Source: Mobula hypostoma
Taxonomy: Eukaryota
Length of the DNA stretch: 64,000 bases
Assembly (NCBI RefSeq): GCF_963921235.1
Contig: NC_086108.1
Span: forward strand, 868,001 to 932,000
Direction: 5' to 3'
Under the pieces are notes generated by a model. It was not told where the DNA came from. It saw only the letters and a list, made by a program, of their open reading frames with translations, and did not search any database. The position numbers and the translations under genes were made by a program. Below, piece after piece: positions 1 through 64,000 of this stretch (the stretch's first letter is position 1; every line of letters starts with the position of its first letter).

Positions 1-3000
1 GGGGATTGTTATTGTTACTGTATTTTAATGTGAGGGAGGGGATGGGGATTGTTATTGTTACTGTATTTTACTGTGGGGGGGACGGGGATTGTTATTGTTA
101 CTGTATTTTACTGTGGGGAGGGGACGGGGATTGTTATTGTTACTGTTTTTTACTGTGGGGGAGGGGATCGGGATTGTTATTGTTACTCTATTTTACTGTG
201 GGGGAGGGGATTGGTATTGTTATTGTTATTGTTACTGTATTTTACTGTGGGGAGGGGATGGGGATTGTTATTGTTACTGTATTTTACTGTGGGGGAGGGG
301 ATGGGGATTGTTATTGTTACTGTATTTTACTGTGGGGAGGGGATGGGGATTGTTATTGTTACTGTATTTTACTGTGAGGGAGGGGATGGGGATTGTTATT
401 GTTACTGTATTTTACTGAGGGGGAGGGGATGGGGATTGTTATTGTTAATGTATTTTAAAGTGGGGGAGGGGATGGGGATTGTTATTGTTACTGTATTTTA
501 CTGTGGGGGAGGGGATGGGGATTGTTATTGTTACTGTATTTTACTGTGGAGAGGGGATGGGGATTGTTATTGTTACTGTATTTTACTGTGGGGGAGGGGA
601 TGGCGATTGTTATTGTTACTGTATTTTACTGAGGGGGAGGGGATGGGGATTGTTATTGTTACTGTATTTTACTGAGGGGGAGGGGATGGGAATTGTTATT
701 GTTACTGTATTTTGCTGTGGGGGGGGACGGGGATTGTTATTGTTACTGTATTTTACTGTGGAGGGGACGGGGATTGTTATTGTTACTGTATTTTACTGAG
801 GGAGAGGGGATGGGGATTGTTATTGTTACTGTATTTTCCTGAGGGAGAGGGAAAGGGGATTATTATTGTTACTGTATTTTACTGTGGGGAGGGGATGGGG
901 ATTGTTATTGTTACTATATTTTACTGTGGGGAGGGGACGGGGATTGTTATTGTTACTGTATTTTACTTTGGGGGTGGGGATGGGGATTGTTATTGTAACT
1001 GTATTTTACTGTGGGGGAGGGGATGGGGATTGTTATTGTTACTGTATCTTACTGTGGTGAGGGGATGGGAATTGTTATTGTTACTGTATTTTACTGTGGG
1101 GAGGGGATGGGGATTGTTATTGTTACTGTAATTTACTGTGGGGAGGGGATGGGGATTGTTATTGTTACTGTATTATACTGAGGGGGGGATGGAGATTGTT
1201 ATTGTTACTGTATTTTACTGTGGGGAGGGAAGGGGGACTTTTATTGTTACTGTATTTTACTGTGAGGGAGGGAATGGGGATTGTTATTGTTACTGTATTT
1301 TACTGTGGGGGAGGGGATGGGGATTGTTATTGTTACTGTATTTTACTGTGGGGGACGGGATGGCGATTGTGATTGTTACTGTATTTTACTGTGGGGGAGG
1401 GGATGGGGATTGTTATTGTTACTGTATTTTACCGTGGGGGAGGGAATGGGGATTGTTATTGTTACTGTATTTTACTGTGGGGGAGGGTCAGGGATTGTTA
1501 TTATTACTGTATTTTACTGTGGGGGATGGAATGGTGATTGTGATTGTTACTGTATTTTACTGCGGGGGAGTGCATGGGGATTGTGATTGTTACTGTATTT
1601 TACTGTGGGTGAGGGGATGGTATTTGTTATTGTTACTGTATTTTACTGTGGGGGAGGGGATGGGGATTGTTATTGTTACTGTATTTTACCGTGGGGGAGT
1701 GGATGGGGTTTGTTATTGTTACTGTATTTTACTGTGGGGAAGGGGATCGGGATTGTTATTGTTACTGTATTTTACTGTGGGGGAGGGGATGGGGATGTTA
1801 TTGTTACTGTATTTTACCGTGGGGGAGGGTCAGGGATTGTTATTGTTACTGTATTTAACTGAGGGGGAGGGGATGGGGATTGTTATTGTTACTGTAGTTT
1901 ACTCAGGGGGAGGGCATGGGGACTGTTATTGTTACTGTATTTTACTGAGGGGAGGGGATGGGGATTGTTATTGTTACCGTATTTTACCGTGGGGGAGGGG
2001 ATGGGGTTTGTTATTGTTACTGTATTTTACTGTGGGGGAGGGGATGGGGATTGTTATTGTTACTGTATTTTACTGTGGGGGAGGGGATGGGGATTGTTAT
2101 TGTTACTGTATTTTACTGTGGTGAGGGGATGGGAATTGTTATTGTTACTGTATTTTACTGTTGGGAGGGGATGGGGATTGTTATTGTTACTGTATTTTAC
2201 TGTGGGGAGGGGATGGGGATTGTTATTGTATTATACTGAGGGGGGGATGGGGATTGTTATTGTTACTGTATTTTACTGTGGGGAGGGAAGGGGGACTTTT
2301 ATTGTTACTGTATTTTACTGTGAGGGAGGGGATGGGGATTGTTATTGTTACTGTATTTTACTGTGGGGAGGGGATGGGGATTGTTATTGTTACTGTATTT
2401 TACTGTGGGGGAGGGGATGGGGATTGTTATTGTTACTGTATTTTACTGAGAGGGAGGGGATGGGGATTGTTATTGTTAGTGTATCTTACTGTGGGGGAGG
2501 GGTGGTGATTGTTATTGTTACTGTATTATACTGAGGGGGAGGGGATGGGGATTGTTATTGTTACTGTATTTTACTGTGGGGGAGGGGATGGGGATTGTTA
2601 TTGTTACTGTATTTTACTGAGGGGAAGGGGATGGGGATTGTTATTGTTACTGTATTATACTGAGGGGGATGGGGATTGTTATTGTTACTGTATTTTAGTG
2701 TGGGGAGGGAATGGGGACTTTTATTGTTACTGTATTTTACTGTTAGGGAGGGGATGGGGATTGTTATTGTTACTGTAGTTTACTCAGGGGGAGGGCATGG
2801 GGACTGTTATTGTTACTGTATTTTACTGAGGGGAGGGGATGGGGATTGTTATTGTTACTGTATTTTACTGTGGGGGAGAGGATGGGGATTGTTATTTTAC
2901 TGTATTTTACCGTGGGGGAGAGGATGGGGATTGTTATTTTACTGTATTTTACCGTGGGGGAAGGGATGGGGTTTGTTATTGTTACTGTATTTTACTGTGG

Positions 3001-6000
3001 GGGAGGGAATGGGGATTGTTATTGTTACTGTATTTTACTGTGGGGGAGGGGATGGGGATTGTTATTGTTACTGTATTTTACTGTTGGGAGGGGATGGGGA
3101 TTGTTATTGTTACTGTATTTTACTGTGGGGAGGGGATGGGGATTATTATTGTTTTATACTGAGGGAGGGATGGGGATTGTTATTGTTACTGTATTTTACT
3201 GTGGGGAGGGAAGGGGGACTTTTATTGTTACTGTATTTTACTGAGGGGAGGGGATGGGGATTGTATTGTTACTGTATTTTACTGTGGGGGAGAGGATGGG
3301 GATTGTTATTTTACTGTATATTACCGTGGGGGAGGGGATGGGGATTGTTATTGTTACTGTATTTTACCGTGGGGGAGGGGATGGGGTTTGTTATTGCTAC
3401 TGTATTTTACTGTGGGGGAGGGGATGGGGATTGTTATTGTTACGGTATTTTACTGTGGTGACGGGATGGGAATTGTTATTGTTACTGTATTTTACTGTTG
3501 GGAGGGGATGGGGATTGTTATTGTTACTGTATTTTACTGTGGGGAGGGGATGGGGATTGTTATTGTATTATACTGAGGGGGGATGGGGATTGTTATTGTT
3601 ACTGTATTTTACTGTGGGGAGGTTAGGGGGACTTTTATTGTGACTGTATTTTACTGTGAGGGAGGGGATGGGGATTGTTATTGTTACTGTATTTTACTGT
3701 GGGGGAGGGGATGGGGATTGTTATTGTTACTGTATTTTACTGTGGGGGAGGGGATGGGGTTTGTTATTGTTACTGTATTTTACTGTGAGGGAGGGGATGG
3801 GGATTGTCATTGTTACTTTATTTTACTGTGGGGAGGGGATGAGGATTGTTATTGATACTGTATTTTACTGTGGAGGAGGGGCTGGGGACTGTTATTGTTA
3901 CTGTATTTTACTGAGGGGGGATGAGGATTGTTATTGTTAGTGTATTTTACTGTGGGGGAGGGGATGGGGATTGTTATTATTACTGTATTTTACTGTGGGG
4001 GAGGGGATGGGGATTGATATTGTTACTGTATTTTACTGTGGGGAGGGGATGGGGATTGTTATTGTTACTGTATTTTACTGTGGGGAGGGGATGGGGATTG
4101 TTATTGTTACTGTATTTTACTGTGGGGAGGGGATGGGGATTGATATTGTTACTGTATTTTACTGCGGGGTAGGGGATGGGGATTGTTATTGTTACTGTAT
4201 TTTACTGTGGGGGAGGGAAGGGGGACTTTTATTGTTACTGTATTTTACTGAGGGGAGGGGATGGGGATTGTTATTGTTACTGTATTTTACTGTGGGGGAG
4301 AGGATGGGGATTGTTATTTTACTGTATATTACCGTGGGGGAGGGGATGGGGATTGTTATTGTTACTGTATTTTACCGTGGGGGAGGGGATGGGGTTTGTT
4401 ATTGTTAATGTATTTTACTGTGGGGGAGGGGATGGGGATTGTTATTGTTACGGTATTTTACTGTGGTGACGGGATGGGAATTGTTATTGTTACTGTATTT
4501 TACTGTGAGGAGGGGATGGGGATTGTTATTGTATTATACTGAGGGGGGGATGGGGATTGTTATTGTTACTGTATTTTACTGTGGGGAGGTAAGGGGGACT
4601 TTTATTGTTACTGTATTTTACTGTGAGGGAGGGGATGGGGATTGTTATTGTTACTGTATTTTACTGTGGGGGAGGGGATGGGGTTTGTTATTGTTACTGT
4701 ATTTTACTCTGGGGGAGGGGATGGGGATTGTTATTGTTACTGTATTTTACTGTGAGGGAGGGTATGGGGATTGTTATTGTTACTGTATTTTACTGTGGGG
4801 AGGGGATGGGGATTGATATTGTTACTGTATTTTACTGCGGGGTAGGGGATGTGGATTGTGATTGTTACTGTATTTTACTGTTGGGGAGTGGATGGGGATT
4901 GTTATTGTTACTGTATTTTACTGTGGGAGAGGGGATGGGGATTGTTATTGTTACTGTATTTTACTGAGGGGGAGGGGATGGGGATTGTTATTGTTAGTGT
5001 ATTTTACTGTGGGGGAGGGGATGATGATTGTTATTGTTACTGTATTTTACTGAGGGGAAGGGGATGGGGATTGTTATTGTTACTGTATTATACTGAGGGG
5101 GGGATGGGGATTGTTATTGTTACTGTATCTTAGTGTGGGGAGGGAATGGGGACTTTTATTGTTACTGTATTTTACTGTGAGGGAGGGGATGGGGATTGTT
5201 ATTGTTACTGTATTTTACTGTGGGGGAGGGGATGGGGATTGTTATTGTTACTGTATTTTACTGTGGGTGAGGGGGTGGGGATTGATATTGTTACTGTATT
5301 TTACTGCGGGGTAGGGGATGTGGATTGTGATTGTTACTGTATTTTACTGTTGGGGAGTGGATGGGGATTGTTATTGTTACTATATTTTACTGAGGGGGAG
5401 GGGATGGGGATTGTTATTGTTACTGTATTTTACTGTGGGAAGGGGATGGGGATTGTTGTTGTTACTGTATTTTACTGAGGGGGGGATGGGGATTGTTATT
5501 GTTACTGTATTTTACTGTGGGGAGGGGATGGGGATTGTTATTGTTACTGTATTTTACTGTGGGGGAGGGGATGGGGATTGTTATTGTTACTGTATTTTAC
5601 TGAGGGGGAGGAAATGGGGATTGTTATTGTTAGTGTATTTTACTGTGGGGGAGGGGATGGTGATTGTTATTGTTACTGTATTATATTGAGGGGGAGGGGA
5701 TGGGGATTGTTATTGTTACTGTATTTTACTGTGGGGGAGGGGATGGGGATTGTTATTGTTACTGTATTTTACTGTGGGGAGGGGATGGGGATTGTTATTG
5801 TTACTGTATTTTACTGTGGGGGAGGGAAGGGGGACTTTTATTGTTACTGTATTTTGCTGAGGGGAGGGGATGGGGATTGTTATTGTTACTGTATTTTACT
5901 GTGGGGGAGAGGATGGGGATTGTTATTTTACTGTATATTACCGTGGGGGAGGGGATGGGGATTGTTATTGTTACTGTATTTTACTGTGGGGGAGGGGATG

Positions 6001-9000
6001 GGGATTGTTATTGTTACGGTATTTTACTGTGGTGACGGGATGGGAATTGTTATTGTTACTGTATTTTACTGTTGGGAGGGGATGGGGATTGTTATTGTTA
6101 CTGTATTTTACTGTGAGGAGGGGATGGGGATTGTTATTGTATTATACTGAGGGGGGGATGGGGATTGTTATTGTTACTGTATTTTACTGTGGGGAGGTAA
6201 GGGGGACTTTTATTGTTACTGTATTTTACTGTGAGGGAGGGGATGGGGATTGTTATTGTTACTGTATTTTACTGTGGGGGAGGGGATGGGGATTGTTATT
6301 GTTACTGTATTTTACTGTGGGGGAGGGGATGGGGATTGTTATTGTTACTATATTTTACTGTGAGGGAGGGGATGGGGATTGTTATTGTTACTGTATTTTA
6401 CTGAGGGGGAGGGGATGAGGATTGTTATTGTTAGTGTATTTTACTGTGGGGGAGGGGATGGGGATTGTTATTATTACTGTATTTTACTGTGAGGAGGGGA
6501 TGGGGATTGTTATTGTATTATACTGAGGGGGAATGGGGATTGTTATTGTTACTGTATTTTACTGTGGGGAGGTAAGGGGGACTTTTATTGTTACTGTATT
6601 TTACTGTGAGGGAGGGGATGGGGATTGTTATTGTTACTGTATTTTACTGTGAGGGAGGGGATGGGGATTGTCATTGTTACTTTATTTTACTGTGGGGAGG
6701 GGATGAGGATTGTTATTGATACTGTATTTTACTGTGGAGGAGGGGCTGGGGATTGTTATTGTTACTGTATTTTACTGAGGGGGAGGGGATGAGGATTGTT
6801 ATTGTTAGTGTATTTTACTGTGGGGGAGGGGATGGGGATTGTTATTATTACTGTATTTTACTGTGGGGGAGGGGATGGGGATTGATATTCTTACTGTATT
6901 TTACTGCGGGGAGGGGATGGGGATTGTTATTGTTACTGTATTTTACTGTGGGGAGGGGATGGGGATTGTTATTGTTACTGTATTTTACTGTGGGGAGGGG
7001 ATGGGGATTGATATTGTTACTGTATTTTACTGCGGGGTAGGGGATGTGGATTGTGATTGTTACTGTATTTTACTGTTGGGGAGTGGATGGGGATTGTTAT
7101 TGTTACTGTATTTTACTGAGGGTGAGGGGATGGGGATTGTTATTGTTACTGTATTTTACTGTGGGGAGGGGATGGGGATTTTTATTGTTACTGTATTTTA
7201 CTGAGGGGGGGGATGGGGATTGTTATTGTTACTGTATTGTACTGTGGGGACGGGATGGGGATTGTTATTGTTACTGTATTTTACTGAGGGGGAGGGGATG
7301 GGGATTGTTATTGTTAGTGTATTTTACTGTGGGGGAGGGGATGATGATTGTTATTGTTACTGTATTTTACTGAGGGGAAGGGGATGGGGATTGTTATTGT
7401 TACTGTATTATACTGAGGGGGGGATGGGGATTGTTATTGTTACTGTATCTTAGTGTGGGGAGGGAATGGGGACTTTTATTGTTACTGTATTTTACTGTGA
7501 GGGAGGGGATGGGGATTGTTATTGTTACTGTATTTTACTGTGGGGGAGGGGATGGGGATTGTTATTGTTACTGTATTTTACTGTGGGGAGGGGATGGGGA
7601 TTGTTATTGGTACTGTATTTTACTGTGGGGGAGGGGCTGGGGATTGTTATTGTTACTGTATTTTACTGAGGGGGAGGGGATGGGGATTGTTATTGTTACT
7701 TTTTTTTTACCGTGGGGGAGGGGATGGGGTTTGTTATTGTTACTGTATTTTACTGTGGGGAAGGGGATCGGGATTGTTATTGTTAATGTATTTTACTGTG
7801 GGGGAGGGGATGGGGATTGTTATTGTTACTGTATTTTACCGTGGGGGAGGGGATGGGGATTGTTATTGTTACTGTATTTTACTGAGGGGGACGTGATGGG
7901 GATTGTTATTGTCACTTTATTTTACTTAGGGGAGGGGATGAGGATTGTTATTCTTAGTGTATTTTACTGTGAGAGAGGGGACGGGGATTGTTATTGTTAC
8001 TGTATTTTACTGTAGGGGAGGGGATGGGGATTGTTATTGTTACTGTATTTTACTGTGGGGAGGGGATGGGGATTGTTATTGATACTGTATTTTACTGTGG
8101 AGGAGGGGCTGGGGATTGTTATTGTTACTGTATTTTACTGAGGGGGAGGGGATGGGGATTGTTATTGTTAGTGTATTTTACTGTGGGGGAGGGGATGGGG
8201 ATTGTTATTGTTACTGTATTTTACTGAGGGGGAGGGGGTGGGGATTGATATTGTTACTGTATTTTACTGCGGGGTAGGGGATGTGGATTGTGATTGTTAC
8301 TGTATTTTACTGTTGGGGAGTGGATGGGGATTGTTATTGTTACTGTATTTTACTGTGGGGAGGTAAGGGGGACTTTTATTGTTACTGTATTTTACTGTGA
8401 GGGAGGGGATGGGGATTGTTATTGTTACTGTATTTTACTGTGGGGGAGGGGATGGGGATTGTTATTGTTACTGTATTTTACTGTGGGGGAGGGGATGGGG
8501 ATTGTTATTGTTACTGTATTTTACTGTGAGGGAGGGGATGGGGATTGTTATTGTTACTGTATTTTACTGAGGGGGAGGGGATGAGGATTGTTATTGTTAG
8601 TGTATTTTACTGTGGGGGAGGGGATGGGGATTGTTATTATTACTGTATTTTACTGTGAGGAGGGGATGGGGATTGTTATTGTATTATACTGAGGGGGGGA
8701 TGGGGATTGTTATTGTTACTGTATTTTACTGTGGGGAGGTAAGGGGGACTTTTATTGTTACTGTATTTTACTGTGAGGGAGGGGATGGGGATTGTTATTG
8801 TTACTGTATTTTACTGTGAGGGAGGGGATGGGGATTGTCATTGTTACTTTATTTTACTGTGGGGTGGGGATGAGGATTGTTATTGATACTGTATTTTACT
8901 GTGGAGGAGGGGCTGGGGATTGTTATTGTTACTGTATTTTACTGAGGGGGAGGGGATGAGGATTGTTATTGTTAGTGTATTTTACTGTGGGGGAGGGGAT

Positions 9001-12000
9001 GGGGATTGTTATTATTACTGTATTTTACTGTGGGGGAAGGGATGGGGATTGATATTGTTACTGTATTTTACTGCGGGGAGGGGATGGGGATTGTTATTGT
9101 TACTGTATTTTACTGTGGGGAGGGGATGGGGATTGTTATTGTTACTGTATTTTACTGTGGGGAGGGGATTGGGATTGATATTGTTACTGTATTTTACTGC
9201 GGGGTAGGGGATGTGGATTGTGATTGTTACTGTATTTTACTGTTGGGGAGTGGATGGGGATTGTTATTGTTACTGTATTTTACTGAGGGTGAGGGGATGG
9301 GGATTGTTATTGTTACTGTATTTTACTGTGGGGAGGGGATGGGGATTTTTATTGTTACTGTATTTTACTGAGGGGGGGATGGGGATTGTTATTGTTACTG
9401 TATTGTACTGTGGGGAGGGGATGGGGATTGTTATTGTTACTGTATTTTACTGTGGGAGAGGGGATGGGGATTGTTATTGTTACTGTATTTTACTGAGGGG
9501 GAGGGGATGGGGATTGTTATTGTTAGTGTATTTTACTGTGGGGGAGGGGATGATGATTGTTATTGTTACTGTATTTTACTGAGGGGAAGGGGATGGGGAT
9601 TGTTATTGTTACTGTATTTTACTGTGGGGAGGGGATGGGGATTGATATTGTTACTGTATTTTACTGCGGGGTAGGGGATGTGGATTGTGATTGTTACTGT
9701 ATTTTACTGTTGGGGAGTGGATGGGGATTGTTATTGTTACTGTATTTTACTGAGGGTGAGCGGATGGGGATTGTTATTGTTACTGTATTTTACTGTGGGG
9801 AGGGGATGGGGATTTTTATTGTTACTGTATTTTACTGAGGGGGGGGATGGGGATTGTTATTGTTACTGTATTGTACTGTGGGGAGGGGATGGGGATTGTT
9901 ATTGTTACTGTATTTTACTGTGGGAGAGGGGATGGGGATTGTTATTGTTACTGTATTTTACTGAGGGGGAGGGGATGGGGATTGTTATTGTTAGTGTATT
10001 TTACTGTGGGGGAGGGGATGATGATTGTTATTGTTACTGTATTATACTGAGGGGGGGATGGGGATTGTTATTGTTACTGTATCTTAGTGTGGGGAGGGAA
10101 TGGGGACTTTTATTGTTACTGTATTTTACTGTGAGGGAGGGGATGGGGATTGTTATTGTTACTGTATTTTACTGTGGGGGAGGGGCTGGGGATTGTTATT
10201 GTTACTGTATTTTACTGTGGGGAGGGGATGGGGATTGTTATTGTTACTGTATTTTACTGTGAGGGAGGGGATGGGGATTGTTATTGTTACTGTATTTTAC
10301 TGAGGGGAGGGGATGGGGATTGTTATTGTTACTGTATTTTACTGAGGGGGAGGGGATGGGGATTGTTATTGTTACTTTTTTTTACCGTGGGGGAGGGGAT
10401 GGGGTTTGTTATTGTTACTGTATTTTACTGTGGGGAAGGGGATCGGGATTGTTATTGTTAATGTATTTTACTGTGGGGGAGGGGATGGGGATTGTTATTG
10501 TTACTGTATTTTACCGTGGGGGAGGGGATGGGGATTGTTATTGTTACTGTATTTTCCTGAGGGGGACGTGATGGGGATTGTTATTGTCACTTTATTTTAC
10601 TTAGGGGAGGGGATGAGGATTGTTATTCTTAGTGTATTTTACTGTGAGAGAGGGGACGGGGATTGTTATTGTTACTGTATTTTACTGTAGGGGAGGGGAT
10701 GGGGATTGTTATTGTTACTGTATTTTACTGTGGGGAGGGGATGGGGATTGTTATTGATACTGTATTTTACTGTGGAGGAGGGGCTGGGGATTGTTATTGT
10801 TACTGTATTTTACTGAGGGGGAGGGGATGGGGATTGTTATTGTTAGTGTATTTTATTGTGGGGGAGGGGATGGGGATTGTTATTATTACTGTATTTTACT
10901 GTGGGGGAGTGGGTGGGGATTGATATGGTTACTGTATTTTACTGCGGGGTAGGGGATGTGGATTGTGATTGTTACTGTATTTTACTGTTGGGGAGTGGAT
11001 GGGGATTGTTATTGTTACTGTATTTTACTGTGGGGAGGTAAGGGGGACTTTTATTGTTACTGTATTTTACTGTGAGGGAGGGGATGGGGATTGTTATTGT
11101 TACTGTATTTTACTGTGGGGGAGGGGATGGGGATTGTTATTGTTACTGTATTTTACTGTGGGGGAGGGGATGGGGATTGTTATTGTTACTGTATTTTACT
11201 GTGAGGGAGGGGATGGGGATTGTTATTGTTACTGTATTTTACTGAGGGGGAGGGGATGAGGATTGTTATTGTTAGTGTATTTTACTGTGGGGGAGGGGAT
11301 GGGGATTGTTATTATTACTGTATTTTACTGTGAGGAGGGGATGGGGATTGTTATTGTATTATACTGAGGGGTGGATGGGGATTGTTATTGTTACTGTATT
11401 TTACTGTGGGGAGGTAAGGGGGACTTTTATTGTTACTGTATTTTACTGTGAGGGAGGGGATGGGGATTGTTATTGTTACTGTATTTTACTGTGAGGGAGG
11501 GGATGGGGATTGTCATTGTTACTTTATTTTACTGTGGGGAGGGGATGAGGATTGTTATTGATACTGTATTTTACTGTGGAGGAGGGGCTGGGGATTGTTA
11601 TTGTTACTGTATTTTACTGAGGGGGAGGGGATGAGGATTGTTATTGTTAGTGTATTTTACTGTGGGGAGGGGATGGGGATTGTTATTATTACTGTATTTT
11701 ACTGTGGGGGAGGGGATGGGGATTGATATTGTTACTGTATTTTACTGCGGGGAGGGGATGGGGATTGTTATTGTTACTGTATTTTACTGTGGGGAGGGGA
11801 TGGGGATTGTTATTGTTACTGTATTTTACTGTGGGGAGGGGATGGGGATTGATATTGTTACTGTATTTTACTGCGGGGTAGGGGATGTGGATTGTGATTG
11901 TTACTGTATTTTACTGTTGGGGAGTGGATGGGGATTGTTATTGTTACTGTATTTTACTGAGGGTGAGGGGATGGGGATTGTTATTGTTACTGTATTTTAC

Positions 12001-14172
12001 TGTGGGGAGGGGATGGGGATTTTTATTGTTACTGTATTTTACTGAGGGGGGGATGGGGATTGTTATTGTTACTGTTTTGTACTGTGGGGAGGGGATGGGG
12101 ATTGTTATTGTTACTGTATTTTACTGTGGGAGAGGGGATGGGGATTGTTATTGTTACTGTATTTTACTGAGGGGGAGGGGATGGGGATTGTTATTGTTAG
12201 TGTATTTTACTGTGGGGGAGGGGATGATGATTGTTATTGTTACTGTATTTTACTGAGGGGAAGGGGATGGGGATTGTTATTGTTACTGTATTAGACTGAG
12301 GGGGGGATGGGGATTGTTATTGTTACTGTATCTTAGTGTGGGGAGGGAATGGGGACTTTTATTGTTACTGTATTTTACTGTGAGGGAGGGGATGGGGATT
12401 TTTATTGTTACTGTATTTTACTGTGGGGGAGGGGATGGGGATTGTTATTGTTACTGTATTTTACTGTGGGGAGGGGATGGGGATTGTTATTGTTACTGTA
12501 TTTTACTGTGGGGGAGGGGCTGGGGATTGTTATTGTTACTGTATTTTACTGAGGGGGAGGGGATGGGGATTGTTATTGTTACTTTTTTTTTACCGTGGGG
12601 GAGGGGATGGGGTTTGTTATTGTTACTGTATTTTACTGTGGGGAAGGGGATCGGGATTGTTATTGTTAATGTATTTTACTGTGGGGGAGGGGATGGGGAT
12701 TGTTATTGTTACTGTATTTTACCGTGGGGGAGGGGATGGGGATTGTTATTGTTACTGTATTTTACTGAGGGGGACGTGATGGGGATTGTTATTGTCACTT
12801 TATTTTACTTAGGGGAGGGGATGAGGATTGTTATTCTTAGTGTATTTTACTGTGAGAGAGGGGACGGGGATTGTTATTGTTACTGTATTTTACTGTAGGG
12901 GAGGGGATGGGGATTGTTATTGTTACTGTATTTTACTGTGGGGAGGGGATGGGGATTGTTATTGATACTGTATTTTACTGTGGAGGAGGGGCTGGGGATT
13001 GTTATTGTTACTGTATTTTACTGTGGGAAGGGGATGGGGATTGTTGTTGTTACTGTATTTTACTGAGGGGGGGATGGGGATTGTTATTGTTACTGTATTT
13101 TACTGTGGGGAGGGGATGGGGATTGTTATTGTTACTGTATTTTACTGTGGGGGAGGGGGTGGGGATTGATATTGTTACTGTATTTTACTGCGGGGTAGGG
13201 GATGTGGATTGTGATTGTTACTGTATTTTACTGTTGGGGAGTGGATGGGGATTGTTATTGTTACTGTATTTTACTGAGGGGGAGGGGATGGGGATTGTTA
13301 TTGTTACTGTATTTTACTGTGGGAAGGGGATGGGGATTGTTGTTGTTACTGTATTTTACTGAGGGGGGGATGGGGATTGTTATTGTTACTGTATTTTACT
13401 GTGGGGAGGGGATGGGGATTGTTATTGTTACTGTATTTTACTGTGGGGGAGGGGATGGGGATTGTTATTGTTACTGTATTTTACTGAGGGGGAGGGGATG
13501 GGGATTGTTATTGTTAGTGTATTTTACTGTGGGGGAGGGGATGGTGATTGTTATTGTTACTGTATTATATTGAGGGGGAGGGGATGGGGATTGTTATTGT
13601 TACTGTATTTTACTGTGGGGGAGGGGATGGGGAATGTTATTGTTACTGTATTTTACTGAGGGGAAGGGGATGGGGATTGTTATTGTTACTGTATTATACT
13701 GAGGGGGGATGGGGATTGTTATTGTTACTGTATTTTACTGTGGGGGAGGGGATGGGGATTGTTATTGTTACTGTATTTTACTGTGGGGAGGGGATGGGGA
13801 TTGTTATTGTTACTGTATTTTACTGTGGGGAGGGGATGGGGATTTTTATTGTTACTGTATTTTACTGAGGGGGGGGATGGGGATTGTTATTGTTACTGTA
13901 TTGTACTGTGGGGAGGGGATGGGGATTGTTATTGTTAGTGTATTTTACTGTGGGGGAGGGGATGGTGATTGTTATTGTTACTTTATTATACTGAGGGGGA
14001 GGGGATGGGGATTGTTATTGTTACTGTATTATACTGTGGGGGAGGGGACGGGGATTGTTATTGTTACTGTATTTTACTGTGGGGGAGGGGATGGGGATCG
14101 TTATTGTTACTGTATTTTACTGTGGACAGGGGATGGGGATTGTTATTGTTACTCTATTTTACTGTGGGGAGT
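1..14172. repeat. Tandem satellite/minisatellite array, 42-43 bp monomer (GGGGGAGGGGATGGGGATTGTTATTGTTACTGTATTTTACTGT), roughly 330 copies, running off the left window edge
   Basis: The monomer repeats head-to-tail without interruption from base 1 to about 14172. Variation is mainly in G-run length and single substitutions. Copy number is estimated as length divided by ~42.5. Confidence 0.99.
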
Positions 14173-14685
14173 GGCAAAGCGATTGCCTCAGAGCCTTGGC
14201 AGTCTATTTTTAAGCCAGGCATGGATTTTTGGTAATAACTGTTCCTGAACCTGGTAGTGTGGGACCTGAGGCTCATTGTGGTGCGTGAAGTTATGCACAC
14301 TGGTTCAGGAGCCTGATGGTTGTGGGGTAATAACTGTTCCCGAACCTGGTGGTGTGGGACCTTAGGCTGCTCTACCGCCTGCCCGATGCATGGTTTGAAA
14401 TTTTGGGGTCATTCCTGAGTTTGGCTGCAGGAAAGTGAATCTCAGTGTTCTATATGTTGATATATATACACTTTCATAATAAGATTTACATTGAACTTTC
14501 ATGATGGGTGCTATGTGGTGGCGGTGCTCTGTCGATGATCTCCTCTCAAATACTTAGCGCCCAGCCAAGATCAGTCCACAATTTATTAGGTTTTTCTTTT
14601 AGGGAGTTTGCTGTCCTCAAACAGGTCACAACAATAATTGCGTAATTCCCGTGATATGGAAATATACCATGGTCAGATTAGAGAC

Positions 14686-15030
14686 TTCAGATGCGGGAAT
14701 CTGGAGCAACACACAATGTGTTGGAGGAACGCAGCAGGTCGAGCATAATCGGGAGGAAAGGAATTATTTTCTTTCTTGGTTTTGTGGCTGGCTGGAAAAG
14801 AAAAATTTCAGTTCTATACGTTGATAATAAATGAATCGCTGAACCTTTTTGAATTTTTGTTTTTTTTTGGTCGGGACCCCTGCCTTCAAGACTATAAGAA
14901 TGGAAAACATCGTCTCGGCCCGAAACGTCAACCGTTTGCTCTTTTCCATATATGCTGCTTGACCTGGTGAGTTCCTCCACCATTTTATGTTTGTTGATTG
15001 GATTTCCAACATCTGCAAATTTTCTCGTTT
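14686..15030. mobile_element. Penelope terminal-repeat-derived fold-back element (inverted arms) upstream of the promoter
   Basis: The left arm (CAGATGCGGGAATCTGGAGCAACACACAATGTGTTGGAGGAACGCAGCAGG) is the reverse complement of the right arm (GTCTCGGCCCGAAACGTC...CCTGGTGAGTTCCTCCACCATTTTATG...TTTCCAACATCTGCA). Both match the 3' end of the Penelope element at 47729-47859. Confidence 0.75.
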
Positions 15031-15099
15031 TTGTAAAACGTCCTTTATCATTTTGCCCTGGAACTTGTGCTAGCGAGAGAAATGCAAGGGGGAAGATTT

Positions 15100-15232
15100 C
15101 CTCTGTCGGATATGAGCGGGGCAGAAGTGGCTTAACAGGGGGCGGAAATGGTCGGGGGAATATTTTCGGGGCCGCGATCCCAAGGGGGAGACTAAGATGG
15201 CGGAGTGAAGAGCGAGGTGGAATCTGCTGAAG
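15100..15232 (+). promoter_or_regulatory. CLASRP: CpG-rich TATA-less promoter and putative non-coding exon 1 of CLASRP
   Basis: CpG density rises locally over about 15100-15480. There is a GC-box/ETS-like GGGGCGGAAATG (15139-15150), a YY1-type AAGATGGCGG (15194-15203) and a candidate donor AAG|GTAGTT after 15232. This is the main non-TE CpG-rich patch upstream of the first coding exon. Linking it to CLASRP is inference. Confidence 0.65.
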
Positions 15233-15489
15233 GTAGTTGGGACGAGGAGATCGCGGGAGCGGAGCGGGTCAGGGCGAGCGGTGCTGCCCTGAGCTCCCCT
15301 CTGAGCAGTGGGGAATGAAGCTGGTAGCAGTGGGGCGGTGGGAGAAGGGTTCGCGGGGAAGGGAATGGCTCCTGGGCCCTGAAGGGGCGGGTAACGGGGA
15401 ATGCGGTGAATAGAGGGGAAATATTTGGGAATTAGAGTTTACTGGGCCATTGGGGAGTGGGATCGCAGTGATCGAGGTGTTCTCGGAGG

Positions 15490-16125
15490 AATGGGGAGTG
15501 GAAGAGCTGGGGATTGAGGTCAGTGGGTAATGAATGAGGTCAGTCTGTTGGGGTAATCAGGGAACTGGACATGGAGGCAGGATTACTTGGCTATTAGGCA
15601 GAGTTGGTGTCACGGTGAATGAGGTGATTAGAAACGGTGGGGTTACTGGAGGAGGGTGTCATGGGGGACTGGAGGAGTAAGAGATTGAAGTCTCTGGGTA
15701 ATGAATGGGGTCAGTCCTTGGTGGGATGATCGGAACTGAGCAATTGAGCCGGTGTCATTGGGCAGACTGGGGTCACGGTGAATGAGGTGATTAGAAACGG
15801 TGGGGTTACTGGAGGAGGGTGTCATGGGGGACTGGAGGAGTAAGAGATTGAAGTCTCTGGGTAATGAATGGGGTCAGTCCTTGGTGGGATGATCGGAACT
15901 GAGCAATTGAGCCGGTGTCATTGGGCAGACTGGGGTCATGGTGAATGAGGTGATTAGAAACGGTGGGGTTACTGGAGGTCTGAGGAATGGGGGAGTGATT
16001 GAGGATTGAGTTCAATGGGTAATGAATGGGGTCACGGTCGTGGAGTATTCAGAGAACTGGGCAATCGAGTTGGTATCATTGGACAGAACGAGGCCACGGT
16101 GAATGAAATGATTAGAAACGGGAGG
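15490..16125. repeat. 163 bp tandem repeat, about 4 copies (two nearly identical)
   Basis: The anchor GATTAGAAACGG occurs at 15626, 15789, 15952 and 16110 (spacings 163, 163, 158). A degenerate copy lies upstream. Confidence 0.9.
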
Positions 16126-16623
16126 AGAGATGAGAAAATTAGATGGCAAGTATGGACTGGAATATAGAAAGGGGAGGGAACAGACCAAGGCTGGGATACA
16201 GGAAGGTGTGGAAGTCATAAGAGTGGATTGAAGTTGAGTAGCTGAGAAATGAGGATAAGGGCTGGTGAATAGTCTGTGACGAGTGGAGATGGGAAAGAAA
16301 CATAGAAATATATGGATAGTTTCGGGGAGGTGAAGTGGATGACTGGGGAGTTAGGGGCAATAAGTCATGGATGGTGTGGAACAGGGAGGAGAATGGGGTG
16401 GGTTTTGGGACCCAGCAATACTGATGACTTGGAAGTCCAGGACTGTAGACAAAAAGGGAAGATTTATATTCAGTGGCACCTTTCCCCATTTTGGGAAGTC
16501 TCAGCGTTCTTGACACCCACCTAAGTACTTCTGAAGCATAGTCATTTTTAAAGATTATATTACCTCTAAAATTTTGGCCACAGTGATCCGCTGTATTTAT
16601 TTCTGGATCTCAATGCTTAAGAG

Positions 16624-16703
16624 CAGCAGTTCCCAACCTTTTCTATGCCTTGGACCCCTACCATGAGCCAAGGGGTCTGTGGACCCCTGTTTGGGAACCT
16701 CTG
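16624..16703. mobile_element. 80 bp hAT/Charlie-like MITE
   Basis: Imperfect TIRs CAGCAGTTCCCAACC / GTTTGGGAACCTCTG, flanked by 8 bp CTTAAGAG / CTCGAGAG (6 of 8 match, TSD-like). A partial second copy lies at about 34517-34563. Confidence 0.6.
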
Positions 16704-17121
16704 CTCGAGAGAGACACCGTGACACTGGAGATGGGGAAATCACCAGTTAGCTGGGGTTGCTCTCATTGGAATGGAGAAAATAAAAAGTCTGTTGCAAAAG
16801 TCCAAAGTAAATTTACTGTCAAATACATATATGTCGCCATCTACTACCTGGAGATTAATTTTATTGCAGGCATTTACAGAAAAATAAAGAAATTCAATAG
16901 AATTTATGAAAATCTATCCATAAATAAATCTGACAAGCAACCAATGTACAAAATAAGACAAATTGTCCCAATAATAAAATGAGTAATATTGAGAACATGA
17001 GTTGTAGAGTCCATAGATGGTGGAATCATTTCAGAGTTGTGGTGAGTGAAGTTGTCTATACCAGTTCAGGAGCCTGATGGTTGTAGGGTGATAGCTGTTC
17101 CTGAACCTGAGGCTTCTCTAC

Positions 17122-17460
17122 ATGAGTTATAAGGAAAGATTGAATCAGTTAGGACTTTATTATTTGGAGCATAGAAGATTGAGAGGAGATTTGATAGTGG
17201 TATACAAAATTATGGGGGGTATAGATAGTGTAAATGCAAGCAGACTTTTTCCACTGGGGTTTGGCTGGACGGCAACCAGAGGTCATGGGAAAAGGGTGAA
17301 AGGTGAAAAGTTTAAGGGGAACACGAGGGGAAACTTCTTTACTCCGAGGGTGGAGAGAATGTGGGGGGTGTGGAGGGCTGTGGTCCTCGTGCAGGCCGAT
17401 GGGAGTAGCAGTTTAAATGGCTTGGCATGGACTAGATGTGCTGCTTCTGTGCTGTACTTG
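17122..17460 (+). mobile_element. CR1 LINE 3' fragment
   Basis: Translation SYKERLNQLGLYYLEHRRLRGDLIVVYKIM...TRGHG...GNFFT matches the CR1 ORF2 C-terminus. Confidence 0.85.
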
Positions 17461-17544
17461 TCTATAATTCTACCTCTTGCCTGATGTTCATAGTAGAGAG
17501 TATGTCCTGGATGGTAAGCTTTCTGCTTCTGGCATTGAGCACTC

Positions 17545-17770
17545 TGAGTTTGTTTGTTCATTCGTTATGTGCCATATCGTGTGACATGGATGATCATGGT
17601 CTTTCCATGACCATGATTGTTTTTAGCAAGTTTTTCTACTGAAGTGATTTGCCATTGCTGCCTTCTAGGCTGTGTCTTTACAAGACGGATGACCCCAGCC
17701 ATTACCAATACTCTTCAGAGATTGTCTGCCTGGCGTCAGTGGTCGCATAACCAGGACTTGTGATAGGCAG
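17545..17770 (-). mobile_element. SINE fragment with RTE-type tail
   Basis: The reverse strand reads GGCAGCAATGGCAAATCACTTCAGTAGAAAAACTTGCTAAAAACAATCATGGTCATGG...GAACAAAC, resembling RTE/Bov-B-type SINE tails. Recognised from memory only. Confidence 0.45.
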
Positions 17771-18316
17771 CACATTCTGAGCGTTAGTTTATCTAAGGGA
17801 GATGACCCAAATGCTGTTATCCCTTATAGAATCACCAATATAAGATGTGCGTGGATGTGTGTGGAGCTGTGTTTCCACAGGTACACTTCTGTAGCTGGAT
17901 TACTAACCCCATCTGGAATTGATAGTCTCGGACCCCCTTCACTTCCCATCTCCTGATGCACCTCCAGCTTCGTTCTCCCGCAGATGATGATCAGTTCTTT
18001 GGTTTTGTCGATATCGAGTGAGAGGTTCTCCGTGATTCCCTCCTGGGAGAGGTGAATTGTAAGAGAGGCCAGCAGTTATTTCTACATCAAACCAGACAGT
18101 ATTGAGTAGAAAGTGTGACTGCAAGTAAGGGGAATCCAGGAGATGGCTCTGGATCGAATCGATCTGGAAGAATCGGAGCTTGTCCAGTGTCTGAGATTCT
18201 TGCTCCCTGTGTGGGTGTAACAGGGGTCTGTTGGAATGATGAACACTCGTAGTTTAAGCAGGGAAGAAAACTGTAGTTGTAATTGGGGATAGTCAAGTCA
18301 GGGGAATAGACAATTC

Positions 18317-19095
18317 AGAATCAGGTTTAATATCACCAGCATATATTGTGAAATTTGTTAACTTTGCTGCAGCAGTACAATGAAATACATAATTATAGAA
18401 AAAAATCTCAATTACATTAAGTATATATATGTCCGTTAAATAAGTAGTGCAATAAAACAGAAATAAAAAAGTAGTGAGATAGTGTTCATGGATTCAATGT
18501 CCATTTCGAAATTGGATGCCAGAGGGGAAGAAGCTGTTCCTGAATCATTGAGTGTGTGCCTTCAGGCTTCTGTACCTCCTTCCTGAAGGTAACGAAGAGA
18601 AGAGGGCATGTCCTGGGTGGTACGGATCCTTAATGATGGATGCTGCCTTTCTGAGGTACCGCTCCTTGAAGATGTCTTGGATACTATGGAGGCTGGTACA
18701 CGTGATGGACTGACTAATATTATGAGTTTCTGCAACTTACTTCGATCTTGTGCTGCAGAACCCTCCCCAAAAAAACCCTGTCTTGTGATGCAGCCAGTCA
18801 GAATGCTCTCCATGGTACATTTGTAGAAGTTTTTGAGTGTTTTAGTTGACAAACCAAATCTCCTCAAACTCCTGATGAAATATAGCCGGTGTTTTGCCTT
18901 CTTTATAGCTGCATCAATAGGTTAGGTCCTCAGAGATATTGACCACCCAGGAACTTGAAAATGCTCACTCGCTCCACCCCTGATCCCTCTAGGAGGACTG
19001 GTGTCTCATCTTACCCTTTCTGAAGTCTACAGTCAGCTCTTTGGTCTTGCTGATATTGAGTGCAAGGTTGTTGCTACAGCGCCACTCACAAAGGC
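18317..19095 (-). mobile_element. Rex/Babar-like LINE 3' fragment
   Basis: ORFs LALNISKTKELTVDFRK and RRFGLSTKTLKNFYKCTMESILTGCIT match the post-RT (DUF1891-type) region typical of Rex1/Babar LINEs. Confidence 0.8.
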
Positions 19096-19784
19096 ACTGT
19101 TGCCAGCCTGGTGCCCGGATTTGGGACATCTCAGTCGTTGACCTGCAGAGGAATTCAGAGTGGGAGAGGAAAGATCCTGATGTCATGGTCCATTAGAAAA
19201 ACAAGGAAAGACAGAAATTGAGTAGCTCGGGACTGAATTAAAGAATAGAACCAAAAAGTTAATCATCTCTGGATCTGAGTCATGTACAAATTGGCGCTGG
19301 GTTAATAAGATTAGAGAGTTAACCGTGTTGCTCAAAGATTGGTATGGGAGAAGTGTGTTTGAAATAGTGGGACATGGGCACTAGAGGGAGCAGTTTTGAT
19401 GGGGGTGGAATCCACCTTAACCGTGGTTGGACCAGGCGGGTTTAGTTGTGTAACTAGTCTGTGGATGGGGCTGTAAAATAGGTAGTAGGGGTGGACAGCA
19501 GATACAGTCAAAAGAAAAGAGATGATAAAAGTTTTATAACTGCTAGTTCATTACTTCCTCATTTATATACTGAACATCCCCAGTGATGAAGGCAAGCATT
19601 CTATATGCCTTCTTTGCCGCCCTGTCTAGTTATGTTGTCGCTTTTGACAAGCTGTAGACTTGGAGTACAATTTCCCTCTCAGAATCAGGTTTAATATCAG
19701 CAGCATATGTCGTGAAATTTGTTGTTATGCGGCAGTAGTACATTGCAATACGTAATAAAACTAAATTACAGTAAAGTATATGTA

Positions 19785-21046
19785 CAGTTGCAAGAAAAGG
19801 TTGTGAACCCTTTTCTGCATTAATTGCTCATAAAATGTGGTCTGATCTTCATCCAAGTCACAACAATAGATGCACACAATCTGCCTAAACTAATAACACG
19901 CAAACAATTGTACTTTTCATGTCTTCAGTTGAAAACATTGTTACATCATTCACAGTCCAGGCTGGAAAAAGTATGTGAATCCTTGTATTTACTAACTGTT
20001 AGAACCTCCTTTAGCAGCAATAATCTCCCCCAAAAGTTTCCTGTAGCTGTTGATCAGACTTGCATAGTGGCAAGGAGGAATTTTAGACCATTGCTTCATA
20101 TAAAACTGTTTTAGTTCATCAATATTTCTGGGCTATCTTGCATGAACATCCCTCTTCAGGTCACGCCACAGCATCTCAATTGGGTTAAGGTCTGGGCTCT
20201 GACATGGCCATTCCAAAACACAAATTTCCTTTGTTTTAAGCCCTTCTGTTTTTGATTTATTCTTGTGTTCCAGATCATTGTTGTGTTGCATCATCCAACT
20301 TCAGGACTGTGACCACATTCTCTTGTAAAATGTCTTGAAACATATTTGAATTCATTGTTCGCTCAATGATTGCAAGCTGTGCAGGCCCTGAGGCAGCAAA
20401 GCAGCCCCAGATCATGATGCTCCTTCCACCCTGCCTCACAGTTGGGTTGAGGTTTTGGTGTCGGTGTGCATTCTCCATTTTCTGCCAAAAGATTCGACTT
20501 TTGTCTCATCTGTCCACAGAACATTGTCCCAGAAGCATTGTGGAACAACCAGGTGGTCTTTTGCAAACTTGGGATGTGCAGCAATGTTTTATTTTGGAGA
20601 GCAGTGGTTTCCTCCGTGGTGTCCTTCCATGAACATCATTCTTGTTCTGCGTTTTTCTTATAGTGGACACATAAACAGAAACAATAGCATGTTCTGGAGA
20701 TTTCTGCAGGTCTTTTGCTTTTACCCTTGGGTTCTTTTTCACCTCCTCCAGCATTGCACATTGTGCTCTTGTTGTGATCTTTGTAGGATGCCCGCTCCCA
20801 GGGAGAGTAGCAACAGTACTGAATTTCCTCCATTTGTAGACAATTTCTCTCACTGTGGACTGATGTCTTTAAAAATGCTTTTTTAGCCTTTTCCAGCTTC
20901 ATGTATCTCTACAGTTTTCATCTAAGGTCCTCTGAAGGTTGCTTTGACTGACATAGCAATGGTGCACATAAACATATCTTTCTTGAGAACAGCAGGCTCT
21001 GTCAGTAACCTGGCTTTGTCATTTTTTATAGGGCAGTGCACCTCTA
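19785..21046 (-). mobile_element. Tc1 DNA transposon with degenerate transposase, one end missing, nested in a Rex-like LINE tail
   Basis: Terminus TA|CAGTTGCAAGAAAAGGTTGTGAACCC with an inner repeat (GGAAAAAGTATGTGAATCC) near 19964. Minus-strand pieces read GSGHPTKIT...HGRTPRRKPLL, GGRSIMIWGCF and [15 protein letters not shown], broken by frameshifts and stops. Confidence 0.9.
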
Positions 21047-21520
21047 CAAAAAGTAGTGAGGTAGTGTTCGTAGGTTGACTGTCCATTCAGAAATCTGATG
21101 GCAAAGGCGGAGGAGCTGTTTCTAAACCACTGAGGCTTCTGTACCTCCTCCTTGATGTAGCAATGAGAACAAGGCATGACCTGGGTTATAGGGGTCCTTG
21201 GTGATGGACGTGGCCTTTCTGAGGCCACGCTCCTTGATGATATCCTGGTTACTGTAGAGGCTAGTGCCCATGATGAAGATGACTAAGTTTACAACTTTCT
21301 GCGGCTTATTTTGATCCTGTGCAGGAGCACCATACCGAATGGTGATGCAGCCAGTTAGAATGCTCTCCATGGTATACCTGTAGAGATTTGTGAGTCTTTT
21401 AGGTGACATGCCATATCTCCTCAAACTCCTAATGAAATATAGCCACTGTTGTGCATTTTTTTGTAATTGCATCGATATGTCAGGACCAGATTAGATCTTA
21501 AGAGATATTGGCACCCAGCA
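21047..21520 (-). mobile_element. Rex/Babar-like LINE fragment (its 3' tail is at 19681-19784, split off by the Tc1)
   Basis: ORF LYFIRSLRRYGMSPKRLTNLYRYTMESILTGCIT. The tail and body are colinear with the copy at 18317-19095. Confidence 0.8.
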
Positions 21521-21749
21521 GTCAAGAGAAAGAGAGTCACTGAAAGTCTAGAAAAAAATAAGAAATTAACTTCAGGCATCATGTGGAGATTGAGAAGATG
21601 GGTGTTGAATACAGGATTAGGTATGTATTTGATTGCAAACAGTATATGCTAGATGAACCCTTTAGTGCGGATAGAAATTGGTAGGTACAGCATTGTGGGC
21701 ATCACCAAGTTGTGGCTGAAAGAAGATCATATTTGGGAGCATAACATAG

Positions 21750-23260
21750 AACCTGTCCTAATCCACATTTACCAGATCCTTTCTAATACCATTAAAACTA
21801 GCCTTTCTCCAATTTAGAATTTCAACTCAAGGACCAGTCCTATCCTCCATAATTGTCTTGAAAGTAATGGCATTAGGATCAGTAGGTGCAAAGTGTTCCC
21901 CTACACAAACTCCTGGCGCCTGCCTTGTCTCATTCCCTAATGAGAGATTTAGTATCCCACTCTGTCTACTTGGATCTCTACACATTGACAAACTCTATAC
22001 CATCCAGCCCTTTTACAGTGTGGGAGTCCCAGTGGAAAGTTAAGATCACCAACTCTTCTAAATCCAGTGGATTGTTGGATGGTTTATATCTCAGTAATGT
22101 GGTTATCCTTTTCTTGTACCTCAGTTCTACCGTATAGCCTCACTAGACAAGCTCTGCAGTCTGTCCTGATTGAACACTGTTGTGATATTTTCCCTGACTA
22201 GTAATGCCCACCTCTCCTCCTTTAATCCCTCCCACAGTGGACCCCCAGAATATTGAGCTGCCAGTCGTGCCCCTCCTGCAGACAAATCTCAGCAATGGCT
22301 ACGATGTCATCATTCCAGGTGTTGATCCATCCCCTGAGCTCAGCTGCCGTTCCTATCATACTTCTTGCTTTGAAATATATTCAGGTCGGGACACTAGTCG
22401 CACCATTCTCAGCCTTTTAACTCACTGAAGTCTTACCAGCATCTGCCTTCGAAACCACTCCACTAACTGTTCTGGCCCTCTGGTTCCCATCTTCCTGCGA
22501 CTCTAGTTTAATTGCCCCCACCTCCCCCCATGCAGCACGAGCAAACTTTCACACTAGGATATATTAGTCCCTCTCTGGTTCAAGTGCAAACCACCCCTGC
22601 TGTACAGGTCCAGCCTTCCCTGGAAGAGAGCACAATGGTCCAAAAATCTAAATGTCTAGCTCCTGCACCAATTCCTTAGCCACGCGTTAAAACTATGATC
22701 TTCCTAATTCTAGCCTCACTAGCATGTAGCACGGGTAGCAATCCTGAGATCACAACCCTGAAAGTCCTGCCTTTTAACTTGGCATCTAACCACCTGAATT
22801 CACTCTGCAAGACTTCACCAGCCACCCTACCCAAATTGTTGTTAACAACCTGGAGCAGAGCCTCTGGCTGCTCACCCTCGCATTTTACACATGTTACATA
22901 CTTGATCTGAGATGTACCTAACCCTGGCACCCAGGAGGCAACGTACCATCTGGGAATCTTGCTCTCATCCTCAGAACCTCCTGTCTGTTCCCCTAACCAC
23001 TGAATCCCCCATCACTACAGCTCACCTCTTCTCCACCCACCTTCTCTTCTGAGCCACAGGGCCATACTCAGTGCTAGAGATCTGACTGCTATGGCATTCC
23101 TCTGCTTGGTCAAACCCTCCACTGGTATCCAAAGCGAAATACCCGTTATTGAGGGGAATGGCTACAGGGGTAACCTGCACTGGCTGCCTATCGTCTTTTC
23201 CCCTCCTGATGGTCACCTAATTACCTGTGTTCTGTACCTTAGGAATAACTACCTCCTTGT
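21750..23260 (-). mobile_element. CR1 LINE ORF1 (esterase-type) and ORF2-start remnant
   Basis: EGEQPEALLQV...LKGRTFRVVISGLLPV and PVAIPLNNGYFALDT match the CR1 ORF1 pieces at 43571-43810 and 55321-55722. Confidence 0.75.
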
Positions 23261-23589
23261 AACATCCAAGGATACACATTGTATTTAATAGACAGACAGA
23301 TAAGCAGAGGGAGTGGAGTTGCTCTGTTGGTAAAAATGGAATCAAATGCTTTGTGAGAAGCAATATAGGGTCAGAAGATGGAGAATCCTTGTGGGTAGAG
23401 GTAAGAAACTGCAAAGGTAAAAAAAACAACAGTTGTATGCAGTACCATGCAAAAGTTGTAGGCACCCTAGATTTTTTAGGTGGTTTCAGATGGTATGGCT
23501 TCCATGGAGCTGTGATCTCAACGTCATTGAGGCTCTCTGGGATTCCCTGGAGATACAGAAATAAGGAGACAGCCAAAGTCTGAAGAGAG

Positions 23590-24218
23590 CTTTTGGTACA
23601 TTGGCCTTTACTAATCAAAGTATTGAGTATAAGAGCTGGAATGTTATGATGAGGTTGTATAAGGCATTGGTGAGGCCGAATCTGGAGTATTGTGTTCAGT
23701 TTTGGCCACCAAATTACAGGAAGGATATAAATAAGGTTGAAAGAGTGCAGAGAAGGTTTACAAGGATGTTGCCGAGACTTGAGAAACTCAGTTACAGAGA
23801 AAGGTTGAATAGGTTGGGACTTTATTCCCTGGAGTGTAGAAGAATGAGGGGAGATTTGATAGAGGTATATAAGATTATGATGGGTATAGATAGAGTGAAT
23901 GCAAGCAGGCTTTTTCCACTGAGGCAAGGGGAGAAAAAAAACAGAGGACATGGGTTAAGGGTGAGGGGGGAAAAGTTTAAAGGGAACATTGGGGGGGCTT
24001 CTTCACACAGAGAGTGGTGGGAGTATGGAATGAGCTGCCAGACGAGGTGGTAAATGCGGGTTCTTTTTTAACATTTAAGAATAAATTGGACAGATACATG
24101 GATGGGAGGTGTATGGAGGGATGTGTGCAGGTCAGTGGGACTAGGCAGAAAATGGTTCGGCACAGCCAAGAAGGGCCAAAAGGCCTGTTTCTGTGCTGTA
24201 GTTTCTATGGTTTCTATG
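23590..24218 (+). mobile_element. CR1 LINE 3' fragment (relatively young)
   Basis: LYKALVRPNLEYCVQFWPPNYRKDINKVERVQRRFTRMLP, ending in a TTTCTATGGTTTCTATG tail. Confidence 0.9.
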
Positions 24219-24744
24219 ATGCTTGGAATAACCTACCAGCTGATTTTCTTCTAAACCTGAAAGGTAGTGTACCCAAGGGAATTGACGCAGTTTTGGTCAC
24301 ACCAAATATTCATTTGATATAGTTTTTTAGTGTTTACTGCTCTTTATAGTATTTTTTGTGATATTTAGGAACTTTTAGTTTCATTATTTTTGAAAATGGC
24401 TTCATTTCAGAATTTTTTTTTAACATGTGGATACAATAGGGTCTTAAGACCCTCTTAGGTGGGTAAATGGAGCTTAGAAAAATAGAAGGTTATGTGCTAG
24501 GGAAATTCTAGGCAGTCTGTAGAGTAGGTTACATGGTGGGCACAACATTGTGGGCCAAAGGGTCTGTAATATGTTGTAATTTTCTATGTTCTAGGTAGCT
24601 AAGACTTGTGCACTTTTATAGGCTTTCGCATAATAGCCAACAGATTACAACAGGGGATATAAAATGTAAGGAAGGCAATGTTACAGTGGTCATGAGGGAC
24701 TTCACTATGCAGGGACACTGGGAAAATCAGGTTAATACCATAAG

Positions 24745-25910
24745 ATATAGGAGCAGAAGTAGGCCATTTGGCTCATCGAATCTGCTCCACCATTCAGTCA
24801 TGGGCTGATCCAACTCTTCCAGTCATCCCCACTCCCCTGCCTTCTCCCCATACCCTTTGATGCCCCGGCTAATCAAGAACCTATCTATCTCTGCCTTTAA
24901 TACACCCAATGTCTTGGCCTCCACAACAGCTGCTCGTAGCAACAAATTCCACATATTTATTACCCTCTGACAAAAGTAGTTTCTACACAGCTCTGTTCTG
25001 AATGGACGCCCTTCAATGCTGAAGTCGTGCCCTCTTGTCCTAGACTGCCCTGCCATGGGAAATAACTTTGCCATATCTAAGTATAACAAACTGCAAGTGC
25101 AAAAAGAAAGAAATAATGATAATAAATAAGCAATAATTATTGAGATAAAGAGTCCTTGAAATTGAGTACATAAGTTGTGGGAACATTTCAATGATGGGGC
25201 AAGTGAAGTTGAGTGAGGTTATCCCCTTTTGTTCAAGAGCCTGATGGTTGAGGGGTAGTAACTGTCCTGAACCTGTTGGTGTGAGTCCTGAGACTCTTGT
25301 ACTTTTTACCTGCTGACAGCGGTGAGAAGAAAGCATGTCCTGGGTGGTGGGGGTCCCTGATGAAAGATGCAGCTTTTCATGTAGATGTGCTCAATGGTTG
25401 GGGAAGGCTTTATTCATGATGGAGTCCCTTACTTTATACTTTATTGTCGCCAAACGATTGATACTAGAACGTACAATCATCACAGTGATATTTGATTCTG
25501 CGCTTCCCACTCCCTGGATTACAAATATTAAATATTAAAAATAGTAAAAATTAGTAAATATTAAAAATTTAAATTATAGGTCATGAATAGAAAATAGAAA
25601 AATGGAAAGTAAGGTAGTGCAAAAAAACCGAGAGGCAGGTCCGGATGTTTGGAGGGTACGGCCCAGATCTGGAGTAGGCCATAGCCACTAGTTTTTGTAG
25701 GATTTTCCATTCAAGGGCATTTGTGTTTCCATGCCAGGCTGTAATGCAGCCATTCAATATACACCCCATTGCACATCTGTAGAAGTTTGCCAAGGTTTTA
25801 GATGTCATGCTGAATCTTTGCAAACTTCTAAGGAAGTGGAGCTGCTGATGTGCTTTCTTTGTAATTGCACTTGCGTGCTGGGTCCAGGCAGCTCCTTCGA
25901 AATAGTAACA
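24745..25910 (-). mobile_element. CR1 3' fragment adjoining a Rex/Babar-like fragment, with a further LINE tail inserted at about 25430-25675
   Basis: LFPMAGQSRTRGHDFSIEGRPFRTE...NYFCQRV (CR1) and MTSKTLANFYRCAMGCILNGCITAWHG (Rex-like). Confidence 0.7.
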
Positions 25911-26270
25911 AGCCCCTTTCCTCTCAGGACCGGCTGATCTGGCTCATCCTGACTCTGGTGGGTAAGGGTGTGTCCTCTGAATTCCCAGCCTTATGATAGT
26001 ATAAATAATGTACATAGCATGGAAAAAATCACCCAACAATCTCGGCAATATCGCTTGACTAGACTTCTAGTCATCTGTTGTGATGTTAGTGTCAGATTTG
26101 ATTCATAATGATCAAATTGAGTTACGCAGCACAGAATCAGGTCCTTTGGCCCAATGTTAAAGATGCTTTTGTAATGCATGCTGTACCTGACAATGATGCA
26201 GGATTATAATTGCAACCTTCCTTTTCAGGCTTGCAGCCCTTGACTACCTTGCCTCTTGTCCAGGATCAGG

Positions 26271-26369
26271 ATGTGGCACGAAGCGCGAAAACACGAGCGC
26301 AAGCTGCGTGGGATGATGGTTGACTACAAGAAGCGAGCAGAGCGGCGCAGGGAGTACTACGAAAAGATT
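26271..26369 (+). CDS. CLASRP: CLK4-associating serine/arginine-rich protein, first coding exon (MWHEARKHERKLRGMMVDYKKRAERRREYYEKI)
   Basis: ATG at 26271, 99 nt, donor GTGAGC at 26370. The peptide matches the vertebrate CLASRP N-terminus as I recall it. Confidence 0.97.
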
Positions 26370-26503
26370 GTGAGCTTGTTGTAACCTTCACTGTTTCGTG
26401 TGTGTTTTTTGTGGTAGATATGTTAAAATAGAAACTTCTATAGATTAATAATGTTTCAGTGCATGGTTAACTATTGTCTTGTAAATGGTATTTTGGATTA
26501 CAG

Positions 26504-26601
26504 AAGAAAGATCCAGCGCAGTTCCTGCAGGTTCACGGCCGAGCTTGTAAGATCCACCTGGACTCTGCCGTGGCCCTTGCTGCAGAAAGCCCCCTCAACA
26601 T
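26504..26601 (+). CDS. CLASRP: CLASRP coding exon 2 (KKDPAQFLQVHGRACKIHLDSAVALAAESPLN)
   Basis: TACAG acceptor, GTAAGT donor, 98 nt, in frame with the previous exon across a 134 bp intron. Confidence 0.97.
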
Positions 26602-26814
26602 GTAAGTCGGGATAGAAGCTGTTCTTGTGTTTGATGATATGTGCTCTCAAACCTTTGTTCTTGCTGCTTGACAGCAGAGGGGAGAAGAGAGAGTGACTGG
26701 GGTAGTGCAGTTGGAATCACAGACATGGAGATGATTTATGTCCAGTGTGAATTTGATGGACTCCCCTCTCTATTCCCATAGATATTTAATTCCTTCCTTA
26801 AAGAGCGTTAGATA

Positions 26815-27410
26815 AGTTTAAAAGCAAGGATGTAATGTTGAGACTTCATAAAGCACTGGTGAGACCTCACTTGGAGTATTGTGAGCGGTTGTGGGTCCCT
26901 TATCTAAAGAAGGATGTGCTGACATTGCAGAGGGCTTGAAGGAGGTTCACGAAAATGATTCCAGGATTGGAAGCTTATTATATGAAGAGTGTTCGGTGGC
27001 TCTGGGCCTTTACTCACTGGGTTTCAGAAGAATGAGGGGGGCGGGGACCTCATTGAATCCTATCGAATGTTGAAAGGCCTCAACAGAGTGGATGTGGACA
27101 GGATGTTTCCTATGGTGGGAGAGTCTAAGACCGGAAGACACACCCTCTGAATAGCGGGGCGTCCTTTTAGAATGGCGATGAGTATTTTCTTTAGCCAGAG
27201 AGTGGTGAATCTGTGGAATTTGTTGCCTCAGGTGGCTGTGGAGGCCAAGTTACTGGGTATATTTAAGGCTCTTGATTAATCAGGGTGTGAAGGGATATGG
27301 GGAGAAGGCAGGAGATTGGTTCTGAAAGGGAAAATGGATCAGCCATGATGAAATGGTTTGATGGGCCAAATGGCCTAATTCTGCTCCTATATGTTATAGT
27401 CTTATTGTCT
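26815..27410 (+). mobile_element. CR1 LINE 3' fragment
   Basis: GCACTGGTGAGACCTCACTTGGAGTATTGTG (LVRPHLEYC) through to the 3' UTR GGCCAAATGGCCTAATTCTGCTCCTAT. Confidence 0.85.
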
Positions 27411-27786
27411 TAGATCATTAGTATGTTGTGTGCTGTATCATATGACATGGCAATCATGGTCGCCCACTAGCAATTCTATAATTTCCTTATCAACATTACC
27501 ATTATCAAGTTATGCAGTATTGGAAGTACATTCCTGTTTCTTTATTTTTGGTGGTCTTAACTGTGGATGGAGTCTGGCCAGGAGTTGTAAGGCACTCCTT
27601 CGCTCTGCTAGCCTGCCGGTTACCCTTGGGCAAGGTGTATTCCTGCCAGCCCATTCTGTGCACTGAAGGGAATTCTGCAGTCTGCTCTGTGAGGACTGAT
27701 TCTTGTATATGTGATTTAGGCCATCACTGTCCGATTCACTTTTGGCTTTCAGCCTCACTGAATATTGGCTTACTTCATTTTCCTAG

Positions 27787-27888
27787 GATGCCGTGGCAGG
27801 GCGATACAAACAACATGATCGATCGATTTGATGTCCGTGCTCATCTGGATTATATTCCCGAGTATACTCCACCTTTCCTAAGTGCTCT
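27787..27888 (+). CDS. CLASRP: CLASRP coding exon 3 (MPWQGDTNNMIDRFDVRAHLDYIPEYTPPFLSA), SWAP N-terminal-like IDRFDVR motif
   Basis: CCTAG acceptor, GTGAGT donor, 102 nt, phase 2 to phase 2. Confidence 0.97.
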
Positions 27889-27964
27889 GTGAGTATCCTC
27901 CATAAATGATAGCAATGGGTTGTGGCTGATGACAGGGTGGGAGTTGCAGGTCATCCTCCATTCC

Positions 27965-28345
27965 TATTGCCTGTTATGCCGCTGGTGTCTGGGGCAGCAG
28001 TGAAGGTCCTCCTTCTCTAGTGGTGTTCACCGTGCCAGTAACTTTCACAACTCTCAGTCATACAAGTCCCATGTGGAGACTCAGCAATACCATCGCACTG
28101 CGATGTAGAAAGATTCTTCATTGCTGCTTCCGTAACGGTTTTGTTTTACCAGTCAGGATTGTTAGTCCTGAGCTGAAGGACTGGTGGATCACTCTTTGTT
28201 TGGCCTCTACCTTTCGACCTGTTTGGCATGGGTGACCCAAAGCACAAAACCCTGACTCCAGCCAACGTAGCTGTCTGGATCATAGAGGCATGTAAGCCTC
28301 TAAACCCTACAACAAGGCTGCAGTCCTCTTGGAGGATTGTCCTCC
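27965..28345 (-). mobile_element. Short RTE-derived non-autonomous element; second copy at 42646-42877 plus 44952-45182
   Basis: Two colinear copies share GATTCTTCATTGCTG, GGCATGGGTGACCC and CCTGACTCCAGCCAACGTAGCTG. The second copy has a (GTT)n(GTA)n tail. Assignment to RTE is by resemblance. Confidence 0.6.
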
Positions 28346-28399
28346 GTAACCGATAGCAATGGATAGTGACTGATGGTAGTGTGGGGTTTTCTCCCAAGT

Positions 28400-30355
28400 C
28401 AAAGTCCGAAGTTCAGAATTTGAGAAGGAGAATCTAAATTCAGATGTATCAGTGTAGTAAAGGGAATTACAGAGGCATGAGAGAGGAGGTGGCCAGAATT
28501 GATTGGAAAAGAACACTGGCAGGGATGATGGCAGAGCAGCAATGCTGGAATTTCTGGATGCAATTCAGAAGGCACAGGATATATACATCCTAAAGGAAGA
28601 AGTATTCTAAAGGCAAGATGACACAACCATGGCTAGCAAAGGAAGTTAAAATCAACATAAACGCCATAGAGACGTAATATAATAGAGCAAAAATTAGTGG
28701 GAAGTTAGAGGATTGGGAAGTTTTTAAATACCAGCAGAAGGCAACTAAAAAAGTCATTAAGAAGGTAAAGATGTAATATGAAAGTAAGCTAGCTAATAAT
28801 ATTATAGAGGATACCAAAAGTTTCTTCAGATACATAATGTGTAAAACAGAGGCGAGAGCCGATATTGGACCACTGGAAAACGATGCTGGAGAGGTGGTAA
28901 TGGGGAACAAGGAAATGACAGACAGACTGAATAAGTATTTTGCATCATTCTTCACAGTGGAAGACACTAGCAGTATGGTGGAAGTTCCAGGTGTCATGGG
29001 TCATGAAGTGTATGACATTACCATTACTAGAGAGAAGGTTCTTGGGAAACTGAAGGTAGACAAGTCACCTGAACCAGAGCCTTTTCTGGTTGGCTGCCAG
29101 TGACTAGTGGTGTTCCATAGGGGTGTCTGTTGGAATCAATTTTTTTTTACATTATATGTCAGTGATTTAGATAATGGATGTTTCCTGTGTTTGGAGAGTA
29201 AGACCAGAAGACACAGACTCGGAGTAGCGGGACGTCCTTTTAGAATGGAGATGAGGAGGAACTTCTTTTGCTAGAGAGTGATGAATCCGGAAATCATTGA
29301 CACAGGTGGCTGTGGAAGCCAAGTCTTTATGCATATTTAAGGCAGAAGTTGATAGATTTTTGATTGGTCAGGGCATGAAGGGATGCAGGAGGAAGGCAAG
29401 AGATTGGGGCTAAGATAGAAAATGGATCAGCCATGATGAAATGGCAGAGCAGACTCGATGGGCTAAATGGCTCCTATATCTTATGGTAAATTTATGATCA
29501 AAGTACATAGCAGAAGGACTTGAGACAGATTAGGAGAATGGGCAAGAAAGTGGCAAGATAAATACAATATTGGAAAATACATGATCATGCACTTTGGTAG
29601 TAGCAATAAATGCAGGGACTATTTTCTAAATGGGGAGAAAATCCAGGAATCTGAGATGCTTTGGGAGTCCTTGTGCAGAACACCCTGAAGGTTAACTTGC
29701 GGGTTGAGTCAGTGGTGAGGAAGGCAAATGCAATGTTAGCATTCATTTCAAGAGGTCTAGAATACAAGAGCAAGGATGTGATGCTGAGGCTTTATAAGGC
29801 ACTGGTGAGGCCTCATCTTGAGTATTGTGAACAGTTTTGCGCCCCTCATCTTAGAAAAGATGTGCTGACATTGGAGAGGGTTCAGAGGAGTTTCACGAGG
29901 ATGTTTCCAGGAATGAAAGGGTCATCATACGAGGAACGTTTGATGGCTCTGGGTCTGTACTCGTTGGAAATCAGAAGGATGGCGGGGGGGAATCTCATTG
30001 AAACCTTTCGAATGTTGAAAGGCCTAGACAGAGAAGATGTGGAAAGTATGTTTCCCATGGTGGGAGAGTCCAGGACAAGAGGGCACAGCCTCAGGATAGA
30101 GAGGCACCCTTTTAAAACAGAGATGCAGAGAAATTTCTGGTGGTGAATTTGTTGCCACGTGCAGCTGTGGAGGCCAGGTCATCGGGTGTATCTTAAGGCA
30201 GAGATTGATAGGTTCTTGATTGGACATGGCATCAGATGTTATGGGGAGAAGGTTGGGAACTGAGGCTGAGGAGAAGATAAAAAAAAAGGATCAGCCATGA
30301 TTGAATGGCAGAGCAGACTCGGGCCAGATGGCCTAATTCTGCTCCTATGTCTTAT
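28400..30355 (+). mobile_element. Cluster of CR1 ORF2 fragments
   Basis: IGPLENDAGEVVMGNKEM...LNKYFASFFTVED...DKSP and LYKALVRPHLEYCEQF...ERVQRSFTRMFPG, with two 3' UTR tails (about 29485 and 30355). Confidence 0.85.
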
Positions 30356-30458
30356 ATACAACCAAACAGCCAATGTGCAAAGAAGACAAACTGGGCAAAT
30401 AAAAATAAACAAATAAATCAGTACTATTAAGGATGTGAGTTGTTGAGTCCTTAAAAGT

Positions 30459-30790
30459 GATGGTTGAGGGGTAATAACTGTTCCTGAACCTGGTGGTGTG
30501 GGACCTGAGGCTCATTGTGGTGAGTGAAGTTATCCACACTGGTTCAGGAGCTTGATGGTTGTGGGGTAATAACTGTTCCTGAACCTGGTGGTGTGGGACC
30601 TGAGGCTCATTGTGATGAGTGAAGTTATCCACACTGGTTTAGGAGCCTGATGGTTGTGGGGTAATAACTGTTCCTGAACCTGGTGGTGTGGGACCTGAGG
30701 CTCATTGTGGTGAGTGAAGTTATCCACACTGGTTCAGGAGCCTGCTGGTTGTCGGGTTCCTGATCCTGATGGCGTCGGACCTAAGGCTCA
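30459..30790. repeat. 95 bp tandem repeat (about 3.4 copies) of a Rex-like LINE segment
   Basis: TTCCTGAACCTGGTGGTGTGGGACC at 30481, 30576 and 30671. Confidence 0.9.
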
Positions 30791-30894
30791 CGTATCTCCT
30801 GCCTGAGAGCATGGATTTGATGATGGGGAGGTCCTTAATGATGGATGCTGCTTTCTTGCAGCAGTGCTCCTTGTAGATGTGCTGAATGTCCACA

Positions 30895-31580
30895 ACTGCA
30901 TAAGCAGTTTCAAGTTCCTGGGTGTCAAGATCTCTGAGGATCTAACCTGGTCCCAACATATTAATGTAGTTACAAAGAAGGCAAGACAGCGGCTATACTC
31001 TATTAGGAGTTTGAAGAGATTTGGCATGTCAACAAATACACTCAAAAGCTTCTTTGGATGTACCATGGAGAACATTCTGACAGGCTGCATCACTGTCTGG
31101 TATGGAGGGGCTACTGCACAGGCCCGAAAGAAGCTGGAGAGGGTTGTAAATATAGTCAGCTTCATCTTGGGCACTAGCCTACAAGGTACCCAGGACATCT
31201 TCAAGGGGTAGTGTCTCAGAAAGGCAGTGTCCATTATTAAGGACCTCCAGCACCCAGGTCATGCCCTTTTCTCACTGTTACCATCAGGTAGGAGATACAG
31301 AAGCCTGAAGGCACACTCTCAGCGATTCAGGAACAGCTTCTTCCCCTCTGCCATCCGATTCCTAAATGGACACTGAACCCTTGAACACTACCTCACTTTT
31401 TTTATTATATAGTATTTCTGTTTTTTTGCACTATTTTTAATCTATTCAATATACGTATACTGTATAAAGTATATGAAATAATGTTTGCTTATTATTTTTT
31501 TCTTCTATTTTATGTGTTGCATTGAAGTAAGTTAACAAATTTCACATCACCTGCTGGTGATAAACCTGATTCTGATTCTG
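30895..31580 (+). mobile_element. Rex/Babar-like LINE 3' fragment
   Basis: SSFKFLGVKISEDLTWSQHINVVTKKARQRLYSIRSLKRFGMST, ending in a CTGATTCTGATTCTG tail. Confidence 0.85.
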
Positions 31581-32592
31581 AAGTGTGGGCAATGTAAAAT
31601 TTAAGAGGGAGTTGAGCCGAAATAGCTTCCTTCTGTTATATTAGGAAATAAAGAAAAATAGAAAGGCTACAAACCAAGAACTCCAAGGTAACATTAAAAG
31701 TACATCACAAAAACACACCTTTTGGCCCATCTCAACCATTTAAATTGCCTACCCCCATTGACCTGAACTGCACCTATATCCCTCCTTACCCCATCTGCAC
31801 AAGCACCTCTATGCACAGTTATAATGAAACGGCCCTCTTGCAGCAGCATTACAGATGCATAGTATTATATAAACAGCATTCACATGAAAAACATAAACAA
31901 CGTGTTTTTTACAAAAATAATGCAATTAGAATTTTGAAAAAGCACCGTCAATTTTAGTGATCAAGGTGTTCAAAGCATCTTGCTAATTTTTCGTGATTCG
32001 GGTTCGGTCCTGATGAAGGGTCTCGGCCCAAAACATTGACTCTTTATTCCCCTCCAGAGACTCTGCCTGACCTGGTGAGTTCCTCCAACATTTTCTGTAT
32101 GTTGCCCAAGTTTTCCAGCGTCTGCAGAATCCCTTGCGTTGTGGGTAGAGTTGTGCTGGCTGGTTCAAGAATTGTATTGTTGAAGAGAAGCTCTTGAACC
32201 TGGTGGTGTGGAACTTCAAGCTTCTATCCCTTCTGCCTGATTGTATCTGCGAAAAGGTGGCATGGATGGAACAGTGGGGATTTTTGATGATAGACGTTGC
32301 CTCCTGAGCTACTACCAGTGATAGGGAGGGATGTGCCTGTGGTGCTTCTACTCCCCTCTGCAACTTTTTACATTCTTGAGCTTTTGAATTGCCATTGCGA
32401 ACAGTCAGGCAAAAACACAGGCTATAAAACACAAAAACAAAGGAGTGCATATTCTGTTCAGCTCAGTGCTCAATATCTGCAGGCTGCCCCAATTCAAAGT
32501 CACCCAAAAATAGCACCAGAAAAAGGAGCGACCAGAAAGTATCTCATCATCTGAATTACAATCCAAGCCACAAACCTCGTTGATAAAACCTT

Positions 32593-32736
32593 AACACGAG
32601 AAAATCGGCAGATGCTGGAAATTCAGGTAACACACACAAAATGCTGGTGGAACGCAGCAGGCCAGGCAGCATCTCTAGGAAGAAGTACAGTCGGCATTTT
32701 GGGCTGAGACCCACCAGCATTTTGTGTGGGTGTTGC
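32593..32736 (-). mobile_element. Short Penelope terminal-repeat insertion with 13 bp TSD
   Basis: TTGATAAAACCTT flanks both sides (32580-32592 and 32737-32749). The insert is the reverse complement of the Penelope 3' end plus a short inverted arm. Confidence 0.8.
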
Positions 32737-33689
32737 TTGATAAAACCTTGCCTCGGCACCATCCTCTGACAGCATCGAAGGGGAGAGAGAGGTCATTCAA
32801 GTGAAGGGACAGTCCTTCAGGAACAGCAAGTGAGGGGGGAGAGAGAGAGAGAGGGAGAGACCATCACATGCAAACGCCTTCTCTGGCAGCAGCGAGCAAG
32901 AGGCGATGGCACTGAACACTTGCTCGCCTTCTGCAGTCGCCCTGGTGTTTTCAATCTTCCTCGCCGCATTAATCGGTAAGAAATGGAGTCAAACATGGGC
33001 TTGTGCCCGGCTTGCAAGCTTCTCGGCTTTTAGAAGGCCACTTGTCTCCTGGCACCCACTTGGAGACAGCAAAGCGCTAGATCATTCAATTGGCCCCAAA
33101 AAAAAACACCATCAGACTGTAGATCACAGGCTCCAACAGTTCCAGAGCCACATTTGAAAGAAAAAGAAGTGAAAGAAGCAGTTTCTTGGGCCATCTTGAA
33201 GATGTTGATCATGTTACATTGTTCACTAGTGCCATCCCAGGCATTTAAAGCTACTGACCATCTCCACTAATGTGGACTATGCACATTCACGATCCCTCTG
33301 CAGTGGTTTGCTACACAAATACAGTGGCTGGATAGGTCCCAAAAGTGGATGAAGCTGAGCTGATTTTAGTTTCCTGAAGTCGACAGAAGAGCTGCAGTAT
33401 TATCATCAGAGGGTGGAAGGCTGGGAGATGTTGAGTCAGATGCTGTGCCTCCAGCTGGAAAGTGAATGTGTGATGGAGGACAGTCTGCGTGAATATCAGT
33501 GCTGAAAGGGAGCTGTTTGCAGTGACCCAGTTGCCTTGACTGATGACACTTCATTGAAGTGGAGTTCAGTAGCTTGGGGAAGAGGGCTTCTTATTGTGAT
33601 GGAACAGTTCCAAGAGACTGACTTCAAGAATAGCAGGAGAAGAGTGTGGGATCGAGGGCTTTGTATATCTGTATACAAAAGAGGAATGC

Positions 33690-34345
33690 AGTAGAACAGA
33701 GGTATTATAGAAACAGATCTATAATCCCTTGAAAGGACTGTCATTGATATATAGGGTCATAAAGAAGTTTTCGGCACATGGGCCTTTGTATTGAGAAGAG
33801 AAGTTGGATGTAATGTTGAAGTTATATAAAATGTTGGTGAGGCCAGATTTGGATCGTGCATATCTGCTCGCCTACCTACAAGAAAGATATCAATAAGGTT
33901 GAAAGAATACAGAGGAAATTTACAAGGATGTTGCTGGGCCTTGAAGACCTCAGTTATAGGGAAAGGGTGAAGTGGTTAGGACTTTATTTCCTGGAGCATA
34001 GGAGAATGAGGGGATACTTGATAGAGGTATACAAAATTATGAGCAGTACAGATGGGGTAGAAGAAAACGCAAGCAGGCTTTTTCCATGAAAGTTGGGTGA
34101 GACTAGAACTAGAGGTCGCAGGATAAGGGTGAAAGGCGAAATATTTAAGAGTAACCTGAGGGAGAACTTAGAGAGTGGTGGTGGACACAGGTTCAATTTC
34201 AATCTTCAACAGAAATTTGGTTAAGTATAAAGATGCAAAGGTTATGGAGGGCAATGGTCCATGTGCGGGTTGATGGGACTAGACGATGTAATAGATCAGC
34301 ATGGACTAGATGGGCTAAAGGGTCTGTTTCTGTGCTGTAGTGCTC
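33690..34345 (+). mobile_element. CR1 LINE 3' fragment
   Basis: SPTYKKDINKVERIQRKFTRMLLGLEDLSYRER. Confidence 0.8.
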
Positions 34346-35383
34346 TGCGTTTACAGAACCCATCTCAGGCCATCTGTATCAGTTCAGAGCTATTCCACTA
34401 ATTTCCCCTGTAACCTTAAAAGATTAAATATTGGCTTTAATTGTCTCACGTACATCGAAACATTAATAGTAAAGTGTGTCTTTTACGACAACAGCCAACA
34501 CAGTCACAGGATTGTGCCTACCATTAACTGAGGAGTCTGTGGACCCCAGGTTGGGAACCCCTGCTTTAGAGAAAACACAAACATCCTGCTCACTAAAAAT
34601 GACCTTGTCGGAAAGCGCTGCTTATTCAACAGGGTGAGACCTCGTCTTCTGTGGAGTGACAAGATGCGCAGCACATCGAGAAGTGCCATTTGCACAACAC
34701 AGAGATGCAGAGAAGCACACACAAAATGCTAGGGTAACTCAACAGGTCAGACAGCTTGTATGGATAGAAATAGTCGACATTTCAGGCCGAGAGTTTGAGG
34801 GTGCAAACATAATGAATCCAGGAGATATCTAAGCAACACACACCAAATGTTGGAGGGTTCAGCAGGTAAGGCAGCATCTATGAAGGGGAATAAACAGTGG
34901 ATGTTTTGGGTTAAGACCCTTCATCAGGACAATTTCTAAAATTGGCAGCAGATAAGTATTTTAAGGAATTATCTTCTGAAGAAATGGATGATTTTATCTG
35001 AAGGAACTTGGAGATATTTCAAGCACTAGTTTTTAATCTTTAAATAGAAATTATTCACCAAATATAACAAGGTAAACATTTATACATATTCAAGGTGTGA
35101 AAGCAAATAGCATCTAGCAGTTCAGCCAGTAATTTGTACGAGTTTATTTGTAGAGTTGTAAAGGCAAATAAAGCTATTAATGAACAAACGTGTTGAAATT
35201 TTTGGCACATTCGGCCTACTGTGTCTGGGCCAGCTGAAGGAAAGCAATCCAGCTGAATTCCACCTTCCAGGTCAACAGTCTTGTTGGCTCCTGTGACTCC
35301 AATTGATGCAAATACCTTCCAGAATTTCAGTCTGCATTTCCTTATTTAGAACATGCAACCAACCTTTATTTTCCTGTTTCCAG

Positions 35384-35463
35384 CTCTCCAGAACATGACA
35401 ATGATGAACGGAAATGTAATTATGAGCGATACCGAGGTTTGGTTCAGAACGATTTTGCAGGCA
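35384..35463 (+). CDS. CLASRP: CLASRP coding exon 4 (SPEHDNDERKCNYERYRGLVQNDFAG)
   Basis: Polypyrimidine tract plus CAG acceptor, GTAAGT donor, 80 nt, frame-compatible; carries the conserved CNYERY motif. Confidence 0.97.
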
Positions 35464-35799
35464 GTAAGTGTTGAAGCATCTGACTCACTAGTTTTTCGTT
35501 GAATTCTTAATAGATTTTTTCTTCCCCAATAACTCAGTGAGTTGATTGCATTTGATCTAACAAGAACTTGACCTGTTTCACATAGTTTACTCCCTTTGTA
35601 AATCGTCCTTCCTGCACCTTTTCCACTTCGTCATGTGTACTTAATTCAGCAATTGGCTGACTCTGTGGGAGAGGAAGAGTGAAAATCGGGAGAAAAGCAC
35701 TCTGCTGCTATACTGATGAGTAATTTGTGCTTGCAACATTTTTGTGAAGGCAGTGATCTCTCTTGTTTTGAGTTCCTGGCTTTTAATTTTAGAAACTAG

Positions 35800-36880
35800 A
35801 CCATAAGACATTTGGCCTATCGAGTGTCTCTGCTATTTCATTACGGCTGATCCATTTCCTTCTTAACTCATTCTTCTGCCTTCTCCCCATAACCTTTCGC
35901 TCCTTGACTAATCAAGAACATTTCAACTTCCGCTTTAAATACACCCAGTGACTTGGTGTCCACAGCCACCAATGGCAATGAATTCCACAGATTCACCACC
36001 CTCTGGCTAAAGAAATTCCTCCTTATCTCTGTTCTGAATGGATGTTCTTCTATTTTTTGGCTGTGCCCTTTGGTCCTAGACTCCCCACCAAAGGAAACAC
36101 TGTCTTCACATCCACTCTTATCTAGGCCTTTCAAAATAAGGTAGATTTCAATGAGGTTCCCCTTCATTCTTCTCAATTCCAGCGAGTAAAGACCCAGAGC
36201 CTCCAATCACTGCTCATATGATAAGCCTTTCATTCCTGGAATCATACTCGTGAACCTTCTCCAATGTCAGCATATCCTTTCAAAACTGCTTACAATACTC
36301 CAAGTAAGGCTTCACCAATGACTCAGCATTACATCTTTGCTTTAATATTCTAGTCTTCTCGAAATGAATGCAACATTGCATTCACCTTCCTCACCACTGA
36401 TCCTACCTGCAAATGAAATTTTAGGAAATCCTGCACAAGGACTCCAGAATCCCTTTGCACTCGGAGTTTTGATTTTTCTTCCTGTTTAGAAAGTGGTCTG
36501 TGCTTTTATTCCTTCTACCAAAGTGCCATTTGATTAAAGAGCACAGTAGATGCTCTTCGGTCCACAATGTTGTGCTGAACTTCTAACCTACTCTTAAGAT
36601 CAATCTAACTCTTCCCTTCTACATAGCCCTCCATTTTTCTACCATTCATGTGTCTATCCAAGAATTTCTTAAATGTCCCTAATGTATCTGACTCTACCAG
36701 CAGCCCCGGCACTGCATTTCACCATTCTGTGTGGGGGGAAAAGAAACTTAACCTTTGACAACTGTTATACTTCTCTCCAGTCACCTTAAAATGAAGCCCC
36801 AATGTATTAGCGATTTCCACCCTGGGAAAAAATCTCTGGCTGTCCACTTTATGTATGCCTGTTATCTTGTACGCCTCTTT
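35800..36880 (-). mobile_element. Two CR1 3' fragments
   Basis: LGLYSLELRRMKGNLIEIY...RRNFFSQRVVNLWNSLP on the minus strand. Confidence 0.8.
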
Positions 36881-36919
36881 TGTTTAGAGCAGTCACCTGG
36901 CTGATCTTTATTACCTCAG

Positions 36920-37148
36920 TGGGACAACACAGTAACGTAGTGGTTAGCACAATGCTTTACAGTACCAGCGACTGGGGTCCAATTCCTACCACTGCCTGTA
37001 CGTTTTCTCTGCAACCGTGGGTTCTTCCCACAGATTGTTAGGTTAGTTGGTCATCATAAGTTGTCCCGTGATTAGGCTAGAGTTAAGTCGGGGATTGGTG
37101 TGTGGCGTGGCCAGAAGGGCCTATTCCGCACTGTATCTCAATAATAGT
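36920..37148 (+). mobile_element. tRNA-derived V-domain SINE (HE1-like), degenerate
   Basis: Box A-like TAACGTAGTGG, box B-like GGTCCAATTCC, a V-domain remnant (ACCGTGGGTTCTTCCCAC) and a CR1-like tail. Colinear with the SINE at 40133-40395. Confidence 0.65.
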
Positions 37149-37287
37149 AATAATAACCTCCAGCCGCATGGTGAGATGTAGCCAGAGGTGATAAAGATTA
37201 GCCTGGTGAAGTCACCTGTGGGCCCAGTGAGTTATCTTCTGTGTGGCCACCAGCCTCCCGCCACTCACTTTTCCCTTTGCATTCCAG

Positions 37288-37372
37288 TTGCTGAGGAGCA
37301 GTGCCTGTACCAGATCTACATCGACGAGCTGTACGGAGGCATGCAGAAGCCTAACGAAGATGAGAAGAAGAA
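37288..37372 (+). CDS. CLASRP: CLASRP coding exon 5 (AEEQCLYQIYIDELYGGMQKPNEDEKK)
   Basis: TTCCAG acceptor, GTATGT donor, 85 nt, frame-compatible. Confidence 0.97.
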
Positions 37373-38814
37373 GTATGTGCAGGGTCCAGGGGGAGGGAGG
37401 GTAGAAAAATGGAATGCAAAACAACTATGCATTGTCTTTTTTTTTTGTTGTTCCCTGGTCCCCTCTGGTACCATAGTGGCAAGGTGGGCCAGATTTGTGC
37501 TGAGTGTGTCCTTGATACCCTTTGTGAATAGGGGCTGGAGGGGTGGGTGGGTGGGAGGGTGAGGGGAAATGGTGTGCGCTGCTTCTACCTCTGTTATCTG
37601 CTGAGGGTTGTCAGAGTGCCCGGCTGTTACCCCCATCCCACCCCACCCCACAGTAATAGCTTGTGGTCACTCCTTGTTGCAAGTGTCAGCCCCTGTAAGG
37701 CTGAGTCGTCAACAGAGGAAGTGTTTAAAAATTGGGAAAGAAAATATTCAAAAAGTTCAAAATAAATTTATTATCAATATGTATATGTCACCATATGTTA
37801 CCCTGAGATTAATTTTCTTGCATGCATTCATTGTAGCTATATTGGTAAGAATTCCGTGATGTTGATAATTAATTTCTGTCTAATTCTGAGCTTGGCAACA
37901 TTTTTTGCCAATGTGGTGATCCGTTTTCATTTTGAGTTCCTGGCCCCTCATTACATTGACAATAAGACCTTGAAATCATTAGAATAGGAACAAATTAGGC
38001 CATTCAGCCCATCTAGTCTGTTTCATCATTCTGTCATGCTGATTTATTATCTCTCTCAACACCACTCCTGCCTTCTTCTCATAACCTTTGATGCCCTTAC
38101 TAATAAAGAATCTGTCAACTTCCTCTTTAAATATACCTAATGACTTGGCCTGCACAGCAGTCTGTAGCGAGAAATTACACCCATTCACCATCCTCTGGCT
38201 AAAGAGTTTCTTCCCCATCTGATTTGTAAGGTTGATCTTTTGTTCTGAGGCTGTGCCCTCTGGTCCTGGACTCTCCTACCATAGGAGATGTCTACTCTAT
38301 CTAGGCCTTTCAGTATTCCATAGGTTTCAGTGAGATTCAGCCCCCATTCTAAATTCCAGTGTCTGGAGGCCTAGTGTGTATTGCTCCTGTTAGGGTAGAC
38401 TCCGTAACAAAATAATCCGCCCTGTCCCCTTAAGGTCACACAATTCTAGAGAATGATACCTTTCTGCATCATGGCTTATGTTGAATTGAATCGTCCAGGA
38501 TTATAAAGTCTTTCAGTCTTCCAGCTGAAGTGAAATCTGCAAACCTTAAATCATTCACTAAAGACAGCTGTTGAAAGTTCAGATTTTAAGAAATCTTCCA
38601 TTTATGTATTTTCATATTTCATCTCTTAGAAATTCTGCAATTACATTCAATGTTTTCGAAACGGCTTCTCCCCCTTCGCATTCAGATTTCTGAAGGATCC
38701 ATGAACATTATTGCATTATTTTCCTCTCTTTTTGCACTACTTACAGTATACGTATAGTTCTTAATGTAGCTTGTAGTAGTATTTTTTTTCAGAATCAAGT
38801 TTATTATCACTGAG

Positions 38815-39540
38815 CAACACACTCAAAATGCTGGAGGAACTCAGCAGGCCAGGCAGCATCTCTGAAAAAGAGTACAGTCGTCATTTCGGGCTGAGACCCT
38901 TCAGCAGGTCTGGAGAAAAAAGGCTGAGGAGTAGATTTAAAAGGTGGGGAGGGGGAGAAAACACAAGGTGACAGTTGAAACCTGAAAGGGGGGGAATGAA
39001 GTAAAGAGTTGGGAATTGATTGGTGAAAGAGATACAGGGCTAGAGAAGGGAGAGTCTGATAGAAGAGGACAGAAGGCCATGCAAGAAAGAAAAGGGGGGA
39101 GAATCACTAGAGGGAGGTGATGGGTGAGCAAGGAGATAAGGTAGGAGAGGGAAAAGGGGAGGGGAAATAGTGCAGGGGTGGTGGTGGTGGAAGTTCGAGG
39201 AATCAGTGTTCATGCCATCAGGTTGGAGGCTACCCGGATGGAATATAAGGTGGTGTTCTTCCAACATAAGTGTGGCCTCATCAAGACAGTGGAGGAAGCC
39301 ATGGACAGCCATATCATAATGGGATACGAAATCAAAAAGGGTGGCCACTGGGAAATCCCGCTTTTTTTGGTGGACAGTGAGCAGGTGTTTGGCGGTTTTC
39401 TCCGGTCCTACCGGAGGATCTCGGCCTGAAATGTCGACTGTACTCTTTTCCATAGGTGCTGCCAGGCCTGCTGAGTTCCTCCAGCATTTTGTGCCTGTTG
39501 CTTAGATTTGCAGCATCTAGATTTTCTCTTGTTTACGATT
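38815..39540 (-). mobile_element. 5'-truncated Penelope element with an inverted terminal repeat
   Basis: Minus-strand ORF ...LEEHHLIFHPGSLQPDGMNTDSSNF matches the C-terminus of the 45931-47436 ORF. Terminal-repeat arms are in opposite orientation at 38815-38911 and 39420-39535. Confidence 0.85.
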
Positions 39541-39659
39541 AGATTATTATCACTGACCTATATTGTGAAATTTATTGTTTTGTGGCAGCATTATGGTGCT
39601 TTACATAAAATGCATTATAATATACTGTCTTATTATAGTATGCAGCTTATATATTTACA

Positions 39660-39970
39660 TCTTGTATTCCACCTGGGTAGCCTCTGATGGCATGAGTATC
39701 AATTTCTCCTTCTGGTGAACAAATACCCACTGCCCCCTGACCTTTCCCATCCACCCAGTTTCACCTATCACCTTCCAGCCAGCCTCCTTCCCCTCCCTCC
39801 ACCTTTTTATTTTGGTGTCTTCCCCCCTTCCTTCTCAGTCCAGAAGAAAGGTCTTGGCCCGAAATGTCGACTGTTTACTCTTTTTCCATAGGTGCTGCCT
39901 GATCTACTGAGTTTCTTCAGCATTTTATGTATGTAGTTTTTGATTTCCAGCATCTGCAGACTTGCTTGTG
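39660..39970 (+). mobile_element. Penelope 3' fragment with terminal repeat
   Basis: CTTGTATTCCACCTGGGTAGCCTC...GATGGCATGAGTATCAATTTCTCC followed by the terminal repeat. Confidence 0.75.
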
Positions 39971-40132
39971 GTATTATACCGTATGTATATAATTACATAA
40001 ATTATACTATGTATTACACTGTACTGCTGCTGCAAAACAAATGCCAGTGGTAATAGACTTCTGATCCACAGAATTCACTACACACTCGTCTGTTCATTTG
40101 GGCTGAAGGTTCTGGAGCAGAGGTTCTTCATC

Positions 40133-40885
40133 CGGGTGGTACATTAGCCTAGTGGTTACGTCCAGGGTTCAGTTCCTGACATTGCTGCCTATAAGGGGTT
40201 TGTAGGTTCTCCCCGTGACAGTGTGGGTTTTCCTCCGGTTCCCTCCCGCAGTCCAGAGATGTACTGGTTAGTAGTTTAATTGGTCATCGCAAACTGTCCG
40301 ATGATTAGGCTGCGGTTATAGAGGTGAGTTTCCAGGCGCACAGCTCTTTGGGCTGGAGGGGCCTGATCTGTGTTGTTCTATAAATAAATAATAAATATGA
40401 GCTGATACTGTGATATTTAAGCTGATTTTATGCAGAGTGACTAACAATGAAATGTAACTTTTAATGACTTGAGAGCCAAGAGTAGGACACATCATCCAGC
40501 CTTCGAGCCTGTTGGCCACTCAGTAAAATAGTACCTAAACCAATCTTGGCCTCAATGTTACTTAACTGCTTTCTACCCATTCTCCTTGACTTCACGGTAG
40601 TGTAGCAGTTGTAACTAAGCTATTAGAGCCCCAGCGACCGAGGTTCAATTCCCGTTGCTATCTGTAAGGAGTTTGTATGTTCTTCCCATGGCTACATGGA
40701 TTTTTCCGCATGCTCTGGTTTCCTCCCACATTAAGATGCATGGGTTGGAGTTAGTAAGTTGTGGGCATGCCAGAACTGTGGAAGCATTTATAGGTTGCCC
40801 AGCACAATCCTTTGCTGATTTGATCTGACACTAACAATGTATTTCACTATCTTTCGATGTACATGTGACAAATAAATCTTTAATT
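40133..40885 (+). mobile_element. Two tRNA-derived V-SINEs (about 40133-40395 and 40593-40885)
   Basis: Box B GGTTCAGTTCC / GGTTCAATTCC followed by the V-domain (GTAAGGAGTTTGTATGTTCTTCCCATGG...GGTTTCCTCCCAC). The two have different 3' tails. Confidence 0.75.
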
Positions 40886-41739
40886 CATTTTGCTGTAAGC
40901 TTTCAGCCTTTGCCTCGCATATATTCAGTGACTGATATCTGGCGTAGAGATTTACAGTTCTCTGAAAGAAGAAATTCGTCCTTATTTCCATCTAAAAAGG
41001 GCAGCCACCATTTCTGGAACATAGAACAACACAGCATAGTACAGGCCTTTCAGCTCATGATGTTGTGCCAAATTTTTAACCTATTCTAAGATCAATCAAA
41101 CACTCCCCTCCTACGTAGCCCTCCATTTTTCTACCATTTAAACTGAGTTTTTTTAAATGCCCGTAATGTGTCTGCGTGTAACGTCACCCCTGGCAGGATG
41201 TTCCACATACTAACACTCTCTGTGTTTTAAAAAGAACCTCTGACATGTCTCTGTACCTTCCTGCAATCACCTCAAAAATATGTCCCCTCATATTAGCCGT
41301 TTCCACCCCGGGAAAAAGTCTGTAGCTTTTCACTTGATCTGTACCTCTTACTTGACACCTCTATAGTTTCTGCAATTAATCTTCCGCTGTGGGAAGTATC
41401 CTGTCTGTATTCCCCTGTCGATTCTGCTCAAAATCTTACGTGTTTCAATAAGATCACCCTTCATTTTTCCATTTTTTGATGAACATATCAAATAATCCAG
41501 ATAAGAAAAACCCTGGATCCCAGGATTCAGTCTAATCAGTGGTCCCTGCACTGTCTGCATTGTAATCCTGTCCCTCCTTAAAGATGGGCACAGTGCACAG
41601 AACGTTAAACTGCACGTGGTAGATCAGCTGAGGTCCCGCCCTCGCCCTGTGTAAAGCTCCCCTCCATACTCCTTACAATAGCAGCCAGAGAGTATGCCCA
41701 AATTCCTGGGGACTGCGAAGAATGCCTGTCCCTGGTCTA

Positions 41740-41950
41740 TCTTTTTTTTATTGATGAAGCACTAGAACAGCTCCTATCGGCCCAGCGAGCCCAGGCCATC
41801 CAAATACACCCATGTGAACCTACTAACTGTACACCTCTGCTGAGTAAACCCACGTGGTCATGGGCAGAAAGTACAAACTCATTATAGGACGACTGCAGGA
41901 CTTGAACCTGAATCCCTGGCGCTGTAACCGCTACTCTACTGCGGCACCCT
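41740..41950 (-). mobile_element. tRNA-derived V-SINE, degenerate
   Basis: Reverse-strand box B (GGTTCAAGTCC) and V-domain (GAGTTTGTACTTTCTGCCCATGACCACGTGGGTTT). Confidence 0.65.
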
Positions 41951-42058
41951 CTGCGAATAATGATTTACTTTTGCGTTATTACGCAGACATGTTGATCGGC
42001 GTAGGAAATTTTTCCATTGAATGACCTGCTAGCCATTTCTCCACCTTGTCCCCAACAG

Positions 42059-42201
42059 ATTAGCAGAGAAGAAAGCATCGATTGGCTACACTTACGACGA
42101 CTGCTCAGTAACTACAGATGAGAAGGCAGAGGAGAAAGATGAAGACTACGAGGATGACTCAGATGAGAAGAGTGATTCCGATGAAGAGATACCAGACATA
42201 G
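42059..42201 (+). CDS. CLASRP: CLASRP coding exon 6 (LAEKKASIGYTYDDCSVTTDEKAEEKDEDYEDDSDEKSDSDEEIPDI), acidic region
   Basis: AACAG acceptor, GTGAGC donor, 143 nt, frame-compatible; carries the conserved KASIGYTY motif. Confidence 0.96.
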
Positions 42202-42877
42202 GTGAGCTGTAAATTATACACAGGAGATTCTGCAGATGCTGGAAATCCGGAACAACACCCTCACAAAATGCTGAAGGAACTCAGCAGGTCTGGCAACATC
42301 TATGGAGAGGAGTAAACAGTCAAGGTTTTGGGCCAAGACCGTAAACATCGACTGTTTATTCCTCTTCACGGATGCTGCATGACCTGCAGAGTCCTTCCAG
42401 TAGTTTATGTGTTGAGCTGTGCAAGAGGAAACTCGCTGGCTGGAACAGCAGGGGGTGCTGTTGAATGTTTAAACTGAAAGGGAATGAGTTAGGTAGCAGC
42501 TGAAAATATTCTCAGGGTTGGTTAATACCTAACAACAAAGGTTGCATTCCTAACCCGAGGGTTTTCCCGTGGTTCAGCATTTGGCTTTCAGAAGGATTAA
42601 GAATGAGGAAGTTAATAAAGTGGTAAAGTAAATGCCCAGGGAAATTGTTGTTGTTGTTGTAGTACTAGTAGTAGTAGGGAGTAGTCTGTTATGCTGTTGG
42701 CGTTTAGGGCAGCAATGAAGATCTTTCATCTCTGCCGGTGTTCAGGGCTTCCTTCATCATGTCAGTAGCTTCAGCTTGGCTTCCACCACTGTCAGTCACG
42801 CAAGTCCTGGGTGGAGTCTCGGGAATACCGTTGTACTCATGTAGAAGGATTCTTCATTGCTGTTTCTCTAATAGTTT

Positions 42878-44951
42878 CTGGAGGCCCAATCATTGGTAGG
42901 AGCAGCGCACTTGGACGAGGTTACTCGCAGGTCGGCGAAGCTCATACAAAAGGAGAAATTTGCAGTTGTTCAGACATTCTGGAGGCCCAGTCAGCGGCGG
43001 GAGCAGAGCACTGTGAATTAAATAAAAGTACAGAAGGGACAAGCAGGACGGCCATTGTGGGAGTAGGCCAGAGGTGAGAGTAGGAGGGTCAGGCTTTGAC
43101 TCGAGGCTTCTACAAGGAGAGGCTGAGGCCGAAAGAAACAGGTTAGAAGGGTAGTTTTCCCTTTCATTATTTGGTCTTGCTTGCCCATTGTACAATGCAG
43201 ACAGGATGGCAGATATGGCAGTGGAATGCTCCTCCTGTAGGATGTGGGAATGGTGGCATTCCTGATGACTACACTTGCAGGAAGTGCAGCCAGCTCCAGC
43301 TCTTGAAAGGCCGCATTAAGGAGCTGGAGCTAGTGTTGAACGAACTAAGGATGATCTGGCAGGCAGAACAATTGATAGGTAAAACTTTTGAGTTGGTGGT
43401 TACACCCTGAGTGCAGAATTCAGAGAGAACACCGAGAGAGGTAAGGGGAGAAAGGAGCCAGTGCAGGATTCCCCTGTGGCCTTTCCCCTCAGCAACAGGT
43501 ATACCCCTTTCGATACTGATGAGGGGGATGACCTCTCTGGCAAGGCAGCAGCAGCCAGACCAATAGCATTGTGATCAGCTCTGAGTTCCAGAAGGGTAGG
43601 GTAAGGTCAGGTGGAGCATTAGTCATATGGGACTTGATAGTTAAGGAGACAGATAGAGGATTTTGTGGCAGCAAAAGAGATGCCAGGATAGTGTGTTGCC
43701 TCCCTGATGCCAGGATCCAGAATGTCTCTGAGCAGTTGCAGAATATTCTTGAAGGGGAGGGTGAGCAGCCAGAGGTTGTGGTACCGATGACACAGACAGG
43801 AGAGAGGTAGAGGTCCTGTGCAGTAAGTTTAGGGATTTTGGAAGGGGGCTGATCTTCTGAAACAATTTTGGGCAGCACATTTTCCAATTTAATTGCCATT
43901 ATTTTAGAAAGAATTTTAAAATCTACATCCAACAAAGACCTGTAGATGGTTTGTACTCTGTGCGGAGGTTGACCAGTGGTGTTCCGCAGGAATCTGTTCT
44001 GGGACAACTCCTCGTTGTGATTTTTATAAATGAACTGGATGAGGAAGTAGAAGGGTGGGTTAATAAGCTTGCTGATGATACAAAAGTTGGGGGTGTTATG
44101 TATAGTCTGGAGGGTTGTCAGAGGTTACAGTGGGACACCGATAGGATGCAGAACTGGGCTGAGGAGTGGCAGATGGACTTCAACCCAGATAAGTGTGAAG
44201 TGGTTCATTTTGGTAGGTCAAGTTTGAAGACAGAATATAAATGGTAAAACTCTTGGCAGTGTGGAGGATTAGCGAGATCTTGGGTCTGTGTCCATAGGAC
44301 ACTCAGACCTGGTGTGCAGGTTAAGAAGATATATGGTGTGATGGCCTTCATGAACCGTAGGATTGAGTTCAAGAGCCGTGAGGTAATGGTACAGCTATAT
44401 AAGACCTTGGTTAGACCCCACTTAGAGTACTGTGTTCAGTTCTGGTCGCCTCACTACAGGAAGGATGTGGATACTATAGAGGGAATGCAGAGGAATTTTA
44501 CAGGGATATTGCCTGGATTGGAGAGCGTGTCTTTTGAGGATAGGTCGAGTGAACTTGGCCTTTTCTCCTTGGAGCAATAGAGGATGAGAGGTGACCTGAA
44601 GAGGTGTGTAAGATGATTGAGAGGCATTGATCCTGTGGATAGCCAGAGGCTTTTTCCCAGGAGTGAAGTGAGGGGGCATAGTTTTAAGATGCTTGGAAGA
44701 AGGTACAAGGGGGATGTCAGAGGAAAGTTTTTCACACAGAGGCGGGTGTGTGTTATGCACTGCCAGGGACGGTGATGGAGGCAGATACAATAGGGTCTTT
44801 TAAGAAACTCTTAGATAGATACATGGAGCTTAGAAAAATAGAGGGCTATTAGTAGGGAAATTCTAGGCAGTTTCTGGAGTAGGTGACATGGTTGGCACAA
44901 CATTGTGGGCTGAAGGGCCTGTAATGTGCTGTAGATTTCTATATTCTATGT
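42878..44951 (+). mobile_element. Internally deleted CR1 (5' UTR, ORF1, filler, ORF2 3' third, tail) with 11 bp TSD
   Basis: TCTAATAGTTT (42867-42877) and TCTAACAGTTT (44952-44962) flank it. ORF1 reads YTCRKCSQLQLLKGRIKELEL and VCCLPDARIQNVSEQL. ORF2 reads SGVPQESVLG...LADDTKVGG and LVRPHLEYCVQFWSP. Confidence 0.85.
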
Positions 44952-45604
44952 TCTAACAGTTTTGTTTGACCAGTCAAGGTTGTTAACCCTGAGCTACACC
45001 CTCGAATCTGGAGGACTGGTGGGCCACTCTTGGTCTGGTCTCTACCCTTTTACCAGTTTAGCATGGGTGACCCTACTAAGAGCCAAAGCATAAACTCCTG
45101 ACTCCAGCCAACGTAGCTGCTTGGGTCATTGAGGCACGCAAGCCTCCAGACCTAAAGTCAAGTTCGGTTTTTCTTGGAGGACTGGGAAATCGATGTTGGT
45201 ATTAATTTCCATTTGTACCTCAGTCGCAGTGGCTTGTGTAGAAGTGGTTTGGAATTATCATTGCTATTGGTTTACAGGTTTCCCCCGCCATCCGAAGGTA
45301 GAGCATTCCTATGAAACGGTTCGTAAGCCAGAATGTCGTAAAGGGAAGAAGCAATTACCACTTATTTATATGGGAAAAATTTGTGAGCGTTCGCAGACCC
45401 AAAAATAACCTACCAAATCATGCCAAATAACACATAAAACCTAAAATAACAGTAACGTATAGTAAAAGCAGGAATGGTATGATAAATACACAGCCTATCT
45501 AAAGCAGAAATACTTCTCTGCAATCATTGCCTGCACTGTTCTCTGTAGCAAAAATCTCATGCAAGCGCTCTCGGCAAAAACACTCTCTCCAGTAACCTTA
45601 TTAT

Positions 45605-47436
45605 TCTGCTCTCCACTCCCTCCGCACTAATCCTAACCTTATTATTAAACCCGCTGATAAGGGGGATGCTGTTGTAGTCTGGCGTACTGACCTCTACCTT
45701 GCCGAGGCACAGCGACAACTCGCGGATACCTCCTCTTATTTACCCCTCGATCGTGACCCCACTAAGGAGCACCAGGCCATTGTCTCCCACACCATCACCG
45801 ACTTTATCCGCTCAGGGGATCTCCCATCCACTGCTACCAACCTTATAGTTCCCACACCTCGCACTTCCCGTTTCTACCTCCTACCCAAGATCCACAAACC
45901 TGCCTGTCCTGGCCGACCTATTGTCTCAGCTTGCTCCTGCCCCACCAAACTCGTTTCTGCATACCTCGACACGGTTTTATCCCCCCTTGGTCAATCCCTT
46001 CCTACCTATGTTCTCACGCTCTTAAACTTTTCGATGATTTTAAGTTCCCTGGCCCCCACCGCTTTATTTTCAGCATGGATGCCCAGTCCCCATATACTTC
46101 CATCCCCCATCAGGAAGGTCTCGAAGCTCTCCGCTTCTTTTTGGATTCCAGACCTAATCAGTTCCCCTCTACCACCACTCTGCTCCGTCTAGCGGAATTA
46201 GTCCTTACTCTTAATAATTTCTCCTTTGGCTCCTCCCACTTCCTCCAAACTAAAGGTGTAGCTATGGGCACCCGTATGGGTCCTAGCTATGCCTGCCTTT
46301 TTGTTGACTTTGTGGAACAATCTTTGTTCCGTGCCTATTCTGGTATCTGTCCCCCACTTTTCCTTCGCTACGTCGACGACTGCATTGGCGCTGCTTCCTG
46401 CACGCATGCAGAGCTCGTTGACTTTATTAACTTTGCCTCCAACTTTCACCCTGCCCTCAAGTTTACCTGGTCCATTTCCGACATCTCCCTCCCCTTTCTA
46501 GATCTTTCTGTCTCTGTCTCTGGAGACAGCTTATCCACTGATGTCTACTATAAGCCTACTGACTCTCACAGCTATCTGGACTATTCCTCTTCTCACCCTG
46601 TCTCTTGCAAAAACGCCATCCCCTTCTCGCAATTCCTCTGTCTCCGCTGCATCTGCTCTCAGGATGAGACTTTTCATTCTAGGACGGGGGAGATGTCCTC
46701 CTTTTTTAAAGAAAGGGGCTTCCCTTCCTCCACTATCAACTCTGCTCTTAAACGCATCTCCCCTATTTCACGTACATCTGTTCTCACTCCATCCTCCCGC
46801 CACCCCACTAGGAATAGGGTTCCCCTGGTCCTCACCTACCACCCCACCAGCCTCCGGGTCCAACATATTATTCTCCGTAACTTCCGCCACCTCCAACGGA
46901 ATCCCACCACTAAGCACATCTTTCCCTCCCCTCCTCTCTCTGCATTCCGCAGGGATCGCTCCCTACACAACTCCCTTGTCCATTCGTCCCCCCCATCCCT
47001 CCCCACTGATCTCCCTCCTGGCACTTATCCGTGTAAGCGGAACAAGTGCTACACATGCCCTTACACTTCCTCCCTTACCACCATTCAGGGCCCCAAACAG
47101 TCCTTACAGGTGAGGCTACGCTTCACCTGTGAGTCGGCTGGGGTGATATACTGCGTCCGGTGCTCCCGATGTGGCCTTTTATATATTGGTGAGACCCGAC
47201 GCAGACTGGGAGACCGCTTTGCTGAACACCTACGCTCTGTCTGCCAGAGAAAGCAGGATCTCCCAGTGGCCACACATTTTAATTCCACATCCCATTCCCA
47301 TTCTGACATGTCTATCCATGGCCTCCTCTACTGTAAAGATGAAGCCATACTCAGGTTGGAGGAACAACACCTTATATTCCGTCTGGGTAGCCTCCAACCT
47401 GATGGCATGAACATCGACTTCTCTAACTTCCGCTAA
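45605..47436 (+). pseudogene. Penelope RT / GIY-YIG endonuclease, 5'-truncated, with one frameshift near 46013
   Basis: The upstream frame gives IIKPADKG and FYLLPKIHK...GRPIVS. The downstream frame gives GVAMGTRMGPSYA, FLRYVDDC, a Cys linker CKRNKCYTC and GVIYCVRCSRCGLLYIGETRRRLGDRFAEH, with a stop at 47436. The start of the called ORF at 45931 is out-of-frame read-in. Confidence 0.92.
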
Positions 47437-47728
47437 TGCCCCACCTCCCCCTTGTACCCCATCTGTTACTTATTTTTATACACACATTCTTTCTCTCAAT
47501 CTCCTTTTTCTCCCTCTGTCCCTCTGAATATACCCTTTGCCCATCCTCTGGGTCCCCCCCCCTTGTCTTTCTTCCCGGACCTCCTGTCCCATGATCCTTT
47601 CGTATCCCCTTTTGCCTATCACCTGTCCAGCTCTTGGCTCTATCCCTCCCCCTCCTGTCTTCTCCTATCATTTTGGATCCCCCCTCCCCCTCCAACTTTC
47701 AAATCCCTTACTCACTCTTCCTTCAGTT

Positions 47729-47764
47729 AGTCCTGACGAAGGGTCTCGGCCTGAAACATCGACT
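47729..47764 (+). ncRNA. Minimal type I hammerhead ribozyme motif in the Penelope terminal repeat
   Basis: AGUC CUGACGA AGGGUCUCGGCCU GAAAC AUC GACU gives helix I AGUC/GACU, core CUGANGA, helix II AGG/CCU (or GGG/CCU), GAAA, an NUH triplet (AUC) and a vestigial helix III. Activity is untested. Confidence 0.7.
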
Positions 47765-48155
47765 GCACCTCTTCCTAGAGATGCTGCCTGGCCTGCTGCG
47801 TTCACCAGCAACTTTGATGTGTGTTGCTTGAATTTCCAGCATCTGCAGAATTCCTGTTGTCTCCAGTAACCTTTAAGCTATGAAGCTGCCAAATCATACC
47901 AAATAATGTATAAAAATACACAGCCTATATGAAGTAGAAATAATGTATGTACAGTGTAGTATCACTTACTGGAATCGGGAAGACGGTGCCGAGCACACTG
48001 ATGATGGTGTTAGGCTGAGTCGATGGAGATTGGGGTGGTGCAGTGGCCCCCACCCTCTGGGCCGGGGAACGATACTGTTCCGCGAAGCATGTAGCGGTAC
48101 AGCGGTAGCCGGGACGCACCCAGAACATCTTTAAGAAAAAAGCCGAAATAAACAA

Positions 48156-48423
48156 GTCATAGTCATACTTTATTGATCCCGGGGGAAATTGGTTTTCGTT
48201 ACAGTTGCACCACAAATAATAAATAGTAATAAAACCATAAATAGTTAAATAATAATATGTAAATTATGCCAGGAGGTAAGTCCAGGACCAGCCTATTGGC
48301 TCAGGGTGTCTGACCCTCCAAGGGAGGAGTTGTAAAGTTTGGTGGCCAGGGGCAGGAATAACTTCCTTTGACGCTCTGTGTTGCATCTCAGTGGAATGAG
48401 TCTCTGGCTGAATGTACTCCTGT
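48156..48423 (-). mobile_element. LINE 3' fragment (Rex/L2-like) inserted in the Tigger
   Basis: A GTCATAGTCATACTTTATTGATCCC tail-type start interrupts the left arm of an internal palindrome. Confidence 0.65.
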
Positions 48424-51400
48424 ATGTAAATGCCGGCCCAGATCAGAGGCGACGCAATCGGCAATCGCCTCTGATCTGAGCCGACAGTTATGTGCCGGGC
48501 AGCACCTGATTAATTAGGTTGTTTATTTCAGCTTTTTTCCTTAAAGATTTGCTGGGTGCGTCCCGGCTACCGCTGCATTCTCCGCAAATCGGTATCTGTC
48601 GGCGGCCCGGGGGTTGGGGCGGTGGGACACTGAGGTGTCGTCTGTTTCCATCAGGTCCGGCAGGTCATCTTCTTCTATGACTGCCTGCCTCGATGTTGAA
48701 GGTCGAGGTTCGTCGTCTGCTGTGGCTGATTGGAAGGCTTGCTTGACTGCTTAGCCTCGCGCATTTTTCTATCATAAGCACTCAAACCATCTTGCAAATA
48801 TGCCCTAAACCTACGTAGCCTTTCAAAATTAAAATCGTACTTTTCTGCATTTATTGCAGCGAAAATCTCACGCAGTTGCTTCACATTCAGTTCCTGGATG
48901 ACTTCACTTTCGGTCAGTTCGCTACTGCATTCGGTTTTGATTGTTAACCTTTCCTCTTCCAATTGCATCAGCTCTTCATCTATCAGTTCTTGGTCATGGG
49001 ATGCCAAAACCTCTTCAACATCATCTTCGTCAACTTCCACAAGCCAAACTCACTTTGTCCTTACTTCGTTCACCACAATCGAATGTCTAGTTTTACGCTA
49101 AGTGTAACACCCTTATGAGCTCTTTTAGGCTTTTCCAATACCTTAGAACTCATCTTGTAAACGGATGCTCACAGGCACGTGTTTAAGCACTACTGGCTAG
49201 AATGCAGTTCCGAATCCGGGGGAGAGTGGCTGCTCGGGGCGTGCACTGCCTTTTATCGCGCACTGCTTTTTTCGCATGCTGCCTTTTTTCGTAACAGTGA
49301 AAGCACCTTCTGTTAGCGAAAACAGGGAACTAATGTAGGTCTTTCGTAACAGTGAGGTTTCGTAAAGCGAACGTTCGAAAAGCGAGGAACACCTGTATTA
49401 TCACCACATGTACGGAGATACAGTGAAAAGCTTGTCTTGCATACTGTTCATACAGATCAAGTCATTACACAGTGCAGTGAGGTAGAACAAGGTCAGACAA
49501 TAACAATGCAGAATGAAGTGTAAAAGCTACTGAAAAAGTGCAGTGCAGGTAAGCGATAAACTGCAAGATCATTACAAGGTCGATGGTGAGGCCAAGAGTC
49601 CATCTTCTATTGCAAGAAATTCATTCCAGAGATTGATAACAGTGGGGTAGAATCTGTCTTTGAGCCTGGTGGAATGTGCTTTCAGGCTTTTGTTTCTCCT
49701 GTCTGATGGGAGAGGGGAGAAGACAAAATGTCTGGAGTGGGTGTGGTATTTAATTATGTTGGTTGCTTTACTGAGGCAGTGAAAAGTGTAGACAGTCTAA
49801 ATGGGGGGTATTACAATGCAACTAGCTATTTGCATTGGAGGTGTTCTGGACCGTCTTATTGTATAAGAGTCTGATAAGACCATAAGACATTGGAACAGAG
49901 TTGGGCCATTCAGCCCATCGAGTCAGCTCTGCAATTTCATCAAGGCTAATCCATTTCCCCCTCAACCCATTCTCTTGCTTTCTCCCCATAACCTTTCACT
50001 CTCTGACCAATCAAGAACCTATCAAACTCTGCCTTAAGTACACCCAATGACCTGGCCTCACAGCCGAAGCGCAGATTCACCACTGTCTAGCGAAAGAAAT
50101 TCCTCATCTCCTTACTAAATGGATGTCTCTCTATTCTGAGGCTTTGCCCTCTGGTCCTAGACTCTTCCACCACAGGATACATCCTCTCTGCATCCACTCT
50201 ATCCAGGCCTTTCAATATTCGATAGGTTTCAATGAGGTTCTCCACTCATTCTTCAGAATACAACAAGTAAAGGGCCAGAGCCTTCAGTCACTCATACAAT
50301 AAGTCTTACGTTCTTGAATTCATTCTCCTGAACCCTCTCCAATGTTGGCGCATCCTTTCTTAAATATGGGCCTGAAAATGCTCACAATACTCACCAGAAC
50401 TTTGAAAAACCTCAGCATTACATCCTTGCTTTTATACTCTAGTCTGCTCAAAATGAATACTAACATTGCATCTGCCTCCTCACCACCAACTCATCCTGTA
50501 AATTAATCTTTAGGGAATTCTGCACGAGGACTTGTAAGTCCCTTTGCACCTAGGATTTTTGAATTTTGTCCCTGTTTAGATAATAGTCTGTGCTTTTATT
50601 CCTTCTACCAAAGTGCATGACCATACACTTACCGACACTGTATTCCATCTGGCAGTTCTTTGCCCATTCTCCTAATTTGTCTAAGTCCTTCTGCAGGCTG
50701 CCTGCTTCCTCAATCTACCTGCCCCTCCACTTATCTTTGTATTTCTGCGCAAATGGCCACAAAGCCATCAATTCCATCATCCAAATTATTGAGGTATAAT
50801 GTAAAAAGAAGGGGTCCTGACACAGACCCCTGTGGAACACCGTTAGTTCCCGACGGCTCTTTATTCCCACTCTTTGCTTCCTGCCAATCAGCCACGACTT
50901 TATCCGTGCTAGAATCTTTCCAGTAATACCATGGGGTCTTACCTTGTTCAGCTGCCTCATGTGTAGCACCTTGTCAAAGGCCTTCTGATAGAGAAGACTG
51001 ATGCAAAATACTTATTAATTTCATTCTTCATTTCCTTGTCTCCCATTACTACATCTCCAGTGTCATTTTCCTTCAGTCCAATATCTACTCTCTCTTCTCT
51101 TTTACTCTGTATATATCTGAAAAACTTTTAGTATCCTCTTTGATATTATTGGCTAGCTTACCTTTATATTTCATCATTTCCCTCCTTATGACTTTTTTGG
51201 TTGCCCTCTGTCAGTTGACTTCTCACTAATTTTTGCTCTATTATATGTCTTCTCTTTTTCTTTTATGTTGCCTTTGACTTCCCTTGTCAACCATGGTTGT
51301 GTCATCCTGCCTTTAGAATACTACTACTGTGGGATATATCTATCCTGCGCCCTCCGAATTGCTCCCAGAAATTCCAGCTGTTGCTGCTCTGCCGTCATCC

Positions 51401-51710
51401 CTGTCGGTGTTCTTTTCCAATCAATTCTGGCCAACTCCTCTCTCTTGCCTTCATATTTCCCTTTACTCCACTGTAAAACTGACTTTAACGTCTCCCTCTG
51501 AAGCTGCTGGGTGAATTCTATCATATTATGATCACTGTCTCCTCAGGGTTCCTTTACCATAAGCTCCCTAATCAAATCTGGTTCATTAGGGTTAGGGTTA
51601 ATGCATTAAACAACGCTGTAATGCGTTACACAACACCCAGTCCAGAATAGCTGATCCTCCAGTGGGCTCAGCCACAAGCTGCTCTAAAAAGCCATCTCGT
51701 AGACATTCTA

Positions 51711-54495
51711 GAACATAGAATAGTACAGCACAGTACAGGCCCTTCGGCCCACAATGTTGTGCCGACCCTCAAACCCTGCCTCCCATATAACCCCCCCTCT
51801 TAAATGCCTCCGTATACCTGTCTAGTAGTCTCTTAAACTTCACTAGTGTATCTGCCACCACCACTGACTCAGGCAGTGCATTCCACGCACCAACCACTCT
51901 CTGAGTAAAAAACCTTCCTCCAATATTCCGCTTGAGTTTCCCACCCCTTACCTTAAAGCCATGTCCTCTTGTATTGAGCAGTGGTGCCCTGGGGAAGAGG
52001 CGCTGGCTATCCACTCTATCTATTCCTCTTATTATCTTGTACACCTCTATCATGTCTCCTCTCATCCTCCTTCTCTCCAAAGAGTAAAGCCCTAGCTCCC
52101 TTAATCTCTGATCATAATGCATACTTTCTAAACCAGGCAGCATCCTGGTAAATCTCCTCTGTACCCTTTCCAATGCTTCCACATCGTTCCTATAGTGAGG
52201 CAACCAGGACTAGACACAGTACTCCAAGTGTGGCCTAACCAGAGTTTTACAGAGCTGCATCATTACATCACGACTCTTAAACTCTATTCTTCGACTTATG
52301 AAAGCGAATACCCCGTAAGCTTTCTTAACTACCCTATCTACCTGTGAGGCAACTTTCAGGGATCTGTGGACATTTACCCCCAGATCCCTCTGCTCCTCCA
52401 CACTACCAAGTATCCTGCCATTTACTTTGTACTCTACCTTGGAGTTTGTCCTTCCAAAGTGTACCACCTCACACTTCTCCAGGTTGAACTCCATCTGCCA
52501 CTTCTCAGCCCACTTCTGCATCTATCAATGTCTCTCTGCAATCCTTGACAATCCTCTACACTATCTACAACACCACCAACCTTTGTGTCGTCTGCAAACT
52601 TGCCAACCCACCCTTCTACCCCCACATCCAGGTCGTTAATAAAAATCACGAAAAGTAGAGGTCCCAGAACAGATCCTTGTGGGACACCACTAGTCAAAAT
52701 CCTCCAATCTGAATGTACTCCCTCCACCACCACCCTCTGCCTTCTGCAGGCAAGCCAATTTTGAATCCACCTGGCCAAACTTCTCCGGATCCCCTGCCTT
52801 CTGACTTTCTGAATAAGTCTACCGTGTGGAACCTTGTCAAATGCCTTACTAAAATCCATATAGATCACATCCACTGCACTACCCTCAACTATATGCCTGG
52901 TCACCTCCTCAAAGAACTCTATCAGGCTTGTTAGACACAATCTGCCCTTCACAAAGCCATGCTGACTGTCCCTGATCAGACCATGATTCTCTAAATGCCC
53001 ATAGATCCTATCGCTAAGAATCTTTTCCAACAGCTTTCCCACCACAGACGTAAGGCTCACTGGTCTATAATTACCCAGACTATCCCTACTACCTTTTTTG
53101 AACAAGGGGACAACATTCGCCTCCCTCTAATCCTCCGGTTCCATTCCCGTGGACAACGAGGGCATAAAGATCCTAGCCAGGGGCTGAGCATCTCTTCCCT
53201 CGCCTCGTGGAGCAGCCTGGGGAATACTCCGTCAGGCCCCGGGGACTTATCCGCCCTAATGTATTTGAACAACTCCAACTCCTCCTCTCCCTTAATATCA
53301 ACATGCTCCAGAACATCAACCTCACTCATATTGTCCTCACCATCATCAAGTTCCTTCTCATTGGTGAATACTGAAGAGAAGTATTCATTGAGGACCTCGC
53401 TCACTTCCATAGCCTCCAGGCACATCTTACCACCTTTATCTCTAATCGGTCCTACCTTCACTCCTGTCATCCTTTTGTTCTTCACATAATTGAAGAATGC
53501 CTTGGGGTTTTCCTTTACCCTTCTCGCCAAGGCCTTCTCATGCCCCCTTCTTGCTCTTCTCAGCCCCTTCTTAAGCTCCTTTCTTGCTTCCCTATATTCC
53601 TCAATAGACCCATCTGATCCTTGCTTCCTAAACCTCTTCTTCCACCTGACTAGATTTTCTACCTCACTTGTCACCCATGGTTCCTTCACCCTACCATTCT
53701 TTATCTTCCTCACCGGGACAAATTTATCCCTAACATCCTGCAAGAGATCTCTAAACATCGACCACATGTCCATAGTACATTTCCCTGCAAAAACATCATC
53801 CCAATTCACACCTGCAAGTTCTAGCCTTATAGCCTCATAATTTGCCCTGTCCCCAATTAAAAATTTTCCTGCCCTCTCTGATTCTATCCTTTTCCATGAT
53901 AATGCTAAAGGCCAGGGAGCGGTGGTCACTGTCCCCCAGATGCTCACCCACTGAGAGATCTGTGACCTGACTCGGTTCATTACCTAGTACTAGATCTAGT
54001 ATGGCATTCCCCTAGTCGGCCTGTCCACATACTGTGACAGAAATCTGTTCTGGACACTCTTAACAAACTCTGCCCCATCTAAACCCTTGGAACTAATCAG
54101 GTGCCAATCAATATTAGGGAAGTTAAAGTCACCCATGATAACAACCCTATTATTTTTGCACCTTTCCAAAATCTGCCTCCCAATTTACTTCTCGGTATCT
54201 CTGCTGCTACCAGGGAGTCTATAGAGTACCCCCAACAGTGTAACTGCTCCCGTCCTGTTCCTGAGTTCCACCCATACTGACTCAAAAGAGGATCCTTCTA
54301 CATTACCCACCCTTTCTGTAGCTGTAATAGTATCCCTGACCAGTAATGCCACCCCTCCTCCCCTTTTTCCCCCCTCTCTATTCCTTTTAAAGCACTGAAA
54401 TCCAGGAATATTGAGAATCCATTCCTGCCCTGGTGCCAACCAAGTCTCTGTAAGGGCCACTACATCATAATTCCATGTATGTGTCCAAGCTCTGC
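51711..54495 (-). mobile_element. Young CR1 ORF2 (endonuclease plus RT), 5'-truncated, few frameshifts
   Basis: [65 protein letters not shown] and LVRPHLEYCV. A possible short TSD ATTCTA is present. Confidence 0.95.
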
Positions 54496-54663
54496 AAATT
54501 CTACATATTCTGTCTCTTGGGATCCAGCACCAACCTGATTTTCCCCAATCTACCTGCATATTGAAATTCCCTGTGACTATTATAACATTGCCCTTTTGAC
54601 GTACCTTTTCTATCTCCAGTTGTAATTTGTAGCCCACATTCTGGCTACTGTTTGGAAGTCTGT

Positions 54664-54838
54664 TTGTTGTTCGTCCATCGTTGATGTCAATGAGGACCTC
54701 GACACCATAATGACGGTGTCGAGACTAGCGCGTGATTTGGATTTAAGTGAGGGAGAGTTGCGCAGCGTCAGCCTCACTCTCTCTTCCCAATTCCCATCTG
54801 GGTCCAGTGGCAAGACAGAGTCTAGACGGCTGGAGATG
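54664..54838 (-). mobile_element. RTE LINE terminal fragment (175 bp) with 6 bp TSD
   Basis: GTCTGT flanks both sides (54658-54663 and 54839-54844). It has a (TTG)n terminal repeat and a 9 bp stem-loop at 54698-54723. Confidence 0.7.
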
Positions 54839-56008
54839 GTCTGTATATAACTCCCATCAAGGTCTTTTTACCCTTGCAGTTGCCTTAGCCCAACCCACAA
54901 TGATTCAACACCTTCCGATCCTATGTCACTTCTTTGTAATGATTTGATTTTATTTTTTGCCAACAGAACTACGCCACTCCCTTTCAATACATCGGATGTT
55001 AAGCTCCCAACTATAATGTTCTTTCAGCCACAATTCAGTGATGCCCACAATGTCATACCTGCTAAGCTCTAGCTGCGCTACAAAATCATCTACTTTATTC
55101 CATATACTGTGTGCATTCAAATATAACATCTTCAGTCCTGTACCTGTCACCTTTTTTGATTTTGTCCCCCTTTTACACTGGAATTCATCCCACTGTCTGC
55201 AATTTTGCCCCATCATCTTCCTGTCCTTCCTGACAGTCTCATTACACACTGCCTCCACTTGTAAATCAACAGGCCTATTTCATTCCTCTGCCAAATTAGT
55301 TTAAACCTTCTCCAACAGCTCTATCCTGCAAGGATATTAGTCCCACTCATGGGCAGTTGTAACCCGTCACTTCTGTATAGATCATATCTTTCCCAGAAGG
55401 GATCACAATGATCCAGAAATCTGAACCTCTGACCCCTGCACCAGTTCCTCAGCCACACGTTCATCTGCCAAATCATCCTGTTCTTACCATCACTGGCACA
55501 TGCCACAGGCAGCAATCCAGAGATTACTACCCGGGCGGTTCTGTTTTTCAGCTTTCTACCTAGCTGCCTAAAATCTCTCATCAGGACCTCCTCATATTTC
55601 CTACTTAAGTCATTGGTGTCGATATGTACCAAAATTTCTGGCTGCTCACCATCTCCCTTTAGAATGCTGTGGACCCGATCCAAGATGTTCCTCACCTTGA
55701 CACCCGAGAGGCAACTTACCATCTGTTGACTATCATCCGCGCCTGCAGAATCTCGTGTCTATTCCTCTAACTGGAATCCCCTGTAACTACTGCATTCTTC
55801 TTCTCCCCCTTCCCTTCTGAGCCACTGTGCGGGGCTCAATGCCAGAGACCCAGTCGCTGCAGCTTCCCTCACCTTTGTTAGGTCGTCCACCTCAACAGTA
55901 TCCAAAATGGTGTACTTATTATTGAGGGGAATGGCCACGGGTACTCTGCACTGGCTGGCTGATTCCCTTCCCTCTCCTGACAGTCATCCATTTACCTTAC
56001 AACTTAGG

Positions 56009-56284
56009 TGTGGCGCGTGGCCAAGTGGTTAAGGCGTTGGTCTGAAGGTCGTGGGTTCAAGTCTCGGCCAAGGCAGCGTGTTGTGTTCTTGAGCAAGGCA
56101 CTTAACCACACACTGCTCCAATCCACCCAGCTGAAAATGGGTACCGGCAAAATGCTGGGGGTTAACCTCGCGATAGTCTGGCGGGGGTGTGGGGAGTCTC
56201 GTACTCTCAGTCACTTCACGCCATGAAAACTGGCATAAGCACAGGCCTGATGAGCCTGTAAGGCTCGGGACAGACTTTAAATTG
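56009..56284 (+). mobile_element. tRNA-derived SINE with 9 bp TSD
   Basis: Box A TGGCCAAGTGG, box B GGTTCAAGTCT, central GTGTTCTTGAGCAAGGCACTTAACC. CAACTTAGG occurs at 56000-56008 and 56285-56293. Confidence 0.85.
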
Positions 56285-56467
56285 CAACTTAGGGGTGATT
56301 GCCTCTCAGTAACTTCTATCTATCAACTCTTCAGTTTCCCTTATGATCCGAAGGTGATTGACTTGGAGCTCCAGTTCCTTAACACTTTCTTTGTGGAGCT
56401 GCAGCTCAGTGCACCTGGTGCAGATGTAGTTTTCCAGAAGATCCGGAGGTTGTCCAGAATTTCCACA

Positions 56468-58440
56468 GCTGTTGTAAATCTAGTCAAGGAGAAAAGAAGA
56501 GCTTACAAAAGGTTCAAAAAACTGGGTAATGATAGGAATCTAGAAGGTTATAAGGCTAGCAGGAAGGAGTTTAAGAATGAAATTAGGAGAGCCAGAAAGG
56601 GCCATGAGAAGGCCTTGGTGGACAGGATTAAGGAAAACCCCAAGGCATTCTACAAGTACGTGAAGAGCAAGAGGATAAGACGTGACACAATAGGACTAAT
56701 CAAATGTGACAGTGGAAAAGTGTGTATGGAACTGGAGGAAATAGCGGAGGTACTTAACGAATACTTTGCTTCAGTATTCACTATGGAGAAGGATCTTGGC
56801 GATTGTAAGGATGACTTGCAGTGGACTGAAAAGCTTGAGCATGTAGATATTAAGAAAGAGGATGTGCTGGAGCTTTTGGAAAGCATCAAGTTGGATAAGT
56901 CATCGGGACCGAACGGGTTATACCTCAGGATACTGTGGGAGGCGAAGGAGGAGATTGCTGAGCCTCTGGCAATGATCTTTGCATCATCAATGAGGACAGG
57001 AGAGGTTCTGGAGGATTGGAGGGTTGCGGATTTTGTTCCCTTATTCAAGAAAGGGAGTAGAGATAGCCCTGGAAATTATAACCAGTAAATCTTACTTCAG
57101 TGGTTGGTAAGTTGATGGAGAAGATCCTGAGAGGCAGGATTTATGAACATTTGGAGAGGCATAATATGATTAGGAACAGTCAGCACGGCTTTGTCAAAGG
57201 CAAGTTGTGCCTTAACGAGCCTGATTGAAGTTTTTGAGGATGTGACTAACACATTGATGAAGGTAGGGCCGCAGATGTAGTGTATATGGATTTCAGCAAG
57301 GCATTTGAGAAGGTACCCCATGCAAGGCTTATTGAGAAACTAAGGAGGCATGGGATCCAAGGGGACATTGCTTTGTGGATCCAGAACTGGCTTGCCCACA
57401 GAAAGCAAAGAGTGGTTGTAGATGGGTCATAATCTGCATGGAGGCCGGTGACCAGTGGTGTACCTCAGGGATCTGTTCTGGGATCTTTACTCTTTGTGAT
57501 TTTTATAAATGACCTGGATGAGGAAGTGGAGGGATAGGTTAGTAAGTTTGCTGATGACACAAAGGTTGGGGTGTTGTGGATAGTGTGGAGGGCTGTCAGA
57601 GGTTACAGCGGGACATTGATAGGATGCAAAACTGGGCTGAGAAGTGACAGATGGAGTTCAACCCAGATATAGTGAGGTGGTTCATTTTGGTAGGTCAAAT
57701 ATGATATCAGAATATAGTATTAATGGTAAGACTCTTGGCAGTGTGGAGGATCAGAGGGATTTTGGGGTCTGAGTCCAAGGCTGCTGTGCAAGTTGACTTT
57801 GTGGTTCAGAAAGCATATGGTGCATTGGTCTTCATCAATCGGGGGATTGAGTTTAGGAGCGGAGAGGTAATGTTGCAGCTACATAGGACCCTGGTCAGAC
57901 CCCACTTGGAGTACTGTGCTCAATTCTGGTCGCCTCACTACAGGAAGGATGTGGAAACCATAGAGAGGGTGCAGAGGAGATTTACAAGGATGTTTTGGAT
58001 TGGGGGGCATGCCTTATCGGAATAGGTTGAGTGAACTCAGCCTTTTCTCCTTGGAGTGACAGAGGATGAGAGGTGACCTGATAGAGGTGTATAAGATGAT
58101 GAGAGGCATTGATCATGTGGATAGTCAGAGGCTTTTCCCCAGGGCTGAAATGGCTAGCATGAGAGGGCATAGTTTTAAGGTGCTCGGAAGTAGGTACAGA
58201 GGAGATGTCAGAGGTAAGTTTTTTACGCAGAGAGTGGTGAGTGCGTGGAATGGGCTGCCGGCGGCGGTGGTGGAGACGGAAATGATGGGGTCTTTTAAGG
58301 GACTCTTGGATGGCTACATGGAGCTTAGAAAAATAGAGGGCTATGGGTAAAGCCTAGGTAGTTCTTAGGTAGGGACATGTTCGGCACAACTTTGTAGGCT
58401 GAAGGGCCTGAATTGTGCTGTAGGTTTTCTTTGTTTCTAT
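56468..58440 (+). mobile_element. CR1 ORF2, 5'-truncated
   Basis: IKENPKAFYKYVKSKR...LNEYFASVFT...[13 protein letters not shown] and LVRPHLEYCAQFWSPHYRKD, ending in a TTTCTTTGTTTCTAT tail. Confidence 0.93.
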
Positions 58441-59769
58441 CTCACACAAAGAACACAACACAGCCATTCTCACTGCTCGAACTATGCACTAGCAGATGAA
58501 GAAAAAGAAGAAACTCACTGGATACTTAGCTCATCCAAGCCTGTTCTCACTGAAGTTTAATAAGCCAAAGCCTCCCCACTCTAACTCTGGTCTACTCCAA
58601 CAATGGTCGCGCCGCGTGTCCCTGCCTTACTTTTATCGGCCCTTGATAATGAATTGCGACTGCGCTGCTGATGAGAAGGAAAATCCGGTGAAAGCTCCAC
58701 ACCTCTTGCTCCCGGATCTGTGTGAGGCCTCCTCCTCCTCCTGCAACTGTACCGCCGCGAAGAAAATAACAGTGGGATAGTATCTGTCCTTGAGCCTGGT
58801 GGTATGAAAAGATGAGCTGCTCCTTCGAGCTGGAGTCTAAAATACATGTTGTGTATGCAAAAATAAAAAGCTGCCTCTCCCAACTCCTCCCCTTTCCAGG
58901 CCCATTGAAGGGTCTGGGTCTGAAACATGGGCTCTTAATTCCTCTCCATAGATGCTGCTAAGTTCCTCCAGCATTTTGTGTACGTTACTCTGGTTAATCA
59001 TTAAGATGGAAAGCCTCAGTAGCTCTTTGCAATAACAGAGCATCTGTACCATAAACGTGAGTGCTGAGTTGCTAATTAACCTACAATGAGTTTCAAGGTG
59101 AAGCGTATGTTCCATTTAATTTTATCAAATATCATGTGAGGTTGATAAGCTGAGCCAAGATTATTGCTTTCGGGTGTTACATTGGTAGGTTTGTTTTGAA
59201 GTTTTGTTGTGTAGGGAATCTCAGCAGGCAGTTTGAGAGCTAGAGTTGCATTTATGTAGCACCATTCACATCTCTTTAAACACATCCCAGACTGCTTTAC
59301 AGCCACTGAAACACTTGTAATTGAACAAAATGAAAGATTTTCCATTTTGGTCATGTTTGAGAGGGAGAAGTGCAGTTTTTCACATACCACCTCCCTGATG
59401 GGTGTAATGAGAAGAGGGCATACCTTGAACAATGAGAGTCGTTCACAATGGATGTCACCTCCAATGAGGACATCTTCAAAAGGTGATGCCTCGAGTGGGG
59501 GGGGGCGGGAGATTGGGGCTGAGAGAAAAAAAATGGATCGTCCGTGAAAAAATGGTGGAGCTGAATCGATTGGCCAAATGGCCTGATTCTGCTCCTATAT
59601 CATAGAGTTTAGCCCTTTTCAATTATGTTGTCTTTTATTCTTCTAAACTCCAGATAGAATAAACCAATCTCATCTCATGAGACCACCTTCTGAGCTCTAA
59701 ATTCAGATTCTTACAGATACATGTAGAGATGGCCCAAGTTCTGATTTATTCAAAGGACCCGCAATAAAT

Positions 59770-60485
59770 ATACAGAATTATGAGGGGTATAGATAAGGTA
59801 TATGCAAGCAGGCTTCTTCCATCAAGGTCAGGTGGAACTACAATGCGAGGTTATAGGTTAAGGGTGAAAGGTGTAAAAGTTTAAGGGAATATGAGGGGAA
59901 ACTTCTTCACTCAGAGGGTGGTGAGAGTGTGGAATGAGCTGCCAGCGCAAGTGGTGCATGCGAGCTCGACTTCAACGTTTAATATGTTTAGATACTTCAT
60001 GGATGGGAGGGGTATGGAGGTCTGTGGTTCAGGTACAGGTTGATGGGAGTAGGCAGTTTAAATGGTTCAGCATGGACTAGATGGGCCAAAAAGCCTGTTT
60101 CTGTACTGTACTTCTCTATGACTTTAAGTAATAGGAACAGAATCGGGTCATTCAGCCCATCGAGTCTGCTCTACTGTCCGATCATGACTGATATATTATC
60201 CCTCTCAACCCCAGTCTCCTGCCTTCTCCCCATAAGCTGTGATGTCCTTACTAATGAAAACCTATCAGTCTCTGCTTTAAGTATCCCAATGACTTGGCCT
60301 CCGCAGCCATTGGTGCCACTGAATTCCACTGATTCACCACCTTATGGCTGGAGAAATTCCTTCTCATCTCTGCTCTAAAGGGATGTCCTTGTATTCTGAG
60401 GCTGTGTCTTCTGGTCCTGGACTCCCCTACTATTGGAAACATCCTCTCTACATCTACTCTATCTAGACCTTTCAATATTCAATGA
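59770..60485. mobile_element. Two CR1 3' fragments, tail-to-tail (+ 59770-60122, - 60130-60485)
   Basis: AACTTCTTCACTCAGAGGGTGGTGAGAGTGTGGAATGAGCTGCC on the plus strand; KGLDRVDVERMFPIVGESRTRRHSLRI on the minus strand. Confidence 0.8.
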
Positions 60486-60658
60486 AGTGTTTTGACAATG
60501 TGAATGTTCTTTTTGCATAGAAATGTTTGGAAAGAATTGTGGATGTCAGAATGTACGGTGATCTACTGTATGCTTTTCTGGAAATGAAACAATTGTCGGC
60601 TGCTAACTTAATTGATTAACACTTGGAGGTTTCTGAATGTTTATGTCTTGCCTTTCAG

Positions 60659-60755
60659 ATGTTGAAGTGGATGTTGATGAGTTAAACACTGAGCAGACCT
60701 TGGAGCTGAACAAACTCGCTACCACTTACGGGATGTCTGAAGGTGACTTTGTCAG
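60659..60755 (+). CDS. CLASRP: CLASRP coding exon 7 (VEVDVDELNTEQTLELNKLATTYGMSEGDFV)
   Basis: TTTCAG acceptor, GTGAGG donor, 97 nt, frame-compatible across an 18,457 bp intron. Confidence 0.96.
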
Positions 60756-61953
60756 GTGAGGCGAGCTTTTCCCTTTTCTCTCTCCCCTGATCGACCCACC
60801 CCATTTCCCCTCCATCTGCGCATTACTCACATGTTCCCATCTTCGCTCCCCAACTCCCCATTTGGTTCCATGCTCCACCTTCCTCTCCTGTCTGATTCCA
60901 TCACCTGCACCCCTTTGTTGCCGCTACTCATCTACTCCCAGCCTCGGACACTATTCCTACTCTCCCCTCCTCTATCAGCCTATTACCTCCTCAACTGGAT
61001 TTACCTATCACCTGCTAGTTTTTGCTCATTCTCTTCCCTCCACTCTATACCCGCTATCTCTCCTTTATCCTTCCATTCAGATGAAAGGTCTCGGCCCAAA
61101 ATGTCGTCTGTCCATTTCCCTCCAAAGATGCTACCTGATCGGCTGAGTTCCTCCAGCAATGTGTTTGTAGAATTCACTAAAACATTTCTGTTGATCGGTG
61201 GATACGCAGCATCTTGTGTGGTTCCAAGTCAGTCAGAGGAGAAACGGTTTCTGGTTCATTCTTATGTTCTGAGTTGGTCCTCCAATGACAGATGATGGTG
61301 GGACCTATGAAGGATACACTGTCCCTTTGGACTTGGGCAAGAAAGAGCTTGCATATATGTAGAACATTCTGCAGTCCCCATCATACTTTTTGGTAGTCAC
61401 TTGGCTAATTGTGGAGGAAGAGAGCTCATTGGGTGGAAGAAGGTAGCTTCTAAGTTTAAAGTAAACTTACTATCAAAGTTATTTCAACACAGGTTCATTT
61501 TCTTGTGGGCATACTCCATAAATCTATATAATAATAACCATAACAGAATCAACAGGAGACCGCCAACTTGGGTGTTCGACCAGAGTGCCAAAGATGACAA
61601 ACCGTACAAGTAGAAAAAGAAAGAAATAATATTAATAATTAACTAAGCAATAAATATTGAGAACATGAGATGAAGAGTACTTGAAAGTGAGTCCATTGGT
61701 CATGGGAACCACTTGCCCTACCATAGTCAAAACCTTTGAAGAGAGACATTTTATTACCTAACCTTTACAATTAATTGACTCCCAAATTGGGCATTTGAGG
61801 GGATGGATAGGTGTTCCACTCTCAAATTCCTTAGCCACCCTGTTGGATATCCAGTACAAGGAACAAGGGATCACTGGTGATCTCCATTGTGTAGAGGGTA
61901 GGGTTGAGGGTCTGTTGATGGGTGGTATAACTGGTCTTTATTTCTATTGGAAG

Positions 61954-62032
61954 GATGCTTCGGAAAGACAAAGAAGAAGTGGAAGCAATCAAACATGCCA
62001 AAGCCCTGGAGGAGGAGAAGGCGATGTACTCG
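61954..62032 (+). CDS. CLASRP: CLASRP coding exon 8 (MLRKDKEEVEAIKHAKALEEEKAMYS); gene continues beyond the window
   Basis: GGAAG acceptor (AAG type), GTAGGG donor, 79 nt. The cumulative CDS is 783 nt (261 codons) with no stop. Confidence 0.95.
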
Positions 62033-62084
62033 GTAGGGATATTCATTCATCAGTGGTTCATTTAATATCAAGGAATGTATACAA

Positions 62085-63935
62085 AGTCAAAGTAAGTTTT
62101 TTATAAATACATGTATGTCACCACATACAACCTTGAGATTCATTTTCCTGTGAGAATGCTCAGCAAATCTATAGAATAGTAACAACAACAGGGTCAATGA
62201 AAGATCAGGTAGCACATAGAAGATAGCAGACTGTGAAAATGCAAATATAAATGAATAGCAATAAATAACGAGAGCATGAAATAACAAGATAAAGAGTTCT
62301 TACAGTGAGATCATTGGTTGTGGGAACATCTCAATAGATGAGTGTAGTTTTCCCTTTTTGTTCAAGAACCTGATGGTCGAGGGGTAGTAACTGTTCTTGA
62401 ACCTGGTGGTGTGAGTCCTGAGGCTCGTCTGCCTTCTGCCTCATGGCAGCAGTGAGAAAAGAGCATGGCCTGGGTGGTGAGAATTTTTGATGATGGCTGC
62501 TGCTTTCCTAAGACAATGTTTCATGTAGATGTTCTCAGTGGTTGGGAGGGCTTTACTCGTGATGTACTGGGCTGAATCCATTACCTTTTGTAGGGTTTTC
62601 CATTCAAAGGCATTGGTGTTCCCATACCAAGGTGTGATGTAGCCAGTCAATACACTCTCCACTACACATCTTAGAAGTTTGTCAAAGTTTTTGATGTCAT
62701 GCCGAATCTCCCCTGCTGTTGTATACAGTATATAACTTGAAATTTGTACTCTTCACTGACAAAGGAACCCCACAGAATGAATGATCGAAACATCAAAGCC
62801 CAGCAGCACCCTGCCCCCATTTCACGTAAGCAGCAGCAAGAGCATTGACCTCCCCCCATCTGTGCCAGCAGAAGCTCTGACCACACCCCCCCCACCATGC
62901 AAGCAACAGCAGAAACACCCCAAAGAGACCTTGATCCAGACGCCTTCAAAACTACAGTCACAACCCAGCACTTCGGTATCCCACACAGGCTCTTTCTTCC
63001 AGCAACAACGAGGGGCTCCCAGTTTCATAGAGTCATAGAGGAGTATAGCTCAGAAACAGACTCTTCAGCCCAGATAGTCCATGCTGAAAACCATTTAAAC
63101 TGTCTACACCCATATGTCTCTGCACTGGGACCATGGCCCTCCATATCCCTAATATCCATGTACCTATCCAAGCTTCTCTTGGACGTCGAAATCGAACTTG
63201 CATGGACCACCTGTGCTGGCAGCTCATTCCACACTCTCACGACCCTCCGTGAAGAAGTTTCCCCTCATGTTCTCTTTAAACTTCTCACCTGTCACCCTTA
63301 AGCCATGACCTCTAGTTGTAGTCCCTCCCATCCTATATACCTGTTGTTATACATTCTGTTGTATCTAATGAGAAGGACTGTCCAAAGTGCAAAGTAAATT
63401 TATTATCAAAGTACATATATGTCACCATATGCGTGAGATTTATTTTCTTGTAGGTGTACTAGAACCATAAAAGAATCAATGAAAGGCTGTCCAACTTGGG
63501 CGTTCAACCAGAGTACAGAAGGCACCAAGCTGTGGAAATACAAAAAAAAGAAATAATAATAAATAAGCAAAAAATATTTTGAACATGAAATGAAGCGTCT
63601 TTGAAAGTGACTCCATTGGTTGTAGGAACATTTCAAATGAAGTTGAGTGAAGATATCCCCTTTGGCTCAAGAGCCTGATGGTTGAGGGGTAATAACTGTT
63701 CCTGAGCCTGGTGGTATGAGTCCTGAGGTTCCTGTACCTTTTTCCTGATGGCAACAGTGAAAAGAGACCACGTCCTGGGTGGTGAGGTTTCCCTGATGTT
63801 GGATGCTGCTTTCCTGCAACAGCGATTCACGTAGATGTACTCATGATGGGGCAGGCTTTACCCACGGTGGACTGGGCCGTATCCACAACTTTTTCTAGGA
63901 TCTTCCGTTCAAGGGCATTGGTATTTCTGTATCAT
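62085..63935 (-). mobile_element. Cluster of Rex/Babar-like and CR1 3' fragments
   Basis: ESVLTGYITPWYGNTNA...HPGHALFSLLP, PSGKRYRNLRTHTTRLRNSYYPSTIRLL, and CR1 RVWNELPAQVVHASSISTSKRSLDRYMD. Confidence 0.8.
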
Positions 63936-64000
63936 GCCACGAGCATCCTCTATGTGCGTCTCCATGGCTGCCAGTATCAGATGCAGAACAGGTTTAATTA

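What the first reader, a model, noticed from the sequence alone, without database searches (positions are those of the whole stretch)
47729..47764. Hammerhead ribozyme motif with an intact core, in sense orientation inside a CLASRP intron
Seen: AGUC-CUGACGA-AGGGUCUCGGCCU-GAAAC-AUC-GACU folds as a type I hammerhead, with helix I AGUC/GACU, CUGANGA, helix II, GAAA and an NUH site. Established: Penelope-like elements carry minimal hammerheads with a vestigial, palindromic helix III that generally cleave best as dimers. Inference: this is the only well-preserved copy in the window that keeps every core position, and it would be transcribed in the CLASRP pre-mRNA. The helix III palindrome ACGU has become ACAU, which may cripple dimeric cleavage.
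Basis: partly seen in the sequence, partly recalled or inferred. Interest (0 to 1): 0.72.

Follow-up and report, generated by a model that had tools for sequence, protein, structure and literature searches.

The report
Retrotransposon hammerhead relic in ray intron
The small hammerhead-ribozyme motif is really there, but it is the ordinary tail of a broken Penelope-like jumping gene that landed in an intron of a ray's CLASRP gene, and it is likely inert because it has lost the tiny palindrome such motifs are reported to need for pairing with a partner copy.

Summary
Observation confirmed. At 47729-47764 (+) lies a minimal type I hammerhead with all 11 unpaired or junction core positions intact. 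It is on the sense strand of the CLASRP intron 42202-60658. It is not a host feature: it is the 3' terminal repeat of a 5'-truncated, frameshifted Penelope-like element (RT plus GIY-YIG, Neptune/Nematis-type linker, 45600-47859). The element has a perfect 14-bp target-site duplication and interrupts a Tigger-like transposon. Related elements found by protein alone carry the same motif just behind their ORF (27 of 46 loci, covarying stems), so it is the class described in 2014. This copy differs at two closing pairs. Helix III reads ACAU where the family majority has ACGU. Position 10.1-11.1 is G-U, where all 27 relatives have C at 11.1. In its flanks the hammerhead fold has about zero predicted probability. 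Window copies decay no slower in the core than in the tail, and one intact copy among eight is expected by chance (0.67-0.78). Most likely an inactive passenger. Cleavage was not tested. The scan noted the same class before on other DNA. Low interest.

The parts
47729..47764 (+). Minimal type I hammerhead motif: helix I 47729-32/47761-64, core C3-A9 47733-39, bulged A 47740, helix II 47741-44/47749-52 (10.1-11.1 = G-U), G12-A15.1 47753-56, vestigial helix III 47756-59 (ACAU), C17 47760
45600..47859 (+). 5'-truncated Penelope-like retroelement copy that carries the motif in its only (3') terminal repeat
   Evidence: bounded by the target-site duplication; family 3' end at 47855-47860 from loose ends
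45600..47436 (+). Partial PLE ORF: DKG motif, RT (Pfam RVT_1, below cut-off), C-x4-C-x2-C linker, GIY-YIG endonuclease with CCHH; frameshift near 46010 and changes at near-invariant residues
   Evidence: motif definitions from PMC8557442 passages
47437..47859 (+). 3' untranslated region and pseudo-LTR: pyrimidine-rich stretch, hammerhead, and a tail running 99 nt past the predicted cut site
47714..47726 (+). Pyrimidine-rich upstream segment predicted to pair with 47733-47744 and bury the catalytic core
   Evidence: prediction only
45586..45599 (+). Target-site duplication, left copy (14 bp)
47860..47873 (+). Target-site duplication, right copy (14 bp, identical)
42202..60658 (+). CLASRP intron between the 6th and 7th coding exons found (GT...AG, phase consistent)
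48675..49049 (-). Tigger-like DNA transposon remnant; the PLE appears to interrupt this repeat
   Evidence: features score 0.94 to a Tigger-derived cluster, recognition below threshold, a lead; empty-site contigs joining at 47860 in X11
39837..39872 (+). Older sense copy of the motif in the preceding intron, core broken (U4), loop III AUGU; the only window copy that could complete all helices with the focal copy

Best explanation
The motif is the minimal hammerhead in the 3' pseudo-LTR of a dead, 5'-truncated Penelope-like retroelement that inserted into a CLASRP intron, and it is likely an inert passenger that would be transcribed with the pre-mRNA, spliced out and degraded without cutting. 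Shown: the element, its boundaries and target-site duplication, the intron position, the family-wide conservation of the motif, and the two departures of this copy (ACAU in helix III, G-U at 10.1-11.1). From the literature: in active tandem elements two such motifs pair through the palindrome and their helix I arms to form a dimer that cuts slowly, in one case only with the element's protein. Inferred: this copy was reverse-transcribed from an uncut RNA, since it runs 99 nt past the cut site. It then lost the palindrome by CpG decay and has no intact partner. It looks complete because it is fairly young and because U at 11.1 removed the CpG that destroyed G12 in 5 of 12 window copies.
For: 14-bp duplication flanking 45600-47859. 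ORF 93% identical over 82% of the query to a Mobula hypostoma predicted protein and about 50% to coral and mollusc elements. 27 of 46 related loci that reach the ORF end have the core within 400 nt downstream, all 27 with helix II of 3 bp or more, against 4 core-only matches and 0 with helices in 195,828 control bases. 154,185 contig pieces of run X1 lie on a 601-bp stretch, so the family is very abundant (not a copy number). Divergence in 8 window copies: core 10/80, stems 15/112, tail 29/246 at non-CpG sites. Chance that at least one of 8 keeps the core: 0.67-0.78. Sense 6, antisense 5 among the 11 copies inside the gene span. Predicted homodimer double-hammerhead energy -0.4 kcal/mol, against -9.5 with the majority letter at 16.2. 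Helix I and II pair probabilities 0.0 with 30-200 nt of flank. Single minimal motifs showed no cleavage and dimers low cleavage (PMC4209133). The Anolis PLE hammerhead cut only with protein and no RNA ends were found at its site (PMC11167929).
Against: No cleavage assay and no raw RNA reads were available, so inactivity is inferred. All 11 core positions are intact. Nearest-neighbour energies treat hammerhead junctions poorly: even the majority-letter dimer gets only +0.3 kcal/mol from helix III and lies far above an off-pathway dimer. Helix I is also poorly predicted in context for 10 of 11 relatives. U at 11.1 is the majority in close relatives in three of four runs, so it may be tolerated. 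The conservation test rests on only 8 copies. Presence of the same insertion in other species could not be shown or excluded (no contig spans the stretch).
Confidence: 0.88

Rival explanations
1. The copy is a conditional ribozyme that cuts in partnership. It could pair with transcripts of the abundant family or be folded by the element's protein. It could also act as the enzyme strand on the AUGU-type sense copy at 39837, whose loop is exactly complementary to ACAU, and cut the pre-mRNA after 39868. The cut would be incidental and probably harmless to splicing.
For: Core 11 of 11. With the 39837 copy all four helix III pairs and both helices I form (-7.0 kcal/mol, against -0.4 for the homodimer). 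Family sequence is abundant in a run guessed to be RNA (X9; RNA status not shown). Protein-assisted cleavage is reported for a PLE hammerhead (PMC11167929).
Against: Opening the two units from their local folds costs about 11-13 and 12-14 kcal/mol, and the off-pathway dimer is -25.4. The partner is 7.9 kb away in the previous intron. Even intact dimers cut slowly. G-U closes helix II. Introns cut by a hammerhead were reported to splice normally (passages citing Dye et al. in PMC2995048).
Confidence: 0.08
2. The host has domesticated the motif to regulate CLASRP pre-mRNA processing, like the conserved intronic type I hammerheads of amniotes (RECK and others).
For: Sense strand, intronic, core complete. 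A precedent exists in amniote introns (review passages, PMC6155905).
Against: It lacks a stable helix III and the long helix I of those ribozymes. It is still embedded in a recognisable insertion with a perfect duplication. The palindrome has decayed instead of being stabilised. One intact copy is expected by chance.
Confidence: 0.02
3. The match is a chance resemblance with no ribozyme ancestry.
For: No Rfam hit. The 36-mer is no more stable than shuffles.
Against: Strict descriptor 0 of 60 controls. Same position, core, bulged A and palindrome in relatives picked by protein alone, with compensatory changes in 7 of 8 pairs.
Confidence: 0.01

Closest known systems
Minimal hammerheads (min-HHR) of metazoan Penelope-like elements (Cervera and De la Pena 2014, PMC4209133; read: parts 1-2 of 4, from abstract to start of methods)
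   Same: Type I, 4-bp helix I, extra nucleotide between A9 and 10.1, palindromic 15.2-16.2 in the family, located in the pLTR, mostly single motifs from truncated copies.
   Different: This copy has ACAU in place of the palindrome and G-U in place of G10.1-C11.1. Helix II is 4 bp, not the 7-8 bp of the Schistosoma families. Sharks and rays are not named in the parts I read.
Dimer-cleaving PLE hammerheads (Lunse, Weinberg, Breaker, PMC5785218; not held, seen only as cited in PMC6765202 passages)
   Same: Very short palindromic stem III and type I fold that needs a partner.
   Different: No intact partner in the window, and the homodimer would carry two central mismatches.
Anolis Poseidon PAc hammerhead (Frangieh et al. 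2024, PMC11167929; read: passages and second part of main text)
   Same: Vertebrate PLE motif in the pLTR; insertions extend past the cut site, as expected if uncut RNA is the template.
   Different: PAc is Penelope/Poseidon clade; this element has the C-x4-C-x2-C linker of Neptune/Nematis. Protein assistance is untested here.
Neptune/Nematis-type EN+ PLEs (Craig et al. 2021, PMC8557442; passages)
   Same: C-terminal GIY-YIG with CCHH, CX2-5CxxC linker, DKG motif, target-site duplication, inverted truncated repeats in sister copies.
   Different: Neptune versus Nematis was not resolved (no reference sequences); the copy is truncated and frameshifted.
Conserved intronic hammerheads of amniotes (RECK, CTCL, DTNB; review passages, PMC6155905)
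   Same: Type I motif in an intron.
   Different: Those are canonical and conserved across species; this one is minimal, inside a recent insertion, with no conservation shown.
Non-LTR retrozymes (bioRxiv 10.64898/2026.07.22.740005; read: part 1 of 5 and passages)
   Same: Type I hammerhead related to PLE pLTRs; reported in one chondrichthyan genome.
   Different: Retrozymes are non-coding tandem repeats; this is a single motif behind an RT-EN ORF.

Membership tests
PLE minimal hammerhead | Core CUGANGA...GAAA and U-H at the cut site | tested here: met
PLE minimal hammerhead | Type I topology, short helix I, helix II | tested here: met
   4 bp + 4 bp; covariation in relatives (partly circular since rows came from descriptor hits)
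PLE minimal hammerhead | Extra nucleotide between A9 and 10.1 | tested here: met
   A47740; invariant in 12 of 12 rows
PLE minimal hammerhead | Located in the terminal repeat of an RT + GIY-YIG element | tested here: met
   297 nt after the ORF stop
PLE minimal hammerhead | Palindromic 15.2-16.2 (vestigial helix III) | tested here: not met
   This copy ACAU; met by its family (G majority at 47758; ACGU in 11 of 13 relatives of the same architecture). It is a decayed descendant, not an intact member.
PLE minimal hammerhead | G10.1-C11.1 pair | tested here: not met
   G-U here; C at 11.1 in 27 of 27 relatives and G-C in 11 of 11 aligned
PLE minimal hammerhead | Cleavage as a dimer | not testable with these tools
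   only energy estimates
Canonical type I hammerhead (Rfam hammerhead models) | Rfam score; stable helix III; loop-loop tertiary contacts | tested here: not met
   helix III absent in the monomer
EN+ Penelope-like element, Neptune/Nematis type | RT followed by GIY-YIG with CCHH and a CX2-5CxxC linker | tested here: met
   against definitions
Neptune clade specifically | RT phylogeny with reference elements | not tested
   no reference sequences in session
Domesticated intronic hammerhead | Orthologous position and core conserved across species | tested here: inconclusive
   contigs too fragmented to span the locus; no genome held
Non-LTR retrozyme | Non-coding tandem units each with a hammerhead | tested here: not met
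   no tandem array at the site; motif follows an ORF

The most novel reading that the evidence does not exclude
Two opposite CpG-decay products of the same palindrome (ACAU here, AUGU in the copy at 39837) complement each other. The core-intact copy would then act as the enzyme strand and cut CLASRP pre-mRNA 7.9 kb upstream, after position 39868: a ribozyme rebuilt from two dead retrotransposon tails in neighbouring introns.
Probability: 0.03. Interest if true: 0.7.

Novelty: new member of a known kind. Interest (0 to 1): 0.12.

Why it matters
As it stands it matters little: it is one more relic of a class described in 2014, in a genome full of them. Two small points could interest a specialist. 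First, a much-amplified ray subfamily seems to carry U at 11.1 where all 27 distant relatives have C, which fits the report that hammerhead cleavage is not needed for PLE insertion. Second, complementary decay products could in principle let dead copies in one pre-mRNA complete each other. If that were shown, PLE-rich genes of cartilaginous fish would be a natural test bed for long-range dimer ribozymes and for the first steps of intronic ribozyme domestication.

Tried and rejected
No whole genome is held, so genome-wide counts, orientation bias and orthology were not tested. Rfam gave nothing at gathering; at E up to 10 it gave two minus-strand chance matches, neither a hammerhead. A tail-pattern scan of metagenome contigs found 0 loci. 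Run search: no RNA holder listed, which is no evidence on expression; X9 is only guessed to be RNA. Laid contigs cannot show RNA ends; no place with many molecule ends was listed. The variant table was cut (40 rows shown, 72 hidden), so I did not use it to compare core and flank. I first took U at 47752 for a private CpG mutation; one search shows C at only 20%, 28% and 19% in X1, X5 and X9 (59% in X11), so I dropped that, with the caveat that laying favours contigs like the query. A 3' splice site at 47726 or 47730 that would free the core, as described for Drosophila Penelope, was considered. No GT..AG joint stood among the 15 joints shown (112 hidden), and cutting the upstream sequence in silico did not restore the fold, so it is unsupported. 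The 'competing hairpin' columns used wrong indices and were ignored; the hairpin is taken. The alternative helix II register (A-U, no bulge) scores worse (-4.6 vs -6.0). The Lunse paper is not held. A search for hammerhead ribozyme + Penelope-like + shark returned one review, where 'shark' refers to the name of the motif; this is a narrow search of an open-access library. PMC544870 and PMC2837043 passages gave no rate for G-U at 10.1-11.1, so its cost is not quantified. Supplements of the papers were not opened and may list shark or ray motifs.

Full report
Observation. In hammerhead numbering, C3-A9 is 47733-47739, an extra A sits at 47740, helix II is 47741-47744 with 47749-47752, G12-A15.1 is 47753-47756, U16.1 is 47759 and C17 is 47760. 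The isolated strand folds into helices I and II but is no more stable than its shuffles (z +0.68). Rfam finds nothing at gathering in the window and no hammerhead family up to E 10 around the site. A descriptor for minimal hammerheads finds exactly one hit in the window, this one. Sixty Markov controls of 49.8 kb gave 0.07 hits on average and none with the strict geometry. The motif is more than chance.

Host gene. A query from the first coding exon returns CLASRP proteins, and two exons match Pfam DRY_EERY. tblastn with a skate CLASRP places eight exons on + between 26271 and 62032. The flanking exons end at 42201 and begin at 60659, with GT and AG ends. The motif is therefore sense and intronic, 5.5 kb after the donor. 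Transcription follows from gene structure and was not observed: no RNA holder was listed.

What carries it. The motif lies 297 nt after the stop of an ORF with RT, a C-x4-C-x2-C linker and a GIY-YIG endonuclease with the CCHH residues. By the definitions in PMC8557442 (passages) this is an endonuclease-containing Penelope-like element of Neptune/Nematis type. The C-terminal 453 aa are 93% identical over 82% of their length to a Mobula hypostoma predicted protein, 76-86% to Hypanus proteins and about 50% to coral and mollusc ones, so the host is likely a ray. A perfect 14-bp duplication at 45586-45599 and 47860-47873 bounds the insertion. Loose ends of family contigs put the family's 3' end at 47855-47860, and 49 contigs of X11 join the flank across an empty site. 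The flank resembles a Tigger transposon (a lead). The copy is 5'-truncated, has no upstream pLTR, is frameshifted near 46010 and has changes at near-invariant residues.

The family motif is real. Eighty related loci were fetched by protein alone. Of these, 46 reach the ORF end with 200 nt or more downstream. Of those 46, 27 have the core sequence within 400 nt, found without asking for pairing, and all 27 have a helix II of at least 3 bp and C at 11.1. ORF interiors (195,828 bases) gave 4 core-only matches, none with helices. Several loci are near-duplicates, so these are not 27 independent families. Thirteen share this motif's architecture (bulged A, 4-nt loop III); 11 read ACGU and 2 AUGU. 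On 12 aligned motifs (this copy and 11 of the 18 descriptor hits) 93.5% of cells pair against 60.9% in shuffles (0 of 500), and 7 of 8 pairs change on both sides; this count is partly circular. In close relatives, loose ends pile up at 47729 and 47765, the two edges of helix I. This matches the min-HHR class of PMC4209133.

This copy. It departs at two pairs. At 16.2 it has A where G is 65-92% of depth in four runs; among 12 window copies the 15.2-16.2 dinucleotide is CG 1, CA 4, TG 6, CC 1, the pattern of CpG decay. At 11.1 it has U, giving G-U. Here C is only 19-28% in three runs and 59% in the fourth, so U is probably inherited from a subfamily master (inference; laying favours query-like contigs). 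U at 11.1 removes the CpG at G12, which became A in 5 of 12 copies. Among the 8 window copies covering the motif, non-CpG divergence is 10/80 in the core, 15/112 in the stems and 29/246 in the tail. At that decay rate at least one copy keeps all 11 core positions with probability 0.67-0.78. Inside the gene 6 copies are sense and 5 antisense. Nothing points to selection after insertion, on a small sample.

How it likely works. Published: single minimal motifs did not cut and dimers cut weakly; the Anolis motif cut only with its protein, was dispensable for insertion, and left no RNA ends in RNA-seq. Predicted here: a homodimer has two central mismatches in helix III (-0.4 kcal/mol against -9.5 with the majority letter). 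In natural flanks helices I and II have probability 0.0, because 47714-47726 pairs with the core. These energies are rough for hammerhead junctions, and helix I is poorly predicted for most relatives too. The element extends 99 nt beyond the cut site, so its template was uncut (inference). The likeliest fate is transcription, splicing out and decay. Even a cut need not matter: introns cleaved by a hammerhead were reported to splice normally, though a faster ribozyme blocked splicing (passages in PMC2995048).

The boldest reading left open. ACAU and AUGU are complementary. The sense copy at 39837 has AUGU and complete helix I arms, so with it all helices form (-7.0 kcal/mol) and the intact core would cut after 39868. 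But presenting the two units costs about 25 kcal/mol together, an off-pathway dimer is -25.4, and the partner is 7.9 kb away in another intron. I give it 3%.

Verdict. A new member, partly decayed, of a known kind. Earlier notes of this scan reached the same reading for other shark and ray introns; they are unchecked and I count them as no support. No note lies near this site. Interest 0.12.

Noticed in passing
window 1-14170: A 14-kb satellite of 43-nt units (335 copies, 88% matches) with extreme G skew upstream of the CLASRP coding exons.
   Followed up: no
window 42220-42420: An inverted pair of PLE tails joined inside the hammerhead begins 17 nt after the CLASRP splice donor at 42202; it would form a long hairpin next to the 5' splice site.
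   Followed up: partly
window 14677-15027, 32596-32744, 34684-34949, 42220-42413: Four tail copies have their 5' breakpoint at the same place, within the 5' strand of helix II (equivalent to 47741-47744); at least two are joined to an inverted tail, one is head-to-head with another copy and one is in tandem.
   Followed up: no
window 47752; U at hammerhead position 11.1 appears to be the majority in the closest, highly amplified subfamily, whereas 27 of 27 distant relatives have C.
   Followed up: partly
L044, L050, L053-L055, L060, L064, L065, L067, L071, L074, L075, L078, L080: A second group of related elements (32-39% identity) carries a hammerhead core 219-400 nt after the ORF, with no bulged A and a different sequence after the GAAA.
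   Followed up: no
window 48048-48619: An element with about 109-bp terminal inverted repeats (77%) and an inner 26-bp palindrome at 48427-48490, nested in the Tigger-like flank.
   Followed up: no
P0121, P0124: Ray gene models named as host-gene isoforms (a kinase-domain protein, a chitinase-domain protein) consist largely of this PLE ORF, probably annotation of intronic copies as exons.
   Followed up: no
window 47700-47730: Branch-point-like and pyrimidine-rich sequence with AG at 47725-47726 and 47729-47730 directly before helix I resembles a 3' splice site, as reported for Drosophila Penelope; no spliced joint was seen in the rows shown.
   Followed up: partly
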